Shown here one piece after another: positions 1 through 64,000 of a DNA stretch of 64,000 nucleotides. Position 1 is the stretch's first letter. Every line of letters begins with the position of its first letter. Source of the DNA: an uncultured delta proteobacterium (GTDB lineage Bacteria; Desulfobacterota; Desulfuromonadia; Desulfuromonadales; CAWBQR01); the NCBI GenBank assembly GCA_963791005.1, contig CAWBQR010000011.1, positions 41,182 to 105,181 on the forward strand, read 5' to 3'. Below the pieces are notes generated by a model that did no database searches, was not told where the DNA came from, and was given only the letters and a program-made list of their open reading frames with translations. The position numbers and the translations under genes are program-made.

Positions 1-39
1 CCCAAAGGTCAGGCGCTAAAAACGGTTTTTGACTTTGCT

Positions 40-69
40 TTATCCGTGTTTATCCGATTTTATCCCTGT
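40..69. repeat. Right arm of GGATAA-iteron palindromic element (family E, copy E0; left arm is beyond the window start)
   Basis: Three TTATCC units about 10 bp apart ending in CCCTGT. Same arm architecture as 1767-1795, 3253-3281 and 23628-23656. Confidence 0.55.
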
Positions 70-140
70 TCGATTGCCGTTTTCTGGTTTTATTGCTGAT
101 TAATTGCTGATGGAATTGCCTGATTGACAGTGGAGGCGAG

Positions 141-1652
141 GTGGCCAAACCCTCCGGGCTTCGCACAGAGATCATCCTCAATATTGCCTTTCTCATGGCC
201 GCGGCGCTGGTTTTTTCGGGTTTCCTCCTGCTCAAGCTTACAGAGCGGGAACTGCTCGACCAGAGGCTCTCCGGCATCACTGCCATCATGGGATCCCTTT
301 CGGAAAGCCTGACCTCCGGGACACGGGGGCAGCCCCTTTCTCCCCGGGAGTTTTTGGGGCGTGCCGGGGACATGCTGAAGGCCGCTTCTCCCACTCTGCC
401 CATGGATGCCTGGGCGGTGACTGGCCCGAACCTGGGACTTTTTGCCTCCTCCGGCCCGGTATTCCAGGTCGAGACGGCGGACCTGGCCCGAGCCAGAAAT
501 TTCTCCCAACCGGTCCTGCAGGTGCATTACCCACCTTCTTTTTTCTCCCCGGCGGCGCCCGCCGATTATTCGGCTGTAGTGACGGTTCCCGTCACCTTCC
601 ACGGGCAATTCGCAGGGGCTCTTCAGGCCCGCTTCCCCCTGGCCGACCTCCGGCAGCGGATGGCAAGCGCCCAAAAGCTTATTTTCGCCTATTCTCTGGG
701 CTTCGGCATAATCCTTGTCCTGTTCGGTTTTTACCTCTTGAACCGAATCGTCGTCCGCCCCGTCAAGCGACTGACCGAAACGACCCGCAAGGTTGCCGGC
801 GGCGACCTCGAACAAACCCTCCCGGTGGAAGGTCCGAGGGAAATCGCCGCCCTGGCAGACTCCTTCAACACCATGACCGCCGCCCTCAACGAGAGCCGTC
901 TGCAAACCGAGTCCACCATCGGCTCGCTGAAAAAAACCAACGCCAAACTTCAGGCGACCCGCGACGAACTGGTGCGCAGTGAAAGGATGGCTTCGGTGGG
1001 GCATCTCGCCGCGGGCATGGCCCACGAAGTCGGCAATCCCCTCGGCGCCCTCATCGGTTACCTGGAGCTGCTCAAGGGCGAAAATCCCACCGGGGCCTCC
1101 GGGGATATCCTCCGGCGGTCGCTGGCCGAGGCGGAGCGAATCGACCGGCTGGTTCGGGACCTGCTCGATTACGCGGGGCCCGGAACGCTGGAGGAGGGGA
1201 TGCTGGACCCCGCGGAGGCGGTGTCTGCGGCCAGAGAACTCCTGGCGCAGCAGGGGGCCTTCGAGGGGTTGCAGGTTTCAGACGAGCTTCCAGCCGCGCT
1301 ACCCGAGGTTTTGCTGGTCCGCCACCGGCTGGTGCAGGTTTTGGTCAACCTGCTGCTGAACGCCCGGGACGCTTCCTCCCCGGGTGACACCATCCGGCTT
1401 TGCGGGGGGGAGAAAGAGGGATTCGTCTGGCTGGCCGTCGTCGATGCCGGCGAGGGGATGGCGCCGGAGGTCCTGGGGCATATTTTCGACCCCTTTTATA
1501 CCCGCAAGGCCCCTGGAAAGGGTCGCGGACTGGGGCTTTCGGTCTGCCACCGGGTGGTGGAGGAGGCCGGAGGGCGGATCGAGGTCGAATCGAGGCCTGC
1601 AGAAGGGAGCCGGTTCACCGTCTGGCTGCCCAAGGCGGACCAAACCTCATGA
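141..1652 (+). CDS. Sensor histidine kinase (2 TM, HAMP, HisKA, HATPase_c)
   Basis: 503-aa ORF with GTG start after GGAGG. H-box SVGHLAAGMAHEVGNPL; N/G boxes LLLNARDA and DAGEGM...GLGLSV. Confidence 0.85.
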   Translation: MAKPSGLRTEIILNIAFLMAAALVFSGFLLLKLTERELLDQRLSGITAIMGSLSESLTSGTRGQPLSPREFLGRAGDMLKAASPTLPMDAWAVTGPNLGLFASSGPVFQVETADLARARNFSQPVLQVHYPPSFFSPAAPADYSAVVTVPVTFHGQFAGALQARFPLADLRQRMASAQKLIFAYSLGFGIILVLFGFYLLNRIVVRPVKRLTETTRKVAGGDLEQTLPVEGPREIAALADSFNTMTAALNESRLQTESTIGSLKKTNAKLQATRDELVRSERMASVGHLAAGMAHEVGNPLGALIGYLELLKGENPTGASGDILRRSLAEAERIDRLVRDLLDYAGPGTLEEGMLDPAEAVSAARELLAQQGAFEGLQVSDELPAALPEVLLVRHRLVQVLVNLLLNARDASSPGDTIRLCGGEKEGFVWLAVVDAGEGMAPEVLGHIFDPFYTRKAPGKGRGLGLSVCHRVVEEAGGRIEVESRPAEGSRFTVWLPKADQTS

Positions 1653-1690
1653 AAAAAACAAACCCCAAACCTCATGAAAAAAACAAACCC
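1641..1690. repeat. Perfect 25-bp tandem duplication (x2) containing the kinase stop codon
   Basis: CAAACCTCATGAAAAAAACAAACCC occurs twice back to back. Confidence 0.9.
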
Positions 1691-1696
1691 CTTTAA

Positions 1697-1795
1697 ACAG
1701 GGATGCAGGGGATGCAGGGGATAACGGCAAAACCTAAAGCGTTCGGTTTTTTTGAATTATCCCCTGCATCCGCTTTTATCCCTGTAAATAAAATG
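1697..1795. repeat. GGATAA-iteron palindromic element E1
   Basis: Left arm ACAGGGATGCAGGGGATGCAGGGGATAA. Right arm TTATCCCCTGCATCCGCTTTTATCCCTGT is its near reverse complement. Loop is about 40 nt. Confidence 0.8.
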
Positions 1796-1827
1796 CCTGT
1801 GATTTCAGCCGGAGGATTCAACGCCCC

Positions 1828-3180
1828 ATGAAACCTGAACCGAACCGGGTCCTGGTCATCGACGACGAAGCCGCCATGCGGCACATGCTGCGCCTGGTGC
1901 TGGAAAAGGAGGGGTACCGCGTCTCCGAGGCCGGGGATGGCGCCTCCGGTCTGCGACTCCTGGAGACGGAGCCCTACGAGGTCGTTCTTTGCGATATCCG
2001 CATGCCGGAAATGGACGGAACGGCCTTTCTTGCGGAAATGGGGCGGAGGAACCTCTCAGCCACGGTCATCATGATGAGCGCTTACGGCACCATCGACACG
2101 GCTCTCGACTGCATGAAACAGGGCGCCTACGACTACATCTCCAAGCCCTTCAAGCCGGACGAGGTGGTGCTGAGCCTCAAAAAGGCCGAGGAGCGGCTTC
2201 AGCTCCGGCGGGAAAACCTCCGGCTGAAAGAGGCGTTGGCCCGTCCTGGAAAGGGGGAGATGGTTTTTCGCAGCGCCGTCATGGAGAAGGTGGTCGATCT
2301 TGTTCAGAAGGCCTCCGCTTCGTCCTCCCCCGTCCTGATTACCGGAGAGACGGGGACCGGAAAAGAACTGGTCGCCCGGGCCCTCCATGCCGGAGGCGGA
2401 AGGAACCAGGGCCCCTTCATCGCGGTCAACTGCAGCGCCATCTCCTCCGGGCTGATTGACAGCGAGTTTTTCGGCCACGGCAAAGGCGCCTTCACCGGCG
2501 CCGACCGGGAGAGGAAGGGGCTTTTCGCGGCGGCCGACGGGGGGACGCTCTTCCTGGATGAGATCGGCGAGTTGCCCCTCGACCTGCAGCCAAAACTGCT
2601 GCGTGTCCTTCAGGAGGGGGAAATCCGCAGGGTAGGGGAGACCTCTCCTCGCCGGGTCGACGTCCGGGTTCTGGCGGCCACCGCCCGGAATCTCGCGGAG
2701 GAGGTGGAAAAAGGGAGGTTCAGGGACGACCTCTTCTACCGGCTGGCGGTGGTCGAGATCGATGTTCCTCCCTTGAGGGACCGGAGGGAGGACATTTCTC
2801 TGCTGGCGAGGCACTTCATCCGGAAAATCGCAGAGCGGGAGAGGCGTCCTGCGCCGGCGGTCTCCAGCGAGGTTCTCGCGGCCCTGGAAGATTATCGCTG
2901 GCCCGGAAACATTCGGGAGCTCGAAAACTTCATGGAAAAAACGATGATTTTCTGCCGTGGGGCCGAACTCGCCCTCGGTTCCCTGCCCTGGGAGGTCCGT
3001 CGCCGGGAGCGGGAGGGGAGAGATGACCTCTCCCTCAAAAAGGCCTCCCTGCGCCTGGAGCAGGAATTCATCCGAAAGGCCCTCGCAGCCACGGGCGGCA
3101 ACCGGACCCAGGCTGCACGGCTTCTGGAGATCAGCCTGCGGGCGCTGATGTACAAGATGAAAGAGTACGGGATTGAGTGA
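1828..3180 (+). CDS. Sigma54-dependent response regulator (REC + AAA+ EBP + Fis-type HTH)
   Basis: 450 aa. Contains DIRMPEMDG, GETGTGKE, GAFTGA and ESEFFGH-like motifs, and C-terminal NRTQAARLLEISLRALMYKMKEYGI. Confidence 0.9.
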   Translation: MKPEPNRVLVIDDEAAMRHMLRLVLEKEGYRVSEAGDGASGLRLLETEPYEVVLCDIRMPEMDGTAFLAEMGRRNLSATVIMMSAYGTIDTALDCMKQGAYDYISKPFKPDEVVLSLKKAEERLQLRRENLRLKEALARPGKGEMVFRSAVMEKVVDLVQKASASSSPVLITGETGTGKELVARALHAGGGRNQGPFIAVNCSAISSGLIDSEFFGHGKGAFTGADRERKGLFAAADGGTLFLDEIGELPLDLQPKLLRVLQEGEIRRVGETSPRRVDVRVLAATARNLAEEVEKGRFRDDLFYRLAVVEIDVPPLRDRREDISLLARHFIRKIAERERRPAPAVSSEVLAALEDYRWPGNIRELENFMEKTMIFCRGAELALGSLPWEVRRREREGRDDLSLKKASLRLEQEFIRKALAATGGNRTQAARLLEISLRALMYKMKEYGIE

Positions 3181-3208
3181 GCTTATAAAAATCAGCAAGA
3201 CATTCTAA

Positions 3209-3281
3209 ACAGGGATAAAGGGGATAAAGGGGATAAAACCTGGAATTTCAACCTATCCCCTGCATCCGCATTTATCCCTGT
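3209..3281. repeat. GGATAA-iteron palindromic element E2
   Basis: ACAGGGATAAAGGGGATAAAGGGGATAAA ... CTATCCCCTGCATCCGCATTTATCCCTGT. Confidence 0.8.
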
Positions 3282-3408
3282 AGATGGATTTGGCACTTGA
3301 AAAAGTTGCAGGGCAAGCGTGCAAAATTTGCATGTCTGTTCCGCGTTTTGGCCTTGCGTGGAGATGACAATCCCCCGTATCCCGGCGTTTTGCAGCCGTT
3401 GGCTTGAT

Positions 3409-3424
3409 TGGTATGCAACTTGCT
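3409..3424 (+). promoter_or_regulatory. Candidate sigma54 (-24/-12) promoter of the minor-pilin operon
   Basis: TGGTATGCAACTTGCT has the same GG-to-GC spacing as the TGGCAC-N5-TTGCW consensus. It lies about 46 bp upstream of the pilV-like ATG. Confidence 0.5.
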
Positions 3425-3469
3425 GATTTGAAAGCCTGCAGGAAGAAAAATTTTTTGGAGACAGAGCCA

Positions 3470-3874
3470 ATGCCTGAAATCCCAAGATCCCAGAAGGGTG
3501 TCACGCTCATCGAGCTTCTGATCGCCATCACGGTGCTCTCCGTGGGGCTTCTCAGTATTGCCGGGATGCAGGTCACGGCTCTTCACGCCAACTCCAGGGC
3601 CTACAATCTGTCGTTATCGACTTCCCTGGCCCAAGGGGTGCTCGAGGAATTTCTGGCCCGAGATTCCTCCGACTCGCTGGTAACGACCGCCACTGCTGCC
3701 GATACGGCCTGGCCTCTTCCCTCGTCGGTGACCGATTACGGGGCGACCTACACCGTCGCCACGAATACGCCGGTAAACGGCGTCTCAAAAATAACCATCA
3801 CCGTTTCCGGAAGTGGACACTACGCGATACCGAGCGTGACGCTTGTCGGATTCAAGAAGACATCGACATGGTAA
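3470..3874 (+). CDS. pilV: Type IV minor pilin, PilV-like
   Basis: Prepilin motif KG/VTLIELLIAITVL with E at +5. RBS GGAG lies upstream. First gene of the V-W-X-Y1 order. Confidence 0.75.
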   Translation: MPEIPRSQKGVTLIELLIAITVLSVGLLSIAGMQVTALHANSRAYNLSLSTSLAQGVLEEFLARDSSDSLVTTATAADTAWPLPSSVTDYGATYTVATNTPVNGVSKITITVSGSGHYAIPSVTLVGFKKTSTW

Positions 3875-4842
3875 AGAGACCTTTTGACGCCAGGGGATTC
3901 TCCCTTCTCGAACTTCTCATCGTCATGGCCATCATGGGCCTGGTCGTCATGGCCGTCTACAGCCTGTACCTGAACACCCAGAAGACGGCCAATACCTCGG
4001 AAGAAGTGGTGGATGTGCAGCAGAACCTCCGCATCGCCATGGATCGGATCTCCCGGGACATTCGGATGGCCGGGTTCCTCGTCCCCGATGGGACGGACCC
4101 GATTCAGTCGGCCCCGAACTTTCTGTGCAGGGATTTGAATGATGACGGTGACTGCGCCGATGCGGGAGAAAGCTTCACTCTGACCATGGCGACATCCACA
4201 TCCGGCGGCAAGGTCGCCCGCCTTGCCGCCGACTTTTCTTCTTCCACGAGTTCCACCACGGAGACGGTCAGCGTGGCCTCCTCCGACATGGTCGACCTGT
4301 TCAATTCCGGCAATTCCAGTGGGGATTATGTTCGGATCATTCGCCCCGCAGACGCCAGCAATCCGATGGACCGGGTCTTTCTGGTCACAAACAAGGATCG
4401 GGGCGCTCCGAGTCTGACCCTGAAATATTTCGATTCGGCGCAGAAATTCGTAAAAGGCGACCTCATCGTCTGGGTCGGGAACGTCACTTCCGATACGAAC
4501 ACCGACCCGAACGATAACGCCGCCGACTACCCAGCCACCACCGATCTCACCTATTCTCTGGTCGACGACCCCGACAGCGCCGATCCGGCCATGAAAATTT
4601 TGGAAAGAAATTTCTCGGGAAGCGACCAGCCCGTTGCCGGGAAGATTACCGATGTGCAGTTCAGCTACATTCTCGACAGCGGCACGGAAGTAACGGCCCC
4701 CACGGCCACTCAAAGGGCCACCATCCGGGCCGTCCGGGTCACCATCACCGGGGCGCTCGATGCGACAAAGGTCGGGACACCTTCAGACTCCGGGGTGAAA
4801 ACGAGGCGTCTGGAGACGGTGGTCGTATTGAGGAATGAATAA
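3868..4842 (+). CDS. pilW: Type IV minor pilin, PilW-like
   Basis: Contains RG/FSLLELLIVMAIMGLVV. 324 aa. Overlaps the pilV-like stop. Confidence 0.75.
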   Translation: MVKRPFDARGFSLLELLIVMAIMGLVVMAVYSLYLNTQKTANTSEEVVDVQQNLRIAMDRISRDIRMAGFLVPDGTDPIQSAPNFLCRDLNDDGDCADAGESFTLTMATSTSGGKVARLAADFSSSTSSTTETVSVASSDMVDLFNSGNSSGDYVRIIRPADASNPMDRVFLVTNKDRGAPSLTLKYFDSAQKFVKGDLIVWVGNVTSDTNTDPNDNAADYPATTDLTYSLVDDPDSADPAMKILERNFSGSDQPVAGKITDVQFSYILDSGTEVTAPTATQRATIRAVRVTITGALDATKVGTPSDSGVKTRRLETVVVLRNE

Positions 4843-4847
4843 GGGGT

Positions 4848-4978
4848 GATGGCGTCTCAAAAAGTCCGCCCTACGGCGTTCTCGACCTACCTGATGTAGG
4901 CCTTCGCCCCTGAAAAACCACCAGGCCTTGTAGGACGAAATTTTTGCTTAGCCATCCAACGAGTTTTTGCGAAAGCAT
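4848..4978 (+). repeat. MITE-like repeat, copy C (ends shared with 11423-11575 and 56139-56292; interior differs)
   Basis: Starts GATGGCGTCTCAAAAA and ends TTTTTGCTTAGCCATCC...TTTGCGAAAGCAT. Fills the pilW-pilX spacer. Confidence 0.65.
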
Positions 4979-4989
4979 CAGGGGTGATT

Positions 4990-5586
4990 ATGAAAATATT
5001 TTCCAGGAGAAGTCTGGACGGGGGCACCCTGCCGGAAAGAAAAGGGGGGAGGAAATTTTTTTGGGACAGATTCGTCGTCCCGGGGCGGTTACGCAACGAC
5101 AAAGGGTTTGCCCTGATCCTGGCCGTATCCATGCTGGCCATTCTCAGCATACTCGGCGCCATGGTGCTCTCCTCTTCCAATTCCGACCTCGGTATTTCGA
5201 GCAACTTCCGGACCTCCCAGGATGCCTTTTACGCCGCCGACAGGGCCGTGGAGTACGCCATGGGCAATTCGGATATCCTTTACAACGCCAGCAGCGACCC
5301 CATAGACCTGAACAGCGGCACCATGGCCGGCGATCTCACTGTGGGGCGCACTAAACTCTGGGGTTCCGACAACGAAGTTTTGAACCTCGGCCCGGGGGAG
5401 CTCCCTGCGAAGCTTCAGGCCAAATTCGGAAACGAATTCGGCGCCAATTACTATGTGATAAGTGTTACGGGGGCCAAAGTCGACTCCGGCGGCAAGGCGG
5501 TCGCGAAGGCCCGGATCGAGACCCAGCGGGTTCGGCTTTTCCCCAAGGAAGACGATTCGATTTTCCGGACCACCTCAGGGGGGTGA
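4990..5586 (+). CDS. pilX: PilX-like minor pilin (PilX_N-type hydrophobic N-terminus)
   Basis: Contains KGFALILAVSMLAILSILGAMVL...SQDAFYAADRAVEYA. Positioned between pilW and pilY1. Confidence 0.7.
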   Translation: MKIFSRRSLDGGTLPERKGGRKFFWDRFVVPGRLRNDKGFALILAVSMLAILSILGAMVLSSSNSDLGISSNFRTSQDAFYAADRAVEYAMGNSDILYNASSDPIDLNSGTMAGDLTVGRTKLWGSDNEVLNLGPGELPAKLQAKFGNEFGANYYVISVTGAKVDSGGKAVAKARIETQRVRLFPKEDDSIFRTTSGG

Positions 5587-5587
5587 T

Positions 5588-8500
5588 ATGAAACGACATT
5601 TTCCGATTTTTTCTCTCGTCTTACTGGCCTTCACCCTTTTGGGACTTCCCTTTTCCGCTTCGGCCGAACCCGATCGGTTTATCGGGGATACGGCGATTTA
5701 CAGCAGCAGCACCGAGTACCTGCGGCCCAATGTCCTGTTTCATCATCGATAATAGCAACTCTGGCGGCCAACTCAGCGTCCGGCGTTAAATATGACCCGA
5801 GGTGTAAGAAGATGGCGGTCCGCGGACGGGATAAATGGGGAGTCTACCAAGGCGACCAACATGGAGAATTTGGAAATAATAGCAAAGAATTTGAAAATTC
5901 CATCCAACGCGCTTCGATGGGAATCTCCTGCACGAGCAACGACTAACCTCATCAAGAAGACGCTCCTCTCCGCTGGAACGTATGCCGGCCGAGGCACGTC
6001 GGATTACCCCAGTTTGACAAACCATGGCGGGTGTGACGAAAACCTGCACACGCTTACACCTATGCCCTTGGAAATTACCTCAACTACACGCAGACAGAGC
6101 CGCGAGACGGCACCTCAGATAGCGAATCAAAAGTCGATTTATGATGCCGTGTCTACCGTCGTTGCCGGATCGCAGATATGCCGTCAATTTCGGGGCGATG
6201 GTCGATGATAACAGCCAAAACGGAGGGCGGGAACGTTATCCGCCCGGTTCAAGACCTTTCCGTCAGACACTGCTTCAGTGAATTTTTGAATGGGCTCCCT
6301 GGCAGCCCCAGTCCCTCGGCAGCACTGCTTCTGAGCGACCAGAACTCTCGGCCCCAGGCTTCGGCGCTCTTCGATGCCGGCCAATATTTCAGGGGAACTT
6401 CGGGATACACCTCTCCGATCACTGAGAGCTGCGTACAAGAATTTCGTCATCCTCATCACCAACGGCATGTCGAACAAGGACTCTGACCACTCGATGGTGG
6501 ATACGGTCGGGGACTTTGACGGCGACGGTGCGGAAGCCTATGGGTACGGTACCGGCGGAACCCATTACCTCGACGACGTCGCCAAGTACCTCTACGAGAC
6601 CGACAACAGTTCGAGCTCTGACGGAGTCCAGAGAATCCAGACGGACACGATCCTCGCGTTCCAATCAAGCGATCCGCTCGTCGAGAGAGCGGCAAACGCC
6701 GAGCATGGGCGAGGGAAATACTACAACGTCTATAATGCGAATGAACTCTCCGCAGCCCTGACCTAGCTTCTGGCCAACATCGTCCTCGAAGCCAACACCG
6801 CCTTTGTCGCTCCCGTGGTCCCCTCCAGCCCGGAAAACCGGACCGAGAGCGGCCAGAGGGTTTATCTCGGTTTCTTCAAGCCGATTACTCAGAAACCATG
6901 GTATGGGAACCTCAAGAAATACGGCATCGGGTCCAGACAACTCAATCGTCGACGTGAACGGGATTGCGACAACCAACGCCGACGGAACCTTTAACTTCGG
7001 TGCTCAATCCTACTGGAGTTCGGGCGCCGACGGGGGGGAGGTTGAAAGCGGCGGACCGGGGAAAAACTGCTGGGGCAGAGCTCGAGAAACATCTATACTT
7101 ATCTGGGCGCCTCCAGCAATCTTACCGACTCCACCAACGCCTTTACCACCGGCAATACCGACCATCTGACTACCACCGTCCTGGGTCTGGACAGCGAGAG
7201 CGACCCCTCGGGGGAGAGAACCAAACTCATCAATTTCATCCATGGGCTCGACGCCTACGACTACGACGGGGACGGGGACACGGACGAAAAGCGGGACTGG
7301 ATTCTGGGCGACATCCTCCACTCCAAGCCCCTGGTTCTGAACTACAAGAGTTATGACTTCACCACCCAACATGAAAACGACCCAGACTATAACAAAACCT
7401 ATATTTTCGTCGGTTCCAACGACGGTATGCTCCATGCCTTCAAGGATATCGACGGGTCGGAGGCCTGGGCCTTTGTGCCTCCCGACCTGCTGGGAAACCT
7501 CAAGTATCTGCGCGACACCTCCCACTGCTACTTCGTCGACTCTTCTCCCGTGGTGTATGTCCATGATGCCAACAATGACGGAAATATCGTCTCGGGGGAC
7601 GGTGATTACGCCATCCTCATGTTCGGGACCCGTCGGGGAGGGGGGCAAAATCACCTGACCAATACCGGGTATACATCCGCCACTACTCGATACCCGGGGC
7701 GCCTATTATTTCCTGGATGTCACCGACCCGACAGATCCCAAATATCTGGGGAAGATTGACAGCAACACCGTCGACGGTCGGGGAACAAGCTCTATCCCGA
7801 GTTGGGGGAGACCTGGAGCGTGCCGCGGCTGGCAAAGGTCAAGGTCGGTTCGCCGGCATAGGAAAAAGTGGTTGCCTTTATCGGGGCCGGCTACGACAAC
7901 AACGAAGACCTCCGCTTCGGCAATACCCAAACCTTCCCATACGGGACGGACGATTCGACCGATATCTCCAAGGCCTCCCAGGGAGTTCAACACTGGAAAA
8001 AGCTCCGATGGGGACATCCCGCACCACGCCCGGGGCCGGGGGATTGTATGCTGTTGAAATCGCCACTCTGAACAAGGTCGGCTCTGACTATACTCCGAAT
8101 TTCGCCAACATCGGCCACAAGGTGTGGGGATATACCCGCGACCGACAATTGGTCTGGATGACCTATTCGATTCCCTCCGACGTCACCACCATGGACCGGA
8201 ACCACGACGGCTTTACCGACCGGCTGTACGTGGGCGATACGGGCGGCCGAATGTGGCGTTTCGACGTGGGAAGCGCCTCGACAACCGATTGGACCTCCAG
8301 TGCCAAGATTGTATTCTGTGCCAATCCCGGGACTGCCGACGTTACCGGCGTAAACTCCAACGGCCGAAAAATCTTCTACCGCCCCGCGGTGACCTCTCTC
8401 GATGCCAATACGACCGCCCTTTATTTCGGCACCGGCGATCGGCCCCACCCGCAGAATTACCTCAACCCCGGCACCACCGACGGGGCGGTGGTTGACCGGA

Positions 8501-9181
8501 TCTACATGGTCGAGGACAGGGACAACGACCAGAACTCCTCTCCACCGTCCTTCATCACGGAGAGCAACCTGGTCGACGTGACTGACGACTATCTCCAGCA
8601 GGATCCTACCCAAGCCAACTTCGAGACCAAAAGCCAAAATTTACTGGACCAGCTTTATCATTATGATGACAATTGGAGTAAATACGGCTGGTACATCAAA
8701 CTCAATGCCGGCGGCCATGACGGCGAAAAGGTTCTGGCCTCTCCGTCCGTCTTCAATGGAGCGGCCTTTTTTACTACCTATTCACCGAATGCAACGACTT
8801 CGATCGATCCCTGCCATCCGGGCAACCTCGGAACATCACGGCTTTATGCCCTGGATTATCGGACCGGCGAAGCGGTACTCGATTCCTACACACAGAGCGG
8901 GACCGATACCTACGGAGAATCGCAGGACCCGGGAACCGACGCTCAAAGCAGTTACGATAATGGAGCCAGGTTTCTCGGTCAGACCAAGGACGGGACCTTT
9001 TATGTTCTGCGACGTGCCGACCGCGAAACGACCCTCGGGGGAGGTCTGCCTACTGGGCCGACATTCATCATCGGAAAGGACGGGAGCACCTCCGCCCTTC
9101 TGGGGAGCGGAGGGCTCCTTTCCCTCGATCGACGTCAACGGGACCGGGATGGTTTTCCCCCTCTACTGGATGCAGTGGTAG
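5588..9181 (+). pseudogene. pilY1: PilY1-like tip adhesin (signal peptide, vWA region, C-terminal beta-propeller), broken by at least 7 frameshifts
   Basis: Homologous pieces are spread over ORFs 5588-5752, 5792-6208, 6178-6486, 6374-6766, 6804-7169, 6964-7356, 7427-7759, 7717-9222 and 8663-9181. Motifs include PNVLF.IIDNS, FVILITNGMSN, LHAFKDIDGSEAWAFVP and YVGDTGGRMWRFD. Confidence 0.75.
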
Positions 9182-9231
9182 GAGGCCGATCCTTTGGAAA
9201 ACGGTTCTTCTCGACGGAGTAAAATAGGGGA

Positions 9232-10170
9232 ATGGATTCCTTGCGGAGGGGCGCGTCGCTTCTGGCGGCCGCCTTGGTGACCCTTTTTCTTTGTACCGCC
9301 TGCGGCAAAAGCCATCAGCCGCCTCCGGTAAAGTCACTGCCGATGGCAGGGAAAGCGACCGGCGCGGGACACGGAAGGGCCATGGAGACTCAGATTCCCA
9401 GCGTAACCATTTCCCCGGAATCTCCCTCGGTAAGGGATGACCTTCACATCGCTCTCGCTGGTGGGAGCGAGATTGGCCGGTGTCGCTGGCGAATAAACGG
9501 TGAAAAGGTGAAAGGTGAAGGCGGGGGCTCCCTGCCCAGGGGAAAATTCCGGAAAGGAGACCTGATCTCGGTTTCCGTCATGGTCGAGGGGAAGGAGGTG
9601 GAAGCGTCCGTCTCCATTGCCGACGCCCCGCCAAGGGTACTCGGCGTGCATTTCACTCCGGCCGCTTTCTACCGCGGAATTGACGTAACCGTCCAGCCTC
9701 AGGCCGAGGACCCTGACGGCGACGAGGTCCGATTCCGCTACCTCTGGATTATCAACGGAGAGCAGGAGACCTGGGAGGACTCTTCGGTCCTGATCGGCGA
9801 TCGGTTTCACAGGGGGGACCGAATCGCACTCCAGGTCATCCCGTTCGATGGGGAGAAGGAAGGGCGGGCGTACCGCACGGGTGAAATCACCGTACCCGAT
9901 GCGCCGCCCCATTTTGTCACCACCCCTCCGCCGGTGCGAAAAACCCGAACCTACGTCTATGAGGCCAGGGCCGAGGACCCCGATGGAGATAACTTGAGCT
10001 ATTCCCTCGAATCGGGCCCGGCGGGTATGACCATCGATAAAAATACCGGTCGATTGACCTGGGATATCAGCCCGGACCAGGCCGGTGAGCACAAGGCAAA
10101 AATCGAGGTCAGTGATGGGGAGGGGTTGCGGGCAGCGCAGGAAATTTCTTTCGACATCTCCATGTTGTAA
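9232..10170 (+). CDS. Lipoprotein with two about 85-aa internal repeats and a cadherin/Ig-like C-terminal domain
   Basis: Lipobox LFLCTA/C. Two repeats each end in DAPP. The C-terminus [31 protein letters not shown] is typical of putative-Ig/cadherin-like domains. Confidence 0.7.
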
Positions 10171-10180
10171 GCGGGAAAGA

Positions 10181-10681
10181 ATGAAAAAAGGGGAAAAAGG
10201 TTTCACACTCATAGAGCTTCTGATCACCCTTGCCGTGATAGGGATTCTTGCGGCCTTTGCCGCTCCAGCCTACAAGGACTGGATGCAGAACGTTCAGTGC
10301 CGGGAGGCAGCGAGAAGCATCGCAGCCTTACTATTGGAGGCAAGGGCGAAGGCCATTTCTACCAACTCCGAGCACAAGGTCAACATTCAGCCAACGGCCG
10401 GACGTTTTCAGATTTATCGCGGAAATCGCTCCTTCAACTCCTCACTTTGGCCGAAGCCGTTTCCTGCGGTTTCTCTTCCGGAAAACGTTTTTCTGAAGCA
10501 CGGGGATGCCTGTGATCAGACAGGTGTTCTGGATATTTATTTTTATCCTAACGGTTCAGCTTCTTCGGATGCAACTTCTTCAGCCGCTATCCCCGATCTG
10601 TGCATATTTGAAAGGAACGGGATTGAAAAACTCAAAGTTAAAATCCCCTTCCCAAACAGCGGTCGTGTCGTTATCCAATAA
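10181..10681 (+). CDS. GspH/FimT-type pseudopilin (minor pilin)
   Basis: Contains [24 protein letters not shown] followed by ...[20 protein letters not shown], as in the GspH/FimT family. Confidence 0.75.
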
Positions 10682-10792
10682 TTCTGTCGCGCAGCTTTCG
10701 AAGGATGGGCTTAAAGAGAGGTTTATGCTGGGAACATGACCTAATACGATACATTTCCGATTTTTCTTTCACTCACCACCTGGAGGGGGACC

Positions 10793-11308
10793 ATGGAGGG
10801 GGAAAAGGGTTTCACTTTACTCGAACTGCTTATCGTTATCTGCATCGCCGGTATCCTGTCAGCATTTGCCTGGCCTACGCTCAGCACATGGCTAAGAGCA
10901 TCGGAATATCGAAAAGGCGCCCGGGAGCTCTTGGCTGTAATGGAGGATGCCAGATCGAGGGCGATCTCCTCCAACCTGGAGCATCGCGTCGAGGTCGATC
11001 TTTCGGAAGGTCTTTGCAGACTCGTTCACGGCAACCGTGCTTCTTTGAGCAGTGATTCTTCCTGGGACCAGAACGTGGTTTCGGATTGGTTTTCGGTCTC
11101 CGGAGGGTCTTTGCGAGCCAACAAAGATTGCGATGTCACCTCCGGGACCATCCCTCTCACTTTTAACCCTTTCGGGTCATCAAATTCCCAATATTTTTGT
11201 GTTATGGATGAGAGCCGAAAGCGGCGCTACCTGGTGGGGGTCGGCAATGCGGCGACCGGGAAAGTCAGCATCAGCCAGTGGAATGCTGAAGAGAAACGTT
11301 GGAAATAA
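10793..11308 (+). CDS. GspH/FimT-type pseudopilin (second copy)
   Basis: Contains KG/FTLLELLIVICIAGILSAFAWP followed by ...GARELLAVMEDARSRAIS. Confidence 0.75.
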   Translation: MEGEKGFTLLELLIVICIAGILSAFAWPTLSTWLRASEYRKGARELLAVMEDARSRAISSNLEHRVEVDLSEGLCRLVHGNRASLSSDSSWDQNVVSDWFSVSGGSLRANKDCDVTSGTIPLTFNPFGSSNSQYFCVMDESRKRRYLVGVGNAATGKVSISQWNAEEKRWK

Positions 11309-11313
11309 CCTCC

Positions 11314-11358
11314 GTCCCCCGTCCCCGTCCCCCGTCCCCCGTCCCCCATCCCCCGTCC
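11314..11358. repeat. Heptanucleotide tandem repeat (GTCCCCC)n, about 6.5 units
   Basis: Read directly: gtccccc gtcccc gtccccc gtccccc gtccccc atccccc gtcc. The complement is G-tract rich. Confidence 0.9.
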
Positions 11359-11422
11359 GACTTTTCCCTTGCAACCCCCCCGGCAATTTTTTATAGTGTT
11401 TTTCACGTTTTTACCGAAAAAA

Positions 11423-11575
11423 GATGGCGTCGCAAAAACTCACCAACTGCTTCGTTGCTGCCATTGTTCTCGCTGCTTCAACGTACCTAAGTACGCCTCA
11501 TTGCTCGACAATGGCGCGCCTTGCATTTGGCGCTTTTTGCATAGCCATTTCCCATTTCGCTTTCTTGCGAAAGCA
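11423..11575 (+). repeat. MITE-like repeat, copy A (about 153 bp; terminal inverted repeats plus internal hairpins)
   Basis: Roughly 85-90% identical by eye to the reverse complement of 56139-56292. Ends are GATGGCGTCGCAAAAA / TTTTTGCATAGCCAT. Confidence 0.8.
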
Positions 11576-11596
11576 TAAAAAAGGGAGATTTTTGCC

Positions 11597-12932
11597 ATGG
11601 CTAAAATTGTTCCGTTTCGCGGTCTGCGGTACGAAACAGAGAAGATCGGCGATGCCGGCAGCGTTATGGCGCCGCCTTATGACGTGATCTCCCCCGAGTT
11701 GCAGGAGAAGCTCTACCAGCGCAGCCCCTACAACGTGGTGCGCCTCATTCTGGGGAAAACCTGGGAGAACGACAGCGACACCAACAACCGCTATACCCGC
11801 GCCGCCGCCGATTTCCAGGCGTGGCAGAAAGACGGCATCCTGGGGCGCGATGAGACCTCCTCCATCTATCTCTACGACCAGGAATATCCGGTCGAGGGGG
11901 ATAAGACCGTGGTGCGAAAGGGCTTCATGGCCCTGACCCGCCTGGAAGATTTTTCCTCCGGGGTGGTCAAGCCTCACGAGAAAACCCTCTCGGGGCCGAA
12001 GGCCGACCGTTTCAATCTGACCAAGGCCTGCGGGGCCAATTTCAGCCCCATCTTCTCCCTGTATTCCGATCCCTGCTGCGTTCTCGAGGCGTTTGCCCGC
12101 AAGGAAAAGGAGCGGACTCCCGACCTGGAGGTGACAGACGACGACGGCATCAAGCACCGGCTCTGGCAGATGGTCGAGCCGCAGATCATCGGCAAGGCGC
12201 AGGAACTTCTCGACAGCAAGCCCCTGTTCATCGCCGATGGGCATCACCGGTATGAAACAGCCCTCAATTACCGCAACTACATGCGCGAGAAGCATCCCGA
12301 CTACACCGGCAAGGAGCCCTTCAATTACGTCCTGATGTATTTCGCCAACATGGAAGACCAGGGGATGCTGATTTTTCCCACCCACCGGCTGATTTTCAAC
12401 CTCCCCGATTTTCATCTGCAGGATTTCCTCCAGTCTCTGGAGGAATTCTTCTCTGTGGAGACCTCTTCCATCGATCCCTCCGACTCCGAGGCCCGGGCAC
12501 AGGTTCGCCAGGCCCTCCAGGAAAAGGGGGAGGGGAAGCATACCCTGGCCTTCTTTGCCGGGGGCGATAAGGTGTATTATCTTTCCCTGAAGGACGAGAA
12601 GGCGATGGATGAGCTCTTCGACGCCAAATCCCCCAAGGCCCTTCGTACACTGGATGTCTCCATCCTGCATCGTCTGATTCTCGAGCGACCTCCTGAACAT
12701 CACCCCCGAAGCCCAGGAGCAGCAGAGCAACCTGAAATACGTCAAAAATTTCGACGAGCCCTTCGAGCGGGTGCTGAAGGGGGAAGCCCAGGGGGCCTTT
12801 CTGATGAACCCGACCCGCATGAGCGAGGTGCGGGACGTGGCCAACGCCGGGGAAAAGATGCCCCAGAAATCGACCTATTTCTATCCCAAGCTTCTCACCG
12901 GCCTGGTGATCAACAAGATCGTCGAGAGGGGA
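11597..12932 (+). CDS. DUF1015 family protein (one frameshift near 12683; no in-frame stop before the next gene)
   Basis: N-terminus is MAKIVPFRGLRYE...MAPPYDVIS. The C-terminal motif MPQKSTYFYPKLLTGLVI is in the frame of ORF 12771-13817. Confidence 0.75.
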
Positions 12933-12992
12933 GAAGGTGGAGGGGTAGAGGACAGGGGTCAGGGAAAGGGGAAGGTCGGGGATGGGGAGATG
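12925..12992 (+). repeat. G-tract-rich segment (potential G-quadruplex), read as a Gly-rich linker
   Basis: gagaggggagaaggtggaggggtagaggacaggggtcagggaaaggggaaggtcggggatggggag. It mirrors the C-rich heptamer tract at 11314-11358. Confidence 0.6.
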
Positions 12993-13020
12993 GTCCACCT
13001 GCCCCTGAACTTGAGCCGAA

Positions 13021-14077
13021 TGGGAGAAAACTTCGTGGAAATTGTCGGAATCGATATAGGGTTCGGGTTCACCAAGGCCACCAACGGCCAGGAAACCCTG
13101 GTTTTCAAGTCCGTGCTGGGAGAGGCTACGGACATCCAGTTCAGGGAGAAAATCCTGGACGGGGCCGCCGGTGAGGAACATCTCCAGATCGAGGTGGACG
13201 GGAAGTCCTATTTCCTGGGCGAGTTGGCCGAGCGCCAGAGCAATGTGCGGTTTTTCACCCTGGACCAGACCCAGTTTATCGGAAAATTCGCCAAGAACCT
13301 GGCCCTGGCGGCCGCGGCCCGCCTGGTCGGGGGCTACATCCCCGTCAACCTGGTCACCGGCCTGCCTATCGGGTATTACCGACAGCACAAGGATGAACTG
13401 GCGCGCATCCTGGCCGGCGAACACAAGGTCGTGCTCACCGACGGCGAGGGAAAGCGCCACGAGAAGGTCATCAGCATCAACAAGGTCCGGGTGATTCCCC
13501 AGCCCTTCGGCTCGCTCTTCAACCTCATGCTCAACGATCTCGGCGAGCTTGGGGACAAGGTGCTGGTCAAGGAAAAGGTCGGCGTCATCGATGTCGGTTT
13601 CAGGACCTCCGACTTCACTATTTCCGACCAGATGCGCTATTCGGAAAGGGGCAGCCGCACCACCGATTCGGGCATTGCCAAGGCCTTCAACGTCATCGCG
13701 ACCAAGCTGCGGGAAAAAAGCGGGGTCAACGTGGAGCTGTACCGTCTCTACGAGGCCGTCGACAGGGGGGAGCATAAAGATTCGCGGCAAGGAATACGAC
13801 CTCAAGAGCCTGGTTGAACAGGTGTTCGGGCAGCTGGCCGCGGCCGTGGCCAATGAGGTCGACCGGCTCTGGGCGGACGACTGGGACATGGACGCCATGG
13901 TCATCACCGGCGGCGGCGGCGCCGTGTTGAGCAAGTACCTTCAGCCCCTGCTGAACGGTCGCGTACTTCCGGTCGACTCCGCCCGGGATGCCCGCCTGAG
14001 CAATGTGCGAGGGCTATTGGAAATTCGGCCGCCATCTCTGGGCAAGGGGCGTCCTGCCGGGGCAGGACAGCCAATGA
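13021..14077 (+). CDS. ParM/StbA-like actin-family ATPase (2 frameshifts, near 13775 and 14010)
   Basis: Contains VGIDIGFGFTKA, VGVIDVGFRTSD and MVITGGGGA phosphate/adenosine motifs. The first frameshift sits in a G6 run. The tail GYWKFGRHLWA is in a third frame. Confidence 0.7.
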
Positions 14078-14215
14078 CCAGGAGCTGAGCGACCAGGCGT
14101 CGCTTTTCGGGTATGCCCTGGCAAGCTAAGATGGCCGGATCCCGGCTCGCCGCCGATGCCGAGAGGCGACGGCGGGTTCACGATTCACGGCCCCTTTCTG
14201 AGGAACTGATCCGCC

Positions 14216-16392
14216 ATGCCCATATCACGAGCGGACATCCTGAAATTCCTCGAAAAGCAGGCCCGCCGTCCCCTTTCCGCCGGAGATCTCCTGGGCCAGT
14301 TCCGCCTCCGACGCGACGAGCGGCAGGCGGCGGTGCGGCTGCTGGATGCCATGGTGGAAGAGGGGACTTTGATCCGGCCTCAAGGGCGACCGGTATTCCC
14401 TTCCCCGCCAGGTCAACCTGCGGGTCGGCATCATTTCGGTCCATCGCGACGGCTACGGGTTCGTCACCCAGACCGAGGAGGACCAGGATGTCTTCGTCCC
14501 TGCCCGGTTCGTACGTGAGGCGATGGACGGCGACCGGGTGGCGGTCAGGGTGGAACGGGGCTGGAAGACCGGCAAACCCGAGGGGCGCATCGTCCGCATT
14601 CTCGAGCGGGCGCATCAGACCCTTGTGGGGCGATACGAAGCGGGCAAGCGGTTCGGTTACGTCGTTCCGGCCGATCCACGGCTCAACCACGATATTTTCA
14701 TCCCTCCGCGGGCCAGCCTCAAGGCCCGTGCCGGACAGATGGTCATCGCCCGCATCGACGCCTATCCGGAGAGAAACCGCAACCCCGAAGGAACGATCAT
14801 CGAAATTCTCGGGGACCCCGACGACCCGGAGGTGGAAATCCTGGCCATCGTCCACAAACATGGCCTGCCTTACCGCTTTCCGGCCGAAACCCTGGAGCGG
14901 GCGGCCCAAATCCCCGATCACGTGCTGGAGGCCGATCTTGACGGGAGGAATGACCTCAGGGACCTGACGGTCGTCACCATCGACGGGGAAACAGCCCGGG
15001 ATTTCGATGACGCCGTTGCGGTTAAAAGGGAAGGGGACAACGGTATCCGACTTTGGGTGTCGATTGCCGACGTCGCCCACTACGTGGCTGAGGGAGGCCC
15101 GCTGGACCGTGAGGCTCTTGAGCGCTCCACCAGCGTGTACTTTCCCGGACGCTGCATCCCCATGCTCCCGGAATCGCTGAGCAACGGCATCTGCTCCCTG
15201 AACCCCGGGGTCGACCGTCTCACCCTGACCGCCGAAATGCTTTTCGACGGTCAGGGCGGCCGGGTCTCGAGCCGATTTTACACCTCGGTCATTCGAAGCC
15301 GCGCGCGCCTGACCTACACCGAGGTCCGCGACATGGTCGTCAACCGGGACCAGTCGGTTATCGACCGCTATCCCGAAATCTTCCCCCACCTGGAGGTGAT
15401 GAAGGAGCTGGCCCTGCGGCTCACCGCCATGCGACGCCGGCGGGGAAGCCTCGACTTCGACCTCCCCGAAGCCGAGGTGGTCCTCGACCTGCGGGGACGC
15501 CCCGAGGACATCGTCCGTTCTGAAAGAACCCTGGCGCATCGGATGATCGAGGAGTTCATGCTGGCGGCCAACGAGGCGGTCGCCGCTTTCCTCACCGGCA
15601 AAAAGGCCCCTTTCCTCTATCGGATTCATGAACCGCCCGATCTGGAAAAGCTCCAGGCCTTTCAGGAGTTCATTGCCCATTTCAACTACGGCCCCTTTCT
15701 GAAAGATACCCGAATCGAACCCGGCCGCCTTCAGACGCTGCTGGCGGAAGCCGAGGGAAAGCCCGAAGAGCGGATGATTAACGAGGTCCTGTTGCGCAGT
15801 ATGAAACAGGCCCGCTACTCTTCGGACAATGTCGGGCACTTCGGTCTTGCCGCGGAATGCTATTGCCACTTTACGTCACCTATCCGCCGTTACCCCGACC
15901 TGGTGGTTCACAGGGTCCTGCGCAAGGCCCTGCGGGGACGGGGGCTCTCCGAAAGGGAAACAGAGCGCCTGACAGCAGTTGCTTCCGGAGATGGGAGAGA
16001 TCACCTCCCGCAGGGAGCGCCGGGCCATGGACGCGGAGCGGGAGATCGTCGACCTGAAGAAGTGCCAGTTCATGGCGGACAAGGTGGGAGAGGAATTTTC
16101 AGGATTCATTTCCGGCGTCCAGCCCTTCGGCTTTTTCGTGGAATTGAAGGAGATTTTCGTGGAGGGACTCGTGCGGGTCTCCAGCCTGACCGACGACTTT
16201 TACCATTTCGAAGAAGATCTGCATCGTCTCTACGGGGCCAACAACCGGAGAACCTTTCAGGTCGGGGACGAAGTCAGAGTCCAGGTGGTCCGGGTCGATC
16301 TGGAACGCCGGGAGATCGATTTCGTCCTGCCCGAACTGGTCGGAACGGAGCCGGCCCGACCGACCCGACGCCCTCGGAAACAACGGAGGTAA
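14216..16392 (+). CDS. rnr: Ribonuclease R (2 frameshifts, near 14385 and 15970)
   Basis: RNB core motifs TIDGETARDFDDAV, VYFPGRCIPMLPE and HFGLAAECYCHFTSPIRRYPDL. C-terminal S1 domain GFISGVQPFGFFVEL. Confidence 0.9.
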
Positions 16393-16403
16393 CGGTCGTG
16401 CAG

Positions 16404-16469
16404 GGGCGCAGCATGCTGCGCCCAGATGGTAACCACCCATCCCAAGATCGGGCGCAGCATGCTGCGCCC
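16404..16469. repeat. Two copies of a perfect 20-bp palindrome GGGCGCAGCATGCTGCGCCC (16404-16423 and 16450-16469)
   Basis: Read directly. Located between rnr and ribF. REP/terminator-like. Confidence 0.85.
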
Positions 16470-16477
16470 CTACGATT

Positions 16478-17457
16478 GTGAATGAAATGAGAATCATCAG
16501 GGACCTCAACGATATTACCGCTCCTTTTCCGGCGGCCGTCGTCACCATCGGCAACTTTGACGGGGTTCATCTCGGGCACCGGGAGATATTTCGTCTTGTG
16601 GTGCGCCGGGCCGGAGAACTCCGTGGGACCTCGGTGGTGTACACCTTCGTGCCCCATCCCCTCAAAATTCTTGCTCCGGAGCGTGCGCCGCGGCTGATCA
16701 ACACCTACGCGGAAAAGGAGCGCCTCATCGAGGCCTCCTGCATCGACGTGCTTATCTGTGCTCCTTTCAGTGCGGAGACCGCCGCCATTCCGGCCGAGCG
16801 GTTCGTCGAGGAAATCCTGGTCGGGAAAATCGGGGTCCGGCACCTTGTAATCGGTTACGATTACGCCTTCGGACGAAACCGGGAAGGGAATGTTGAGCTT
16901 TTGCGCCGGAAAGGAAAGGAGTTCGGATTCATGGTGGAGGTTCTCGAGCCGATAAAAGGGGATGGCGAAGTGTACAGCTCCAGCCGGATTCGCCGGCTTC
17001 TCTCCGAGGGGGATGTCGTCGGCGTGACGGCCTTGCTGGGAAGGAACTTTACCCTTGAGGGCAGGGTCGTCCATGGCGATAAGCGGGGCCAGGGGCTCGG
17101 CTTCCCGACCGCCAACCTGGATGTCGATAAGGAGATTCTCCCCCGTTCGGGGGTTTATGCGGTCAAGGTCAAAAGGGGAGGGATGATCCTTGACGGCGTG
17201 GTCAACATCGGGTGCAAACCGACCTTCCAGGCCGAAGGGGTTTCGGTGGAGGTTCATATCTTCGATTTCCACGAGGAGATCTACGACGAGAATCTGCGAC
17301 TCTATTTCGTCAGAGCGCTTGAGGGATGAAATGCTTTTCCCCGATCCTGCCGACCTTGCCCGGGCGATCGAGAAGTGACATCGAGCGCGCCCGGAAGATC
17401 CTCGCTTCTGCCAGGATCGTGGAATACCACGAATATCTCGATTGCGGCGGGGGGTAG
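16478..17457 (+). CDS. ribF: Bifunctional riboflavin kinase / FMN adenylyltransferase (2 frameshifts, near 17300 and 17375)
   Basis: Contains VVTIGNFDGVHLGHREIF, GFPTANL and EVHIFDFHEEIYDENL. The C-terminus continues in other frames (ERLRDEM...; DIERARKIL...). Confidence 0.85.
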
Positions 17458-17610
17458 CCCCGGGCGGGCACGGCCCCCTCTGCGGATTTTCTCCGGCACG
17501 ACCATTGCAGTTTTTGAGATGAGAGGCTTCGGAGTCATCGTCTTTACAGCCCCCGAAGCACTCCCTTAAGATTGCGCCGGATTTTAAGTCAGTAACCGGA
17601 ATGATATTTT

Positions 17611-19311
<1,701 letters not shown>

Positions 19312-19314
19312 AAC

Positions 19315-19378
19315 CGGTTTTAGGTTTTAGGTTTTAAGTTTTAAGTACTTAACACCTAACACCTAAAACTTAAAACCG
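19315..19378. repeat. 64-bp imperfect palindrome built from GGTTTTA-type heptamer repeats (pilB-pilT spacer)
   Basis: Left arm cggttttaggttttaggttttaagttttaag pairs with right arm cttaacacctaacacctaaaacttaaaaccg at about 27 of 31 positions. Confidence 0.8.
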
Positions 19379-19388
19379 AGGATTTCCC

Positions 19389-20498
19389 ATGTCCCAAATG
19401 CATCAGCTCCTGAAAACCATGGTCGAACAGGGCGCTTCCGACCTCCATATCACCACAGGAAGTCCACCCCAGGTGCGGGTCGACGGGCAGATGCTGCCGT
19501 TGAAACTTTCGCCCCTGCTGCCTGCCGAAACCAAGCAGTTGTGTTACAGCGTGCTGACGGAGGCGCAAAAGCGGAAGCTGGAAGAAGAGAATGAACTGGA
19601 CCTTTCCTTCGGGGTGAAGGGGCTGGCCCGGTTCCGAGGGAACATCTTCATCCAGCGGGGCGCTCTGGCCGGTGTCTTCCGGATGATTCCCTACAAATTT
19701 CTCTCCTTCGAAGAGCTTGGGCTTCCCCCGGTAGTCAAGGAGATCTCGCGCAAGCCGCGGGGTCTCGTGCTGGTCACAGGCCCTACCGGCAGCGGCAAGT
19801 CGACCACCCTGGCCTCCATTATCGATTTCATTAACAACGAGCGCCGGGAGCACATCATCACCATCGAAGACCCCATCGAATATCTCCACCCTCACAAAAA
19901 ATGCCTGGTCAACCAGCGGGAGGTCGGGGCCGACACCCATTCCTTCAAGAAGGCCCTCAAATACATCCTTCGCCAGGACCCCGACGTGGTCCTGCTCGGC
20001 GAGCTGCGCGACCTGGAGACGATTGAGGCGGCCCTGTCCATCGCCGAAACGGGCCACCTCTGCTTTGCCACCCTGCATACCAACGGCTGCGTGCAGACCA
20101 TCAACCGCGTGGTGGACGTTTTTCCCACACACCAGCAGCAGCAGGTGCGCACCCAGCTCTCCTTCGTTCTGGAGGGGGTCCTCTCCCAGACCCTCATTCC
20201 GCGCTCCCAGAACCGTGGGCGCATTCTGGCACTGGAAGTCCTGGTACCCAATATGGCGATCCGGGCTCTGGTCCGCGACGACAAGGTGCATCAGATCTAT
20301 TCCCAGATGCAGATGGGCCAGGAAAAATACGGAATGCAGACGATGAATCAGTCCCTTTTTCTTCTCGCATATAAAAACCAGATCACCGTCGATGCCGCCC
20401 TCGGCCGCTCCTCCGATCCGGACGAATTGCGGCAAATGCTCGCCAACCCGGCCGCCGTTCTTCGCAGACAGGTCCCTGGTGCGCAAAGGGCGAAGTGA
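19389..20498 (+). CDS. pilT: Twitching-motility retraction ATPase PilT
   Basis: 369 aa. Contains GASDLHI and GPTGSGKSTTLAS, plus an AIRALVRDDKVHQI-type PilT motif. Confidence 0.95.
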   Translation: MSQMHQLLKTMVEQGASDLHITTGSPPQVRVDGQMLPLKLSPLLPAETKQLCYSVLTEAQKRKLEEENELDLSFGVKGLARFRGNIFIQRGALAGVFRMIPYKFLSFEELGLPPVVKEISRKPRGLVLVTGPTGSGKSTTLASIIDFINNERREHIITIEDPIEYLHPHKKCLVNQREVGADTHSFKKALKYILRQDPDVVLLGELRDLETIEAALSIAETGHLCFATLHTNGCVQTINRVVDVFPTHQQQQVRTQLSFVLEGVLSQTLIPRSQNRGRILALEVLVPNMAIRALVRDDKVHQIYSQMQMGQEKYGMQTMNQSLFLLAYKNQITVDAALGRSSDPDELRQMLANPAAVLRRQVPGAQRAK

Positions 20499-20555
20499 AA
20501 AGCGAAAAGTGAAATACCGGGTGTTCGCAAGCCACCAATCACTAATCACTAATCA
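20494..20555. repeat. Opposed heptamer arrays (GTGAAAA-like x3 ... TAATCAC x3) in the pilT-pilC spacer
   Basis: gtgaaaagcgaaaagtgaaat ... caatcactaatcactaatcac. The first unit overlaps the pilT stop codon. Confidence 0.7.
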
Positions 20556-20587
20556 CGAGTTTTTCATTAGATTTTAAGAGGTATTCC

Positions 20588-21805
20588 ATGCCCAAATTTT
20601 CATGGGAAGGCAAAACCCGCACCGGAATGGTGCAAAAAGGCGACATGGAGGCGCCGAACGAGGCGGCGGTTACGGCTCAGCTTCGGCGGCAGGGGATAAT
20701 GCCCTCCAAAATCAAGGCGCGGGGCAAGGGCCTGGATGTTGAAATCAAGATCCCCGGCCTGCAACCAAGGGTTACCACCAAGGACCTGGTGGTCTTCACC
20801 CGACAGTTCGCCACCATGATCGACGCCGGTCTTCCCCTGGTGCAATGCCTCGACATCCTGGGGCGCCAGCAGAGCAACAAGACCTTCAAATCGATGTTGA
20901 CCGCCGTCAAGGAAAGCGTCGAGTCGGGGTCGACCTTCGCGGATGCTTTGAAGAAACATCCCAAAGCCTTCGATGAACTTTACGTAAACCTCGTTGCCGC
21001 CGGAGAGGTCGGCGGCATTCTCGACACCATCCTGAACCGTCTTGCGGCCTACATCGAGAAGGCGATGAAACTGAAGAAACAGGTCAAGAGCGCCATGACC
21101 TACCCTGCAACGGTGGTCGGCGTCGCTCTGGTCGTCATTTCGGTTATCCTTATTTTCGTCATCCCGTCATTCGCTAAGATGTTCGCCGATTTCGGCAGCG
21201 CATTGCCTGCTCCTACGCAGATCGTTATCGATATCAGCAACTTTGTCCAAAAATATTTTTTACTGATTCTCGGGTTCCTGGTGTTCCTGGTCATCGCTTT
21301 CAAAAAGATTTATGCGACCAGCAAGGGGCGTGAGAAGATCGATGACTGGGTTTTGAAACTCCCGATTTTTGGGGTTCTCATCCGGAAAGTCGCGGTGGCG
21401 AAATTCACCCGCACCCTTGGGACCATGCTCTCCAGCGGCGTGCCCATCCTCGACGGGCTCAATATCGTGGCCAAGACCGCCGGCAACAAAACGGTTGAAA
21501 AGGCTGTCAACAAGGTCCGGCAAAGTATCAGTGAAGGTAAAACGATTGCAGAACCGCTGGAGAAGTCTGGGGTGTTCCCGCCGATGGTGTGCCAGATGAT
21601 CGCTGTGGGCGAGCAGTCGGGCGCCATCGACACCATGCTCAACAAGATCGCCGATTTTTATGACGATGAAGTAGACGAGGCCGTGGGCAACCTTACCGCC
21701 ATGCTCGAACCGCTGCTCATGCTTTTTCTCGGCACGACGGTCGGGGGCCTGGTCATCGCCATGTACCTGCCCATCTTCAAGATTGCTGGAGTCGCGGCGG
21801 GGTAA
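20588..21805 (+). CDS. pilC: Type IV pilus platform protein PilC
   Basis: 405 aa with two T2SSF repeats (FTRQFATMIDAGLPL; FTRTLGTMLSSGVPIL). Confidence 0.95.
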   Translation: MPKFSWEGKTRTGMVQKGDMEAPNEAAVTAQLRRQGIMPSKIKARGKGLDVEIKIPGLQPRVTTKDLVVFTRQFATMIDAGLPLVQCLDILGRQQSNKTFKSMLTAVKESVESGSTFADALKKHPKAFDELYVNLVAAGEVGGILDTILNRLAAYIEKAMKLKKQVKSAMTYPATVVGVALVVISVILIFVIPSFAKMFADFGSALPAPTQIVIDISNFVQKYFLLILGFLVFLVIAFKKIYATSKGREKIDDWVLKLPIFGVLIRKVAVAKFTRTLGTMLSSGVPILDGLNIVAKTAGNKTVEKAVNKVRQSISEGKTIAEPLEKSGVFPPMVCQMIAVGEQSGAIDTMLNKIADFYDDEVDEAVGNLTAMLEPLLMLFLGTTVGGLVIAMYLPIFKIAGVAAG

Positions 21806-21813
21806 TCCAGACC

Positions 21814-23457
21814 ATGAGAGAGGACCGGAATATTCATCAACCGCCGGGGCCTTCCCGGCGCCAGATGAGCTGGTATCTTTTCCTGCGGGTTCTGGTCATC
21901 ACGCTATTTCTGGGTGGAACCATCGCCTACCAGATCCGCAGTGCCGGCGGACATTTCTCGCTTGCCTACCTCAACCTTCTGATTGTTTTTTCCTACCTTC
22001 AGTCCCTCGCCTCGGCAATTCTGCTCCCCCGCGTCAAGCGGATAACTTTCTTCATACAGTCCCAGGTTGTATGGGATCTCCTTTTTTCGACCGCCCTGGT
22101 TTATTTTACCGGCGGGATCGCCAGCCCTTTTTCCTTTGTCTTTATCCTGGTTGTCATCAGTGCTGGAATTTTCCTTTCCCGGAAAGAGCTGCTTTTTGTC
22201 GCCTCAGCCTCCGCCATTCTATACGGCAGTCTTCTTGATCTGCAGTTCTTCGGATATCTTCCCCTGCTGAAAGGGGTTCCTTTCCCCGGAGAAATCGACG
22301 GTCGGGATGTATTCTATGCGGTATTTCTCAACGTCCTGGCATTTATTTTCACCGCCCTGTTGACTGGAACCCTGGCTGAGAGGTTGCGTAAAAGCGAAGC
22401 CGCCCTGGAAAAGAGGGAAATCGATTACGGGGAACTTGAAGAGCTCAACCGCACGATTCTGGCCAACATCGGCAGCGGGTTGATGATCATCAATTCCAGG
22501 GGCCAGATTCGTTCCTTCAATACCGCGGCTGGAAAAATTACCGGGTACCGGATCGAAGAGGTCTACAACCGGGACGTCAGGGAGATTTTCCCCGGCTTCG
22601 AAGTCCTGGGTGGGGACGATTTCCGGATTGTCCATAGGGGAGAGGCCCCGTTTACCGGCCCTTCCGGAAAGAGGCAGATCCTGGGCTATGCCAGCTCCCT
22701 GGTCAAGGACCCCCAGGAGAAGACTCTGGGCCTGCTCGTCACCTTTCAGGATCTGACCGAACTCAAAGGCCTGGAAAACCAGCTCAAGCGGTCGGACCGC
22801 CTTGCGGCGGTGGGGCAACTGGCCTCGGGCATGGCTCACGAAATCAGAAATCCCCTTGCCTCCATCAGTGGTTCGGTGCAACTGCTGATGGAGGGAGAGC
22901 ATGTATCCCCCGAGGATCGCCGCCTCATGGGCATTGTCGTCAGAGAAGCCGAGCGGCTCGGAGCCCTTCTGACGGACTTTCTCGTCTTTGCCAGACCCGG
23001 CAAGCCTGAACTGGACCAAACCGATATTTCCTCGCTTCTCGACGAAGTGGCCGACATGGTCAGCGCCGACCCACGCTTCTCGGCCACCCGGATAATTCGG
23101 GAATATTTCCCGGGAATTCGGATGCGCGTGGATCGCCGACAGTTTCGCCAAGCCCTGCTGAACCTGGTCATCAACGGCGCCGAGGCCATGGAAGACGGGG
23201 GATTTCTGCGGCTTGGGGTTGACCCCGTAGGCTCAGAAGTCTACGTGGAAGACACCGGTCCCGGAATCTCCGAATCGATCCGAGAGAAGATTTTCGACCC
23301 CTTTTTCACCACCAAGGACCGGGGGACGGGCCTCGGCTTGGCCACTGTTCACGCCATCGTCGAAGCGCATCACGGCATCGTCGAGGTGGGGCCCGGTAGA
23401 AGCGGGGGGACCCGGGTGACCGTGCGTCTGAAACGCCAGGACCTGAGAATGAGATAA
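21814..23457 (+). CDS. pilS: Sensor histidine kinase PilS (multi-TM N-terminus, PAS, HisKA, HATPase_c)
   Basis: 547 aa. H-box [13 protein letters not shown]. Positioned between pilC and pilR. Confidence 0.85.
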
Positions 23458-23577
23458 GAAAATTTTAAAACTTGTTCACGCCAGGAGAGATGCTCTATAA
23501 TCGCTTGCGGTTTACGCGCCCAGCCTCATATTTTTTTCTAAGAAGAAGAAGCGTCGATCTTCAGCCAATCTTTATTT

Positions 23578-23656
23578 ACAGGGATGCACAGGATGAACAG
23601 GATAAAACATGTCCATTAGTTGATCCATTTATCCTGTCTATCCTGTTTATCACTGT
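23578..23656. repeat. GGATAA-iteron palindromic element E3 (pilS-pilR spacer)
   Basis: ACAGGGATGCACAGGATGAACAGGATAAA ... TTTATCCTGTCTATCCTGTTTATCACTGT. Confidence 0.75.
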
Positions 23657-23813
23657 TAAATTGCCTCTGCCTGGCCTGAGTTCGGGCGGTTCGAGAGACT
23701 TGCTGAGGATAAGCGCTAATCAGCTATTTTTTCGAGCCAGCGCCGGGTGAAAAAAGACTTAAGAAAAGATCTTTTTCCTGGTTACAACTTCATACCCAAC
23801 TGGATCGCTCTGA

Positions 23814-25211
23814 ATGAAAATGGAACCCACAAAATATCGCATCCTTGTAGTCGACGACGAAGAGAGCATGCGGGAATTCCTCACCATCATGCTTCACCGG
23901 GAGGGCTATGAGGTCGACGCCGCCTCCGACGGCACCCAGGCCGTGACCAGCCTCAAGGAGAAAAGTTACGACTTGGTGATCAGCGACATCAAAATGCCCC
24001 GCCTCAATGGTTTTCAGCTCCTGAGTCATATCAAGGAGCGGTTCCCGGAAACGGTCGTCATGATGATCACCGCCTTCTCCTCCACCGAGGAGGCTGTGGA
24101 GGCGATGAAGCAGGGGGCCTACGATTACATCACCAAGCCTTTCAAGAACGAGGAAATCCGTCTCATCGTCAAAAATGCCCTGGAACGCAAGGCCCTGCGT
24201 CAGGAAAATACCGAACTGAAAAAAGAACTGGGCCGCCGCCACTCCTTCTGCAGCATTATCGGCAAAAGCAAGAACATGCAGGGCATCTACGACCTCATCG
24301 AGAAGGTCGCCGACAGTCGAGTCAATGTTCTGATCACGGGAGAGAGCGGAACGGGCAAGGAACTCGTCGCCAGGGCGATTCATTTCAACAGCGACCGCAA
24401 AGAAAAGCCTTTCGTCCCAATCAACTGCGGGGCCATCCCGGAGAATCTCCTCGAAAGCGAACTCTTCGGTCATGAAAAGGGCTCTTTCACCGGGGCGGTG
24501 CACCAGAAGGCCGGGATGTTCGAAGTAGCCGACGGGGGTACGCTTTTTCTCGACGAGATCGGCGAGCTCCCCCCCATGATGCAGGTCAAGCTTCTGCGCG
24601 TTCTCCAGGAACGCGAGTTCCGCAGGGTAGGGGGGACGAAGAACATCCAGGTCGACGTGCGCCTCATTGCCGCCACCAACAAGCACCTGGAGGATGAGGT
24701 CGGACGGGGAATCTTCCGGGAAGATCTCTTCTATCGCCTCAACGTCATCCACATTCCCCTTCCTTCCCTGCGGGAGCGGCGGGAGGACATCCCTTTGCTG
24801 GTGGAACACTTTTTCCGGAAACTGACCGGAAAAGGGGAAGTCAAGGTGTCCGAAGGGGCCATGCGGCGGCTCCTCGATTACCACTGGCCCGGAAACATCC
24901 GAGAGCTTGAGAATGCCCTGGAGCGTTGCGTGGTGCTGGGGCATTCGGAGGAGATTGCCGAGGATTGCCTGCCGTCACAGTTGCAGGGACCGGCGGCCGC
25001 CGGTCCTGGAGGCCTGGATGAGCTACCCGAGACGGGTATGGACCTCGATGCCTACCTGGGAGGGATAGAGAGGGACATCCTCCTCAAGGCCCTGGATAGA
25101 TGCGGGGGGGTAAGAAAGAAGGCGGCGGAATTTTTGGGGATTTCCTTTCGGTCGATCCGGTATCGCCTGGCCAAGTTCGACATCGAGCCCGGGTTCGACG
25201 AGGATGAGTGA
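23814..25211 (+). CDS. pilR: Sigma54-dependent response regulator PilR
   Basis: 465 aa. REC (DIKMPRLNG), AAA+ ([14 protein letters not shown]) and a C-terminal [19 protein letters not shown]. Confidence 0.9.
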
Positions 25212-25218
25212 CCATTTT

Positions 25219-25235
25219 TGTCAGAGAGGGTGACA
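25219..25235. promoter_or_regulatory. Candidate enhancer (UAS) inverted repeat TGTCA-N7-TGACA upstream of pilA
   Basis: tgtcagagagggtgaca lies about 100 bp upstream of the -24/-12 element. A further TGTC is present near 25313. Confidence 0.4.
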
Positions 25236-25336
25236 TTAAGCGTTTTGACGCCATCCCGCTTTCCTGTTAGGGGATGGTGTTGTTTATATCTTGCCGAAAT
25301 TTAAAGTAAATTTTGTCTTTTCCTGAGCCGTAAAGC

Positions 25337-25352
25337 TGGCACGCGCCTTGCT
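25337..25352 (+). promoter_or_regulatory. Sigma54 (-24/-12) promoter of pilA
   Basis: TGGCACGCGCCTTGCT matches TGGCAC-N5-TTGCW exactly. It lies about 120 bp upstream of the pilA ATG. Confidence 0.8.
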
Positions 25353-25470
25353 AAATATCCCCGGTAAGTGAAGGATAACGGATTTCCCCTCGTCGTTTTG
25401 CGGGGGGAAATTGTGCGTCAGCTGTGCCGGTTCGCCGGTCTTACCTACCATTCCGAAAGGAGAACACAAG

Positions 25471-25704
25471 ATGCTGAAAAAGTTAAAAAGGTCTCAAAAG
25501 GGTTTCACCCTGATCGAGCTGCTGATCGTCGTGGCGATCATCGGTATCCTCGCCGCCATCGCCATTCCCCAGTTTGCCTCCTACCGGCAGAAGGCCTATA
25601 ATAGTGCGGCCCTTTCCGACGCCCGTAATGCCAAAACTGGAATGGAAGCCTATGCGGCTACCGACCCCCACCAGGAATACCCGGGAACCATCAACATCAA
25701 CTAA
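25471..25704 (+). CDS. pilA: Truncated Geobacter-type type IVa pilin (PilA-N-like; 77-aa prepilin, 66-aa mature)
   Basis: [47 protein letters not shown]... There is no globular C-terminal domain. RBS AAAGGAG lies upstream. Confidence 0.9.
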   Translation: MLKKLKRSQKGFTLIELLIVVAIIGILAAIAIPQFASYRQKAYNSAALSDARNAKTGMEAYAATDPHQEYPGTININ

Positions 25705-25734
25705 CCCCAAGTTATCGTTAAAAGGAGGATAAAG

Positions 25735-26110
25735 ATGAAAAAAGCGATTGCTCTGACTGCTCTACTCCTCTTCGCGGCCGTCCCTGCCTTTGCCGCGCCC
25801 CTGCGTCTTCCGGTTCTGCTGGGCTGTCCATAAAGCTGGTAATGGCGATGTTATCGCCAAACTTTCCTCGAATGTTCGTGCGGTGGTCTATTATGGCACC
25901 ACCTCGTATGCTCTTGCTACCAAATCGGACAAGGGCAGCAAGCTCTATGGTACTGCGGCCGATGACACTGGCATCTATTCTAAGGATGGGGACGCCAATA
26001 GTCCGCTCATCGACTCCAATGATGAACTTAACAGCAAGTCCGACTCTACTGCATTCGGTAGCGGCTCCGGATGGTCGCGAAATGTAAGAGACTTTTTTTC
26101 TGAAGTCTGA
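25735..26110 (+). CDS. PilA-C-like secreted protein encoded just downstream of the short pilin (one frameshift near 25800-25830)
   Basis: Signal peptide MKKAIALTALLLFAAVPAFA. The body (...YALATKSDKGSKLYGTAADDTGIY...) is in the frame of ORF 25790-26110. Confidence 0.6.
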
Positions 26111-26114
26111 ACAC

Positions 26115-26150
26115 GAACGGGATGCGCCGCAGCGCATCCCGTTCCTTTTC
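26115..26150 (+). terminator. Rho-independent terminator after the pilA/pilA-C unit
   Basis: Stem GAACGGGATGCGC / GCGCATCCCGTTC followed by CTTTTC. Confidence 0.75.
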
Positions 26151-26166
26151 GCTGGCATAAAAATAG

Positions 26167-26965
26167 ATGTTTAAGACACATATTCTCATCACCCTCGCGC
26201 TGGGCGCTTCGCGACCGGCTCCTCCATGCGGTCCTCAGGGTCGCGCTGCTTCTGCTGCTGGCGGTTCCGCCTTCAGTCTCTTCTCCATGCGCCAGGTCCA
26301 GGAACTGGCCGCCACCCTTTGTCTTTCTTTGTTGGCCCTGGTTCTGCTCGTGCTGGTCCTGCTGCTCGGCAGCTTTTCCCTCTGGCGGGAGGTCGACCGG
26401 CGCTACACCGCCTCCGTTCTGACCCTTCCCCTTTCCCGGGGAAATTTCGTTCTGGGGCGGTTTGTCGGCATCGTACTGTTTCTCGCCGGTGCCACCGTTC
26501 TGATAAGCAGCGTCTCTGCCGTGGCGATTTACTTATGCCCGCACCTTATATCCCTCCGATATCCCGCCCCATTGGGGAACATTGGCCCTGGCCGCGGTGG
26601 GACTTTGGGGAAAGTTCGTCCTCCTGGCCGCGGTGGCGGTCCTTTTCTCCAGCGTCAGCACCTCCTTCTTCCTTCCCTTTTTCGGCACCCTCGCGGCCTA
26701 TCTGGCCGGAAGCGCCTCCCAACAGGTTTACGATTACGTTACCAGTTCTTACGGTAAGCTCATTGCCCCTTCCCTTGTGGCCCTCATCAAGGGGCTCTAT
26801 TACCTGCTGCCGAATTTTTCCGCCTTCGATTTCAAGACCCAGGCGATTTACGGGCTGCCTGTCGATTTCGTCCAGGCCGGGGTGGCAGGGCTCTACTTGG
26901 TGGTTTACGTCGGGCTGTGCCTGTGGGTCGCTGTCTGGGTCTTTTCGCGGAGACAGTTCCCGTGA
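26167..26965 (+). CDS. ABC-2-type transporter permease (at least 2 frameshifts)
   Basis: Hydrophobic segments continue across ORFs 26167-26757 and 26582-26965. Followed by an ABC ATPase two genes downstream. Confidence 0.55.
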
Positions 26966-27822
26966 AACGGTGGGTCTTGCTGGCTGCCCTTCTGGTCTGC
27001 TACCTCCTGGTTCTCGGACCCTTCGCCGAGGGGATGCAGCGGCGCCCTACAGTCATCCGGCTCGGCTATATGCCCGATGCAGAAATTCTCAAGGCGGTCA
27101 GCGCCGATTTCCGCCCCCTTCTCGCTCAGATGGCGGTTTCGAAGGTTCTTTTCTATTACGGATCGTTGGTCGACGAGAACTTCAACCGTCGTCGGGACCG
27201 TCCCGAATATTACCTGATGTTCAAAACCCTCGAGAAAGCCGTCAAGCTTGACCCTTACAACTCGGATGCCTACTATTTCCTCCAGGCAGAGTTTACCTGG
27301 GGGCTCAACCGGGCGCGGGACGTCAACAAGATCCTCGCCTACGGCATGAAATACCGCACCTGGGACTACTGGCTCCCTTTCTACGCGGGTTTCAATGCGG
27401 CCTACTTTCTCAAGGACTACAAAGCCGCGGCCGCCTACATGGAGCGGGCGGCGGAGATCTCGGGCAGTTCGTTTTACACGAACCTGGCATCCCGGTACTT
27501 TCACCAGGCCGGGCGCAGCGATTTGGCCGTCGTTTTCCTCAAGGAGATGGTGAAGAAGGCGCGGACCGATACCCTTCGCCGGACCTACGCAAAACGTCTG
27601 GCCGCTCTCGAGGCCGTTCGCGCCATCGAGGATGCCCGCGACAGGTTTCAACGGAAAAAGGGACATCTCCCCACCTCGGTGGAACAGTTGCTGCATACCG
27701 GATTCCTGCAGAGTCTCCCCTCCGACCCCTACGGAGGGCGGTTTTACCTGGGGCCTGGAGGCGAGGTGAAAAGCACGAGCAACTTTGCGGAAACCCCAGG
27801 CAAAATGAAAAAAGGAAGATGA
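26962..27822 (+). CDS. Membrane-anchored TPR-like protein of unknown function
   Basis: GTG start overlaps the upstream stop (GTGA). N-terminal TM WVLLAALLVCYLLVL, helical-repeat body, and C-terminal LPSDPYGGRFYL. Confidence 0.55.
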   Translation: MKRWVLLAALLVCYLLVLGPFAEGMQRRPTVIRLGYMPDAEILKAVSADFRPLLAQMAVSKVLFYYGSLVDENFNRRRDRPEYYLMFKTLEKAVKLDPYNSDAYYFLQAEFTWGLNRARDVNKILAYGMKYRTWDYWLPFYAGFNAAYFLKDYKAAAAYMERAAEISGSSFYTNLASRYFHQAGRSDLAVVFLKEMVKKARTDTLRRTYAKRLAALEAVRAIEDARDRFQRKKGHLPTSVEQLLHTGFLQSLPSDPYGGRFYLGPGGEVKSTSNFAETPGKMKKGR

Positions 27823-28730
27823 ACATGTCCCTTGCGATTGAAACCTCCGGCCTCACCAAAATATACCGCGGAAAGGGCTGGCGCCGGGTCGAGGCCCTGG
27901 TCGGGCTCGATCTGGAGGTGAAGCGGGGGGAGGTCTTCGGTTTTCTCGGTCCCAACGGCGCCGGCAAGAGTACGACCATCAAGACCCTCCTCGGACTGCT
28001 TCGGCCTTCCTCCGGGACGGCCCTGCTCGACGGGGTGACCGCCGGCTCCTCTCAGTCAAGGAAGTCTGTCGGCTTTCTTCCCGAAAATCCCACCTTCTAC
28101 GATTTTCTCTCCGGAAAGGAATACCTTGCCTTCGTCGGTCGGGCCTTCGGCCTGGATGGGAAGACCATCGGTCGGCGCGCGGGCGAGGTCCTGGAGCGGC
28201 TGGAGTTGACCGCGGCTGCAAAACGTCCCATTCGCAGCTACAGCAAGGGAATGGTTCAGCGCCTCGGGTTGGCCCAGACACTGCTCCATGACCCCGATAT
28301 CTACATTCTTGACGAGCCGATGAGCGGGCTCGACCCCCTCGGCAGGGCCTTGGTTAAAAACCTCATCACCGAGTTGCGCGCTGATGGGAAGACGGTTTTT
28401 TTCAGCACCCACATCACTGCGGACGTGGAGCTTGTCTGTGACCGGGTGGGTGTGCTGGTCGGAGGCCGCCTGCAGGCTCTCAAGCCTGTCCAGGAGATTC
28501 TAGCCGAAGGGGTTGTCGGCTATCAGCTCAAGGTTCGGGGAGCTTCCTCGGCCTTTGTGGAAAGGTACGGCGCCGGGGGAGAGGGGAATGAATTTTTTAT
28601 CCCTAAAGAGGAATTCGCAGGGGTCGTCAGTGAATTGAACTCGGTAGGCGCAGTGATTGAACTTGTCGAGCCCCGGCGCAAGGACCTGGAAGCCTTCTTC
28701 CTGGACATCGTCGCCCGGAGCGCCAAATGA
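27819..28730 (+). CDS. ABC transporter ATP-binding protein
   Basis: Walker A GPNGAGKST, signature YSKGMVQRL, Walker B IYILDEP. Confidence 0.9.
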   Translation: MNMSLAIETSGLTKIYRGKGWRRVEALVGLDLEVKRGEVFGFLGPNGAGKSTTIKTLLGLLRPSSGTALLDGVTAGSSQSRKSVGFLPENPTFYDFLSGKEYLAFVGRAFGLDGKTIGRRAGEVLERLELTAAAKRPIRSYSKGMVQRLGLAQTLLHDPDIYILDEPMSGLDPLGRALVKNLITELRADGKTVFFSTHITADVELVCDRVGVLVGGRLQALKPVQEILAEGVVGYQLKVRGASSAFVERYGAGGEGNEFFIPKEEFAGVVSELNSVGAVIELVEPRRKDLEAFFLDIVARSAK

Positions 28731-30474
28731 CGTTAAAGCCCAGGTATCAGCTGCTGTTGCTCGCTTTTGTCGTTCTCGGTCTCTATTATTCGAACCTCTT
28801 CGGGACGATTAATACCGTAGATGACCAGAAGATGCTTCATTTTCTTCTGAACTCGCCGGACGTGAAATGGACCAGTCTGTTCTTCCACGGAAGCAGCAAC
28901 AACTATTACCGTCCCCTCCTGATGGCGACGTTCTTTGCGGACCTCCATTTGTGGCTTCTGGACACCTCCTTCATGCATCTGGAGAATGTCCTTCTGCACC
29001 TGGCCAACAGCCTCTTCGTCTTCTTCCTCGCCCGGGAGGCCATGCGGATCCTTGACCCGAAAAAGGCTGCGGGCTGGCTCCCATTCTGCGCTTCGCTGAT
29101 CTTTGCCATCCACCCCATCAATACCGAAGCCGTCGACTGGATCTCGGGACGCACCGACGTTCTGGCGGGGACATTTCTTCTGCCCGCGGCCTGGCTTCTT
29201 CTTCGAGGTCTGAGGACCGACCGTCCGGGCTGGTCCTGGCTGGGAGGGGTCTTTTTCCTGCTCGGCTGCCTGTCCAAAGAGACGGCCGTCTTCTTTTTTC
29301 CTGCCGGCATTCTGTGGTGCCTGGCGGTTTCGAGGGAGAAGGGGAGAGGGGTCCCTTAAATCTTCCTTCCGGAACCTGATGCAGCATTACTCCGGTTGGG
29401 TCTTGTCCCTTGGCGTCTATTTCTGGTTGAGGTACGCCGGGAAACCCTTCGACAAGGGGATCCATAAGGTCGCCGAGGCTGCCGGCGGACATTCCTACGA
29501 TTTGGTGGACACCCTTCGGATTTTTTTCAAGGCGACAGGATTTTACGCCAAGAAATTATTTGTCCCCTGGCCCCTCAACTTTGCTATTATCGGCGCTTCC
29601 AACCTTTATGTCGTGCCTGGTGTGCTCGTTTTTCTCCTCTGCCTCTGGTGGCTGACGCGCAGAAGTCTTGTCCCGGCGTTGTTCCTGGCCTCCGCAGGGC
29701 TCGCTTCTTCGGCGGTCCTGGTTGCCTTGTTTCAGATGACCTGGACCCCCCTGGCCGAACGCTACATGTATCTGCCGGCCGCCTTTTTCGTCATCCCTTT
29801 TCTCTGGGTTGCCTGGTCGTACTATTGAAAGGCTCGGAAAAGAGCGTGTAGCGCTTCTTGCACTGGCTCCAGTACTTTTTTCCTTCTCGATCACAACAGC
29901 TCAGCGGAACATCATCTGGCAGGACAATCTGACCCTTTTTCAGGATACCGATGCCAAGACACCGAACTTTCCTCCGGTCCGTAATGAGCTGGCCCTGGCC
30001 CTGATTGCCCATGGACGCACCAAGGAGGGCGAGGAGATTTTCAAGAGCAATCGGATCGTCCGGAACGGGAGTGAAACCGGTTACGCCAAGGACAACAAAG
30101 CCTTTGTTCTCTGGAATGAGGGACGCAGGGATGAAGCCGAGACGTTGTTTCGGGAGGCGGCAAGGGAAAATTCCCACTCTGCGGCTGCTATTTTGAAAAA
30201 CTTTGTCAAACTTTTGGACCGACGTCTCGGCGATGTTTCCGACCCGCAGGAACAATCTGAACTGAGGCAATAAAATTATCGGTCTGCAAAAAGATCTCTA
30301 CCAAAGAACGAAAAATCCTTTCTGGCTCTATCGGCAGGGGAAGATGCTGTTGGCCGAGGGGAAAAAGGCAGAGGCGCTTCGGTGCCTTGCCGAGGCCCAT
30401 GATAAGGCCCCGAACCACGCCTTTTACAAGAAACCCGCAGCCATGATTCTCGCCAGACTGGGAGGAACGCCGTG
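28727..30474 (+). CDS. TMTC/PMT_2-like GT-C membrane glycosyltransferase with C-terminal TPR repeats (about 3 frameshifts)
   Basis: Pieces are 28727-29359, 29379-29828, 29809-30273 and 30276-30474. Motifs include YYRPLLMATFFADLHLW and AIHPINTEAVDWISGRTDVLAG. TPR-like tail is ...AEGKKAEALRCLAEAHDKAP. Confidence 0.6.
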
Positions 30475-31317
30475 AGGGGCTATGTGAGACTGCTCAGGCC
30501 CCGCCAGTGGCTGAAAAATCTCATGCTGCTCTTCCCGCCCTTTCTGGGAGGAATCCTGGTGCGGCCGGGGTTATCCTCTGAAGCGGTGGTGCCGCTGGCC
30601 GCCTTTTGCCTGGCCTCCAGCAGTACCTACGTTATAAACGACATCTTCGATCGCCGCTCGGACCTCAACCATCCCCGCAAGAAGTTTCGTCCCCTACCGG
30701 CGGGACAGGTGTCGGTGTCGGGGGCGGCGGTGCTGGCTCTGGTGCTGCTTGCCGGGGCGATTGTCCTGGGACAGCGGATGGGGAAGGAATTTTTCCTGAT
30801 CCTGAGCGCCTATCTGCTGGTGACTCTCGTCTATTCGCTTGGCTTGAAGCATGTTGCCGTGGTCGAGCTCTTCTGCATCCCGGCAGGTTTTCTGCTTCGT
30901 CTCAAGGCCGGAGGTTCGGCTTTTGGGGTGCACGTTTCAGCGTGGTTGTTTCTGACGGTTTTTCTCCTGGCTCTCTTTCTGGCGACCGGCAAACGCCTGG
31001 GGGAAAAGTCCGCTCTCGGTGAGGCCGCAGCGGAACATCGACCTTCCCTCTCCGGGTACCCTGCAGGATATCTGGACGGCACCATGTTTATGACGGGTGG
31101 CGCCGTTATGGTTACATACACTCTTTATATTCTCTCGAAACACTTTCTGGTCTATACTGTCCCTCTTTGTGCCTTTGGGCTGTTGCGCTATATTCTGCTG
31201 GTCAAGGAAGGGCAGCAGGGCGACCCGACCGATGCGCTGGTCAAGGACCCTTTTCTTTTTGTTGTTGGGGTGGTTTGGGTGGGGATGGTTTGGTGGGGGA
31301 TTTACGGGGGAGGTTGA
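30472..31317 (+). CDS. UbiA-family prenyltransferase (decaprenyl-phosphate phosphoribosyltransferase-like)
   Basis: Contains RPRQWLKNLMLLFPPF and YVINDIFDRRSDLNHPRKKFRPLPAG. Polytopic membrane protein. Confidence 0.8.
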   Translation: MRGYVRLLRPRQWLKNLMLLFPPFLGGILVRPGLSSEAVVPLAAFCLASSSTYVINDIFDRRSDLNHPRKKFRPLPAGQVSVSGAAVLALVLLAGAIVLGQRMGKEFFLILSAYLLVTLVYSLGLKHVAVVELFCIPAGFLLRLKAGGSAFGVHVSAWLFLTVFLLALFLATGKRLGEKSALGEAAAEHRPSLSGYPAGYLDGTMFMTGGAVMVTYTLYILSKHFLVYTVPLCAFGLLRYILLVKEGQQGDPTDALVKDPFLFVVGVVWVGMVWWGIYGGG

Positions 31318-31321
31318 ATCG
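31244..31321 (+). repeat. Direct repeat, left copy (functional 3' end of the UbiA-family gene)
   Basis: Roughly 85% identical by eye to 32123-32200. Confidence 0.85.
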
Positions 31322-31333
31322 ACAGGAAAGCTT

Positions 31334-31723
31334 ATGGCTGCGGAAGAGATTGGGAAATTATCCGAACTGCTGGCCGCCGAGTCCGAACTGGAACTCGCCG
31401 TGCTGATCGGCAGCCGGGCCGGAAGCGCGGCCCATCCCGACAGTGACTGGGATGTCGCCATTCAGTGGCGGGGGGTGCCTCCTCTCATGCGCTGCATGGC
31501 TCTTACCGAACAATTGAGGCACCGCCTGGCCGACCGACTCGGGTGCCCGGGGGAGGCCGTCGACCTGATCTACATTCCGGATGCCCGCCTGGCTATGCGC
31601 AGCGTGATCGCCGAGGAGGGGATCCCTCTCAAGGGAGAGGACACATTAGCCTGGAAGCATTTCCTGCAGAAGACGTGGCGGGATCTGGAAGAGGCCTACT
31701 GGGAGGAGATTTATGCGAATTGA
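31334..31723 (+). CDS. MNT-type nucleotidyltransferase antitoxin (pair 1)
   Basis: Contains LIGSRAGSAAHPDSDWDVAI (GSxxxGxxxxxSDxDxxx). Overlaps the downstream HepT gene. Confidence 0.8.
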   Translation: MAAEEIGKLSELLAAESELELAVLIGSRAGSAAHPDSDWDVAIQWRGVPPLMRCMALTEQLRHRLADRLGCPGEAVDLIYIPDARLAMRSVIAEEGIPLKGEDTLAWKHFLQKTWRDLEEAYWEEIYAN

Positions 31724-32123
31724 TCTCTATCAGCAGGAAACGGCGGCCATCGCCAGGATCCAGGGGGCGGTGCTCGATGAGGTCCGAGAGCGGCTCGCGG
31801 CCGGAGAGCATCTTTCGCGTCTTGAAGAAAACGGGGTGCTGCATGCGCTGCAGATCCTGATTGAAAATGCGATCGGCAAGGCCAAGCAATTGCTCAAGGC
31901 AGCCGGTGAGCCCGTGCCGGTATCCGCCTACGACAGCTTTGCCGCGCTGGCCTGCCGGCATTCGACAGTGCGGGACGACATTGAAGCCTGGAATGCTGTG
32001 ATCGGCATCCGCAACCGCATTGTTCATGACTACATGAACATCGACATGCGGAAGATTTATGCTCTGCTCCAAGAAGACGGATACCGCTTCGTGGTCGATT
32101 TCCTCCTTGATGCATCGCTCTGA
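31713..32123 (+). CDS. HepT/DUF86 HEPN toxin (pair 1)
   Basis: Rx4HxY motif IRNRIVHDY. 136 aa. Confidence 0.8.
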   Translation: MRIDLYQQETAAIARIQGAVLDEVRERLAAGEHLSRLEENGVLHALQILIENAIGKAKQLLKAAGEPVPVSAYDSFAALACRHSTVRDDIEAWNAVIGIRNRIVHDYMNIDMRKIYALLQEDGYRFVVDFLLDASL

Positions 32124-32200
32124 AAGACCCTTTTCTTTCTGTCGTTGGGTGGTCTGGGCGGGGATGGTTTATTGGGGGATTTACGGAATAGGGTGAAATC
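32123..32200 (+). repeat. Direct repeat, right copy (relic 3' end of the UbiA-family gene, including a homologous stop)
   Basis: Translates to RPFSFCRWVVWAGMVYWGIYGIG*, versus DPFLFVVGVVWVGMVWWGIYGGG* in the left copy. Confidence 0.85.
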
Positions 32201-32229
32201 TGGAAATCTATGAAAATCTGGTTCTACCA

Positions 32230-34036
32230 ATGGGCAAAAAAGCAGTTCTAAAAAATATATCCCCCCTTTTCCTTCAGATTTACCGCCTGACTCCCGTCTA
32301 CATGCGGAAGCGTTTTCGCATTTTACTCGCGGCGATGCTGGCGTTGGCGTTTATCGAGACGGCCGTCGTGGGGCTGGTCGCCTTTTATGCCGCTGCTGTT
32401 TCCGACCCCCGCTCCAGTATCCAGCTGCCTGCGCTGCAGCATTTCCGTAAAATCTCCTTTCTACATCCCTATCTGGCTTCACCCACGGCGATGATCGCCA
32501 CTTTGAGCGTTCTGCTCATCCTGGCCTTTCCCCTGAAAAACGGTTTTCGAGGATGGGTGATCTACCGGATCGCCCGCTACAGCGCCGCCATGGAGGCCGT
32601 TTTCGGACAGCGTATTCTCTCGAAGATCCTCGCCAGGGATTACGGCTGGCATGTCCGGCAGAACAGCGCCGACCTGATCCAGACCGTCAACTGGCGCCAT
32701 CATCTGGGGCGTAATTTTGTCCAGCCCTATATGAACGTGGTCAGCGAAACCACCATGCTGCTGGTTCTGCTGGGGAGCCTTCTGTGGATTCGTCCGGTGG
32801 TATCGCTCCTGTTTATCGTTGTCCAGGGAGGCGCCGGGATTCTTGTTTACAAGGGATTGCGGCGCGGGCTGGATAGGAGCGCTACCGGCTGCCGCGAAAA
32901 CGAAATGGCGATGAATCGGCACATCACCCGCTCCATTCAGGGGGTGAAGGATGTGAAGATTACCGATTCGGAGGACTATTTCCTGGATGGCTTTGCCGGT
33001 CACGCGCAAAGATTCGCCGGTCTTTTCGGCAGTCAGCAGTTCTGGCGGGAGTCTCCCCTGCTGGCCCTGGAAACCCTCGGTTTCGTCGCCATTGCCGGGG
33101 CGATATCTGTTCATGCTGTTCGGCCTCGGTTATTCCCCTCTGCAGACAACCGGCACTACGGCCTTGCTGGCGGTGACCGCCTGGCGGACTTTGCCGGCCT
33201 TCAATCGGGTGGTTTCCTCTCTGGCCGGCATCCGGACGTCGCGGCCTTATGTGCTTTCTCTCCTCGAGGTTTTGGAAAGAATGCCTGCATCCGCAGTCGG
33301 CCGACCCGAGGGCGGTTCAACGTCCCCTCTCTTTCGAAAAAGAGATCCGGATCGAAAATGTCAGTTTCGCCTACAACCCTGAGCTGCCGGTGCTGAGGGA
33401 TTTTTCGCTTTCCCTTCCCAAAGGGCAGTCGCTCGGGATCATGGGGCCGTCCGGATGCGGGAAAAGTACCCTGGTCGATCTGCTGACGGGGCTCCTTCCG
33501 CCGCAGCAGGGGCGCATTTTGATGGACGGAATTCCTCTGAGCGAGGAGACGTCTGCCGGACTGGCGGCGGCGGATCGGTTATGTTCCGCAGTTCCCGTAT
33601 ATTGTCGACGGAACCCTGGCGGAGAATGTCGCTTTTGGTGTAAGCTCGGAAAGAATTGATGAACAAAGGGTGCTGGAAGCCTGTGAAATGGCGGCGGTCG
33701 ATTTTCTGCCCCAGCTTCCCTGCGGGAATTCATACCCCTATCGGTGAGCGGGGCGTGCGGCTCTCCGGTGGGCAGCAGCAGCGGGTCGCTATCGCCAGGG
33801 CGCTGTATCGGCGGCCGGAGGTGCTGATATTCGACGAGGCGACGAGTGCTCTGGATGAGAAGAAGGATTTTGAGATCAAAGAGCTGATTGGTCGGTTGAG
33901 TGGCGAGAAGACACTGGTAATCGTTTCCCACCGGAAATCGACGGTGGAGAATTGCGATGTGTTTTTTTCGTTTGACGAGATGAAAGGTCTTGCGGAGGAG
34001 CCGCCGCCACGAAAAATAGTACGTCGCCTTGGTTAA
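32230..34036 (+). CDS. MsbA-like ABC exporter, fused TMD-NBD (about 3 frameshifts)
   Basis: TMD in 32230-33100. NBD pieces carry [24 protein letters not shown] and [11 protein letters not shown] in ORFs 33249-33659 and 33656-34036. Confidence 0.8.
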
Positions 34037-34092
34037 GTCAATGGCAACGTATAAAGACGAAACAGAGCCGCTTTCCTTCAGAGCTGCCGGTT

Positions 34093-34521
34093 ATGAGTGA
34101 TTTGAAAAAAGATCAACAAAGGCAAGAAGAGATACAACGTGTCACCAAGCACATAACCCACATCCTGGGTGATCAACCCGGCATTGCCGCTGTCTACCTG
34201 CTGGGTTCCGCAGCGACGGGGATGCTGCGTGACGACAGTGACATTGACATCGCCCTGCTTCCAGTTGATGAACAGGCCATCTCATTGCAATCACGTCTGG
34301 AAATTGCCGCCTTGCTTGAAACCAGGCTGAACAGGACGATTGATATAGGCGTGATAACGTCAAAAAATCTGATTTACGCCGGCGAAGCAATCTTGAACGG
34401 TCGGCGCATTGTGACAGTGCAAAAAGACTATACCGAAGCGATGGAAACGCGTTTGCTGGGGTGTTATTTAACCTTCAGGCAAGATCGTAAGGAAGTCGAG
34501 GAGAGCTATCGTGCCGCCTGA
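34093..34521 (+). CDS. MNT-type nucleotidyltransferase antitoxin (pair 2)
   Basis: Contains LLGSAATGMLRDDSDIDIALL. Confidence 0.8.
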   Translation: MSDLKKDQQRQEEIQRVTKHITHILGDQPGIAAVYLLGSAATGMLRDDSDIDIALLPVDEQAISLQSRLEIAALLETRLNRTIDIGVITSKNLIYAGEAILNGRRIVTVQKDYTEAMETRLLGCYLTFRQDRKEVEESYRAA

Positions 34522-34924
34522 CAATGTCAGCCTGAATAAAGCAGCGATTATCGAACGATGCATCCGCCGCATGCGCGAAGAGTACGAGGCCGATAACAGC
34601 CTCTCCAATGCGACCCATCTGGATGCACTGATTTTGAATATCGAGCGTGCCTGCCAGGCCGCGATCGACCTGGCCATGCATGTTGTCTCCGTGGAGCATC
34701 TGGGCATGCCGCAGAGCAGCGCCGAATCCTTCAAGCTCCTCCAGCAGGCAGGAAAACTCGACAACGCCCTGGCTTCGCGCCTCGCAGGGATGACCGGTTT
34801 CCGGAATATCGCCATCCATCAATATCAGGATATCGAACCGGACATCATCCACTACATTGTCCGAGAAGGTTGGCGGGATATGGTCGCACTTTGCGCGGCG
34901 CTAAAACTGCAAATCAAACCGTAG
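34511..34924 (+). CDS. HepT/DUF86 HEPN toxin (pair 2)
   Basis: Rx4HxY motif FRNIAIHQY. Overlaps the MNT gene by 11 nt. Confidence 0.8.
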   Translation: MPPDNVSLNKAAIIERCIRRMREEYEADNSLSNATHLDALILNIERACQAAIDLAMHVVSVEHLGMPQSSAESFKLLQQAGKLDNALASRLAGMTGFRNIAIHQYQDIEPDIIHYIVREGWRDMVALCAALKLQIKP

Positions 34925-35104
34925 GGTTTATGCACTTAGACCCTTTTGTTGGCTGTGAGTTGGTTTTGCAAGCGGTCGACAGGGACTTTGCGAATCATGG
35001 GGGGTGAGTTGCCCTTTCAGCGGTTGACAATGGTTTTGTCAACAATGGGTGACCCCTGTCGCTTTGAAGGGAAAACCTGCAAAGACTTGGCTATATGGAT
35101 TCAA

Positions 35105-36049
35105 ATGTTTGACTATCAGACAACAATAAAACACCACTTGGATTGTCCTATTTGCGGATCATGCAAAAATAAGCCTATTTTTGTCGGTGACCGTTATCAA
35201 ATGGGCATCACAACCGTCATCTGCAAAAAATGCGGTCTGATTTACACCAACCCAAGGCCCGACGACACCGCATTCAAGGAATTCTACGAGAAATTTTATC
35301 GAGAGTTCTATGAATCAGTAGAACATCCCAGCAAGGAATATATCCGAGAGGGTCGATTCACCCAGAGGGCGAACATTGTTTACAATCACCTGAAAAATTT
35401 TATTAAAGGAAAAATTCCTTTTTCCGATCCTGTCGAAGTCCTCGATGTAGGGTGCAGCGAAGGGTCGGTTTTACGTTTTATTCTCCAAAATTCCCGCCGG
35501 AAAGTCGCGGCTACGGGAATTGAGCCCTCGATAAATTTCTCCAGGTTTGCCAAAGGCTATAGCGGGGCGCAAATATATACCGGCTCTTTGGAGGGCTTCT
35601 TTCAGGAAAATCCTCGTTCAACATTCGACATTATCATCCTCAATCACGTTCTGGAGCATTTCCTGGATCCCGGGAAATCCTTGAATTGCCTTCACAAGCT
35701 GTTGCAAGATAACGGCATCCTCTTCATCGAAGTGCCAAACATCCTTGGTAACTGGTCTGGAATAGGCATGTTTCACATCGCCCATGTTTTCCAGTTCCAT
35801 GAAGCGTCCTTGAAGAACTTCCTGGCCCGGGCGGGCTTCTCTCCTGTTGCCATATCGACAGAAGGCAACGAAATCCATCCATGGGCCATGTCCTTCATAT
35901 GCCAGAAAGACCCAGATGCGATGGTTGCCCTTCCCTCTCGATCAGAGATCAAGAGGATAGAAAAGACCGTTCAAGGAAAACTCCGAAAGGGATCAAGGCA
36001 CCCGTCAGCCAGACAGTGTTTCCAACAGTTCTTCAAAAGAGACGGGTAG
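35105..36049 (+). CDS. Class I SAM-dependent methyltransferase with N-terminal Zn ribbon
   Basis: Contains CPICGS...CKKCGL and the SAM motif VLDVGCSEGS. Confidence 0.75.
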   Translation: MFDYQTTIKHHLDCPICGSCKNKPIFVGDRYQMGITTVICKKCGLIYTNPRPDDTAFKEFYEKFYREFYESVEHPSKEYIREGRFTQRANIVYNHLKNFIKGKIPFSDPVEVLDVGCSEGSVLRFILQNSRRKVAATGIEPSINFSRFAKGYSGAQIYTGSLEGFFQENPRSTFDIIILNHVLEHFLDPGKSLNCLHKLLQDNGILFIEVPNILGNWSGIGMFHIAHVFQFHEASLKNFLARAGFSPVAISTEGNEIHPWAMSFICQKDPDAMVALPSRSEIKRIEKTVQGKLRKGSRHPSARQCFQQFFKRDG

Positions 36050-36062
36050 ACAGGGTGCGCAA

Positions 36063-37571
36063 TTGAAGCCAAAAGTTCTACCAACCAAAGAACTAGATCT
36101 GCTGGCTTGGAACGCCATCTGCAAGTGGCCCGAAAGGTCCGAGGGTGAGTTCACCTTTGCCGGACTCGACTTTACCTTGCTCTCCCGCTGGTTCCTCTGG
36201 GATAAAGTCGGCCGCGCCATCCGCAAAGATACCTCGCCCGAGGTCTGGACTTTTGAGCGCCACCTACTGGAAGATGCGGAAAGGAAGGCAGCTTCGCCTT
36301 TCCCTTCCCCGGCGAAACAACCCGGAGTTCTTGGTCATTTGGGCGGTCTCTTCTCCAGAATGCGATTGCCCCTGAGAGCGAGACCTGCAGCTGGTGTTTT
36401 CCAGCGGAGGAGCGGAAAACTCCTATACGCCCCTGTGGTATCACCGCGACTGAAGGCTGCGGCTGCGGCCCTAGCTAGGGAAGGGGCCTGTCAGGTCGTC
36501 TCCCGACATTTGGTGGCCGAGTGCCCGGGCGTCATTTGCTTTCAGCCGAATATACCCGTACAGCCAGACCTAAGTTTTTCAGACTACCTGGTGAAAGGAA
36601 TACGCGTCGGGCTTGGTGGTTTCGGCATCGTGCTGGAAGAAAGGGACGAGAACCTTCTCAGGCGCCAAACCGAAGACCTGACGGCATTGGTCCAGAGGGC
36701 GCGAGGGGAATTTGAGAGACTGTTACCTGAAGTCCTGCTCGTCCATGCCGACAACCATCCCCCATTTCAGCCTTACGTCATGATCGCCCAGGAGATGAAA
36801 ATCCCCTCTGTCATGTTGCAGCACGGGCTCGATTGCGAGAGATTTTACTTGGATGAAGCCTATGCTTCCCACGTTGCTGTGTGGGGGCCGGAGCGGGATC
36901 GCCGCTACCGGGAAAATTCCACCCAGAAACCAGAAATCCGCATCACAGGGAACCCGGAATACGATCGGATCGAACTGCCTGCCTCCTTTACATCTAGCGG
37001 AAATTATTGGCTCTGGGCCACCCGCCCCCACACCTCCGAGAAATGTTACGCCCCATCCCGCGATCCTCGGGAAGGACTTCAGATCCTGGCAGCACTGATC
37101 AAGGCACTACGCAACACTCCCGGTGCCCGGTTGGTCATCAAACCCCATCCTTATGACTACCGGGAGCTTTACCGACAGGAAATCGCACGGGCAGGCCTGC
37201 AAGATCGCATAACGGTATCTGATCAGAACATCCTGGAAATGATTCTCGCCGCCGCATTGGTCGTATCGGAAGACTCTACAGCCGCTATAGAGGCGATGTT
37301 CCACGGCAAGCTTCTGATTCATGCTCATTTCTGCCAATCGAAACCGACAATGCCTTTCGTCGACTACGGCGCCGCCCTGCCGGGCTTCTCGTCCGAGGAA
37401 CTCATCCAATCCCTCGCCCGTGCGGAGGATCCGACACCGGGGGAGAAAGCGTGGCTTCTGAAGGGGCAGAGGAGATTTCTCGAAGACTTCGCGGGCCCCT
37501 GCGACGGCAGAGCCGGAGAACGTGTTGTCAGCTTCATCGACGGATTGCTCAAGGACGGTAGCCAACGATGA
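36063..37571 (+). CDS. Hypothetical protein, possibly TagB/TagF-like polyol-phosphate transferase
   Basis: 502 aa. MLQHGLD and VSEDSTAAIEAMFHGK resemble the TagF-family His motifs. Sits in a CDP-ribitol context. Weak, pattern-only call. Confidence 0.35.
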   Translation: MKPKVLPTKELDLLAWNAICKWPERSEGEFTFAGLDFTLLSRWFLWDKVGRAIRKDTSPEVWTFERHLLEDAERKAASPFPSPAKQPGVLGHLGGLFSRMRLPLRARPAAGVFQRRSGKLLYAPVVSPRLKAAAAALAREGACQVVSRHLVAECPGVICFQPNIPVQPDLSFSDYLVKGIRVGLGGFGIVLEERDENLLRRQTEDLTALVQRARGEFERLLPEVLLVHADNHPPFQPYVMIAQEMKIPSVMLQHGLDCERFYLDEAYASHVAVWGPERDRRYRENSTQKPEIRITGNPEYDRIELPASFTSSGNYWLWATRPHTSEKCYAPSRDPREGLQILAALIKALRNTPGARLVIKPHPYDYRELYRQEIARAGLQDRITVSDQNILEMILAAALVVSEDSTAAIEAMFHGKLLIHAHFCQSKPTMPFVDYGAALPGFSSEELIQSLARAEDPTPGEKAWLLKGQRRFLEDFAGPCDGRAGERVVSFIDGLLKDGSQR

Positions 37572-38715
37572 AGGTGCTGCAAATTTTCCCTTCACCCATC
37601 CGGGGTGGTGCTGAAGAACAAGCCCTTACTGTCGGCAAGGGCATCGCCAAGAGGGGGCATGAGGTCCATGCGGCCTTCCCGGTAACCGAGGGCACAGCCA
37701 CCTTGGTGCACGATTACAAGGCCGGGGGCATGTCCTGCCATCACTTGGATATCCCTGCCGGCGAAAAGGGCCTAAAAAACACCCTCCGTCACTGCGCAAC
37801 CACTCTTGCTCTGCTCGAGAGGTTGCACCCCGAGGCGGTGCATCTAGGCCTGCCTTACCCCAACCAGGGGCTAGGCAGCATGTTGGCATGCGCGTTATTT
37901 AAAATACCAACAGTTTGCGTGTTTCATCTTGTGAACGATGAAATTTGTATGGGTGCTGTAAGGCGGAAACTCTATGCCTGGATGCGAAAAAAACACCAGA
38001 AATGGGTCGCAGTTTCCCGAAAATAATCGCAATATCTTGGGCCGCCTTTTCGATATGCCTACAGGAGAGATATGCGTCGTTTACAATGGCCCCTGTATGA
38101 AGTCCCTGCCCACCGCGAAACCCGGGGCTGAGGAGACCGAAGGCCCTACGCAGGGAGTTCGGTGCATCAGATAGTACTAAAGTCATCCTGACTGTTGGAC
38201 GGTTGCACCGTCAGAAGGGCTATCATTTGATAACATCAATCCTTCCCCGAATTGTGAAAAAACATCCAGAAATACTCTTTGTCTGGGTAGGTGAGGGAGA
38301 AGAGCGTAGCAAATTGAAGAGTGCGCTCAAGGTGTGCGGAATGGAATCTCGAGTCAGGATGCTCGGTTATCGTCAAGATATTCCTGCTTTGATGAATGTC
38401 GCAGATCTATTCCTTTTCCCGACTCTCTATGAAGGGTTCTCCATGACTCTTTTAGAGGCAATGGAATCGGGTCTGCCGATAATTACCTCGGACGCCAGCG
38501 GAATTCCAGAGGTCATAGAAGATCGGGTCCATGGGGTCCTTTTTGCTCAAGGGAGTTCAGACGCTTTAGAAAATGCGCTCGAGTGGGCATTCTCTCACGA
38601 AAAGGAAATGGCTGGATTCGCCTGTGCCGCTCAGGAAAGGGTTAATGATTTCTCTGTAGAGAATATGATAGAAACCACACTTGACCTGTTGTTGCAGCAA
38701 GCCGGGCAATCTTGA
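37568..38715 (+). CDS. GT4-family glycosyltransferase (about 2 frameshifts between 38020 and 38200)
   Basis: N-terminus is MKVLQIFPSPIRGGAEE. C-terminus is GRLHRQKGYHL...FPTLYEGFSMTLLEAMESGLPIITSD. Confidence 0.8.
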
Positions 38716-38729
38716 TCCGCAGGCATCCC

Positions 38730-39977
38730 ATGGCCAGAATCCTTGTAATATCTCCCACGCCTTCTCATCCCCAAAATGCCGGTAACAGAGCAAGGGTTTT
38801 CACACTCCTTTGCGAATTGCAACGCGCCGGGCATGAAATTCATTTTCTCTACCTGAAAAAAGGAGAAGAACATAATGATGAATTAGGGATGATGCGGCAG
38901 TGGGACGGATTCAATAGCATCCCTTGCCGGCTTCCGCGCACTCGGTTCGCCAAGAAGGCCCATGATTTACTGTGGAGAGCTTTCGGCAGGAATCAAGTGC
39001 TTCCCTACAGGATTGATGACTGGTTTGACTTTGGCACACTTGACTCTGTCCTGGAGACAGCCAAAGGGTTGAAACCGGACATTGTCATGGTCGAATATGT
39101 TTTTCTTTCGAGAATATTTGAGTTTTTTGATGATTCTGTCTTGAAAATTCTTGACACTCATGATGTGTTCGGTGGAAGAGAAAAGATATTTACTAAAAAT
39201 GGGCTTGAACCAAAATTTTTTTATACTTCAGAAGTTGAGGAAAAAAAAGGTCTTGAGCGAGCAGATATAATTCTTGCGATCCAATCTCAGGAAGCAAAAT
39301 ATTTCACTAAGCTGGTCGATAGGAAAGTCCTGACAATTGGCCACATTATGAGACCAGTCAAGGATAAAGCATGTGAATTCTCTAACTCGCCGAAATTGCT
39401 TTTCGTCGCCTCCTCTAACCACGTCAACCGTAATGGTATTAATTGGTTTCTGAGGGAAGTGTTTGAAGATCTGAGGAGAAAAATACCTGACATTGAAATG
39501 GATGTTGTCGGTGGTATTGGCGACTTTATAAGTCCGTCCCCTGGTTTAAACCTTCATGGAATTGTCAACGATCTCGCTCCTTTTTACAGGAATGCTTCGG
39601 TTGTGATTAATCCTACCACATTTGGTACGGGACTCAAAATCAAAACGATTGAAGCTTTGGCTATGAATAAACCCTTGGTGACAACGCCTGTCGGTGCCGC
39701 TGGCATTCAGGAATGGTCGGGGCGGGCATTTCTTTGTGCTTCAACACCTGAGCAATTCGGCTCTTCTATTCTGAAAATTATAGACTCTAGGGATCTGAGG
39801 GTGAAACTTGCTAAGGGTTCTCATATGTTCCTTTCTGAATATAACCTGAAAGCGCTTTTGCCGCTGCAAAAAGAGATTTCTTCTTTTCTGGCGGGAAATG
39901 AGATTGATGACTACTTCAAGGCAGAAACTGATGAATTTTTTGATGCTAAAAAATCAAAAGAATTTTTGAGATCTTAA
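38730..39977 (+). CDS. Glycosyltransferase (GT-B fold, GT4-like)
   Basis: Contains MARILVISPTPSHPQNAGNRAR and C-terminal GTGLKIKTIEALAMNKPLVTT. AT-rich gene. Confidence 0.7.
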   Translation: MARILVISPTPSHPQNAGNRARVFTLLCELQRAGHEIHFLYLKKGEEHNDELGMMRQWDGFNSIPCRLPRTRFAKKAHDLLWRAFGRNQVLPYRIDDWFDFGTLDSVLETAKGLKPDIVMVEYVFLSRIFEFFDDSVLKILDTHDVFGGREKIFTKNGLEPKFFYTSEVEEKKGLERADIILAIQSQEAKYFTKLVDRKVLTIGHIMRPVKDKACEFSNSPKLLFVASSNHVNRNGINWFLREVFEDLRRKIPDIEMDVVGGIGDFISPSPGLNLHGIVNDLAPFYRNASVVINPTTFGTGLKIKTIEALAMNKPLVTTPVGAAGIQEWSGRAFLCASTPEQFGSSILKIIDSRDLRVKLAKGSHMFLSEYNLKALLPLQKEISSFLAGNEIDDYFKAETDEFFDAKKSKEFLRS

Positions 39978-40103
39978 TGGGTGCTCAACTGTAGATCATT
40001 GGGGCGTCTCTGTTTTCTTTAATTTAGTATTTAAATCGATTATAGACAAAAGGATGGCAAGGACAACGAGGATTGATCCAACCTTAATTTTAGCAGGTGA
40101 TCA

Positions 40104-41312
40104 TTGAGTTTTGATAAGAGAATCTTCATAGCTACTGATGTAGCGTTTTGGCGTAGAGAGCTTGGATCCGAGGAACGAATCTACCGCCTGGTAAGAGCTA
40201 TAACGGATTCTGGGGCAAGCGTATGCTTGTTTTTTGTGGGAGCCCTCTCTGAGAAAGATAGAGACGAGATAGGTGACCTACCTCTCTTGCACTGGAGGGT
40301 GGTTGATGATGGACGATCATTAACTATAAGTGATTTGGCCTCTCTGCGGGGGCTAAGGTTTTTCTCCAAATGGGTGAGAAAAATTGTCTATCGGGAACTC
40401 TTAGGGGGGGTGCGTCTTCCCTTTTTTCGCTCAGCCAGAGTAGGAAAAGCTTTCAAAGACTTTGTTGATTTTAGTAAACCTCAGGTTTTAGTGGTTGAAT
40501 TTGTTCGGATGACATATCTCCTCGATTGGTGCCCAATTGGGCTATCGATGAAAAAATTTTTGGATACCCATGACCTTATGAGTCAGCGTTATCTCTCCTT
40601 CAAGAGAGCAGGGCTTCGGCATTGGATCAAAATTACAGAGGATGAGGAAGCAGAAGCTTTCTCTCGTTTTGACAGCATCATTGCGATTCAGCCAGAGGAA
40701 AAGGCTAGAATATTAAAAATGATCCCTGGAGGCAATGTCTTTTGCTCGGGATTGGATTCCCCTGTTACGGTTCGAGAGCCTTCTATTCCTTCAGAATTTA
40801 CACTAGGCTTTTTAGGTGGAAACAATCAAGTAAATAGGGAGTCTCTACGATGGTTTCTTGACCGAGTCTGGCCAAAACTTCAAAATATTTTTCCTGAAAT
40901 TAGCTTTTTTGTCGGTGGAGGAGTCTCTGTAGAAGTCAAAGCAACGGATAAATGTGTAAAGCCTCTTGGTTATCTTTCAGATTTAAAGTTATTTTTTTCT
41001 CAAATCAACCTGCTTGTCAATCCTGTTCAGGCCGGCGGGGGCATAAAGGTCAAGAACATTGATGCATTAGCAGGTGGCGTCCCCGTTTTGACCACACCAT
41101 GTGGTGCTGAAGGTTTTCCTGTCCATAAAGGGATAGGTGTTTTGCTCGTGAGTCGGTGCGAAGAAGAATTTTTTGAGGCTATCCTTAATCTTTTTCGAAG
41201 TCCTAGTCAATTATTTGAATTGCAGCAACAAGCAAGTCAGTTTGCCCAGGAATATCTCACTCGGGAAGCAGCCTACGGGGAACTGTTTCGTGCTTGGGGA
41301 TTATGGACCTGA
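40104..41312 (+). CDS. Glycosyltransferase (GT-B fold)
   Basis: TTG start. C-terminal GGGIKVKNIDALAGGVPVLTT. AT-rich gene. Confidence 0.6.
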   Translation: MSFDKRIFIATDVAFWRRELGSEERIYRLVRAITDSGASVCLFFVGALSEKDRDEIGDLPLLHWRVVDDGRSLTISDLASLRGLRFFSKWVRKIVYRELLGGVRLPFFRSARVGKAFKDFVDFSKPQVLVVEFVRMTYLLDWCPIGLSMKKFLDTHDLMSQRYLSFKRAGLRHWIKITEDEEAEAFSRFDSIIAIQPEEKARILKMIPGGNVFCSGLDSPVTVREPSIPSEFTLGFLGGNNQVNRESLRWFLDRVWPKLQNIFPEISFFVGGGVSVEVKATDKCVKPLGYLSDLKLFFSQINLLVNPVQAGGGIKVKNIDALAGGVPVLTTPCGAEGFPVHKGIGVLLVSRCEEEFFEAILNLFRSPSQLFELQQQASQFAQEYLTREAAYGELFRAWGLWT

Positions 41313-41313
41313 A

Positions 41314-42561
41314 ATGACAATTGTTCTCTTCTGTAATAACCATGAGCAATATTTATTTTTTCGCCGCTGTGTTCGGGGGATTGAAAAACTAGATAAACGA
41401 GCTCTCTTTTTGTCTCACCGGTGGTCGGTTGTTTTGCGGGCCAAAATCGATGGATATAATAGCTGCCTTCTTCATGGCTTTAAAAAATCTGGTAATGGCT
41501 CTTTGGGCTCTGATCCCGATATTGCATTTGAGGTGCGCCATGGTCTTCTCTCGCCCGGCCAAGCATGCCGACTGGTCCAGCGAGTTGAGGGCTTTGCTAA
41601 GTCTTTTTTCGTTAAGGAGCGGCCTGATCAAATTTGGTTCTGGGATGGCTGCAACCTGATGCGACAGACCCTTGCTCAAGTCGGCAAGGAATTTGGAGTC
41701 CAGACCCTCTTTTTCCAGTTAGGGAATTTTCCAGGAAAACTTTTTGTGGACACTTTGGGAGTTAATGCCCGTTCCGATTTCACTCACAGACTGAATACCA
41801 TAGATCCATCAGCAAACGTTGACTGGGAATTGTATAGAATATGGAAAGAAAGATATTTAGAAAAGAAGAAAAAAAAACATGTAGTTAAGCAGCGCTCATC
41901 TCTTGTTAAATTTAACTGGCCTTATGCGTTTGACCTTTTCGGATTTTCCTTTCTTGGGGCTCCAGCAAATGAAAAACAGAAGATATTTTTAAAGATTATC
42001 AATTACGCAAAAAGTCGTTTCATAGATTATGATTATGATAATATTAATGGGTTGCAAGATGGCAATTTCTTTCTATTCCCACTCCAGGTTAATTCAGGTA
42101 GTCAAGTCCTTTGGAATAGCAAAATAGGTCAGTTGGAGGCAATAAGAATATGCCATGAAAAAGCAAAAAGCGAGGGAGTGTCTTTGGTAGTTAAGGCGCA
42201 TCCTGTTGAAGATGATATGTGCTTCATTATGGCATTGTTCAGATTGCGTGATGAGCTTAAATTCCGCATAGTCAATAATGATCTTTTTCAGCTGTTGCAA
42301 TGTTGCCGTCGAATTATCACTTTAAATTCTACCGCCGGTCTAGAGGCCATGTTAGTTGGAAAGCCTGTTGAAATCCTGAGCGATGCTCATTATGCAAACT
42401 TCTCCGAAGCTGATCTAGCGTTTTATATTCAACGATTTTTGCTCGATATCGACTTTTTTACGAAAAACGATTTATCTGATGGACAGCTTTTGGAAATTTT
42501 CGAGCGGGCAAATTCAAAATTCTGGCAGCAATTTGAGGCATCCGAGACATTATGTCAGTAA
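41314..42561 (+). CDS. Capsule polysaccharide biosynthesis protein (KpsS/LpsZ-like, Capsule_synth family)
   Basis: Contains FFLFPLQVNSGSQV, VVKAHPVED and ITLNSTAGLEAMLVGKPV. Confidence 0.6.
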   Translation: MTIVLFCNNHEQYLFFRRCVRGIEKLDKRALFLSHRWSVVLRAKIDGYNSCLLHGFKKSGNGSLGSDPDIAFEVRHGLLSPGQACRLVQRVEGFAKSFFVKERPDQIWFWDGCNLMRQTLAQVGKEFGVQTLFFQLGNFPGKLFVDTLGVNARSDFTHRLNTIDPSANVDWELYRIWKERYLEKKKKKHVVKQRSSLVKFNWPYAFDLFGFSFLGAPANEKQKIFLKIINYAKSRFIDYDYDNINGLQDGNFFLFPLQVNSGSQVLWNSKIGQLEAIRICHEKAKSEGVSLVVKAHPVEDDMCFIMALFRLRDELKFRIVNNDLFQLLQCCRRIITLNSTAGLEAMLVGKPVEILSDAHYANFSEADLAFYIQRFLLDIDFFTKNDLSDGQLLEIFERANSKFWQQFEASETLCQ

Positions 42562-43910
42562 CTGCAGTCCTTCTCGCATCAGGTACAGGTCTCCGCTTCG
42601 GCGACAACCAACCCAAGCAGTTCACCAAACTGGCCGGCCTGCCGGTCTTGGTCCACACTCTCAAGTCCTTCGACACCTTTGTCGGTGTCGACAAGGTCAT
42701 CGTCGTAACCAATGAGGAGTATGTGGACCAGGTCTGGGAAATGGTCGGAAAGCATGGTCTGAAAGAGGTAGACAAGGTGGTCGCCGGCGGGGCGAGCCGG
42801 CAGGAGTCCTCCCGGATCGGTCTGGAATGCTGCGACCCGGATACGGAATACGTCCTGATCCATGATGGCGTCCGCCCCTTCATCTCCCAACAGGTCCTGC
42901 AACGGCTCGTGGACGCAGTGAGGGAACACGGGGCGGTCGATACCGTCATTCCTTCCGCCGATACCCTTGTGGTAATCGACGAAAACAATTTCATTCGCAA
43001 CATTCCTGACCGGTCCCACTTCCGGCGCGGCCAGACGCCTCAGGCGTTTTCCTATCCCCTCATCCTCGAGGCGCACCGGCGGGCCGGGGAGAGCGGAATC
43101 GAGAATTCCACCGACGACTGCTCCCTGGTGCTGCGGATGGGCCGTCCCGTCTATGTCGTGGAGGGCGAAGAGCAGAACATCAAAATCACCTATCCCCTCG
43201 ACCTGCACCTGGCCGACAAACTCTTCCAGTTGAACACACAGCCCCCCCTGGCGCTTGCCGGGGCAGGTCTGGAATTTGAGGACAAGGTGGTTGTCATCGT
43301 CGGGGGGACGCAGGGGATCGGCCGATCGATCTCGGCCGTGTTGGAGCGCTGCGGGTCGGCGACCGTGTATGCGCTGGGACGGACCTCGACCCCGGCTGCC
43401 GACGTCACGGACTTCGCCTCACTGGAGGCCGCGATGGGGGATATCTTCCGCCGGGAGGGACGCATCGACTATGTGGTCAATTGCGCCGGCGACCTGATTC
43501 GGAAAAACGTGGCCAACATGACCCTGGACGAGTGGGATTACCTCTATCGGATCAACATGTCCGGCAATTTCTACCTCGCCAAGGCGCTGATGCCGATCTG
43601 GGAGACACAGAAATCAGGCAGCCTGATGCTGGTAGGGTCGAGCAGCTATACCCGGGGGCGGGGAGGGTATGCCGCCTACAGCAGCTCAAAGGCGGCGCTG
43701 GTCAATTTCTGCCAAGCTCTGGCCGAAGAGGTGGACTGCTGGAACGTTAAAGTCAATGTCGCCAGTCCGGGGCGGGTGCAGACGGGCCTGCGGTTTCGCA
43801 ATTTTGGGCAGGAATCCCCTGAGAGCCTGTTGTCTCCCGATTATGTTGCCGAGCAGATCGTTGCGTCCCTGACCATAGATACGACAGGCAGCGTTTTTGA
43901 AATCCGCTGA
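42552..43910 (+). CDS. Bifunctional IspD/TarI-like cytidylyltransferase + SDR reductase (Bcs1-like CDP-ribitol synthase)
   Basis: N-terminus AVLLASGTGLRFG..PKQF (IspD family). C-terminus VVIVGGTQGIGRSI...YAAYSSSKAAL (SDR TGxxxGxG and YxxxK). Confidence 0.75.
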   Translation: MSVTAVLLASGTGLRFGDNQPKQFTKLAGLPVLVHTLKSFDTFVGVDKVIVVTNEEYVDQVWEMVGKHGLKEVDKVVAGGASRQESSRIGLECCDPDTEYVLIHDGVRPFISQQVLQRLVDAVREHGAVDTVIPSADTLVVIDENNFIRNIPDRSHFRRGQTPQAFSYPLILEAHRRAGESGIENSTDDCSLVLRMGRPVYVVEGEEQNIKITYPLDLHLADKLFQLNTQPPLALAGAGLEFEDKVVVIVGGTQGIGRSISAVLERCGSATVYALGRTSTPAADVTDFASLEAAMGDIFRREGRIDYVVNCAGDLIRKNVANMTLDEWDYLYRINMSGNFYLAKALMPIWETQKSGSLMLVGSSSYTRGRGGYAAYSSSKAALVNFCQALAEEVDCWNVKVNVASPGRVQTGLRFRNFGQESPESLLSPDYVAEQIVASLTIDTTGSVFEIR

Positions 43911-43942
43911 ATTCCGTGCGGCTTCTCCCCGAGGGAGTCTGT

Positions 43943-44686
43943 ATGTTTAAAAAACGGCATGAATTCACCCTGCAGCAGGTCAACGAAAGGCTGGTTCTGC
44001 GCTCCTGGTGGGCCTCTTTCGGGGTTCTGCCTCTGGCCAACCGCCTCGTCGTGCTGGTCTGTAACTATACCGAATTAACCCCGAACCAGATCACAGCCGT
44101 CTCCTCTGTCTTCCGTCTGCTCTCCGCTCTCTGCTTCCTGGGGGGGAGCCGCTGGGGGCTGGTTGCCGGCGCCCTCTGCTATTACTTGGCCTATGTCATC
44201 GACTGCGTCGACGGACCGGTCGCCCGCCTCAAGGGAAAGACCTCCGCTTTCGGGCGCTATTTCGACCACCTATCCGACCTTGTCGGCGACATCCTGATTC
44301 TCGCAGCGTTTGCCTGGGGCCAGAGCCTCCTGTTCACGCCCCTGATCCTGGCCATGCTCTTCATGCATATTGCCGAATCCTATATTTCCTATCTGGCCAA
44401 TTTTGCTTTGGATTCCCGCGGCACACTGGAAAACCGGTCCGAAAATCCCCCCGGCTGCGGCCCGCTAAATTGGTTCCGGAAATATCGCCGGTTTTTCTTT
44501 TCACGAAATTTTAAATCATTCTTGTCCTTTCCGGACTACGAAGCCCTGACTCTTCTCTTCTTTCCCTTGATAGGAATGCCTGCATTAGGTCTGAGGGTGG
44601 GGTTTTTTCTGCTCCTTGTGACGACGCTTTACACCGTATTCTCCTCCTTCGTGTCAATTCATACCGGCGAACGCACATTCCCCTGA
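43943..44686 (+). CDS. CDP-alcohol phosphatidyltransferase family membrane protein
   Basis: Contains DCVDGPVARLKGKTSAFGRYFDHLSDLVGD (DGx2ARx8Gx3Dx3D). Confidence 0.8.
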   Translation: MFKKRHEFTLQQVNERLVLRSWWASFGVLPLANRLVVLVCNYTELTPNQITAVSSVFRLLSALCFLGGSRWGLVAGALCYYLAYVIDCVDGPVARLKGKTSAFGRYFDHLSDLVGDILILAAFAWGQSLLFTPLILAMLFMHIAESYISYLANFALDSRGTLENRSENPPGCGPLNWFRKYRRFFFSRNFKSFLSFPDYEALTLLFFPLIGMPALGLRVGFFLLLVTTLYTVFSSFVSIHTGERTFP

Positions 44687-44699
44687 TCCGAGGCATTCC

Positions 44700-45608
44700 T
44701 TGAAATCTTTTGAAAAGCATCGATTCCAGTCAGATCAGCCAAGGCTCTGCCCTGTTTGTGGTACCCCGGTTGCTGATATCGTCTACTTTTTCAAGGACGG
44801 CGAAGAGACATCCGAGTTTTTTAAATGCCCTGAATGCACATTCCTGTTTGCCCGTCCGGTCTTCATTCCCGAACTCGACAGCCGACAGATGGATGGGGTT
44901 GAAAATGCCGAACTGTTTAATTCTCCGTTGCTTAAAAAAATCTACATCAACTATTTCATCAAAAAGGAAATCCGGTCTCTGCGGATGTCGAAGGGCAGGG
45001 GGGCGCTCCGGTTGCTTGACATCGGTTGCGGCACCGGTTGGACCACCCGGGCGTACGCTGACCTGGGGGTCCAGGTGGTGGGTCTGGAACCATCCAAAAC
45101 CCGCGCTGACTACGCCCGTGAGAACTACGGTATCGATGTCGTTTGTGACTACATCGAGAATGTCGAATTTGACCAGGAGTTTGACGTAGTCGTACTGCGC
45201 CATATCGTCGAACATTTTGGCGATCCAGGGGCGGTACTCCGGAAAATCAAGGGATTTCTGAAAAAGGACGGCGTGGTCCTGGTCGTTGTGCCGAATATCA
45301 ACTGCCTTGGACGCTATCTTTTCGAAACTCGCTGGGCGTGGGTATTGCCCTGGCATTGCAACTTTTTTACCCCCCGCTCAATACACCGGTTTTTGACGGG
45401 GGAAGACTTCGATATCGTTGCCTATTATCAGACCCCGTCTCCCCTCTATTACCCGGGAGCATTGGTTCGCACCTTCCCGAACCGCTTCGTCAAATGGCTC
45501 CTGGGCAACAATCGGGTTGTCTCCATGATGCTGTGTGCGCCCCTGGCAATTGGCGGTAAATGGCTGGGAATGGGTGACAATATCAATGTCGTGGCGCGGG
45601 TGAGATAG
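44700..45608 (+). CDS. Class I SAM-dependent methyltransferase with N-terminal Zn ribbon
   Basis: Contains CPVCGT...CPECTF and LLDIGCGTGW. TTG start is uncertain. Confidence 0.7.
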   Translation: MKSFEKHRFQSDQPRLCPVCGTPVADIVYFFKDGEETSEFFKCPECTFLFARPVFIPELDSRQMDGVENAELFNSPLLKKIYINYFIKKEIRSLRMSKGRGALRLLDIGCGTGWTTRAYADLGVQVVGLEPSKTRADYARENYGIDVVCDYIENVEFDQEFDVVVLRHIVEHFGDPGAVLRKIKGFLKKDGVVLVVVPNINCLGRYLFETRWAWVLPWHCNFFTPRSIHRFLTGEDFDIVAYYQTPSPLYYPGALVRTFPNRFVKWLLGNNRVVSMMLCAPLAIGGKWLGMGDNINVVARVR

Positions 45609-45791
45609 TTGAACACCCTGTTCCTGGAGGGGGGTATGAGGGGCAGGCCTGCATGTGCATTCCCAGGGACGTTGTTGACTAGAGTGACTAGCCCTGCTAA
45701 TTTCCTCGAAACCACTTCCGAAAGTCCGGAGTCCCATGATGCCAAGACAAGCAAGACTCGAGGCTCCCGGCACCCTGCATCATATCATCAC

Positions 45792-46846
45792 CTGATTAGC
45801 ACGAATCTTCCGCCGGGCCACAGTATGACATATTGTGACACGGGGAGAGGTTAACCTCATGACATTTCTCCCAAGGAGGCATGCCGTGAAAATGAATCGA
45901 ATCCAGTTCCAGGCCGGGATGAGCCTGAGCCAGTTTCTTGCCGATTATGGCTCCGAGTCCCAATGTGAGGCCATTGTTGAAAAATCCCGCTGGCCTCAAG
46001 GTTTCCAGTGCCCGACGTGCAAAGCGCAGCAGCATACTTCGTATCGGCGTGGTCGCGTGAAAGTCTTTCAATGCCGTGCTTGTCGTACCCAGACAACGTT
46101 GACGGAAGGGACGATTTTTCACTCGACAAAGTTGCCACTGACCAAATGGTTCCAAGCCATGTACTTTCTGAGCCAAACGAAAAATAACGTCTCGATCCTG
46201 GAGCTGCGTCGCCTGGTTGGCCTGAGTTATCAAACCGCATGGAGGATGAAGCACAAGCTCATGCAGGTCATGTATGAGCGGGAAAGCTCCACCCGGCTCT
46301 CAGGTCGTGTCGAAGTAGATGACGCCTACCTCGGTGGCGAGAATCCTGGTGGCAAGGCCGGTCGCGGATCTGAGAACAAGGTCCCGTTTATTGCTGCTGT
46401 TCAGACCAATGACAAGCGCCATCCACTGTACGTCATCTTCTCCAGGGTCAAGGCGTTCAGCAATGCTGAGGTCAAGGCCTGGGCCGATCGCTCACTGGTT
46501 CCGGCAACGACTGTGGTCTCTGATGGCCTTTGGTGCTTCCGGTCGGTCACCCAGGCCGGCTGTATCCAGCAACGCGAAGTTGTCGGTCCGGGCCGAAAGA
46601 GTACGGACATGGAATGCTTTTCCTGGGTCAATACCATTCTGGGCAACCTGAAGAATGCCATTAACGGCACGTACCATGCCTTCGACTTTGAGAAATATGC
46701 ACACCGTTATCTCGGTGAGTTTCAATATCGTTTCAACCGCCGCTTCGATCTCGCCAATTTGCTCCCTCGAATGATCGTCGCTGCGGTCAATACAGGCAAA
46801 CGCTCCGAACGCTGGCTCCGCTTAGCGGAAGATCAGTGCTAATCAG
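45792..46846 (+). mobile_element. IS1595-family insertion sequence (ISXO2-like), apparently intact
   Basis: 19-bp terminal IRs CTGATTAGCACGAATCTTC / GAAGATCAGTGCTAATCAG (17/19 match). Flanked by the direct repeat ATATCATCA (45782-45790 and 46847-46855). Confidence 0.85.
45892..46842 (+). CDS. IS1595-family DDE transposase with N-terminal Zn ribbon
   Basis: Contains RWPQGFQCPTCKAQQH...FQCRACRTQ and VEVDDAYLGGE (ISXO2-like DDE domain). Confidence 0.85.
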   Translation: MNRIQFQAGMSLSQFLADYGSESQCEAIVEKSRWPQGFQCPTCKAQQHTSYRRGRVKVFQCRACRTQTTLTEGTIFHSTKLPLTKWFQAMYFLSQTKNNVSILELRRLVGLSYQTAWRMKHKLMQVMYERESSTRLSGRVEVDDAYLGGENPGGKAGRGSENKVPFIAAVQTNDKRHPLYVIFSRVKAFSNAEVKAWADRSLVPATTVVSDGLWCFRSVTQAGCIQQREVVGPGRKSTDMECFSWVNTILGNLKNAINGTYHAFDFEKYAHRYLGEFQYRFNRRFDLANLLPRMIVAAVNTGKRSERWLRLAEDQC

Positions 46847-47227
46847 ATATCATCATCAGGGGAATCGAAAAGCGCCGCATTTTGTCTGACGCTGGCGGAA
46901 TCCGCGAGATGGCTCGGCGTTTCCTCCTCGGCGATATCCAGGATTTTGAGCCGAGGGGAGAAAAGCTGGTCAAGGTAGTCAACAACGTCCCCCCCCATTC
47001 GGATGGCTACCGAGCCGGGGGGAGAAGCGGTTCAATCGGCTCCTCGTCGTCCAAGAGATCCAAAAGGATTGGAGAGCGATAGCCAGCAGATCGTTTTGCG
47101 CCTTGATGAAGGATGGTCTCGCAAAAGGTCGATATTTCTTAAGTTGCTGAAAAAACAGATAAAAACGAAATTTCTCGCTTTGGCCTGCTGGACATTTGTG
47201 GTGAGATAACTGAGCAATTTCAATCTG

Positions 47228-48415
47228 TTATATGGAGTTTACCCCTTCCTCCCAGATGGTCATCATCCGCTTTCCAACCTCTTTGAAATCCGGATGATCA
47301 GCAATGTAGCGGGGGATTCTCTGCCGAGTTTCCATCACGGCATCGGCCACCTGGGAGATGGTCTCGTGAATCTCCCCGATCGGCAGCGAAAGGTGCGCAA
47401 TGGCAAACCGCTCAAGCACTTTGCGAGACCACCATTTCTTCGTGCCGTCAATAGTCAAGGCCGGAACGTCCTTAGGGATGTAAGCCGTTGTCGTAACCAC
47501 GTCGAATACGGGCGCGATCGATACCGGCTCGCTGCAGGAGGGATAAAGAACTCCGAAGTTCTTCAGGTGGGCATCGCCATTTCGGACCATGGAGGAAAGG
47601 ATCAAGGTAGCGAAGAACTGGCGCCGGGCCGCCGGCAGATTTTCCCCTGAGATGAAGTTTTTCAGAGTCTTGGCGACCCGTTCGTAAGTGCCGCTGTATT
47701 TTTTGGCAGTTCCCAAGGCCTGTAGGCTGCACATATCCTCAAAGCCAAGGGAAAGCCCCTCTGGGGTTCTGTCAAACCGTCGCATCACAAAGAGCCCGCC
47801 GTTCCCAGACAAATGGAACTCCGGGACCGCCAGCCCCGCAGCCTTAGCCGCGGTCATGCAAAAGAATTCGTTGGCGGCCAGTTGCGGGTACTCGGTTCCC
47901 CAGCTCTTGACGATATAGCCCCTTGCGGTTGAGGTTCCCCGCTGCGCCGCATCGAGCAGAACCTTGGGCTGGACACCAGAGATGCCGGAGCGCAGTGCGT
48001 AGCGGCCAATCAAATCGTGGAAAAGCTCCGTCGTGTTCGGATAGGTCAGCAATTCCTCAAGAGACTCAGTCCTGCGGCCGTCCCCCGGGTACCCCTCACC
48101 CGGCAAGGAGAAGCCGTTCCGCCCGATCTGGTTGCCCCCGGTGGCCTGGAGGATGGAGATGTCATCTTCGCCGACGATTTTCGCAATAGCGTTCCGGATG
48201 GCCTCAAGGAGTGCCCCTTCAGGAATGTTCATCTGGAAAACCGGATGAAGCTCCGGCGTGACCCATCCTTCCAGCCGAACCGGCATGGTGAGAGACACCG
48301 CCTCAACAGACTCGCTATCATAGCCAAAGACGAACTTGCGTTGAGCCTCCCGCAACAGACGACCGGCCATCGAGCGACTGACCCAGACATCCAACGCTTT
48401 CACACCGGCCATCAA
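47228..48415 (-). CDS. hipA: HipA-family serine/threonine kinase toxin
   Basis: 395 aa. Contains ISGVQPKVLL, RFDR and NGDAHLKNFGVLY. Confidence 0.85.
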   Translation of the reverse strand: MMAGVKALDVWVSRSMAGRLLREAQRKFVFGYDSESVEAVSLTMPVRLEGWVTPELHPVFQMNIPEGALLEAIRNAIAKIVGEDDISILQATGGNQIGRNGFSLPGEGYPGDGRRTESLEELLTYPNTTELFHDLIGRYALRSGISGVQPKVLLDAAQRGTSTARGYIVKSWGTEYPQLAANEFFCMTAAKAAGLAVPEFHLSGNGGLFVMRRFDRTPEGLSLGFEDMCSLQALGTAKKYSGTYERVAKTLKNFISGENLPAARRQFFATLILSSMVRNGDAHLKNFGVLYPSCSEPVSIAPVFDVVTTTAYIPKDVPALTIDGTKKWWSRKVLERFAIAHLSLPIGEIHETISQVADAVMETRQRIPRYIADHPDFKEVGKRMMTIWEEGVNSI

Positions 48416-48654
48416 TCGGACTCCTGTTGAAGCTCATCAAGCGTCGGAGGAGATCCAGCCGGCCGAACCTTGAGCTCTAAGCCGAGGACCTCGAGAATCC
48501 GCAGGACCTTTCGGAAGCCGATATCTTGGACCGTCCCATTCTCTATCTGGCTGATCGTTGCTCGGCTCATTCCCAGAAGGTCAGCCAACTGCCCTTGAGT
48601 CAGTTTGCGGCGCTTTCGCTCAGTGCGGATATTTTGTCCGATTTCGTATAGCAT
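48412..48654 (-). CDS. hipB: HipB-like XRE-family HTH antitoxin
   Basis: Contains LTQGQLADLLGMSRATISQIENG. Overlaps the hipA start by 4 nt. Confidence 0.8.
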   Translation of the reverse strand: MLYEIGQNIRTERKRRKLTQGQLADLLGMSRATISQIENGTVQDIGFRKVLRILEVLGLELKVRPAGSPPTLDELQQESD

Positions 48655-48750
48655 GAATGCATTGTATGTAATACATAGCGCACTGTCAACACCACTTTGC
48701 ATTATATTCAATGCATTTTATTCACATCTAGGAAATCGAGTGAGGTATGA

Positions 48751-49240
48751 GGGTCAGGCCTGAAAGATTGCAAGTTGTCCAAGTGATGCTATCTTTATCT
48801 CATGGCACGTAAACCACGTATCCATTATCCTGGCGCGGTGTACCACGTCGTCCTTCGGGGGAATGCTCGGCAGGACATCCTTTTCGACGATGAGGACCGT
48901 TGTCGATTTTATCTCCTGCTCCAAGAAGGAATTGAGCGCTACGGCCACCGGATTCTTGCTTTTTCCCTGTGCCAAGGACGTACAATCTGCGGGCTGAGGA
49001 ACTAAACGCTTCCAGTCAGAAACGACTGCCATCGGAGGCCCGGGGGCTGGCTGCCTGGGCCGTTCGAGAATTGACGGATGCGACGTTGAACGATCTGGCT
49101 GAAAAATTCGGGCGAGACGCCTCAACCTTGAGCGCGGCGATCAGTCGATTTGAGGTGCGTCAAAAAGACGATCCGACCCTCACCGGGAAGGTTGAACGGT
49201 TGAAGAAGGAGCTAAAGGTTACAGCCATTCAGGCCTGACC
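48751..49240 (+). mobile_element. Y1-transposase/DnaA-C element, copy a (internal deletion; both termini retained)
   Basis: Same termini GGTCAGGCCTGAA / TTCAGGCCTGACC as copy b. The deletion junction near 48965 lies at TGACAA-like microhomology. Confidence 0.8.
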
Positions 49241-49255
49241 CTTTTTCTGACTTTC

Positions 49256-49536
49256 ATGTGGCGGTCGCCCTCGGCAAGCCCACGGTCTCCCTGTTCGGTC
49301 CGGCCATCGCCGCCAAGTGGGCGCCCCGAGGCGAGGAGCACATCGTCCTCAACAAGAATCTATCCTGCTCCCCCTGCACCCGCTTCGGGAAAACGCCCCC
49401 GTGCCCCAGCAATGCCCTCTGCCTTTCGGAGATCACCGTAGAAGAGGTAACTGCTGCGGTGGAACGGCTTTTTCGGAATTCGAGCCGTCCCGGGGATGAA
49501 AGCTTGTCGAACGGCCGCCAACCCTCTACAATGTGA
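49256..49536 (+). pseudogene. 3' fragment of a GT9 (heptosyltransferase-like) gene
   Basis: Roughly 88% nucleotide identity by eye with 55126-55320 of the intact GT9 gene. Encodes ...PTVSLFGPAIAAKWAPRGEEH...CSPCTRFGKTPPCP... Confidence 0.8.
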
Positions 49537-49662
49537 ACAAAAGTTCGGAGTTTGGCCACCTGTCGTTAAGATAGGGAAAGAGTTTAGGGAGGTTGTGTCG
49601 GCCAGGCCCAGCTCTTGAGTCCCGGCCGCATTGCCGCCATCCGATTTGGAGGGAAGATCCTC

Positions 49663-50061
49663 ATGATAAACAGGCACCTCGACTGGCTCCGCCAGGCAGA
49701 AAACGATCTGGAATGGGCAAGTCACTCCTTGGCCGGGGGATTCTGTGCCCAGACGTGTTTCGTCGCCCAGCAGGCCAGCGAAAAGGCTCTCAAGGCCTTT
49801 TGCTTTGCCAAGGGGTTCGATATTATCCGGACTCACTCCCTGTTTCAGATCGTCAAAAATCTGGGAGAGAACGGCACGCTTGAAAAACATGCCCGGGAAC
49901 TCGACCTCTATTACATAACAGCGCGTTATCCTGATGCCTTTCCTGCCGGAGCCCCCTTTGAGATAATCTCTGCCGAGCAGGCGGAGCGCGCTCTTCAGGG
50001 AGCCCGGGAAATCGTGACCATCATCAAGGATCGTCTGACAGATGCCGAACAAGATTCTTGA
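49663..50061 (+). CDS. HEPN-domain protein (toxin component of HEPN/MNT pair 3)
   Basis: Contains DLEWASHSL...QQASEKALKAF...IRTHSL. 132 aa. Confidence 0.75.
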   Translation: MINRHLDWLRQAENDLEWASHSLAGGFCAQTCFVAQQASEKALKAFCFAKGFDIIRTHSLFQIVKNLGENGTLEKHARELDLYYITARYPDAFPAGAPFEIISAEQAERALQGAREIVTIIKDRLTDAEQDS

Positions 50062-50395
50062 CCGGAGCCGTCCGCGAAGGAGTCTCCTGGACCTTTCTCC
50101 GGCTGAAGTCCAGTCATTTTTCCGTGAAAAACTCGCCAATAGAGGGGTTTCGGAGGCCTATCTTTTCGGGTCCTTCACCCGAGGGACCTGCAATCCATGG
50201 TCTGACGTGGACATAGTCGTGGTCAAGCCCACCGAGCAGCCCTTTGTCGAACGCCCTCGTGAGTTTTCAGACCTTTACGACCTCGGCGTCCCTGTCGATA
50301 TCCTGGTGTACACTCCCCGGGAATTCCAGGAGATTCGGACTTCAGCCTCCGGTTTCTGGAAGGAGTTCGACAGACACAATGTTCGGATTCTTTGA
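50042..50395 (+). CDS. MNT-type nucleotidyltransferase (pair 3)
   Basis: Contains LFGSFTRGTCNPWSDVDIVVV. Overlaps the HEPN gene by 20 nt. Confidence 0.8.
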   Translation: MPNKILDRSRPRRSLLDLSPAEVQSFFREKLANRGVSEAYLFGSFTRGTCNPWSDVDIVVVKPTEQPFVERPREFSDLYDLGVPVDILVYTPREFQEIRTSASGFWKEFDRHNVRIL

Positions 50396-50441
50396 GAATG
50401 CCGTCTGGAATATTTTGTCTCAAGGGAATTGAAGTAGGAGG

Positions 50442-51449
50442 GTCAGGCCTGAAAGGGTGCAAGTTGTCCAAATGATGCTATCCTTATCCCATGGCACGTA
50501 AACCACGTATCCATTATCCTGGCGCGGTGTACCACGTCATCCTTCGGGGGAATGCTCGTCAGGACATCTTTTTCGACGATGAGGACCGTTGTCGATTTTA
50601 TCTCCTGCTCCAAGAAGGAATTGAGCGCTACGGCCACCGAGCTCTCGCCTTTTCCCTGCTGACAAACCATGTCCATCTCGCAATTCAGGTGGGGTCCATC
50701 CCCCTGTCGCGCATCATGCAGAATCTTTCGTTCCGCTATACGCGCTTGGTAAACAGGAGGCAGGGCAGGAGCGGTCACCTTTTCCAGGGAAGATACCAGG
50801 CCGTTCTCGTGGATGCCGACACGTACTTGCTTGAACTTGCGGCGTACATCCATCTCAATCCAGTACGCGCCGGCATGGCCGACAGGCCGGAGCTCTATCC
50901 GTGGAGCAGCCATCGCGCCTACCTCGGGCATGAGACGATCCCATGGTTGAGCCCGGATTGTGTGCTGACCCACTTCTCTACGAATTTGGAACAAGCCCGT
51001 CGACTGTTTGGCGAATTCGTCGCCGAAAGAATCGAGGAGGGGCGCCGGGAGGAATTTTACGGGAAGGGGAGTCTCGATGGCCGCCTCATCGGCGAGGACC
51101 GGTTCGTGGAGAGAGTCCTTCGGGAGGCGAATTCCCTGCCGGTGCGCAGACCTTCTATCGAAGCGGTGCTGGAGATCGTGACAAGGATGTACAATCTGCG
51201 GGAAGAGGAACTAAGCGCTTCTGGTCAGAAACGACTGCCATCGGAGGCCCGGGGGCTGGCTGCCTGGGCCGTTCGAGAATTGACGGATGCGACGTTGAAC
51301 GATCTGGCTGAAAAATTCGGGCGAGACGCCTCAACCTTGAGCGCCGCGATCAGTCGTTTTGAGGTGCGTCAAAAAGACGATCCGAGCCTCACCGGGAAGG
51401 TTGAACGGTTGAAGAAGGAGCTAAAGGTTACAGCCATTCAGGCCTGACC
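50442..51449 (+). mobile_element. Y1-transposase/DnaA-C element, copy b (full length, 1008 bp)
   Basis: 15-bp termini GGGTCAGGCCTGAAA (inverted), each containing the perfect palindrome TCAGGCCTGA. Confidence 0.8.
50491..51447 (+). CDS. Y1/HUH (IS200-like, RAYT-like) transposase fused to a DnaA-domain-IV-like HTH
   Basis: Contains YHVILRGN, HUH motif TNHVHLAI and GHLFQGRYQAVLVD. The C-terminus ARGLAAWAVRELTDATLNDLAEKFGRDASTLSAAISR resembles Bac_DnaA_C. Confidence 0.8.
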   Translation: MARKPRIHYPGAVYHVILRGNARQDIFFDDEDRCRFYLLLQEGIERYGHRALAFSLLTNHVHLAIQVGSIPLSRIMQNLSFRYTRLVNRRQGRSGHLFQGRYQAVLVDADTYLLELAAYIHLNPVRAGMADRPELYPWSSHRAYLGHETIPWLSPDCVLTHFSTNLEQARRLFGEFVAERIEEGRREEFYGKGSLDGRLIGEDRFVERVLREANSLPVRRPSIEAVLEIVTRMYNLREEELSASGQKRLPSEARGLAAWAVRELTDATLNDLAEKFGRDASTLSAAISRFEVRQKDDPSLTGKVERLKKELKVTAIQA

Positions 51450-51641
51450 CTTTTTCTTTCTTTGTCAAGATCGAGATAAACGACGATATTTTCGACGTTG
51501 TCGAATTCAAGCAGGTAGGGAGAGTTCTATGCATGGGGGCTTTTCAGGAAGTCGGGCGACCCCTCTCTTGTGCTTGCATCGGGGTTCTTTCCCGTGTTAC
51601 ACACCAAGGGACCACTGCCTCCCCAAGCCGGAGATAATGAG

Positions 51642-52061
51642 ATGAAACTCGATATTTCTCCCTTTGAAAAAGCGCTTTCCCAGTTGGAAAAAAGTTTGGG
51701 ATTCCTCCATTCCGAGCTGGCACGCCAGGATGCCGACCTACGGGAGCAGTTCCGTGCGGCGACCATTCAGGCCTTCGAGTACAGTTACGAACTCGGTATC
51801 AAGATGCTTCGCCGGCAATTGGAGCAGATCGCGGCCAATCCGGCGGAAATTCGGGAAATGGTTTTTATGGACATGATCCGCACTGGAGCCGAGGCCGGAT
51901 TGGTGCGGCAGGTTCCTTCATATCGACTTTTTCGGGAGATGAGGAACATGACCCGCCATACGTATGACGAGGCCAGAGCGGAGGAGGTTTTGTCGGCTAT
52001 GGAGGATTTCGTCCGCGAGATGCATTTCCTTCGAGATGAATTGAAGCGCCGCAATGAGTGA
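51642..52061 (+). CDS. HI0074-family nucleotidyltransferase substrate-binding (HEPN-like) protein (pair 4)
   Basis: Contains FEKALSQLEKSL...AFEYSYELGIKMLRR...MRNMTRHTYDE. Confidence 0.75.
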   Translation: MKLDISPFEKALSQLEKSLGFLHSELARQDADLREQFRAATIQAFEYSYELGIKMLRRQLEQIAANPAEIREMVFMDMIRTGAEAGLVRQVPSYRLFREMRNMTRHTYDEARAEEVLSAMEDFVREMHFLRDELKRRNE

Positions 52062-52371
52062 TCTGAAGATTGAACCGGAGGAACTGGAAACGGTCCGGGG
52101 GATTCTTCGTGCTCACGTGCCGGGGTTGGAGGTGTGGGCCTTTGGATCGCGGGTTCACGGAGAAAATCTCAAACCGTACTCAGATCTCGACCTGGCGATT
52201 ATCAACGAGACCCCCCTGGATGCCGAAAAACTGGCCGAGTTGAGAGAGGCTTTCTCCGAATCGGCTCTCCCGTTCAAGGTTGATTTTCTCGATTGGTCAG
52301 TCACCAATGAGCGGTTCAAGCGGCTGATCAGGCAGGATTATCGGATCGTGCAGAAAGAAAAAGGAGGCTGA
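52054..52371 (+). CDS. HI0073-family nucleotidyltransferase (MNT; pair 4)
   Basis: Contains WAFGSRVHGENLKPYSDLDLAI. Overlaps the upstream gene by 8 nt. Confidence 0.8.
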   Translation: MSDLKIEPEELETVRGILRAHVPGLEVWAFGSRVHGENLKPYSDLDLAIINETPLDAEKLAELREAFSESALPFKVDFLDWSVTNERFKRLIRQDYRIVQKEKGG

Positions 52372-52417
52372 GAGGAGATGCTCGAAATGCCTGCCGAAGG
52401 TCAAGCGAAGAATCGAA

Positions 52418-53088
52418 GGGTCGGGCCTGAAAGATTGCAAGTTGTCCGAATGATGCTATCTCCAGTACGCGCCGGCATGGCCGACAGGCCGGAGCTCTAT
52501 CCATGGAGCAGCCATCGTGCCTACCTCGGCCATGAGACGATCCCATGGTTGAGCCCGGATTGTGTGCTGACCCACTTCTCTACGAATTTGGAACAAGCCC
52601 GCCGACTGTTTGGCGAATTCGTCGCCGAAAGAATCGAGGAGGGGCGCCGGGAGGAATTTTACGGGAAGGGGAGTCTCGATGGCCGCCTCATCGGCGAGGA
52701 CCGGTTCGTGGAGAGAGTCCTTCGGGAGGCGAATTCCCTGCCGGTGCGCAGACCTTCTATCGAAGCGGTGCTGGAGATCGTGACAAGGATGTACAATCTG
52801 CGGGAAGAGGAACTAAGCGCTTCCGGTCAGAAACGACTGCCATCGGAGGCCCGGGGGCTGGCTGCCTGGGCCGTTCGAGAATTGACGGATGCGACGTTGA
52901 ACGATCTGGCTGAAAAATTCGGGCGAGACGCCTCAACCTTGAGCGCGGCGATCAGTCGTTTTGAGGTGCGCCAAAAAGACGATCCGAGCCTCACCGGGAA
53001 GGTTGAACGGTTGAAGAAGGAGCTAAAGGTTACAGCCATTCAGGCCTGACCCTTTTTCCTTAAAGGTTACAGCCATTCAGGCCTGACC
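52418..53088 (+). mobile_element. Y1-transposase/DnaA-C element, copy c (5' terminus kept, about 370 bp deleted, 3' end tandemly duplicated)
   Basis: The 5' 45 bp are joined directly to the codon for P124 (PVRAGMADRPELYPW...). The 37-bp 3' terminus is present twice (53025-53059 and 53062-53096). Confidence 0.8.
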
Positions 53089-53217
53089 CTTTTTCCATTG
53101 GATAGCACCTTTCAGACGGCGGAAACGGAAAAGACTTGTCTTTCTGATTTTCTTGACAATGGATTGTCGTTCAACTAATGTTGACTAAGTCTAGCTAAAT
53201 CAAAAGAGGGGTGGATC

Positions 53218-53451
53218 ATGCAAGTCAATATGCACGAGGCCAAAAGTAAACTGTCTGCTCTTGCGGAAAAGGTCTGGCAAGGGGAAACAGTCGTCATTGC
53301 CAAGGCGGGAAAGCCATATCTCGACATCCTGCCGCACAAGGAAGAGCGCATCCCACGCAAGCCGGGTCGTTTTAAAGGCCGTATTCGTATGGCCGGGGAT
53401 TTTGATCGGACGCCCGAGGAGATTGTCGATGCCTTTGAGGGGAAAAGCTGA
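53218..53451 (+). CDS. Phd/YefM-type antitoxin
   Basis: Contains MQVNMHEAKSKLSALAEKVWQGETVVIAKAGKP. 77 aa. Stop overlaps the vapC start. Confidence 0.8.
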   Translation: MQVNMHEAKSKLSALAEKVWQGETVVIAKAGKPYLDILPHKEERIPRKPGRFKGRIRMAGDFDRTPEEIVDAFEGKS

Positions 53452-53837
53452 TGCAGCGATTCCTGCTCGATACCCATACCCTGCTCTGGTGGCTCGGAGA
53501 CGACCCCCAGCTCGGGTCCCGCTGCCGGGACGTCCTTGCCGATCGCCGCAACGAGGTTTTCGTCAGCGCCGCAACGACCTGGGAAATTTCCATTAAAATG
53601 GCCCTCGGTAAACTGGAGGCGCCGGAGGATATGGACTCCATCGTCGAGGATGAGGGATTCAGCAAGCTCCCGATTTCCCTCTATCACGGCCAGTTGGCCG
53701 GAACCCTGCCGTCACTACATCGAGACCCCTTCGATCGCATGTTGATCGCCCAGGCCCAGGCCGAAGGACTGATTCTCGTTACCGCAGACAAGGACATCGC
53801 ACAATACCAGCTCCGCCTCCGGAATCCCCTGGAATAG
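53451..53837 (+). CDS. vapC: PIN-domain toxin VapC
   Basis: Contains FLLDTHTLLWW...SAATTWEISIK...DPFDRMLIAQA...VTADKD. Confidence 0.85.
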   Translation: MQRFLLDTHTLLWWLGDDPQLGSRCRDVLADRRNEVFVSAATTWEISIKMALGKLEAPEDMDSIVEDEGFSKLPISLYHGQLAGTLPSLHRDPFDRMLIAQAQAEGLILVTADKDIAQYQLRLRNPLE

Positions 53838-53858
53838 CCCCTGGAATAGCCCCTGGAA
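53826..53858. repeat. 12-bp tandem repeat CCCCTGGAATAG x2.75 including the vapC stop codon
   Basis: Read directly. Confidence 0.9.
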
Positions 53859-53945
53859 AAAAGGATGCAGTTCTGGGAATCTTCGGCCAACTCCCGGCCG
53901 CGGGTTTACTATTTGCAATTGTAGAGGATTGCTTTTATTGTCGGG

Positions 53946-54198
53946 AAAGATATCCGCTGGATACAGCGATTGGCCAACTATGAATCTGCCCTGTCTCAGT
54001 TGCTCAGAGCCGTCGAACTGGCCGTTGACTGAATTGGAAAAGCAAGGGCTGATCCATGCCTTCGCGTTTACTCACGAACTGGCCTGGAACGTGATGAGAG
54101 ACTACTTTCTCTATCTGGGAATTACCTCAATTACCGGCTCGCGCGATGCCGTTCGGGAATCTTTCCGTCAGGGGCTTGTCGAGGACGGTGAGGGCTGA
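53946..54198 (+). pseudogene. Fragment of an HI0074-family (HEPN-like) gene, frameshifted and C-terminally truncated, with no MNT partner
   Basis: KDIRWIQRLANYESALSQL in one frame, then LTELEKQGLIHAFAFTHELAWNVMRDY...GSRDAVRESFRQGLVEDGE. Confidence 0.65.
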
Positions 54199-54272
54199 AG
54201 GCGTGGAGACAGGTTGTCAAGAATGAAGATCGGATGCCGTATGGTCCCAACCCGCATTAACTCTTCGGTATT

Positions 54273-55364
54273 ATGAACACTTTGTTCCTGAAAAAAATAG
54301 ACAGCCTGGCAGGCTCGATGCTTGCCCGCCTGCTGCCGCGGCCGGCGCAACCGGGGACCGCCTCCCTGGCCGTCTCCCGCCTGCTGCTTATTCGCCCCGG
54401 CGGCATCGGCGACGCCGTACTGCTGGCGCCGGCCATCCGGCAACTCCGCCGGACCTATCCGGAGGCGATTATTCACGTTCTCGCCGAGAGCCGCAACGCG
54501 GCAGTTTTCGGCCTTTGTCCGGAGGTGGATGACGTTTTCCGCTACGACCGGCCCAAGGAGTTGCTGGCGGCCCGTGGCGGCCGTTATGATGCCATCATCG
54601 ACACGGAACAGTGGCACCACCTCTCAGCGATAATAGCCCGGTTCATCCGCTCATCCGTGAAAATCGGGTTTGCGACCAATGGGCGGAAAAAACTCTTCAA
54701 CCATCCCGTGCCCTATGCTCATGAGACTTACGAAGTCGACAGCTTCTTCCATCTGCTGCGGCCCCTTGGCATCGCTCCCTCGGAGGCGAAAGAAATTCCC
54801 TTTCTTCAGGTGACACCTTCTGCCAGCAAAAGGGCAGGGGAGCTGCTGAGAGAGATTTTCGGCAGACCCTTTGCCGCCCTGTTTCCCGGCGCCAGCATCC
54901 CGGAGCGACGATGGGGGGCGGAGAAGTTCCGGGCGGTGGCCGCCGCCCTTTCCGAGAAGGGGATTCCGTCCGTCATTGTAGGCGGGAAGGAAGATGTCGG
55001 CGATGGCGCAGCGATTGCCGAAGGCGGGAAGATTTTGAACCTGGCGGGCCGGACCTCCCTCATCGAGACGACGGCGGTGCTTGAGAAATGCGCCGTACTG
55101 GTAAGCGGGGACTCCGGCATCCTTCATGTCGCGGTCGGCCTCGGCAGGCCGACGGTCTCCCTGTTCGGTCCGGGCATCGCCGCCAAGTGGGCTCCCCGTG
55201 GCCAGGAGCACATCCCCCTCAATAAGAAACTTCCCTGCTCCCCCTGCACCCGCTTCGGAAATACGCCCCCGTGTCCGAGCAATGCCCTCTGCCTTTCGGA
55301 GATTACCGTGGAGGAAGTGCTGAGGGCTGTAAGTAGCCTCTTTTCAAGGTTGAATATTTCATGA
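54273..55364 (+). CDS. Glycosyltransferase family 9 (heptosyltransferase-like)
   Basis: 363 aa. Contains LLIRPGGIGDAVLLAPAIRQLR and SGDSGILHVAVGLGRPTVSLFGP. Confidence 0.85.
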   Translation: MNTLFLKKIDSLAGSMLARLLPRPAQPGTASLAVSRLLLIRPGGIGDAVLLAPAIRQLRRTYPEAIIHVLAESRNAAVFGLCPEVDDVFRYDRPKELLAARGGRYDAIIDTEQWHHLSAIIARFIRSSVKIGFATNGRKKLFNHPVPYAHETYEVDSFFHLLRPLGIAPSEAKEIPFLQVTPSASKRAGELLREIFGRPFAALFPGASIPERRWGAEKFRAVAAALSEKGIPSVIVGGKEDVGDGAAIAEGGKILNLAGRTSLIETTAVLEKCAVLVSGDSGILHVAVGLGRPTVSLFGPGIAAKWAPRGQEHIPLNKKLPCSPCTRFGNTPPCPSNALCLSEITVEEVLRAVSSLFSRLNIS

Positions 55365-56131
55365 ATATTTTGATCCTTCTTTTTTTTTCCTTTCTTCTTG
55401 GCGCAGTTATCGGCTCTTTCCTCAACGTGTGCATCTACCGGATCCCTGCGGGGGAGTCCATCGTCTCTCCCGGGTCCCGGTGCCCCCACTGCGGAACGCC
55501 AATCCTCTGGTACCAGAATATACCGATTTTCAGTTGGCTGGTGCTCGGCGGAAAGTGTGCTTCCTGTAAGGGCTCCATTTCCATTCGGTATCCGATGGTG
55601 GAGGCGCTGACGGGGGGGCTTTTCGCTCTGGTTTTTTACCGCTTCGGCATTCAATGGGCCACGCCGATTTACTGGCTCTTCTGCGCCGCCCTGGTCGCCA
55701 TCACCTTCATCGACCTCGACCATCAGATCATCCCCGACGTCATCAGCCTCCCCGGCATACCGATCGGTTTTCTCTGCTCCTTCGCCCTCCCGTGGATCTC
55801 CTGGACCGATTCCCTCTTCGGCATTCTTCTCGGAGGGGGGAGTCTCTTTGCCGTTGCGGCGGGGTATGAATTGCTGACCAAGAAGGAAGGCATGGGCGGG
55901 GGCGACATCAAGCTGTTGGGCATGATGGGGGCTTTTCTGGGCTGGCAGGCGGTGCTGCCCGTCATTTTTCTCAGCTCCCTCATCGGTTCCCTGGTCGGGG
56001 TTCCACTGATGCTCATCAAGAAGGCCGACGGCAAACTCGCCATTCCCTTCGGTCCCTTTCTCGCTCTGGGGGCGCTCATCTACCTCTTTTGGGGGCCGGA
56101 GCTGATCCGGTGGTATCTGTCGCTTTTCTGA
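55361..56131 (+). CDS. pilD: Prepilin peptidase / N-methyltransferase PilD (A24 family)
   Basis: Contains GSFLNVCIYRIP...CPHCG...CASC and two Asp-box regions (FIDLDHQIIPD; GGGDIKLLGMMG). Confidence 0.9.
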   Translation: MNILILLFFSFLLGAVIGSFLNVCIYRIPAGESIVSPGSRCPHCGTPILWYQNIPIFSWLVLGGKCASCKGSISIRYPMVEALTGGLFALVFYRFGIQWATPIYWLFCAALVAITFIDLDHQIIPDVISLPGIPIGFLCSFALPWISWTDSLFGILLGGGSLFAVAAGYELLTKKEGMGGGDIKLLGMMGAFLGWQAVLPVIFLSSLIGSLVGVPLMLIKKADGKLAIPFGPFLALGALIYLFWGPELIRWYLSLF

Positions 56132-56138
56132 ATCGTTG

Positions 56139-56292
56139 ATGCTTTCGCAAGAAAGCAAAATAGTGGATGGCTAAGCAAAAAGCGCCAAATGCAAGGCGCG
56201 CAATTGTCGAGCAATGAGGCGTACTCAGGTACGTCGAAGCAGCGAGAGCAATTGCAGCAACGCTGCAGCTGGTGAGTTTTTGCGACGCCATC
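56139..56292 (-). repeat. MITE-like repeat, copy B (inverted relative to copy A)
   Basis: The reverse complement aligns end to end with 11423-11575. Confidence 0.8.
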
Positions 56293-56421
56293 AATCGTTT
56301 TCTCCCCGCCGAATACCATATCTTGCGCTTTTCTTTCTCGCTTTCACAACATATGGTGACAAAAATTGTCTTTCTTTGTCAGTACAATGGCTTAGGGAGG
56401 TTTTGACTCCCTATTAATTGC

Positions 56422-56449
56422 TTGACACTATATTTAACTGACCTATAAT
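56422..56449 (+). promoter_or_regulatory. Consensus sigma70-type promoter upstream of the XRE-pilMNOPQ unit
   Basis: TTGACA, 16-nt spacer, TATAAT, in an AT-rich spacer. Confidence 0.5.
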
Positions 56450-56523
56450 TACGTATAATTTTATTTAATTTCCATGGTTGATCGACTACTGGAATCTAAT
56501 GATGAGTTTTTTCGAAAGCTGCA

Positions 56524-56733
56524 ATGATGCCACAAAACCGCGTAAAAGAAATTCGCGAATCCCTCTTGATGAGCAAGGCTGAACTTGCTCGCAAGGCCGG
56601 TGTTTCTCCCTTGACCATTGACCGGATCGAAAAGGGGTCCCCCTGCCGAATGCCGACCATGAGAAAGATTATTCTCGGCCTGGGTCTGGGTCTCGCCGAC
56701 AGGGAGACGGTTTTTCCCGAGACAAGCGGCTAA
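56524..56733 (+). CDS. Small XRE-family HTH protein
   Basis: Contains RESLLMSKAELARKAGVSPLTIDRIEKG. 69 aa. Confidence 0.65.
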   Translation: MMPQNRVKEIRESLLMSKAELARKAGVSPLTIDRIEKGSPCRMPTMRKIILGLGLGLADRETVFPETSG

Positions 56734-56812
56734 ATGGTACGCCCTTTGCTTTCTTCTCAAGCGAGGCGCGGCTCAGGTTTGCAGTCATTTACTTTTTCAT
56801 CAAGGTCCCAAG

Positions 56813-57868
56813 ATGCTGTTCAAGGCCAAAAAGGATATTGTCGGGCTGGATATCGGTTCGAGTTCCGTCAAGCTGGTAAAGCTGCGGGAGGCCAAGGGGA
56901 TTTATCATCTGGAAAGCCTGGGGATTGCTCCCCTGCCGCCCGAGGCCATTGTCGACAATGCCATCATGGACTCCACTTCGGTGGTCGAGGTTATCCGGAG
57001 TCTGGTGGAAAGCCATCAGATCAAGACAAAAAATGTCGCCGCTTCCATTTCCGGTCACTCGGTAATCATTCGGAAGATACTCCTGCCGATTATGACCGAG
57101 GAAGAAATGGAGTCCTCCATCCAGTGGGAAGCCGAACAATACATCCCCTTTGAAATCTCCGAAGTCAATCTCGATTTCCAAATCCTGGGATCCGATGAAA
57201 AGGATCCCTCGCAGATGAGCGTTATTCTGGTTGCGGCCAAAAAGGATTTCGTTGACGATAATGTGGCTGTTCTCAAGGAATGCGGGCTTAACCCGGTGGT
57301 GATGGACATCGACTGTTTCGCCATCGAAAATGCCTTCGAGGCCAACCACGACGGCGGCAACGAGACGATAGCCCTGGTCAATATGGGGGCCAGCGCCACG
57401 AACATCAATATCCTCAGGGAAGGGGTTTCCGTTTTTACCCGGGACATCCAGGTCGGTGGCAATATGTTTGACGATGAGATCCAGAAACGCCTCGGATTGA
57501 GCGGAACCGAAGCGGAAAGGGTCAAACTGGGCGGAGAACACGAAGAGGTGGACCCTCAAAACCTTGAAGAGGTGATCGGTCAGTCCACCGAGGTCCTGGC
57601 CCAGGAGGTGCAACGGTCCCTGGATTTCTTTTCGGCCACATCTGCCGATGAAAAGGTGCAGAGCCTCTTCATCACCGGCGGGGTTTCGAAATCCCCCACA
57701 GTCAAGGCGGCCCTTGAGGATCGCCTGGGGATACCGGTGACTCTTCTGGACCCCTTTCGCCAAATGGTTGTCAGCGAAAAAGAATTCGACCCGGAATACC
57801 TGCAGGAGATGGCGCCTTTCTTTTCCGTAGCCGTGGGTCTCGCTATGAGAAGATTGGGGGATAAATGA
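56813..57868 (+). CDS. pilM: Type IV pilus assembly protein PilM (actin-like ATPase)
   Basis: Contains VGLDIGSSSVKLV and ITGGVSK. 351 aa. Confidence 0.9.
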   Translation: MLFKAKKDIVGLDIGSSSVKLVKLREAKGIYHLESLGIAPLPPEAIVDNAIMDSTSVVEVIRSLVESHQIKTKNVAASISGHSVIIRKILLPIMTEEEMESSIQWEAEQYIPFEISEVNLDFQILGSDEKDPSQMSVILVAAKKDFVDDNVAVLKECGLNPVVMDIDCFAIENAFEANHDGGNETIALVNMGASATNINILREGVSVFTRDIQVGGNMFDDEIQKRLGLSGTEAERVKLGGEHEEVDPQNLEEVIGQSTEVLAQEVQRSLDFFSATSADEKVQSLFITGGVSKSPTVKAALEDRLGIPVTLLDPFRQMVVSEKEFDPEYLQEMAPFFSVAVGLAMRRLGDK

Positions 57869-58425
57869 TCCGCATCAACTTATTGCCCGTCAAGGCCGCC
57901 CAGAAAAAAGAACTCCTGCGGGGGCAGTTGATAATCGTTCTGCTGTCGGTGGTCCTCGTCCTTATCGGATGCGCCGGAGTTTACGCGGATCTCCAATCAA
58001 AGATAAGTTCAGAGAAAAAGAAGGTTGACGGGATTCAGTCCGAGATTGGCCAATTGAGAAGAAAGATCGGGGAAGTGTCCCACTTCAAGAAGCTACAGAA
58101 AGAGCTCCAGGGCAAACTGGATGTTCTGAATAAGCTCAAGGAGGGGAAAAACGGGCCTGTTCATCTATTGGACGAGTTGAGTCAGGCTATCCCCGAAAAG
58201 GTCTGGTTGGACACCTTTAAGGAATCGGGTGGTTCGGTATCGATTTCCGGTCGGGGCCTCAGCGAGGAATCGGTGGCCGAGTTTATGCAGGACCTGGAGG
58301 CCTCCGCCTATTTTCAGGATGTCGAACTGAGGGTGACCGAACGGGCTTCGCAGGGGCCCTTGAAATTGCAGAAATTCCAGATTTCCTGCAAGGTTCAGAG
58401 CCCGCCGAAAAAAACCTCCAATTAA
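57865..58425 (+). CDS. pilN: PilN
   Basis: N-terminus MIRINLLP, a single TM and a coiled coil. ATGA overlap with pilM. Confidence 0.9.
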   Translation: MIRINLLPVKAAQKKELLRGQLIIVLLSVVLVLIGCAGVYADLQSKISSEKKKVDGIQSEIGQLRRKIGEVSHFKKLQKELQGKLDVLNKLKEGKNGPVHLLDELSQAIPEKVWLDTFKESGGSVSISGRGLSEESVAEFMQDLEASAYFQDVELRVTERASQGPLKLQKFQISCKVQSPPKKTSN

Positions 58426-58438
58426 GCAGAGAAACGAT

Positions 58439-59014
58439 ATGAACCCTCGGCTGGAAAAAATTCTGAAACTGCCGCCTTACCAGCGATGCCTGATTCTTGT
58501 CGGGCTGTTGTTGGCAATCGCGGGAGCTTTCGTTTATCTTTTCTACCTTCCCCAGAAGGATGAACTGGGAAAGCTTCGAAAAAAAGAAGCCTCTCTTCAG
58601 GCCAGACTGGGGGAAAGCCAGAGGATTGCGCGAAACCTGCCGAAATTCAAGGCCGAATATGAAAAAATGCAGGGCCGCCTGAATGAAGCCCTCTCCGAAC
58701 TGCCTAATGCCAAGGAAATCCCGACCCTTTTGACCAGCATTTCGTCCCTGGCCAAGGAAAACGGACTCGACATCCTGCGTTTCAAGCCCGATGGCGAGAG
58801 GCCCAGGGGGTTTTATGCTGAAGTGCCGGTGGAGCTCAAACTCACTGGTTCCTACAACCAGGTTGCCCTCTTTTTCCAGTCGGTGGGAAACCTTCCCCGG
58901 ATTGTCAACATTGGAAACCTGTCCTTGGGTAGTCCGAAGCGAGGGGATAACGGCACAACACTGTCCGTCAATTGCCTTGCTACCACCTTCCGGTTCCTGG
59001 AAAAATCTAAATGA
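58439..59014 (+). CDS. pilO: PilO
   Basis: TM plus coiled coil, followed by ...IPTLLTSISSLAKENGL. Confidence 0.85.
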   Translation: MNPRLEKILKLPPYQRCLILVGLLLAIAGAFVYLFYLPQKDELGKLRKKEASLQARLGESQRIARNLPKFKAEYEKMQGRLNEALSELPNAKEIPTLLTSISSLAKENGLDILRFKPDGERPRGFYAEVPVELKLTGSYNQVALFFQSVGNLPRIVNIGNLSLGSPKRGDNGTTLSVNCLATTFRFLEKSK

Positions 59015-59559
59015 AAGGGAAGGGGGCCATGATTCGCCAGGCTATTTACATTCTTCTGACCGCGGGCCTCTCTTTGAGCCTTCTCTTCGGATGCGGTGAC
59101 GACTCCGGAAAATCGCGGCCTTCATCTCCGCCTTCCCGAAAGGCCGTGGCGCCACCGCTTAAAAGGGAAAAAGTTGTTTCCGCAGCCAAGGAGGAACAAC
59201 CTACGCCTGTCTACACCTACGCCCCTGCCGGCCGCCGGGATCCTTTTGACCTCCCGGTGACGATGCGACGGCCCCTTTCCCAATCCAATGAGCCTTTGAC
59301 CCCCCTGCAGAAATACGACCTTGCTCAGCTTCGGCTGATAGGAATTATTATCGGCAAGGGGACTCCCAGTGCCATGGTTGTGGCGCCGGACGGCAAATCC
59401 TACATTCTTCAAAAAGGAACCAAGGTCGGCAAAAACAACGGCGTGGTGCTGCGCGTCGAACAGAATTCCGTTGTCGTCCAGGAAACCTATTACGACTTCT
59501 CCGGTGATGTCCGAAAGAGCGTTCAGGAGATACAGGTTCCTAAACGTGAAGGAGTTTAA
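59011..59559 (+). CDS. pilP: PilP lipoprotein
   Basis: Lipobox LLFG/C. C-terminus LRLIGIIIGKGTPSAMVVAPDGKSYILQKG. Confidence 0.85.
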   Translation: MKGKGAMIRQAIYILLTAGLSLSLLFGCGDDSGKSRPSSPPSRKAVAPPLKREKVVSAAKEEQPTPVYTYAPAGRRDPFDLPVTMRRPLSQSNEPLTPLQKYDLAQLRLIGIIIGKGTPSAMVVAPDGKSYILQKGTKVGKNNGVVLRVEQNSVVVQETYYDFSGDVRKSVQEIQVPKREGV

Positions 59560-59563
59560 TGCA

Positions 59564-62245
59564 ATGACCCATCCGTTGAAATGGTTTGGAAGACTATGGC
59601 TTCCGGCCGCCCTGATGTGCCTGTTTTGTATTCTGGCCTGCCCGCCCTTGACGGCATGGGCTCAGAATGCCGCCCCGGACCAGCCCGACAACCGTATCGT
59701 TTCCATCTCCGTTGACCGGAGTCATACCGAGACGGTCGTAAACATTAAAACGGAAAACCCTCTTGGATTTCGGTACACGGTATACGATTCCGCCAATCCG
59801 GCCCGGATCACCCTTGATTTCCCCGCCATGGACGTTTCTGCGGTCTCCACTCCGATTCAGGTGGGAGCGGGCTTCCTTCAGCAGATCCGGATTTCTTCTC
59901 TTGATCTGACCTCCGGGCAATTGGGCCGAGTGGAACTCCTTTTGTCCGAAGAGACGAAATACAAGGTTTCCCTCTCGGGCAACGATCTGACCATCGACAT
60001 CCCCACCTCAACCCCCAAGGCTTCCCCCTCTCAACAAAAACCGGAAAACACCGGAAAAACCCCGGTGGTTGTTAAAAAGCTCTCCGCTCGGGCCACCCAG
60101 CCGCTCAAAGGGGAGGCCCCTGCGGAAAATTCGAGCCCTGACGCCGGCAAAGGAGGGGAATCCGCGCCCCTCAAACCGGCGACGGTGGTCGAATCGGTGA
60201 AGGTTCATGGCAGCAGTGCCGTCCTGGCTGCAAACGGTCGTATCGGGAAGGTTCGCTCCTTTCAACTGGGCGCGCCGCCAAGGCTGGTGGTGGACCTGTT
60301 CGGGGTGCGGCCGGCCTTCAGGGAGCGCGCGTTCAAGGGCTCTTCAGGGTTTGCCCGGGTCCGTGTCGGGACCGACGATGACAAGACCCGCTTTGTTTTC
60401 GATGCTGAGGGAAAAGTACCGCCCCACGCGGTCAAGGAAAAACCCGGCTCGGTAGTGGTGACCTGGGGGGATAGGGTCAAGGATAATGATTCTCTACCGG
60501 AAACGGCTCCTGCGGGAACGCCTGTCACCGTACAGGATGTAAGCTTCAAAGTTGAGGATGGGAATTCGGTGGTTTCCCTTGTTCTTTCGGGGCCCGCTGA
60601 CATCATTGAGCCGACCGCCAAGGGGGACACGGTAACCTTCGGCATCCGCAACGCCAATATCGGCCGGGACCTGCGTCGAACCATCGACGCCTCCGCCTTT
60701 CCCAGTGCGGTGCGGCTGGTGACTCCCTACACCGCAGTCGATGACGGCTCCCAGGACGTCCGCTTTGCCGTCCGGTTGAAAGGCCCCGTCTCTTACTCTC
60801 TGCATGAGGTTGGCCACACTGTACGGTTCGTAGTTGAAAACGGACCTTTCGCCGAGCCGGCTTCACCCCGGCTTGAAAAAACCGAGGTGGCGGTTCCTGC
60901 ACCCTCCCCGACGGTCCAAAAAGCTGGCGGGAGCGTTGTGGCTCAAACCGCTGCGCCCCCGGTGGCGACCTCAACCCCCCTGGGGAAAACCCAATCCGTA
61001 GAAACCGTCAAAAAAGAGCACAAATATAGGGGTGAAAAAATTTCACTCGTTTTCGATGATGCCGATATCCGAAAGATCCTTCAGCTCATCGGCCAGGTCA
61101 GCGGTCTGAATATCGTTGCCGGCGAAGACGTCAAGGGGACCATAACCCTGCGGTTGGTGGATGTTCCCTGGGACCAGGCCCTCTCGCTCATCCTGGAAAC
61201 CAAGGGTCTTGGAATGATCCAGGAGGGCAACGTGGTGCGCATCCTTCCGATTGAAAAAATCCGCGCACGGCGACAGGCGGAGCTTACCGCCGTCAAGGAG
61301 CAACGGGCTCTCGAACCCCTGGTCACCGAGGTCATCAGTGTGAGCTATACGGACCTCAGCAATGTGGCCGGTCCGGCCAAGGATCTTCTGTCGGACAGGG
61401 GGAAGATTACCGAGGACGCCCGGAACAAACAACTCATCGTGACCGATGTCCCCTCGGCAATCAAGGATGTGAAGAAGCTTATCTCAATCCTCGATACACC
61501 GGAGCGGCAGGTGATGATCGAAGCGAGGATCGTCGAGGCCGATTCGAGCTTCAGCCGCGACCTGGGGGTCAAATGGGGAATTACCTACCAGAATGATTCG
61601 GGCGGCATCTGGGATGCCAGTCAGGCGGGAATCGGATTGGGGGGAGATTTCCTGATCAGCCCGCCTTCGGCAGGAGGGATTGCCAATGCGGGCCTGGGAA
61701 GCAGCATCACCTTCGGGCGGGTCGGGATTGACAGCACTATCCTTGATTTGCAGATATCCGCCCTGGAGACTTCGGGGCATGGCAAGATCATCTCCACGCC
61801 CCGGGTTTCCACCTTGAACGGGGGGGAGGCGACCATCAGCCAGGGGACCCAGATTCCCTACGTCTCTTCGGGGAACAATGGCCTGCCCAAGACCGAGTTC
61901 GTGAACGCCAACCTGGAGCTGAAGGTCAAGCCGGTGATCAACCCCGACAACAGCATCATTCTCGACATCGACGCCACCAACAGCTCCCTCGGTTCCGCCG
62001 TTCCGGTGGGCGGCGGAGGCAGCGCTCCCAGCGTCGACACCAAGGAAGCCAAGACCAAGCTCCTGGTCCGAAACGGCGAGACGACGGTCATCGGGGGGAT
62101 TTACGTAGAAAACGACAGCCAGAAGGAAATCGGAGTGCCGCTGCTGATGAAAATCCCGATTATAGGACATCTTTTCAAATCCTCCAACAGCACCAACACC
62201 CGCTCGGAGCTTCTTATTTTCATCACCCCCAGAATAGTCAAGTGA
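59564..62245 (+). CDS. pilQ: PilQ secretin with three AMIN-like N-terminal domains
   Basis: Signal peptide, repeated AMIN-like segments, and a secretin core ...VMIEARIVEA...ELLIFITPRIV. Confidence 0.9.
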   Translation: MTHPLKWFGRLWLPAALMCLFCILACPPLTAWAQNAAPDQPDNRIVSISVDRSHTETVVNIKTENPLGFRYTVYDSANPARITLDFPAMDVSAVSTPIQVGAGFLQQIRISSLDLTSGQLGRVELLLSEETKYKVSLSGNDLTIDIPTSTPKASPSQQKPENTGKTPVVVKKLSARATQPLKGEAPAENSSPDAGKGGESAPLKPATVVESVKVHGSSAVLAANGRIGKVRSFQLGAPPRLVVDLFGVRPAFRERAFKGSSGFARVRVGTDDDKTRFVFDAEGKVPPHAVKEKPGSVVVTWGDRVKDNDSLPETAPAGTPVTVQDVSFKVEDGNSVVSLVLSGPADIIEPTAKGDTVTFGIRNANIGRDLRRTIDASAFPSAVRLVTPYTAVDDGSQDVRFAVRLKGPVSYSLHEVGHTVRFVVENGPFAEPASPRLEKTEVAVPAPSPTVQKAGGSVVAQTAAPPVATSTPLGKTQSVETVKKEHKYRGEKISLVFDDADIRKILQLIGQVSGLNIVAGEDVKGTITLRLVDVPWDQALSLILETKGLGMIQEGNVVRILPIEKIRARRQAELTAVKEQRALEPLVTEVISVSYTDLSNVAGPAKDLLSDRGKITEDARNKQLIVTDVPSAIKDVKKLISILDTPERQVMIEARIVEADSSFSRDLGVKWGITYQNDSGGIWDASQAGIGLGGDFLISPPSAGGIANAGLGSSITFGRVGIDSTILDLQISALETSGHGKIISTPRVSTLNGGEATISQGTQIPYVSSGNNGLPKTEFVNANLELKVKPVINPDNSIILDIDATNSSLGSAVPVGGGGSAPSVDTKEAKTKLLVRNGETTVIGGIYVENDSQKEIGVPLLMKIPIIGHLFKSSNSTNTRSELLIFITPRIVK

Positions 62246-62274
62246 TATTCCATCCTTTTCGACGGTGGATTTCC

Positions 62275-62306
62275 CAAGGACAGGCTTCGTGCCTGTCCTT
62301 TTTTTG
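62275..62306 (+). terminator. Rho-independent terminator after pilQ
   Basis: AAGGACAGGC ttcgt GCCTGTCCTT followed by TTTTT. Confidence 0.75.
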
Positions 62307-62410
62307 GAGAGGGGGAAGTGGTGAACAGGAAAGATGGGCAGATGGCCCCTTCTGGTTTTTTTTCACCTTCCCATTTCCCTCCCAACCTATCTCCCCTTTC
62401 CAGAAATCTC

Positions 62411-62440
62411 TTGTCAAAACTGAAAACAAATTCCTATACT
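62411..62440 (+). promoter_or_regulatory. Possible sigma70 promoter of aroC
   Basis: TTGTCA, 18-nt spacer, TATACT. Confidence 0.3.
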
Positions 62441-62497
62441 TAACGGCATGAAGGCAACAGCCCGTATTCAGATCACAGAATAAACAAGGATTTTCGG

Positions 62498-63658
62498 ATG
62501 AAGCTTCGTTTTTTGACGGCGGGGGAGTCCCACGGCCCCGCACTGACCGCCATCGTCGAGGGGATTCCTGCAAATCTTCCCCTGTGCGAAGAGGATATTG
62601 ACCGCCACCTCGCCCGCCGCCAGGAAGGGTATGGCAGAGGGGGGCGCATGAAAATCGAGAAGGACAGAGTCTCCTTTGTCTCGGGGGTCCGCTGGGGTAA
62701 AACCCTCGGATCGCCCATTACCCTGTCGATCACCAACCGGGACTGGGCGAACTGGGAAAAGAAGATGTCCCCCGATGCCGGGGACCGGGAGGAGGGGATT
62801 GCCGTCACCCATCCCCGCCCCGGGCATGCGGACCTGAGCGGGGCCATCAAGTACCGCCAGGATGACTGCCGCAACATCCTGGAGCGTTCGAGCGCCAGGG
62901 AAACGGCGGCCCGTGTGGCGGTCGGCGGTCTCTGCCGAAAGTTTCTCCAGGAAATCGGCATCGAGCTCATGGGCTATGTGACCGAAATCGGGGGGGTCGC
63001 CGCCAACGATTCCGAACTCGACTACCGCAGCCGTTTTGCACGAAGTGAGAAGTCCCCCTGTCGTTCCTTCGACCCCGTCGCCGAAAGGGAGATGATCGCC
63101 GCGATCGACCGGGCCAAGGAGGAAGGGGATTCCTTGGGAGGGGTCATCGAAGTGGTGGTGCTCGGGGCGCCGGTCGGTCTCGGAAGCCATGTGCAGTGGG
63201 ACCGACGGCTCGATGGCCGACTCGCCGCTGCAATTATGAGCATTCAGGCCTTCAAAGGGGTCGAAATCGGTCAGGGATTTCAGGCTGCCAGGCTGCCTGG
63301 TTCCCGGGTACACGACGAAATCGGGTATGACCAGGGCAGCTTTTTCCGTCACACCAACCGGGCCGGAGGCCTTGAGGGCGGCATGACCAATGGGGAGCCG
63401 ATAGTCGTGCGGGGGGCCATGAAGCCCATACCGACTCTTTACCAGCCGCTTCAGACCGTCGACCTGAAGACCAAAAAGCCCTTTCAGGCGACCGTTGAAA
63501 GGTCGGATGTCTGTGCGGTTCCGGCTGCGGCGGTGGTGGCCGAGGCCATGGTGGCGGTGGAGGTTGCCGCGGCCGTCCTGGAAAAATTCGGCGGGGATGC
63601 GATGGAGGAGGTCCGGGACAACATAGCCGCCTGCCAGCGTCACGTGCACAGATTTTGA
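62498..63658 (+). CDS. aroC: Chorismate synthase
   Basis: N-terminus [24 protein letters not shown]. Contains [13 protein letters not shown]-like and SDVCAVPAA segments. Confidence 0.95.
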
Positions 63659-63686
63659 AGCCCCGTATCGGTGAATAGTGGAAAGT

Positions 63687-64000
63687 ATGTCACAAGGAAA
63701 TGAAATATTGGAAAAACTCGTTGTAGGCCTGGGGGAACGGAGTTACCCGATCTGGATCGGGGAAGGGATACTGGACGATTTGGGATCGGCCCTGAGTGCC
63801 TGTTCCTTCCCCCGGAAAATTGCTGTTGTCACCAACCCCACCGTCGGGGCGTTCTATGCCGACCGGGTGCTGGCTTCTCTTTCCAGGGAGGGGTTCGCCC
63901 CCTCCCTCGTCACCATCCCCGACGGCGAACAATTTAAGAACCTGGCGACTCTGGAAACCATCTACGATGGCCTGATTCGGAAGGGGTTCGACCGTTTTTC
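63687..64000 (+). CDS. aroB: 3-dehydroquinate synthase (5' part; continues beyond the window)
   Basis: Contains YPIWIGEGIL...KIAVVTNPTVGAFY...IPDGEQFKNL. Confidence 0.85.
   Translation, partial: MSQGNEILEKLVVGLGERSYPIWIGEGILDDLGSALSACSFPRKIAVVTNPTVGAFYADRVLASLSREGFAPSLVTIPDGEQFKNLATLETIYDGLIRKGFDRF

Follow-up and report, generated by a model that had tools for sequence, protein, structure and literature searches.

In a Geobacter-like bacterium, near-identical TIRtron copies alternate with predicted toxin-antitoxin modules beside type IV pilus genes

TIRtrons, small and little-studied elements, and the protein they encode, TIRYT, were described by Di Nocera et al (2013; PMC3733652). The protein corresponds to TnpA_REP subclass 2.1.2 with a Bac_DnaA_C domain (Quentin et al, 2018; PMC6006769). 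It is also equivalent to Group 1 of the RAYTs (Bertels et al, 2017; PMC5581495), which among RAYT groups has the most members and the widest distribution. The literature consulted gives neither evidence of mobility nor a function for this group, contains no biochemistry on tip binding, cleavage or strand transfer, and describes no active TIRYT. Published TIRtrons occur in low copy number, show little similarity within a genome, are likewise without mobility evidence, and have tips that sometimes form dimers or clusters (PMC3733652), as they do at the locus described here. In the E. coli REPtron, rayT (yafM) is flanked by BIMEs (Ton-Hoang et al, 2012; PMC3333891). Its RAYT of 165 aa has no HTH domain and acts on GTAG-tagged REP hairpins, of which hundreds of copies are dispersed. 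The gene lies between dinJ-yafQ and dinB-yafNO, and a hicAB toxin-antitoxin (TA) pair replaces the rayT REPtron in 24 strains. A RAYT locus and a TA module thus take each other's place at a single site, a partial precedent for a TA link.

Three further systems share individual traits with the locus. IS200/IS605 elements (IS608, ISDra2) have the Y1 HUH fold, no target-site duplication and a same-orientation bias. Chromosomal integrons, such as the Vibrio superintegrons, consist of short promoter-proximal cassettes arrayed between repeats, and their TA cassettes are credited with guarding the array against loss through recombination. In IS-bounded composite or pseudo-compound transposons and in IS91/ISCR, directly repeated copies bracket cargo, and ISCR and IS91 are HUH enzymes.

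The window, by which we mean the whole 64-kb stretch of DNA that was analysed, comes from a Geobacter-like member of the Desulfuromonadales and contains an island adjoining type IV pilus genes (Table 1). Gene order runs from pilB, pilC, a short pilin, a glycan cluster and a methyltransferase through the island to GT9-pilD-pilMNOPQ, which bears out the original prediction of a block between a pilus-linked glycan cluster and GT9-pilD. The same arrangement is present in an independent metagenome contig (L001) at 99.7% identity over 13.7 kb. We read the block at 45.6-54.2 kb as what is probably a small variable island, placed at a hot spot that has the pilin-glycan cluster on one side and GT9-pilD on the other. 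Pfam searches recovered the TA content that had been proposed, namely a different module in each interval (HEPN/MNT between copies a and b, HI0074/MNT between b and c, Phd/VapC after c), together with hipBA before copy a and the orphan HI0074 fragment. The pairs HipA/HTH, HEPN/NTP_transf_2, NTase_sub_bind/NTP_transf_2 and Phd/PIN are predicted modules, the genes of which overlap by 1-20 nt. No Rfam family matched within the 64-kb window, and GC skew carried no information on replication direction.

Table 1. Predicted features of the island and its right border (window coordinates).
Feature	Position	Strand	Details
Remnant: left-end tip and flank (GAGGGGGGTATGAGGGGCAGGCCTG)	45627..45651	+	directly 3' of methyltransferase gene; duplicates copy a left junction
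IS1595-family insertion sequence, 27-nt inverted repeats	45666..46991	+	transposase ORF 45835-46842; NF033547, 206 bits
hipBA TA module	47228..48711	-	hipA 47228-48415, hipB 48412-48711
TIRtron copy a	48751..49241	+	both tips intact; internal 519-bp deletion; non-autonomous derivative
Orphan GT9 heptosyltransferase 3' fragment	49253..49536	+	abuts copy a right end; 89% identity to resident GT9 at 55123-55318
HEPN/MNT nucleotidyltransferase TA module	49663..50395	+	HEPN 49663-50061, MNT 50042-50395
TIRtron copy b, intact	50440..51450	+	TIRYT ORF 50491-51447, 318 aa
HI0074-type NTase-substrate-binding protein/MNT TA module	51642..52371	+	HI0074 51642-52061, MNT 52054-52371
TIRtron copy c	52418..53096	+	left tip 1 mismatch; 375-bp internal deletion; copy proper 52418-53052
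Phd-type antitoxin/PIN VapC toxin	53218..53837	+	Phd 53218-53451, VapC 53451-53837
Orphan HI0074 fragment	53929..54198	+	76% aa identity to intact L161 HI0074 (between GT9 and pilD)
Island right border: GT9 glycosyltransferase and prepilin peptidase pilD	54273..56131	+	GT9 54273-55364, pilD 55361-56131

The 318-aa ORF of copy b contains Y1_Tnp (2.8e-13) and Bac_DnaA_C (3.6e-11) by Pfam, the two domains already suspected in it. Its HUH motif lies at N59-H60-V-H62 and its tyrosine motif, Y119-IHL-N123-P124, is of the class-2 type Y---NP; both are invariant among 30 homologs, while a DnaA domain IV-like HTH occupies residues ~220-312. The top match of the AF2 model is E. coli TnpA_REP (4ER8, TMt 0.76), the REPtron protein being the closest solved structure. 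The HTH part of the model matches DnaA domain IV (TMt 0.89-0.91; 1J1V, 0.91), and phmmer aligns the C-terminal part to DnaA chains (5e-5). Among NCBIfam models, REP-associated tyrosine transposase (REP_Tyr_transpos) matches best with 66.9, below the cutoff of 80, and the IS200 model NF033573 reaches 16.3 bits against a cutoff of 55. Judged from its sequence, the element belongs to an already described class, the TIRtron encoding TIRYT. It shares with this class the RAYT-like Y1 HUH core, Y---NP, the C-terminal Bac_DnaA_C HTH, the length of ~318 aa, and terminal inverted repeats that flank the gene in place of REP hairpins, with a tip that fits GGGGWSAS. With regard to the earlier impression that this was not a described property of Y1/RAYT-like elements, the element class is known; its clustering and TA adjacency were not found in the literature searched.

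In contrast to published TIRtrons, the window holds three copies of 94-99% identity within 4.3 kb, all in one orientation, with interleaved TA cassettes and with natural deletion derivatives that retain both tips. Identity is 94% between a and b in the left part, 96-97% for a versus b and c in the right part, and 98.8% between b and c. An estimate of more than 95% by eye was thus slightly generous. Copy b is intact as predicted, with a length of 1011 bp tip to tip instead of 1008 and coordinates that differ by 2, and alignment to it confirms the internal deletions expected in the other copies. Copy a lacks the segment corresponding to 50659-51177 of b, with TGACAA microhomology at the deletion junction, and copy c lacks 50484-50858 and thereby the HUH domain, leaving a 223-aa ORF (52378-53049) that keeps the DnaA_C domain. 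Behind copy c, 37 bp of its right end are repeated in tandem, the second one at 53061-53096. The intact TIRYT gene is under purifying selection (dN/dS = 0.13, copy b versus L161 copy 1), and the 7 differences between b and c in the truncated ORF are all synonymous (7/7). With 96-99% identity, the copies are recent.

Copy b is bounded by an inverted repeat of ~31 nt with 81% complementarity (50432-50462 and 51428-51458), and its stop codon lies within the right tip (CAG GCC TGA CCC). Inverted termini of 15 bp had been predicted for all copies; they are indeed shared, but match at 14/15 positions, and the left end of copy c has 1 mismatch (GGGTCGGG). The sequence TCAGGCCTGA has 6 occurrences in the 64-kb window, at element termini only, with 0.13 expected. 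A search with GGGTCAGGCCTG at <=2 mismatches yields two additional sites, the copy c left end and the remnant at 45640 in the island, the remainder being at chance level. Inverted repeats starting with GGGTCAGGC flank the gene in ~70 homologous loci from five bacterial classes, where they are placed ~50 nt ahead of the ATG at one end and across the stop codon at the other. The window tips, (A)GGGTCAGG, fit GGGGWSAS at 7/8 and the GGGGTCAGG of many relatives at 8/8; in most relatives the tips are not palindromic. Tandem reiteration of tips occurs in the family, for example at 53024-53096 in the window and at right ends at 4083 and 4117 in L161. No target-site duplications were found, repeats of >=5 nt being present in 4 loci versus 3.0 expected from shuffled pairs. 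An interpretation of the tips as REPs was rejected: the 64 kb hold no dispersed tips outside the island, and extra matches in other loci are near chance except for tandem tips.

The locus was also compared with the other known systems. Compared with the REPtron, the window has no hairpin REPs and its tips are confined to the island; with no dispersed GTAG-tagged palindromic REPs and an NCBIfam score below cutoff, it was rejected as a REPtron or RAYT sensu stricto. IS200/IS605 elements have subterminal hairpins, no terminal inverted repeats and no DnaA-type domain; the terminal inverted repeats of the window copies and the NF033573 score (16.3 vs 55) place the element outside this family. The integron recombination sites measure 60-130 bp, whereas the window contains 0.5-1 kb transposon copies and three cassettes. 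Neither IntI nor attI or attC was found, the island ORFs include no integrase, and the sole repeats between cassettes are the element copies. As regards composite transposons and IS91/ISCR, the loci compared gave no sign that a bracketed unit has moved, and the protein is of the RAYT/IS200 branch, not the rolling-circle branch.

The pilus-linked site also carries copies in L161, in its 95%-identical relative L091 and in L099. L161, a divergent relative, has three copies there with different TA cassettes, and in L099 a full left end lies directly 3' of the orthologous methyltransferase. Element copies in these relatives are ~90% identical to those of the window (element dS = 0.34), while identity drops to 64-72% for GT9, pilD, pilM and the methyltransferase, and to 64-70% for the flanking genes of L161. 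The comparison with sister loci bears on the original question whether cassette content varies while the repeats persist: L161 and L091 retain the repeats and differ in their TA cassettes; the same TA order without repeats was not seen there. The foreign GT9 3' fragment and the orphan HI0074 fragment of the window are homologous to differently placed L161 genes, and both point to a history of recombination. Exact look-ups of GT9 and the methyltransferase for strain-level variants of the island returned the same arrangement or nothing. Across species the neighbourhood is not conserved, with 0 pairs among 80 species loci sharing >=2 flank homologs. The loci examined yielded neither an empty site nor a circular junction nor a footprint of precise excision, so transposition is not demonstrated. 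L161 copy 1, considered as a clean insertion into IS21 istA, is unusable as an insertion footprint since the rest of istA was not found after the right end. A plasmid-borne IS was rejected because 72,556 plasmids gave only 9 distant matches (32-44% identity). The idea that 1-kb contigs represent repeat collapse was dropped, as a check for circular or tandem signatures found no terminal overlaps in the short contigs.

The selection on the intact gene would also fit a domesticated regulator, in which TIRYT and DnaA_C-only derivatives bind the tips, control TA or pilus genes and are immobile. The dN/dS value and the synonymous b-c differences agree with such a role, RAYTs are generally regarded as domesticated, and in every G. 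sulfurreducens strain examined the homolog occurs once, at a fixed locus. We nevertheless regard this as very unlikely: the gene neighbourhood changes between species, the copies are ~90% identical in lineages with flanks of ~70%, the window has multiple near-identical and decayed copies, and the tips are found ~50 nt ahead of the ATG of the element itself and at its stop codon, not at TA promoters.

A second TIRYT copy, fragment or paralog is found within 10 kb in 14/80 species loci, in the same orientation in 10 and in the opposite orientation in 4. The co-located divergent paralogs are 27-41% identical and have the GGGGTCA tip in common. As a family, TIRYT clusters, repeats its tips, leaves no target-site duplication and shifts genomic context between species. 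TA genes lie preferentially near TIRYT elements when the adjacency test put forward in the original prediction is run across species. At least 13 of the 147 small ORFs near TIRYT genes match TA families, compared with none of 150 controls among the top 25 Pfam families listed (Fisher p=8e-5); the controls were ORFs >5 kb away from TIRYT genes, and their zero is a lower bound. Moreover, crude ORF calls yield 25 TA-like ORF pairs in 233 kb near elements, compared with 12 in 398 kb of more distant sequence (P ~1e-7). Both TA families and TA-like pairs are enriched <=1.5 kb from TIRYT genes, yet most loci are without TA and have ordinary neighbours. Modules confirmed beside elements in other genera are MazEF, BrnTA, Phd/YoeB, VapBC, MNT and RelE/HTH, and confirmed TA pairs of five other genera begin ~0-270 nt past the right tip (L010, L019, L027, L038, L039). 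In L003, three copies are interleaved with Rhs toxin and immunity cassettes, so that arrays interleaved with toxin modules occur in three lineages (the window, L161/L091 and L003). We found no description of the TA association or of the co-location of divergent TIRYT paralogs in the TIRtron, TnpA_REP and RAYT literature searched.

This pattern could also arise with no closer link between repeats and TA genes, if copies multiplied by tandem duplication or unequal crossing-over and decayed, while TA modules and IS were tolerated at the same non-essential spot, the family-wide TA enrichment then reflecting mobile DNA that collects in islands. The IS1595 element, the GT9 fragment and the HI0074 fragment share the island, IS21, IS256-type and DDE transposases surround homologs elsewhere, and TIRYT neighbours are mostly ordinary genes. 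However, divergent paralogs with the same tip motif co-locate, which tandem duplication cannot explain; the same site is occupied where flanks are ~70% identical yet copies ~90%; and toxin-interleaved arrays recur in three lineages. We consider it unlikely, if conceivable, as an account of the locus.

On balance we favour, as somewhat probable, an accumulation of two kinds of selfish module, the TIRtron and type II TA pairs, at one hot spot, where the direct repeats then recombine and TA protects. The TIRtron is a 1.0-kb single-gene element with inverted repeats of ~31 bp and a GGGTCAGGC tip conserved across bacterial classes. New copies may come from HUH-type insertion or from local duplication, in either case at a resident tip or next to one, which would lead to same-orientation clusters, and TA pairs would be independent passengers of the same permissive site. 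The interleaved direct repeats of 0.5-1 kb could act as homologous stretches across which RecA-type recombination deletes, duplicates or exchanges the intervening DNA; no recombination event between copies was directly observed. A TA pair between repeats would penalise deletion by post-segregational toxicity, and arrays with TA or toxin-immunity genes would consequently persist. This stabilising role is suggested by analogy with integron and island TA modules. The fixed single-copy homolog of G. sulfurreducens and the ordinary neighbours of most TIRYT loci weigh against the reading as a whole. The alternation would then be mainly a survivorship pattern, not active cassette capture.

Active capture would instead have TIRYT mobilise adjacent DNA, either as a composite that pairs the left end of a given copy with the right end of a different one or by running past a right end to the following one as IS91, ISCR and Helitrons do, making the TA pairs true cargo and the array an enzyme product. 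We judge this distinctly unlikely. Tandem right-end duplicates (window, L161), 5'-truncated copies with a right end that abut full copies (L003 10971-11609; L161 3282-4094), the TA pairs just past right tips in five other genera and the GT9 3' fragment abutting the right end of copy a all speak for it, and the absence of target-site duplication fits HUH enzymes. Against this, a left end follows every window cassette and no right-end/cargo/right-end unit is present; copies a and c lost their internal segments by ordinary microhomology deletion; and read-through capture is an established mechanism of rolling-circle HUH transposases but not of the IS200/RAYT branch, to which TIRYT stands closest. 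Further, none of the cassettes turns up next to a copy in another context, and among 170+ other loci, a set that does not include the source genome, no copy is accompanied by a close homolog of a window TA protein. The original proposal that the repeats could drive gain, loss or shuffling of cassettes found no support; no cassette was found in two contexts.

A bolder and very unlikely variant takes the GGGTCAGGC tips as sites where the HUH enzyme joins ssDNA, with TA or Rhs toxin-immunity units recruited, exchanged and duplicated between a right tip and the next left tip, an integron-like platform in which a Y1 nuclease replaces the tyrosine recombinase. If true, it would account for divergent paralogs lying together, for tandem tips and for TA pairs that begin just past right tips.

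For experiments, the locus offers an intact gene under purifying selection and two natural mini-elements with intact tips, and the L161 lineage provides a second occupant of the same site with different cargo. Should the TA link hold in complete genomes, a class of HUH elements would be added to the organisers of TA and polymorphic-toxin islands, and the locus would be a concrete case for whether interspersed TA pairs stabilise direct-repeat arrays. Should it fail, the locus would be a decaying IS cluster of the ordinary kind within an island rich in TA genes. These loci also contain TA pairs that have no copy beside them, a point that weighs against active capture: an MNT/HepT pair lies outside the repeats at 34093-34924 in the window, and in L161 an HI0074/MNT pair lies outside the repeats between GT9 and pilD.

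The 318-aa ORF of the intact element copy combines the Pfam domains Y1_Tnp and Bac_DnaA_C, and its top NCBIfam model is the REP-associated tyrosine transposase (66.9 bits, below the cutoff of 80); the IS200 model reaches 16 bits. Neither the HUH motif N59-H60-x-H62 nor Y119-x3-N123-P124 varies across 30 homologs. An AlphaFold model (pLDDT 79) finds its closest structure in E. coli TnpA_REP (4ER8, TMt 0.76), followed by the IS608 and ISDra2 transposases, and its C-terminal domain superposes on DnaA domain IV (TMt 0.89-0.91), a likeness also evident at the sequence level. At ~70 homologous loci spanning Desulfuromonadales, Zeta-, Gamma- and Betaproteobacteria and Nitrospirales, the gene is bounded by inverted repeats of 13-44 nt, which start with GGGTCAGGC(T/C)TG and lie ~50 nt 5' of the ATG on one side and over the stop codon on the other, the last Q-A-stop codons of the protein being part of the tip sequence. 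The identity of the element is established: judged by its sequence, it is the published TIRtron, carrier of the TIRYT gene, with the GGGGWSAS motif that belongs to this class (Di Nocera 2013, PMC3733652). Every defining feature of TIRYT/TIRtron that sequence can test is present, and the defining features of REPtrons, IS200/IS605 elements, and integrons do not apply. Since the published description fits, the element is already known as a class; TIRYT corresponds to TnpA_REP subclass 2.1 (2.1.2 branch with Bac_DnaA_C) and to Bertels' RAYT Group 1 according to Quentin et al. (PMC6006769; PMC5581495). This literature (PMC3733652, PMC6006769, PMC5581495) describes few copies, little alike within a genome, reports no evidence that they move autonomously, and gives a duplicate rate of 6.3% for RAYT Group 1, the highest among true RAYTs.

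In the window, the copies multiplied recently and in one orientation. All six occurrences of the palindrome TCAGGCCTGA within the 64 kb (0.13 expected) fall at the termini of copies a-c. A search for GGGTCAGGCCTG with at most two mismatches additionally recovers just copy c's left tip and a remnant at 45640, other matches being at chance level. The inverted termini of the original prediction are present but longer than the 15 bp proposed, the actual inverted repeat spanning ~31 nt at 81% complementarity. Copies a and b are 94% identical on the left, copy a matches b and c at 96-97% on the right, and b and c are 98.8% identical. The copies decay through microhomology deletion; a deletion between two TGACAA motifs cost copy a 519 bp, and copy c lacks 375 bp, its catalytic domain included. 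Between b and c (50859-51444 versus ORF 52378-53049), the 585 coding nt compared differ at 7 sites, all synonymous (dN 0, dS 0.05); either selection still acts on the truncated ORF of copy c, which retains only DnaA_C and might then serve as a tip-binding regulator, or the deletion is very recent. At 27243-27254, the solitary sequence CAAGCTTGACCC, 3' of the ORF that follows the pilin gene, is similar to the family-consensus right tip, a likeness statistically no greater than chance would give.

Coordinates of elements, repeats, and selected genes in the window and at the sister locus L161
Feature	Position	Description
TIRtron copy a	48751-49241	Direct orientation, as b and c
TIRtron copy b	50440-51450	Same orientation as a and c; intact 318-aa ORF 50491-51447
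TIRtron copy c	52418-53052	Same orientation as a and b; then tandem 37-bp right-end duplication up to 53096
Left-tip remnant and flank	45627-45651	Directly 3' of methyltransferase gene
IS1595-family insertion sequence	45666-46991	27-nt inverted repeats
Fifth TA pair, MNT nucleotidyltransferase/HepT RNase	34093-34924	Inside low-GC glycan cluster; no TIRYT tip nearby
MITE-like repeat, window	56143-56296 (+); 11423-11576 (-); 4847-4981 (+)	
MITE-like repeat, L161	10753-10905; 12369-12446	
L161 TIRYT copy 1		Intact ORF
L161 TIRYT copy 2		5'-truncated; right end duplicated
L161 TIRYT copy 3		Decayed

The copies lie in an 8.6-kb island within the order pilB, pilC, a 77-aa pilin, a low-GC glycan cluster, the island, and GT9-pilD-pilMNOPQ. 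The alternation of copies and toxin-antitoxin (TA) genes in the original prediction is real, and Pfam bears out all genes it named: HipA/HipB, HEPN/MNT, NTase_sub_bind (HI0074)/MNT, Phd/PIN, and the HI0074 fragment. Four of the five TA pairs in the window fall within the island. Three features had escaped that prediction. The left-tip remnant places the IS1595 element and hipBA between two left-tip junctions, one at the remnant itself, the other at copy a's left end. A GT9 3' fragment adjoins the right end of copy a (49253-49448; 89% identical to the resident GT9 at 55123-55318, 78% to the L161 GT9). Moreover, the window's layout recurs in the independent contig L001 at 99.7% identity. The orphan HI0074 fragment (53929-54198) shares 76% aa identity with the intact HI0074 of L161 (10087-10260, between GT9 and pilD). 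The GT9 3' end and the HI0074 fragment are foreign or displaced in origin. In the glycan cluster (38000-44000), GC drops to 44-48% versus ~55-60% elsewhere, and a TarI/TarJ-like cytidylyltransferase-reductase fusion is encoded together with a CDP-alcohol phosphatidyltransferase; this suggests that a polyol-phosphate glycan pathway next to the short pilin gene was acquired horizontally.

At the sister locus L161 (JGI contig), three direct-orientation TIRYT copies stand upstream of GT9 in the order GT9-HI0074/MNT-pilD-pilM-pilN. The cassettes between and after them comprise a Schlafen/AlbA_2-HATPase protein, an inverted MNT/HEPN with Phd/ParE, and then DUF433 and DUF6364/PIN. A relative at 95% identity (L091) carries the same copy-MNT/HEPN-Phd-copy segment, and at a further locus (L099) a left end lies directly 3' of the orthologous methyltransferase. 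The cassettes of window and L161 are non-homologous with the sole exception of HI0074, an orphan fragment in the window and located across GT9 in L161. The element has moved between lineages into the same site. The L161 and window copies are ~90% identical (dS 0.34, dN/dS 0.13), the intact TIRYT gene being under purifying selection, whereas GT9, pilD, pilM, and the methyltransferase of the sister lineages are 64-72% identical to those of the window. Thus, elements were exchanged later than the hosts diverged, although the site remained unchanged. The window copies group together at 96-99% identity, those of L161 are 86-90% identical to one another; consequently, assembly or homogenisation of each array took place within the respective lineage. 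L003 (3096-15305), a Desulfuromonadales MAG, represents a third lineage, where three TIRYT copies alternate with Rhs modules: two complete Rhs genes, and an orphan C-terminal Rhs toxin accompanied by a small zinc-ribbon protein as putative immunity partner. At a distance of 8 kb past this array follows a divergent TIRYT paralog (31% identity).

Between species, the TIRYT gene changes context, as no pair among 80 species-representative loci has two or more homologous flanks in common. TIRYT is almost absent from plasmids, and in G. sulfurreducens the homolog is single-copy at one fixed locus. That TIRYT is a domesticated regulator seems very improbable to us. Clustering and tip reiteration are family-wide: tips are frequently repeated in tandem at either end, with three left tips each at L012, L022, and L055 and duplicated right ends in L161 and window copy c, and a second copy, fragment, or paralog lies within 10 kb in 14/80 loci, in the same orientation in 10. 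Assuming that a multi-megabase genome contains one or two of these genes, with 1.3-1.8 copies per replicon (Bertels, PMC5581495) as input, we estimate the chance expectation for such clustering at well under 1%. Some co-located paralogs are just 27-41% identical and have the GGGGTCA tip in common, which rules out tandem duplication as their explanation. Element ends at the homolog loci show no target-site duplication, and the flank consensus at both ends is AATGG|GGTCAGGC.

TA genes are enriched near the elements. At least 13 of 147 small ORFs within ~1.5 kb of TIRYT genes match TA families (among the top 25 families listed, MazE three, BrnT, PIN, and CopG two each, and PemK, MazE-like, RES, and HigB one each), versus no TA family among those listed for an equal-sized control set more than 5 kb away (Fisher p=8e-5). 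A count of TA-like pairs by geometry only (two same-strand ORFs of 55-170 aa, spaced -30 to +40 nt) agrees, with 25 in 233 kb near elements versus 12 in 398 kb of distant sequence (Poisson P ~1e-7). The 150 ORFs closest to TIRYT genes match 155 Pfam families, chiefly of ordinary metabolism and regulation. Measured against ORFs far from elements, the TA association is real but partial, covering about one-tenth to one-quarter of loci; a pure junkyard, in which elements and TA genes have no link, is unlikely in our assessment. Direct checks confirmed TA modules beside elements in other genera: MazEF (L010), BrnTA (L019), Phd/YoeB (L027), VapBC (L038), and an MNT (L039) each start ~0-270 nt 3' of the right tip, RelE/HTH lies upstream of the element at L068 and VapBC between two TIRYT paralogs at L046.

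TA pairs just 3' of right tips, together with duplicated right ends and truncated copies that keep the right end, are what active capture of cassettes by the enzyme might leave behind, but a left end comes after every cassette and no cassette is found in two places, and we consider such capture decidedly unlikely. We lean, with slight preference, toward a composite explanation. New copies would form at existing tips or next to them, either through local duplication or through an HUH-type reaction that leaves no target-site duplication, and TA pairs would reach the same permissive site independently. By supplying homology that travels with the element, the direct repeats would then allow deletion, duplication, and exchange; the GT9 fragment, foreign in origin, and the relocated HI0074 fragment may be scars of such events. 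Arrays would survive where every interval holds an addictive module, because deletion between adjacent copies would cost an antitoxin or immunity gene. A stabilising role of TA cassettes in chromosomal integrons and islands is an established idea, from which persistence through addictive modules is drawn here by analogy. The original interpretation of the block as resembling a cassette array, whose repeats could drive gain, loss, or shuffling of TA cargo, is supported in part.

The E. coli REPtron offers a partial precedent for the TA link, with rayT between dinJ-yafQ and yafNO and, in 24 strains, hicAB in place of the whole REPtron. In the open-access literature, we found no description of a single locus with near-identical TIRYT copies and their natural mini-derivatives, of arrays that occupy one site in separate lineages but carry different toxin cassettes, or of cross-species TIRYT clustering with TA enrichment. 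Finally, a MITE-like intergenic repeat of ~150 nt, without a match in Rfam, has inverted ends GATGGCGTCGCAAAAAG ... GAGTTTTTGCGACGCCATC and is dispersed over the pilus cluster of the window as well as that of the sister lineage.
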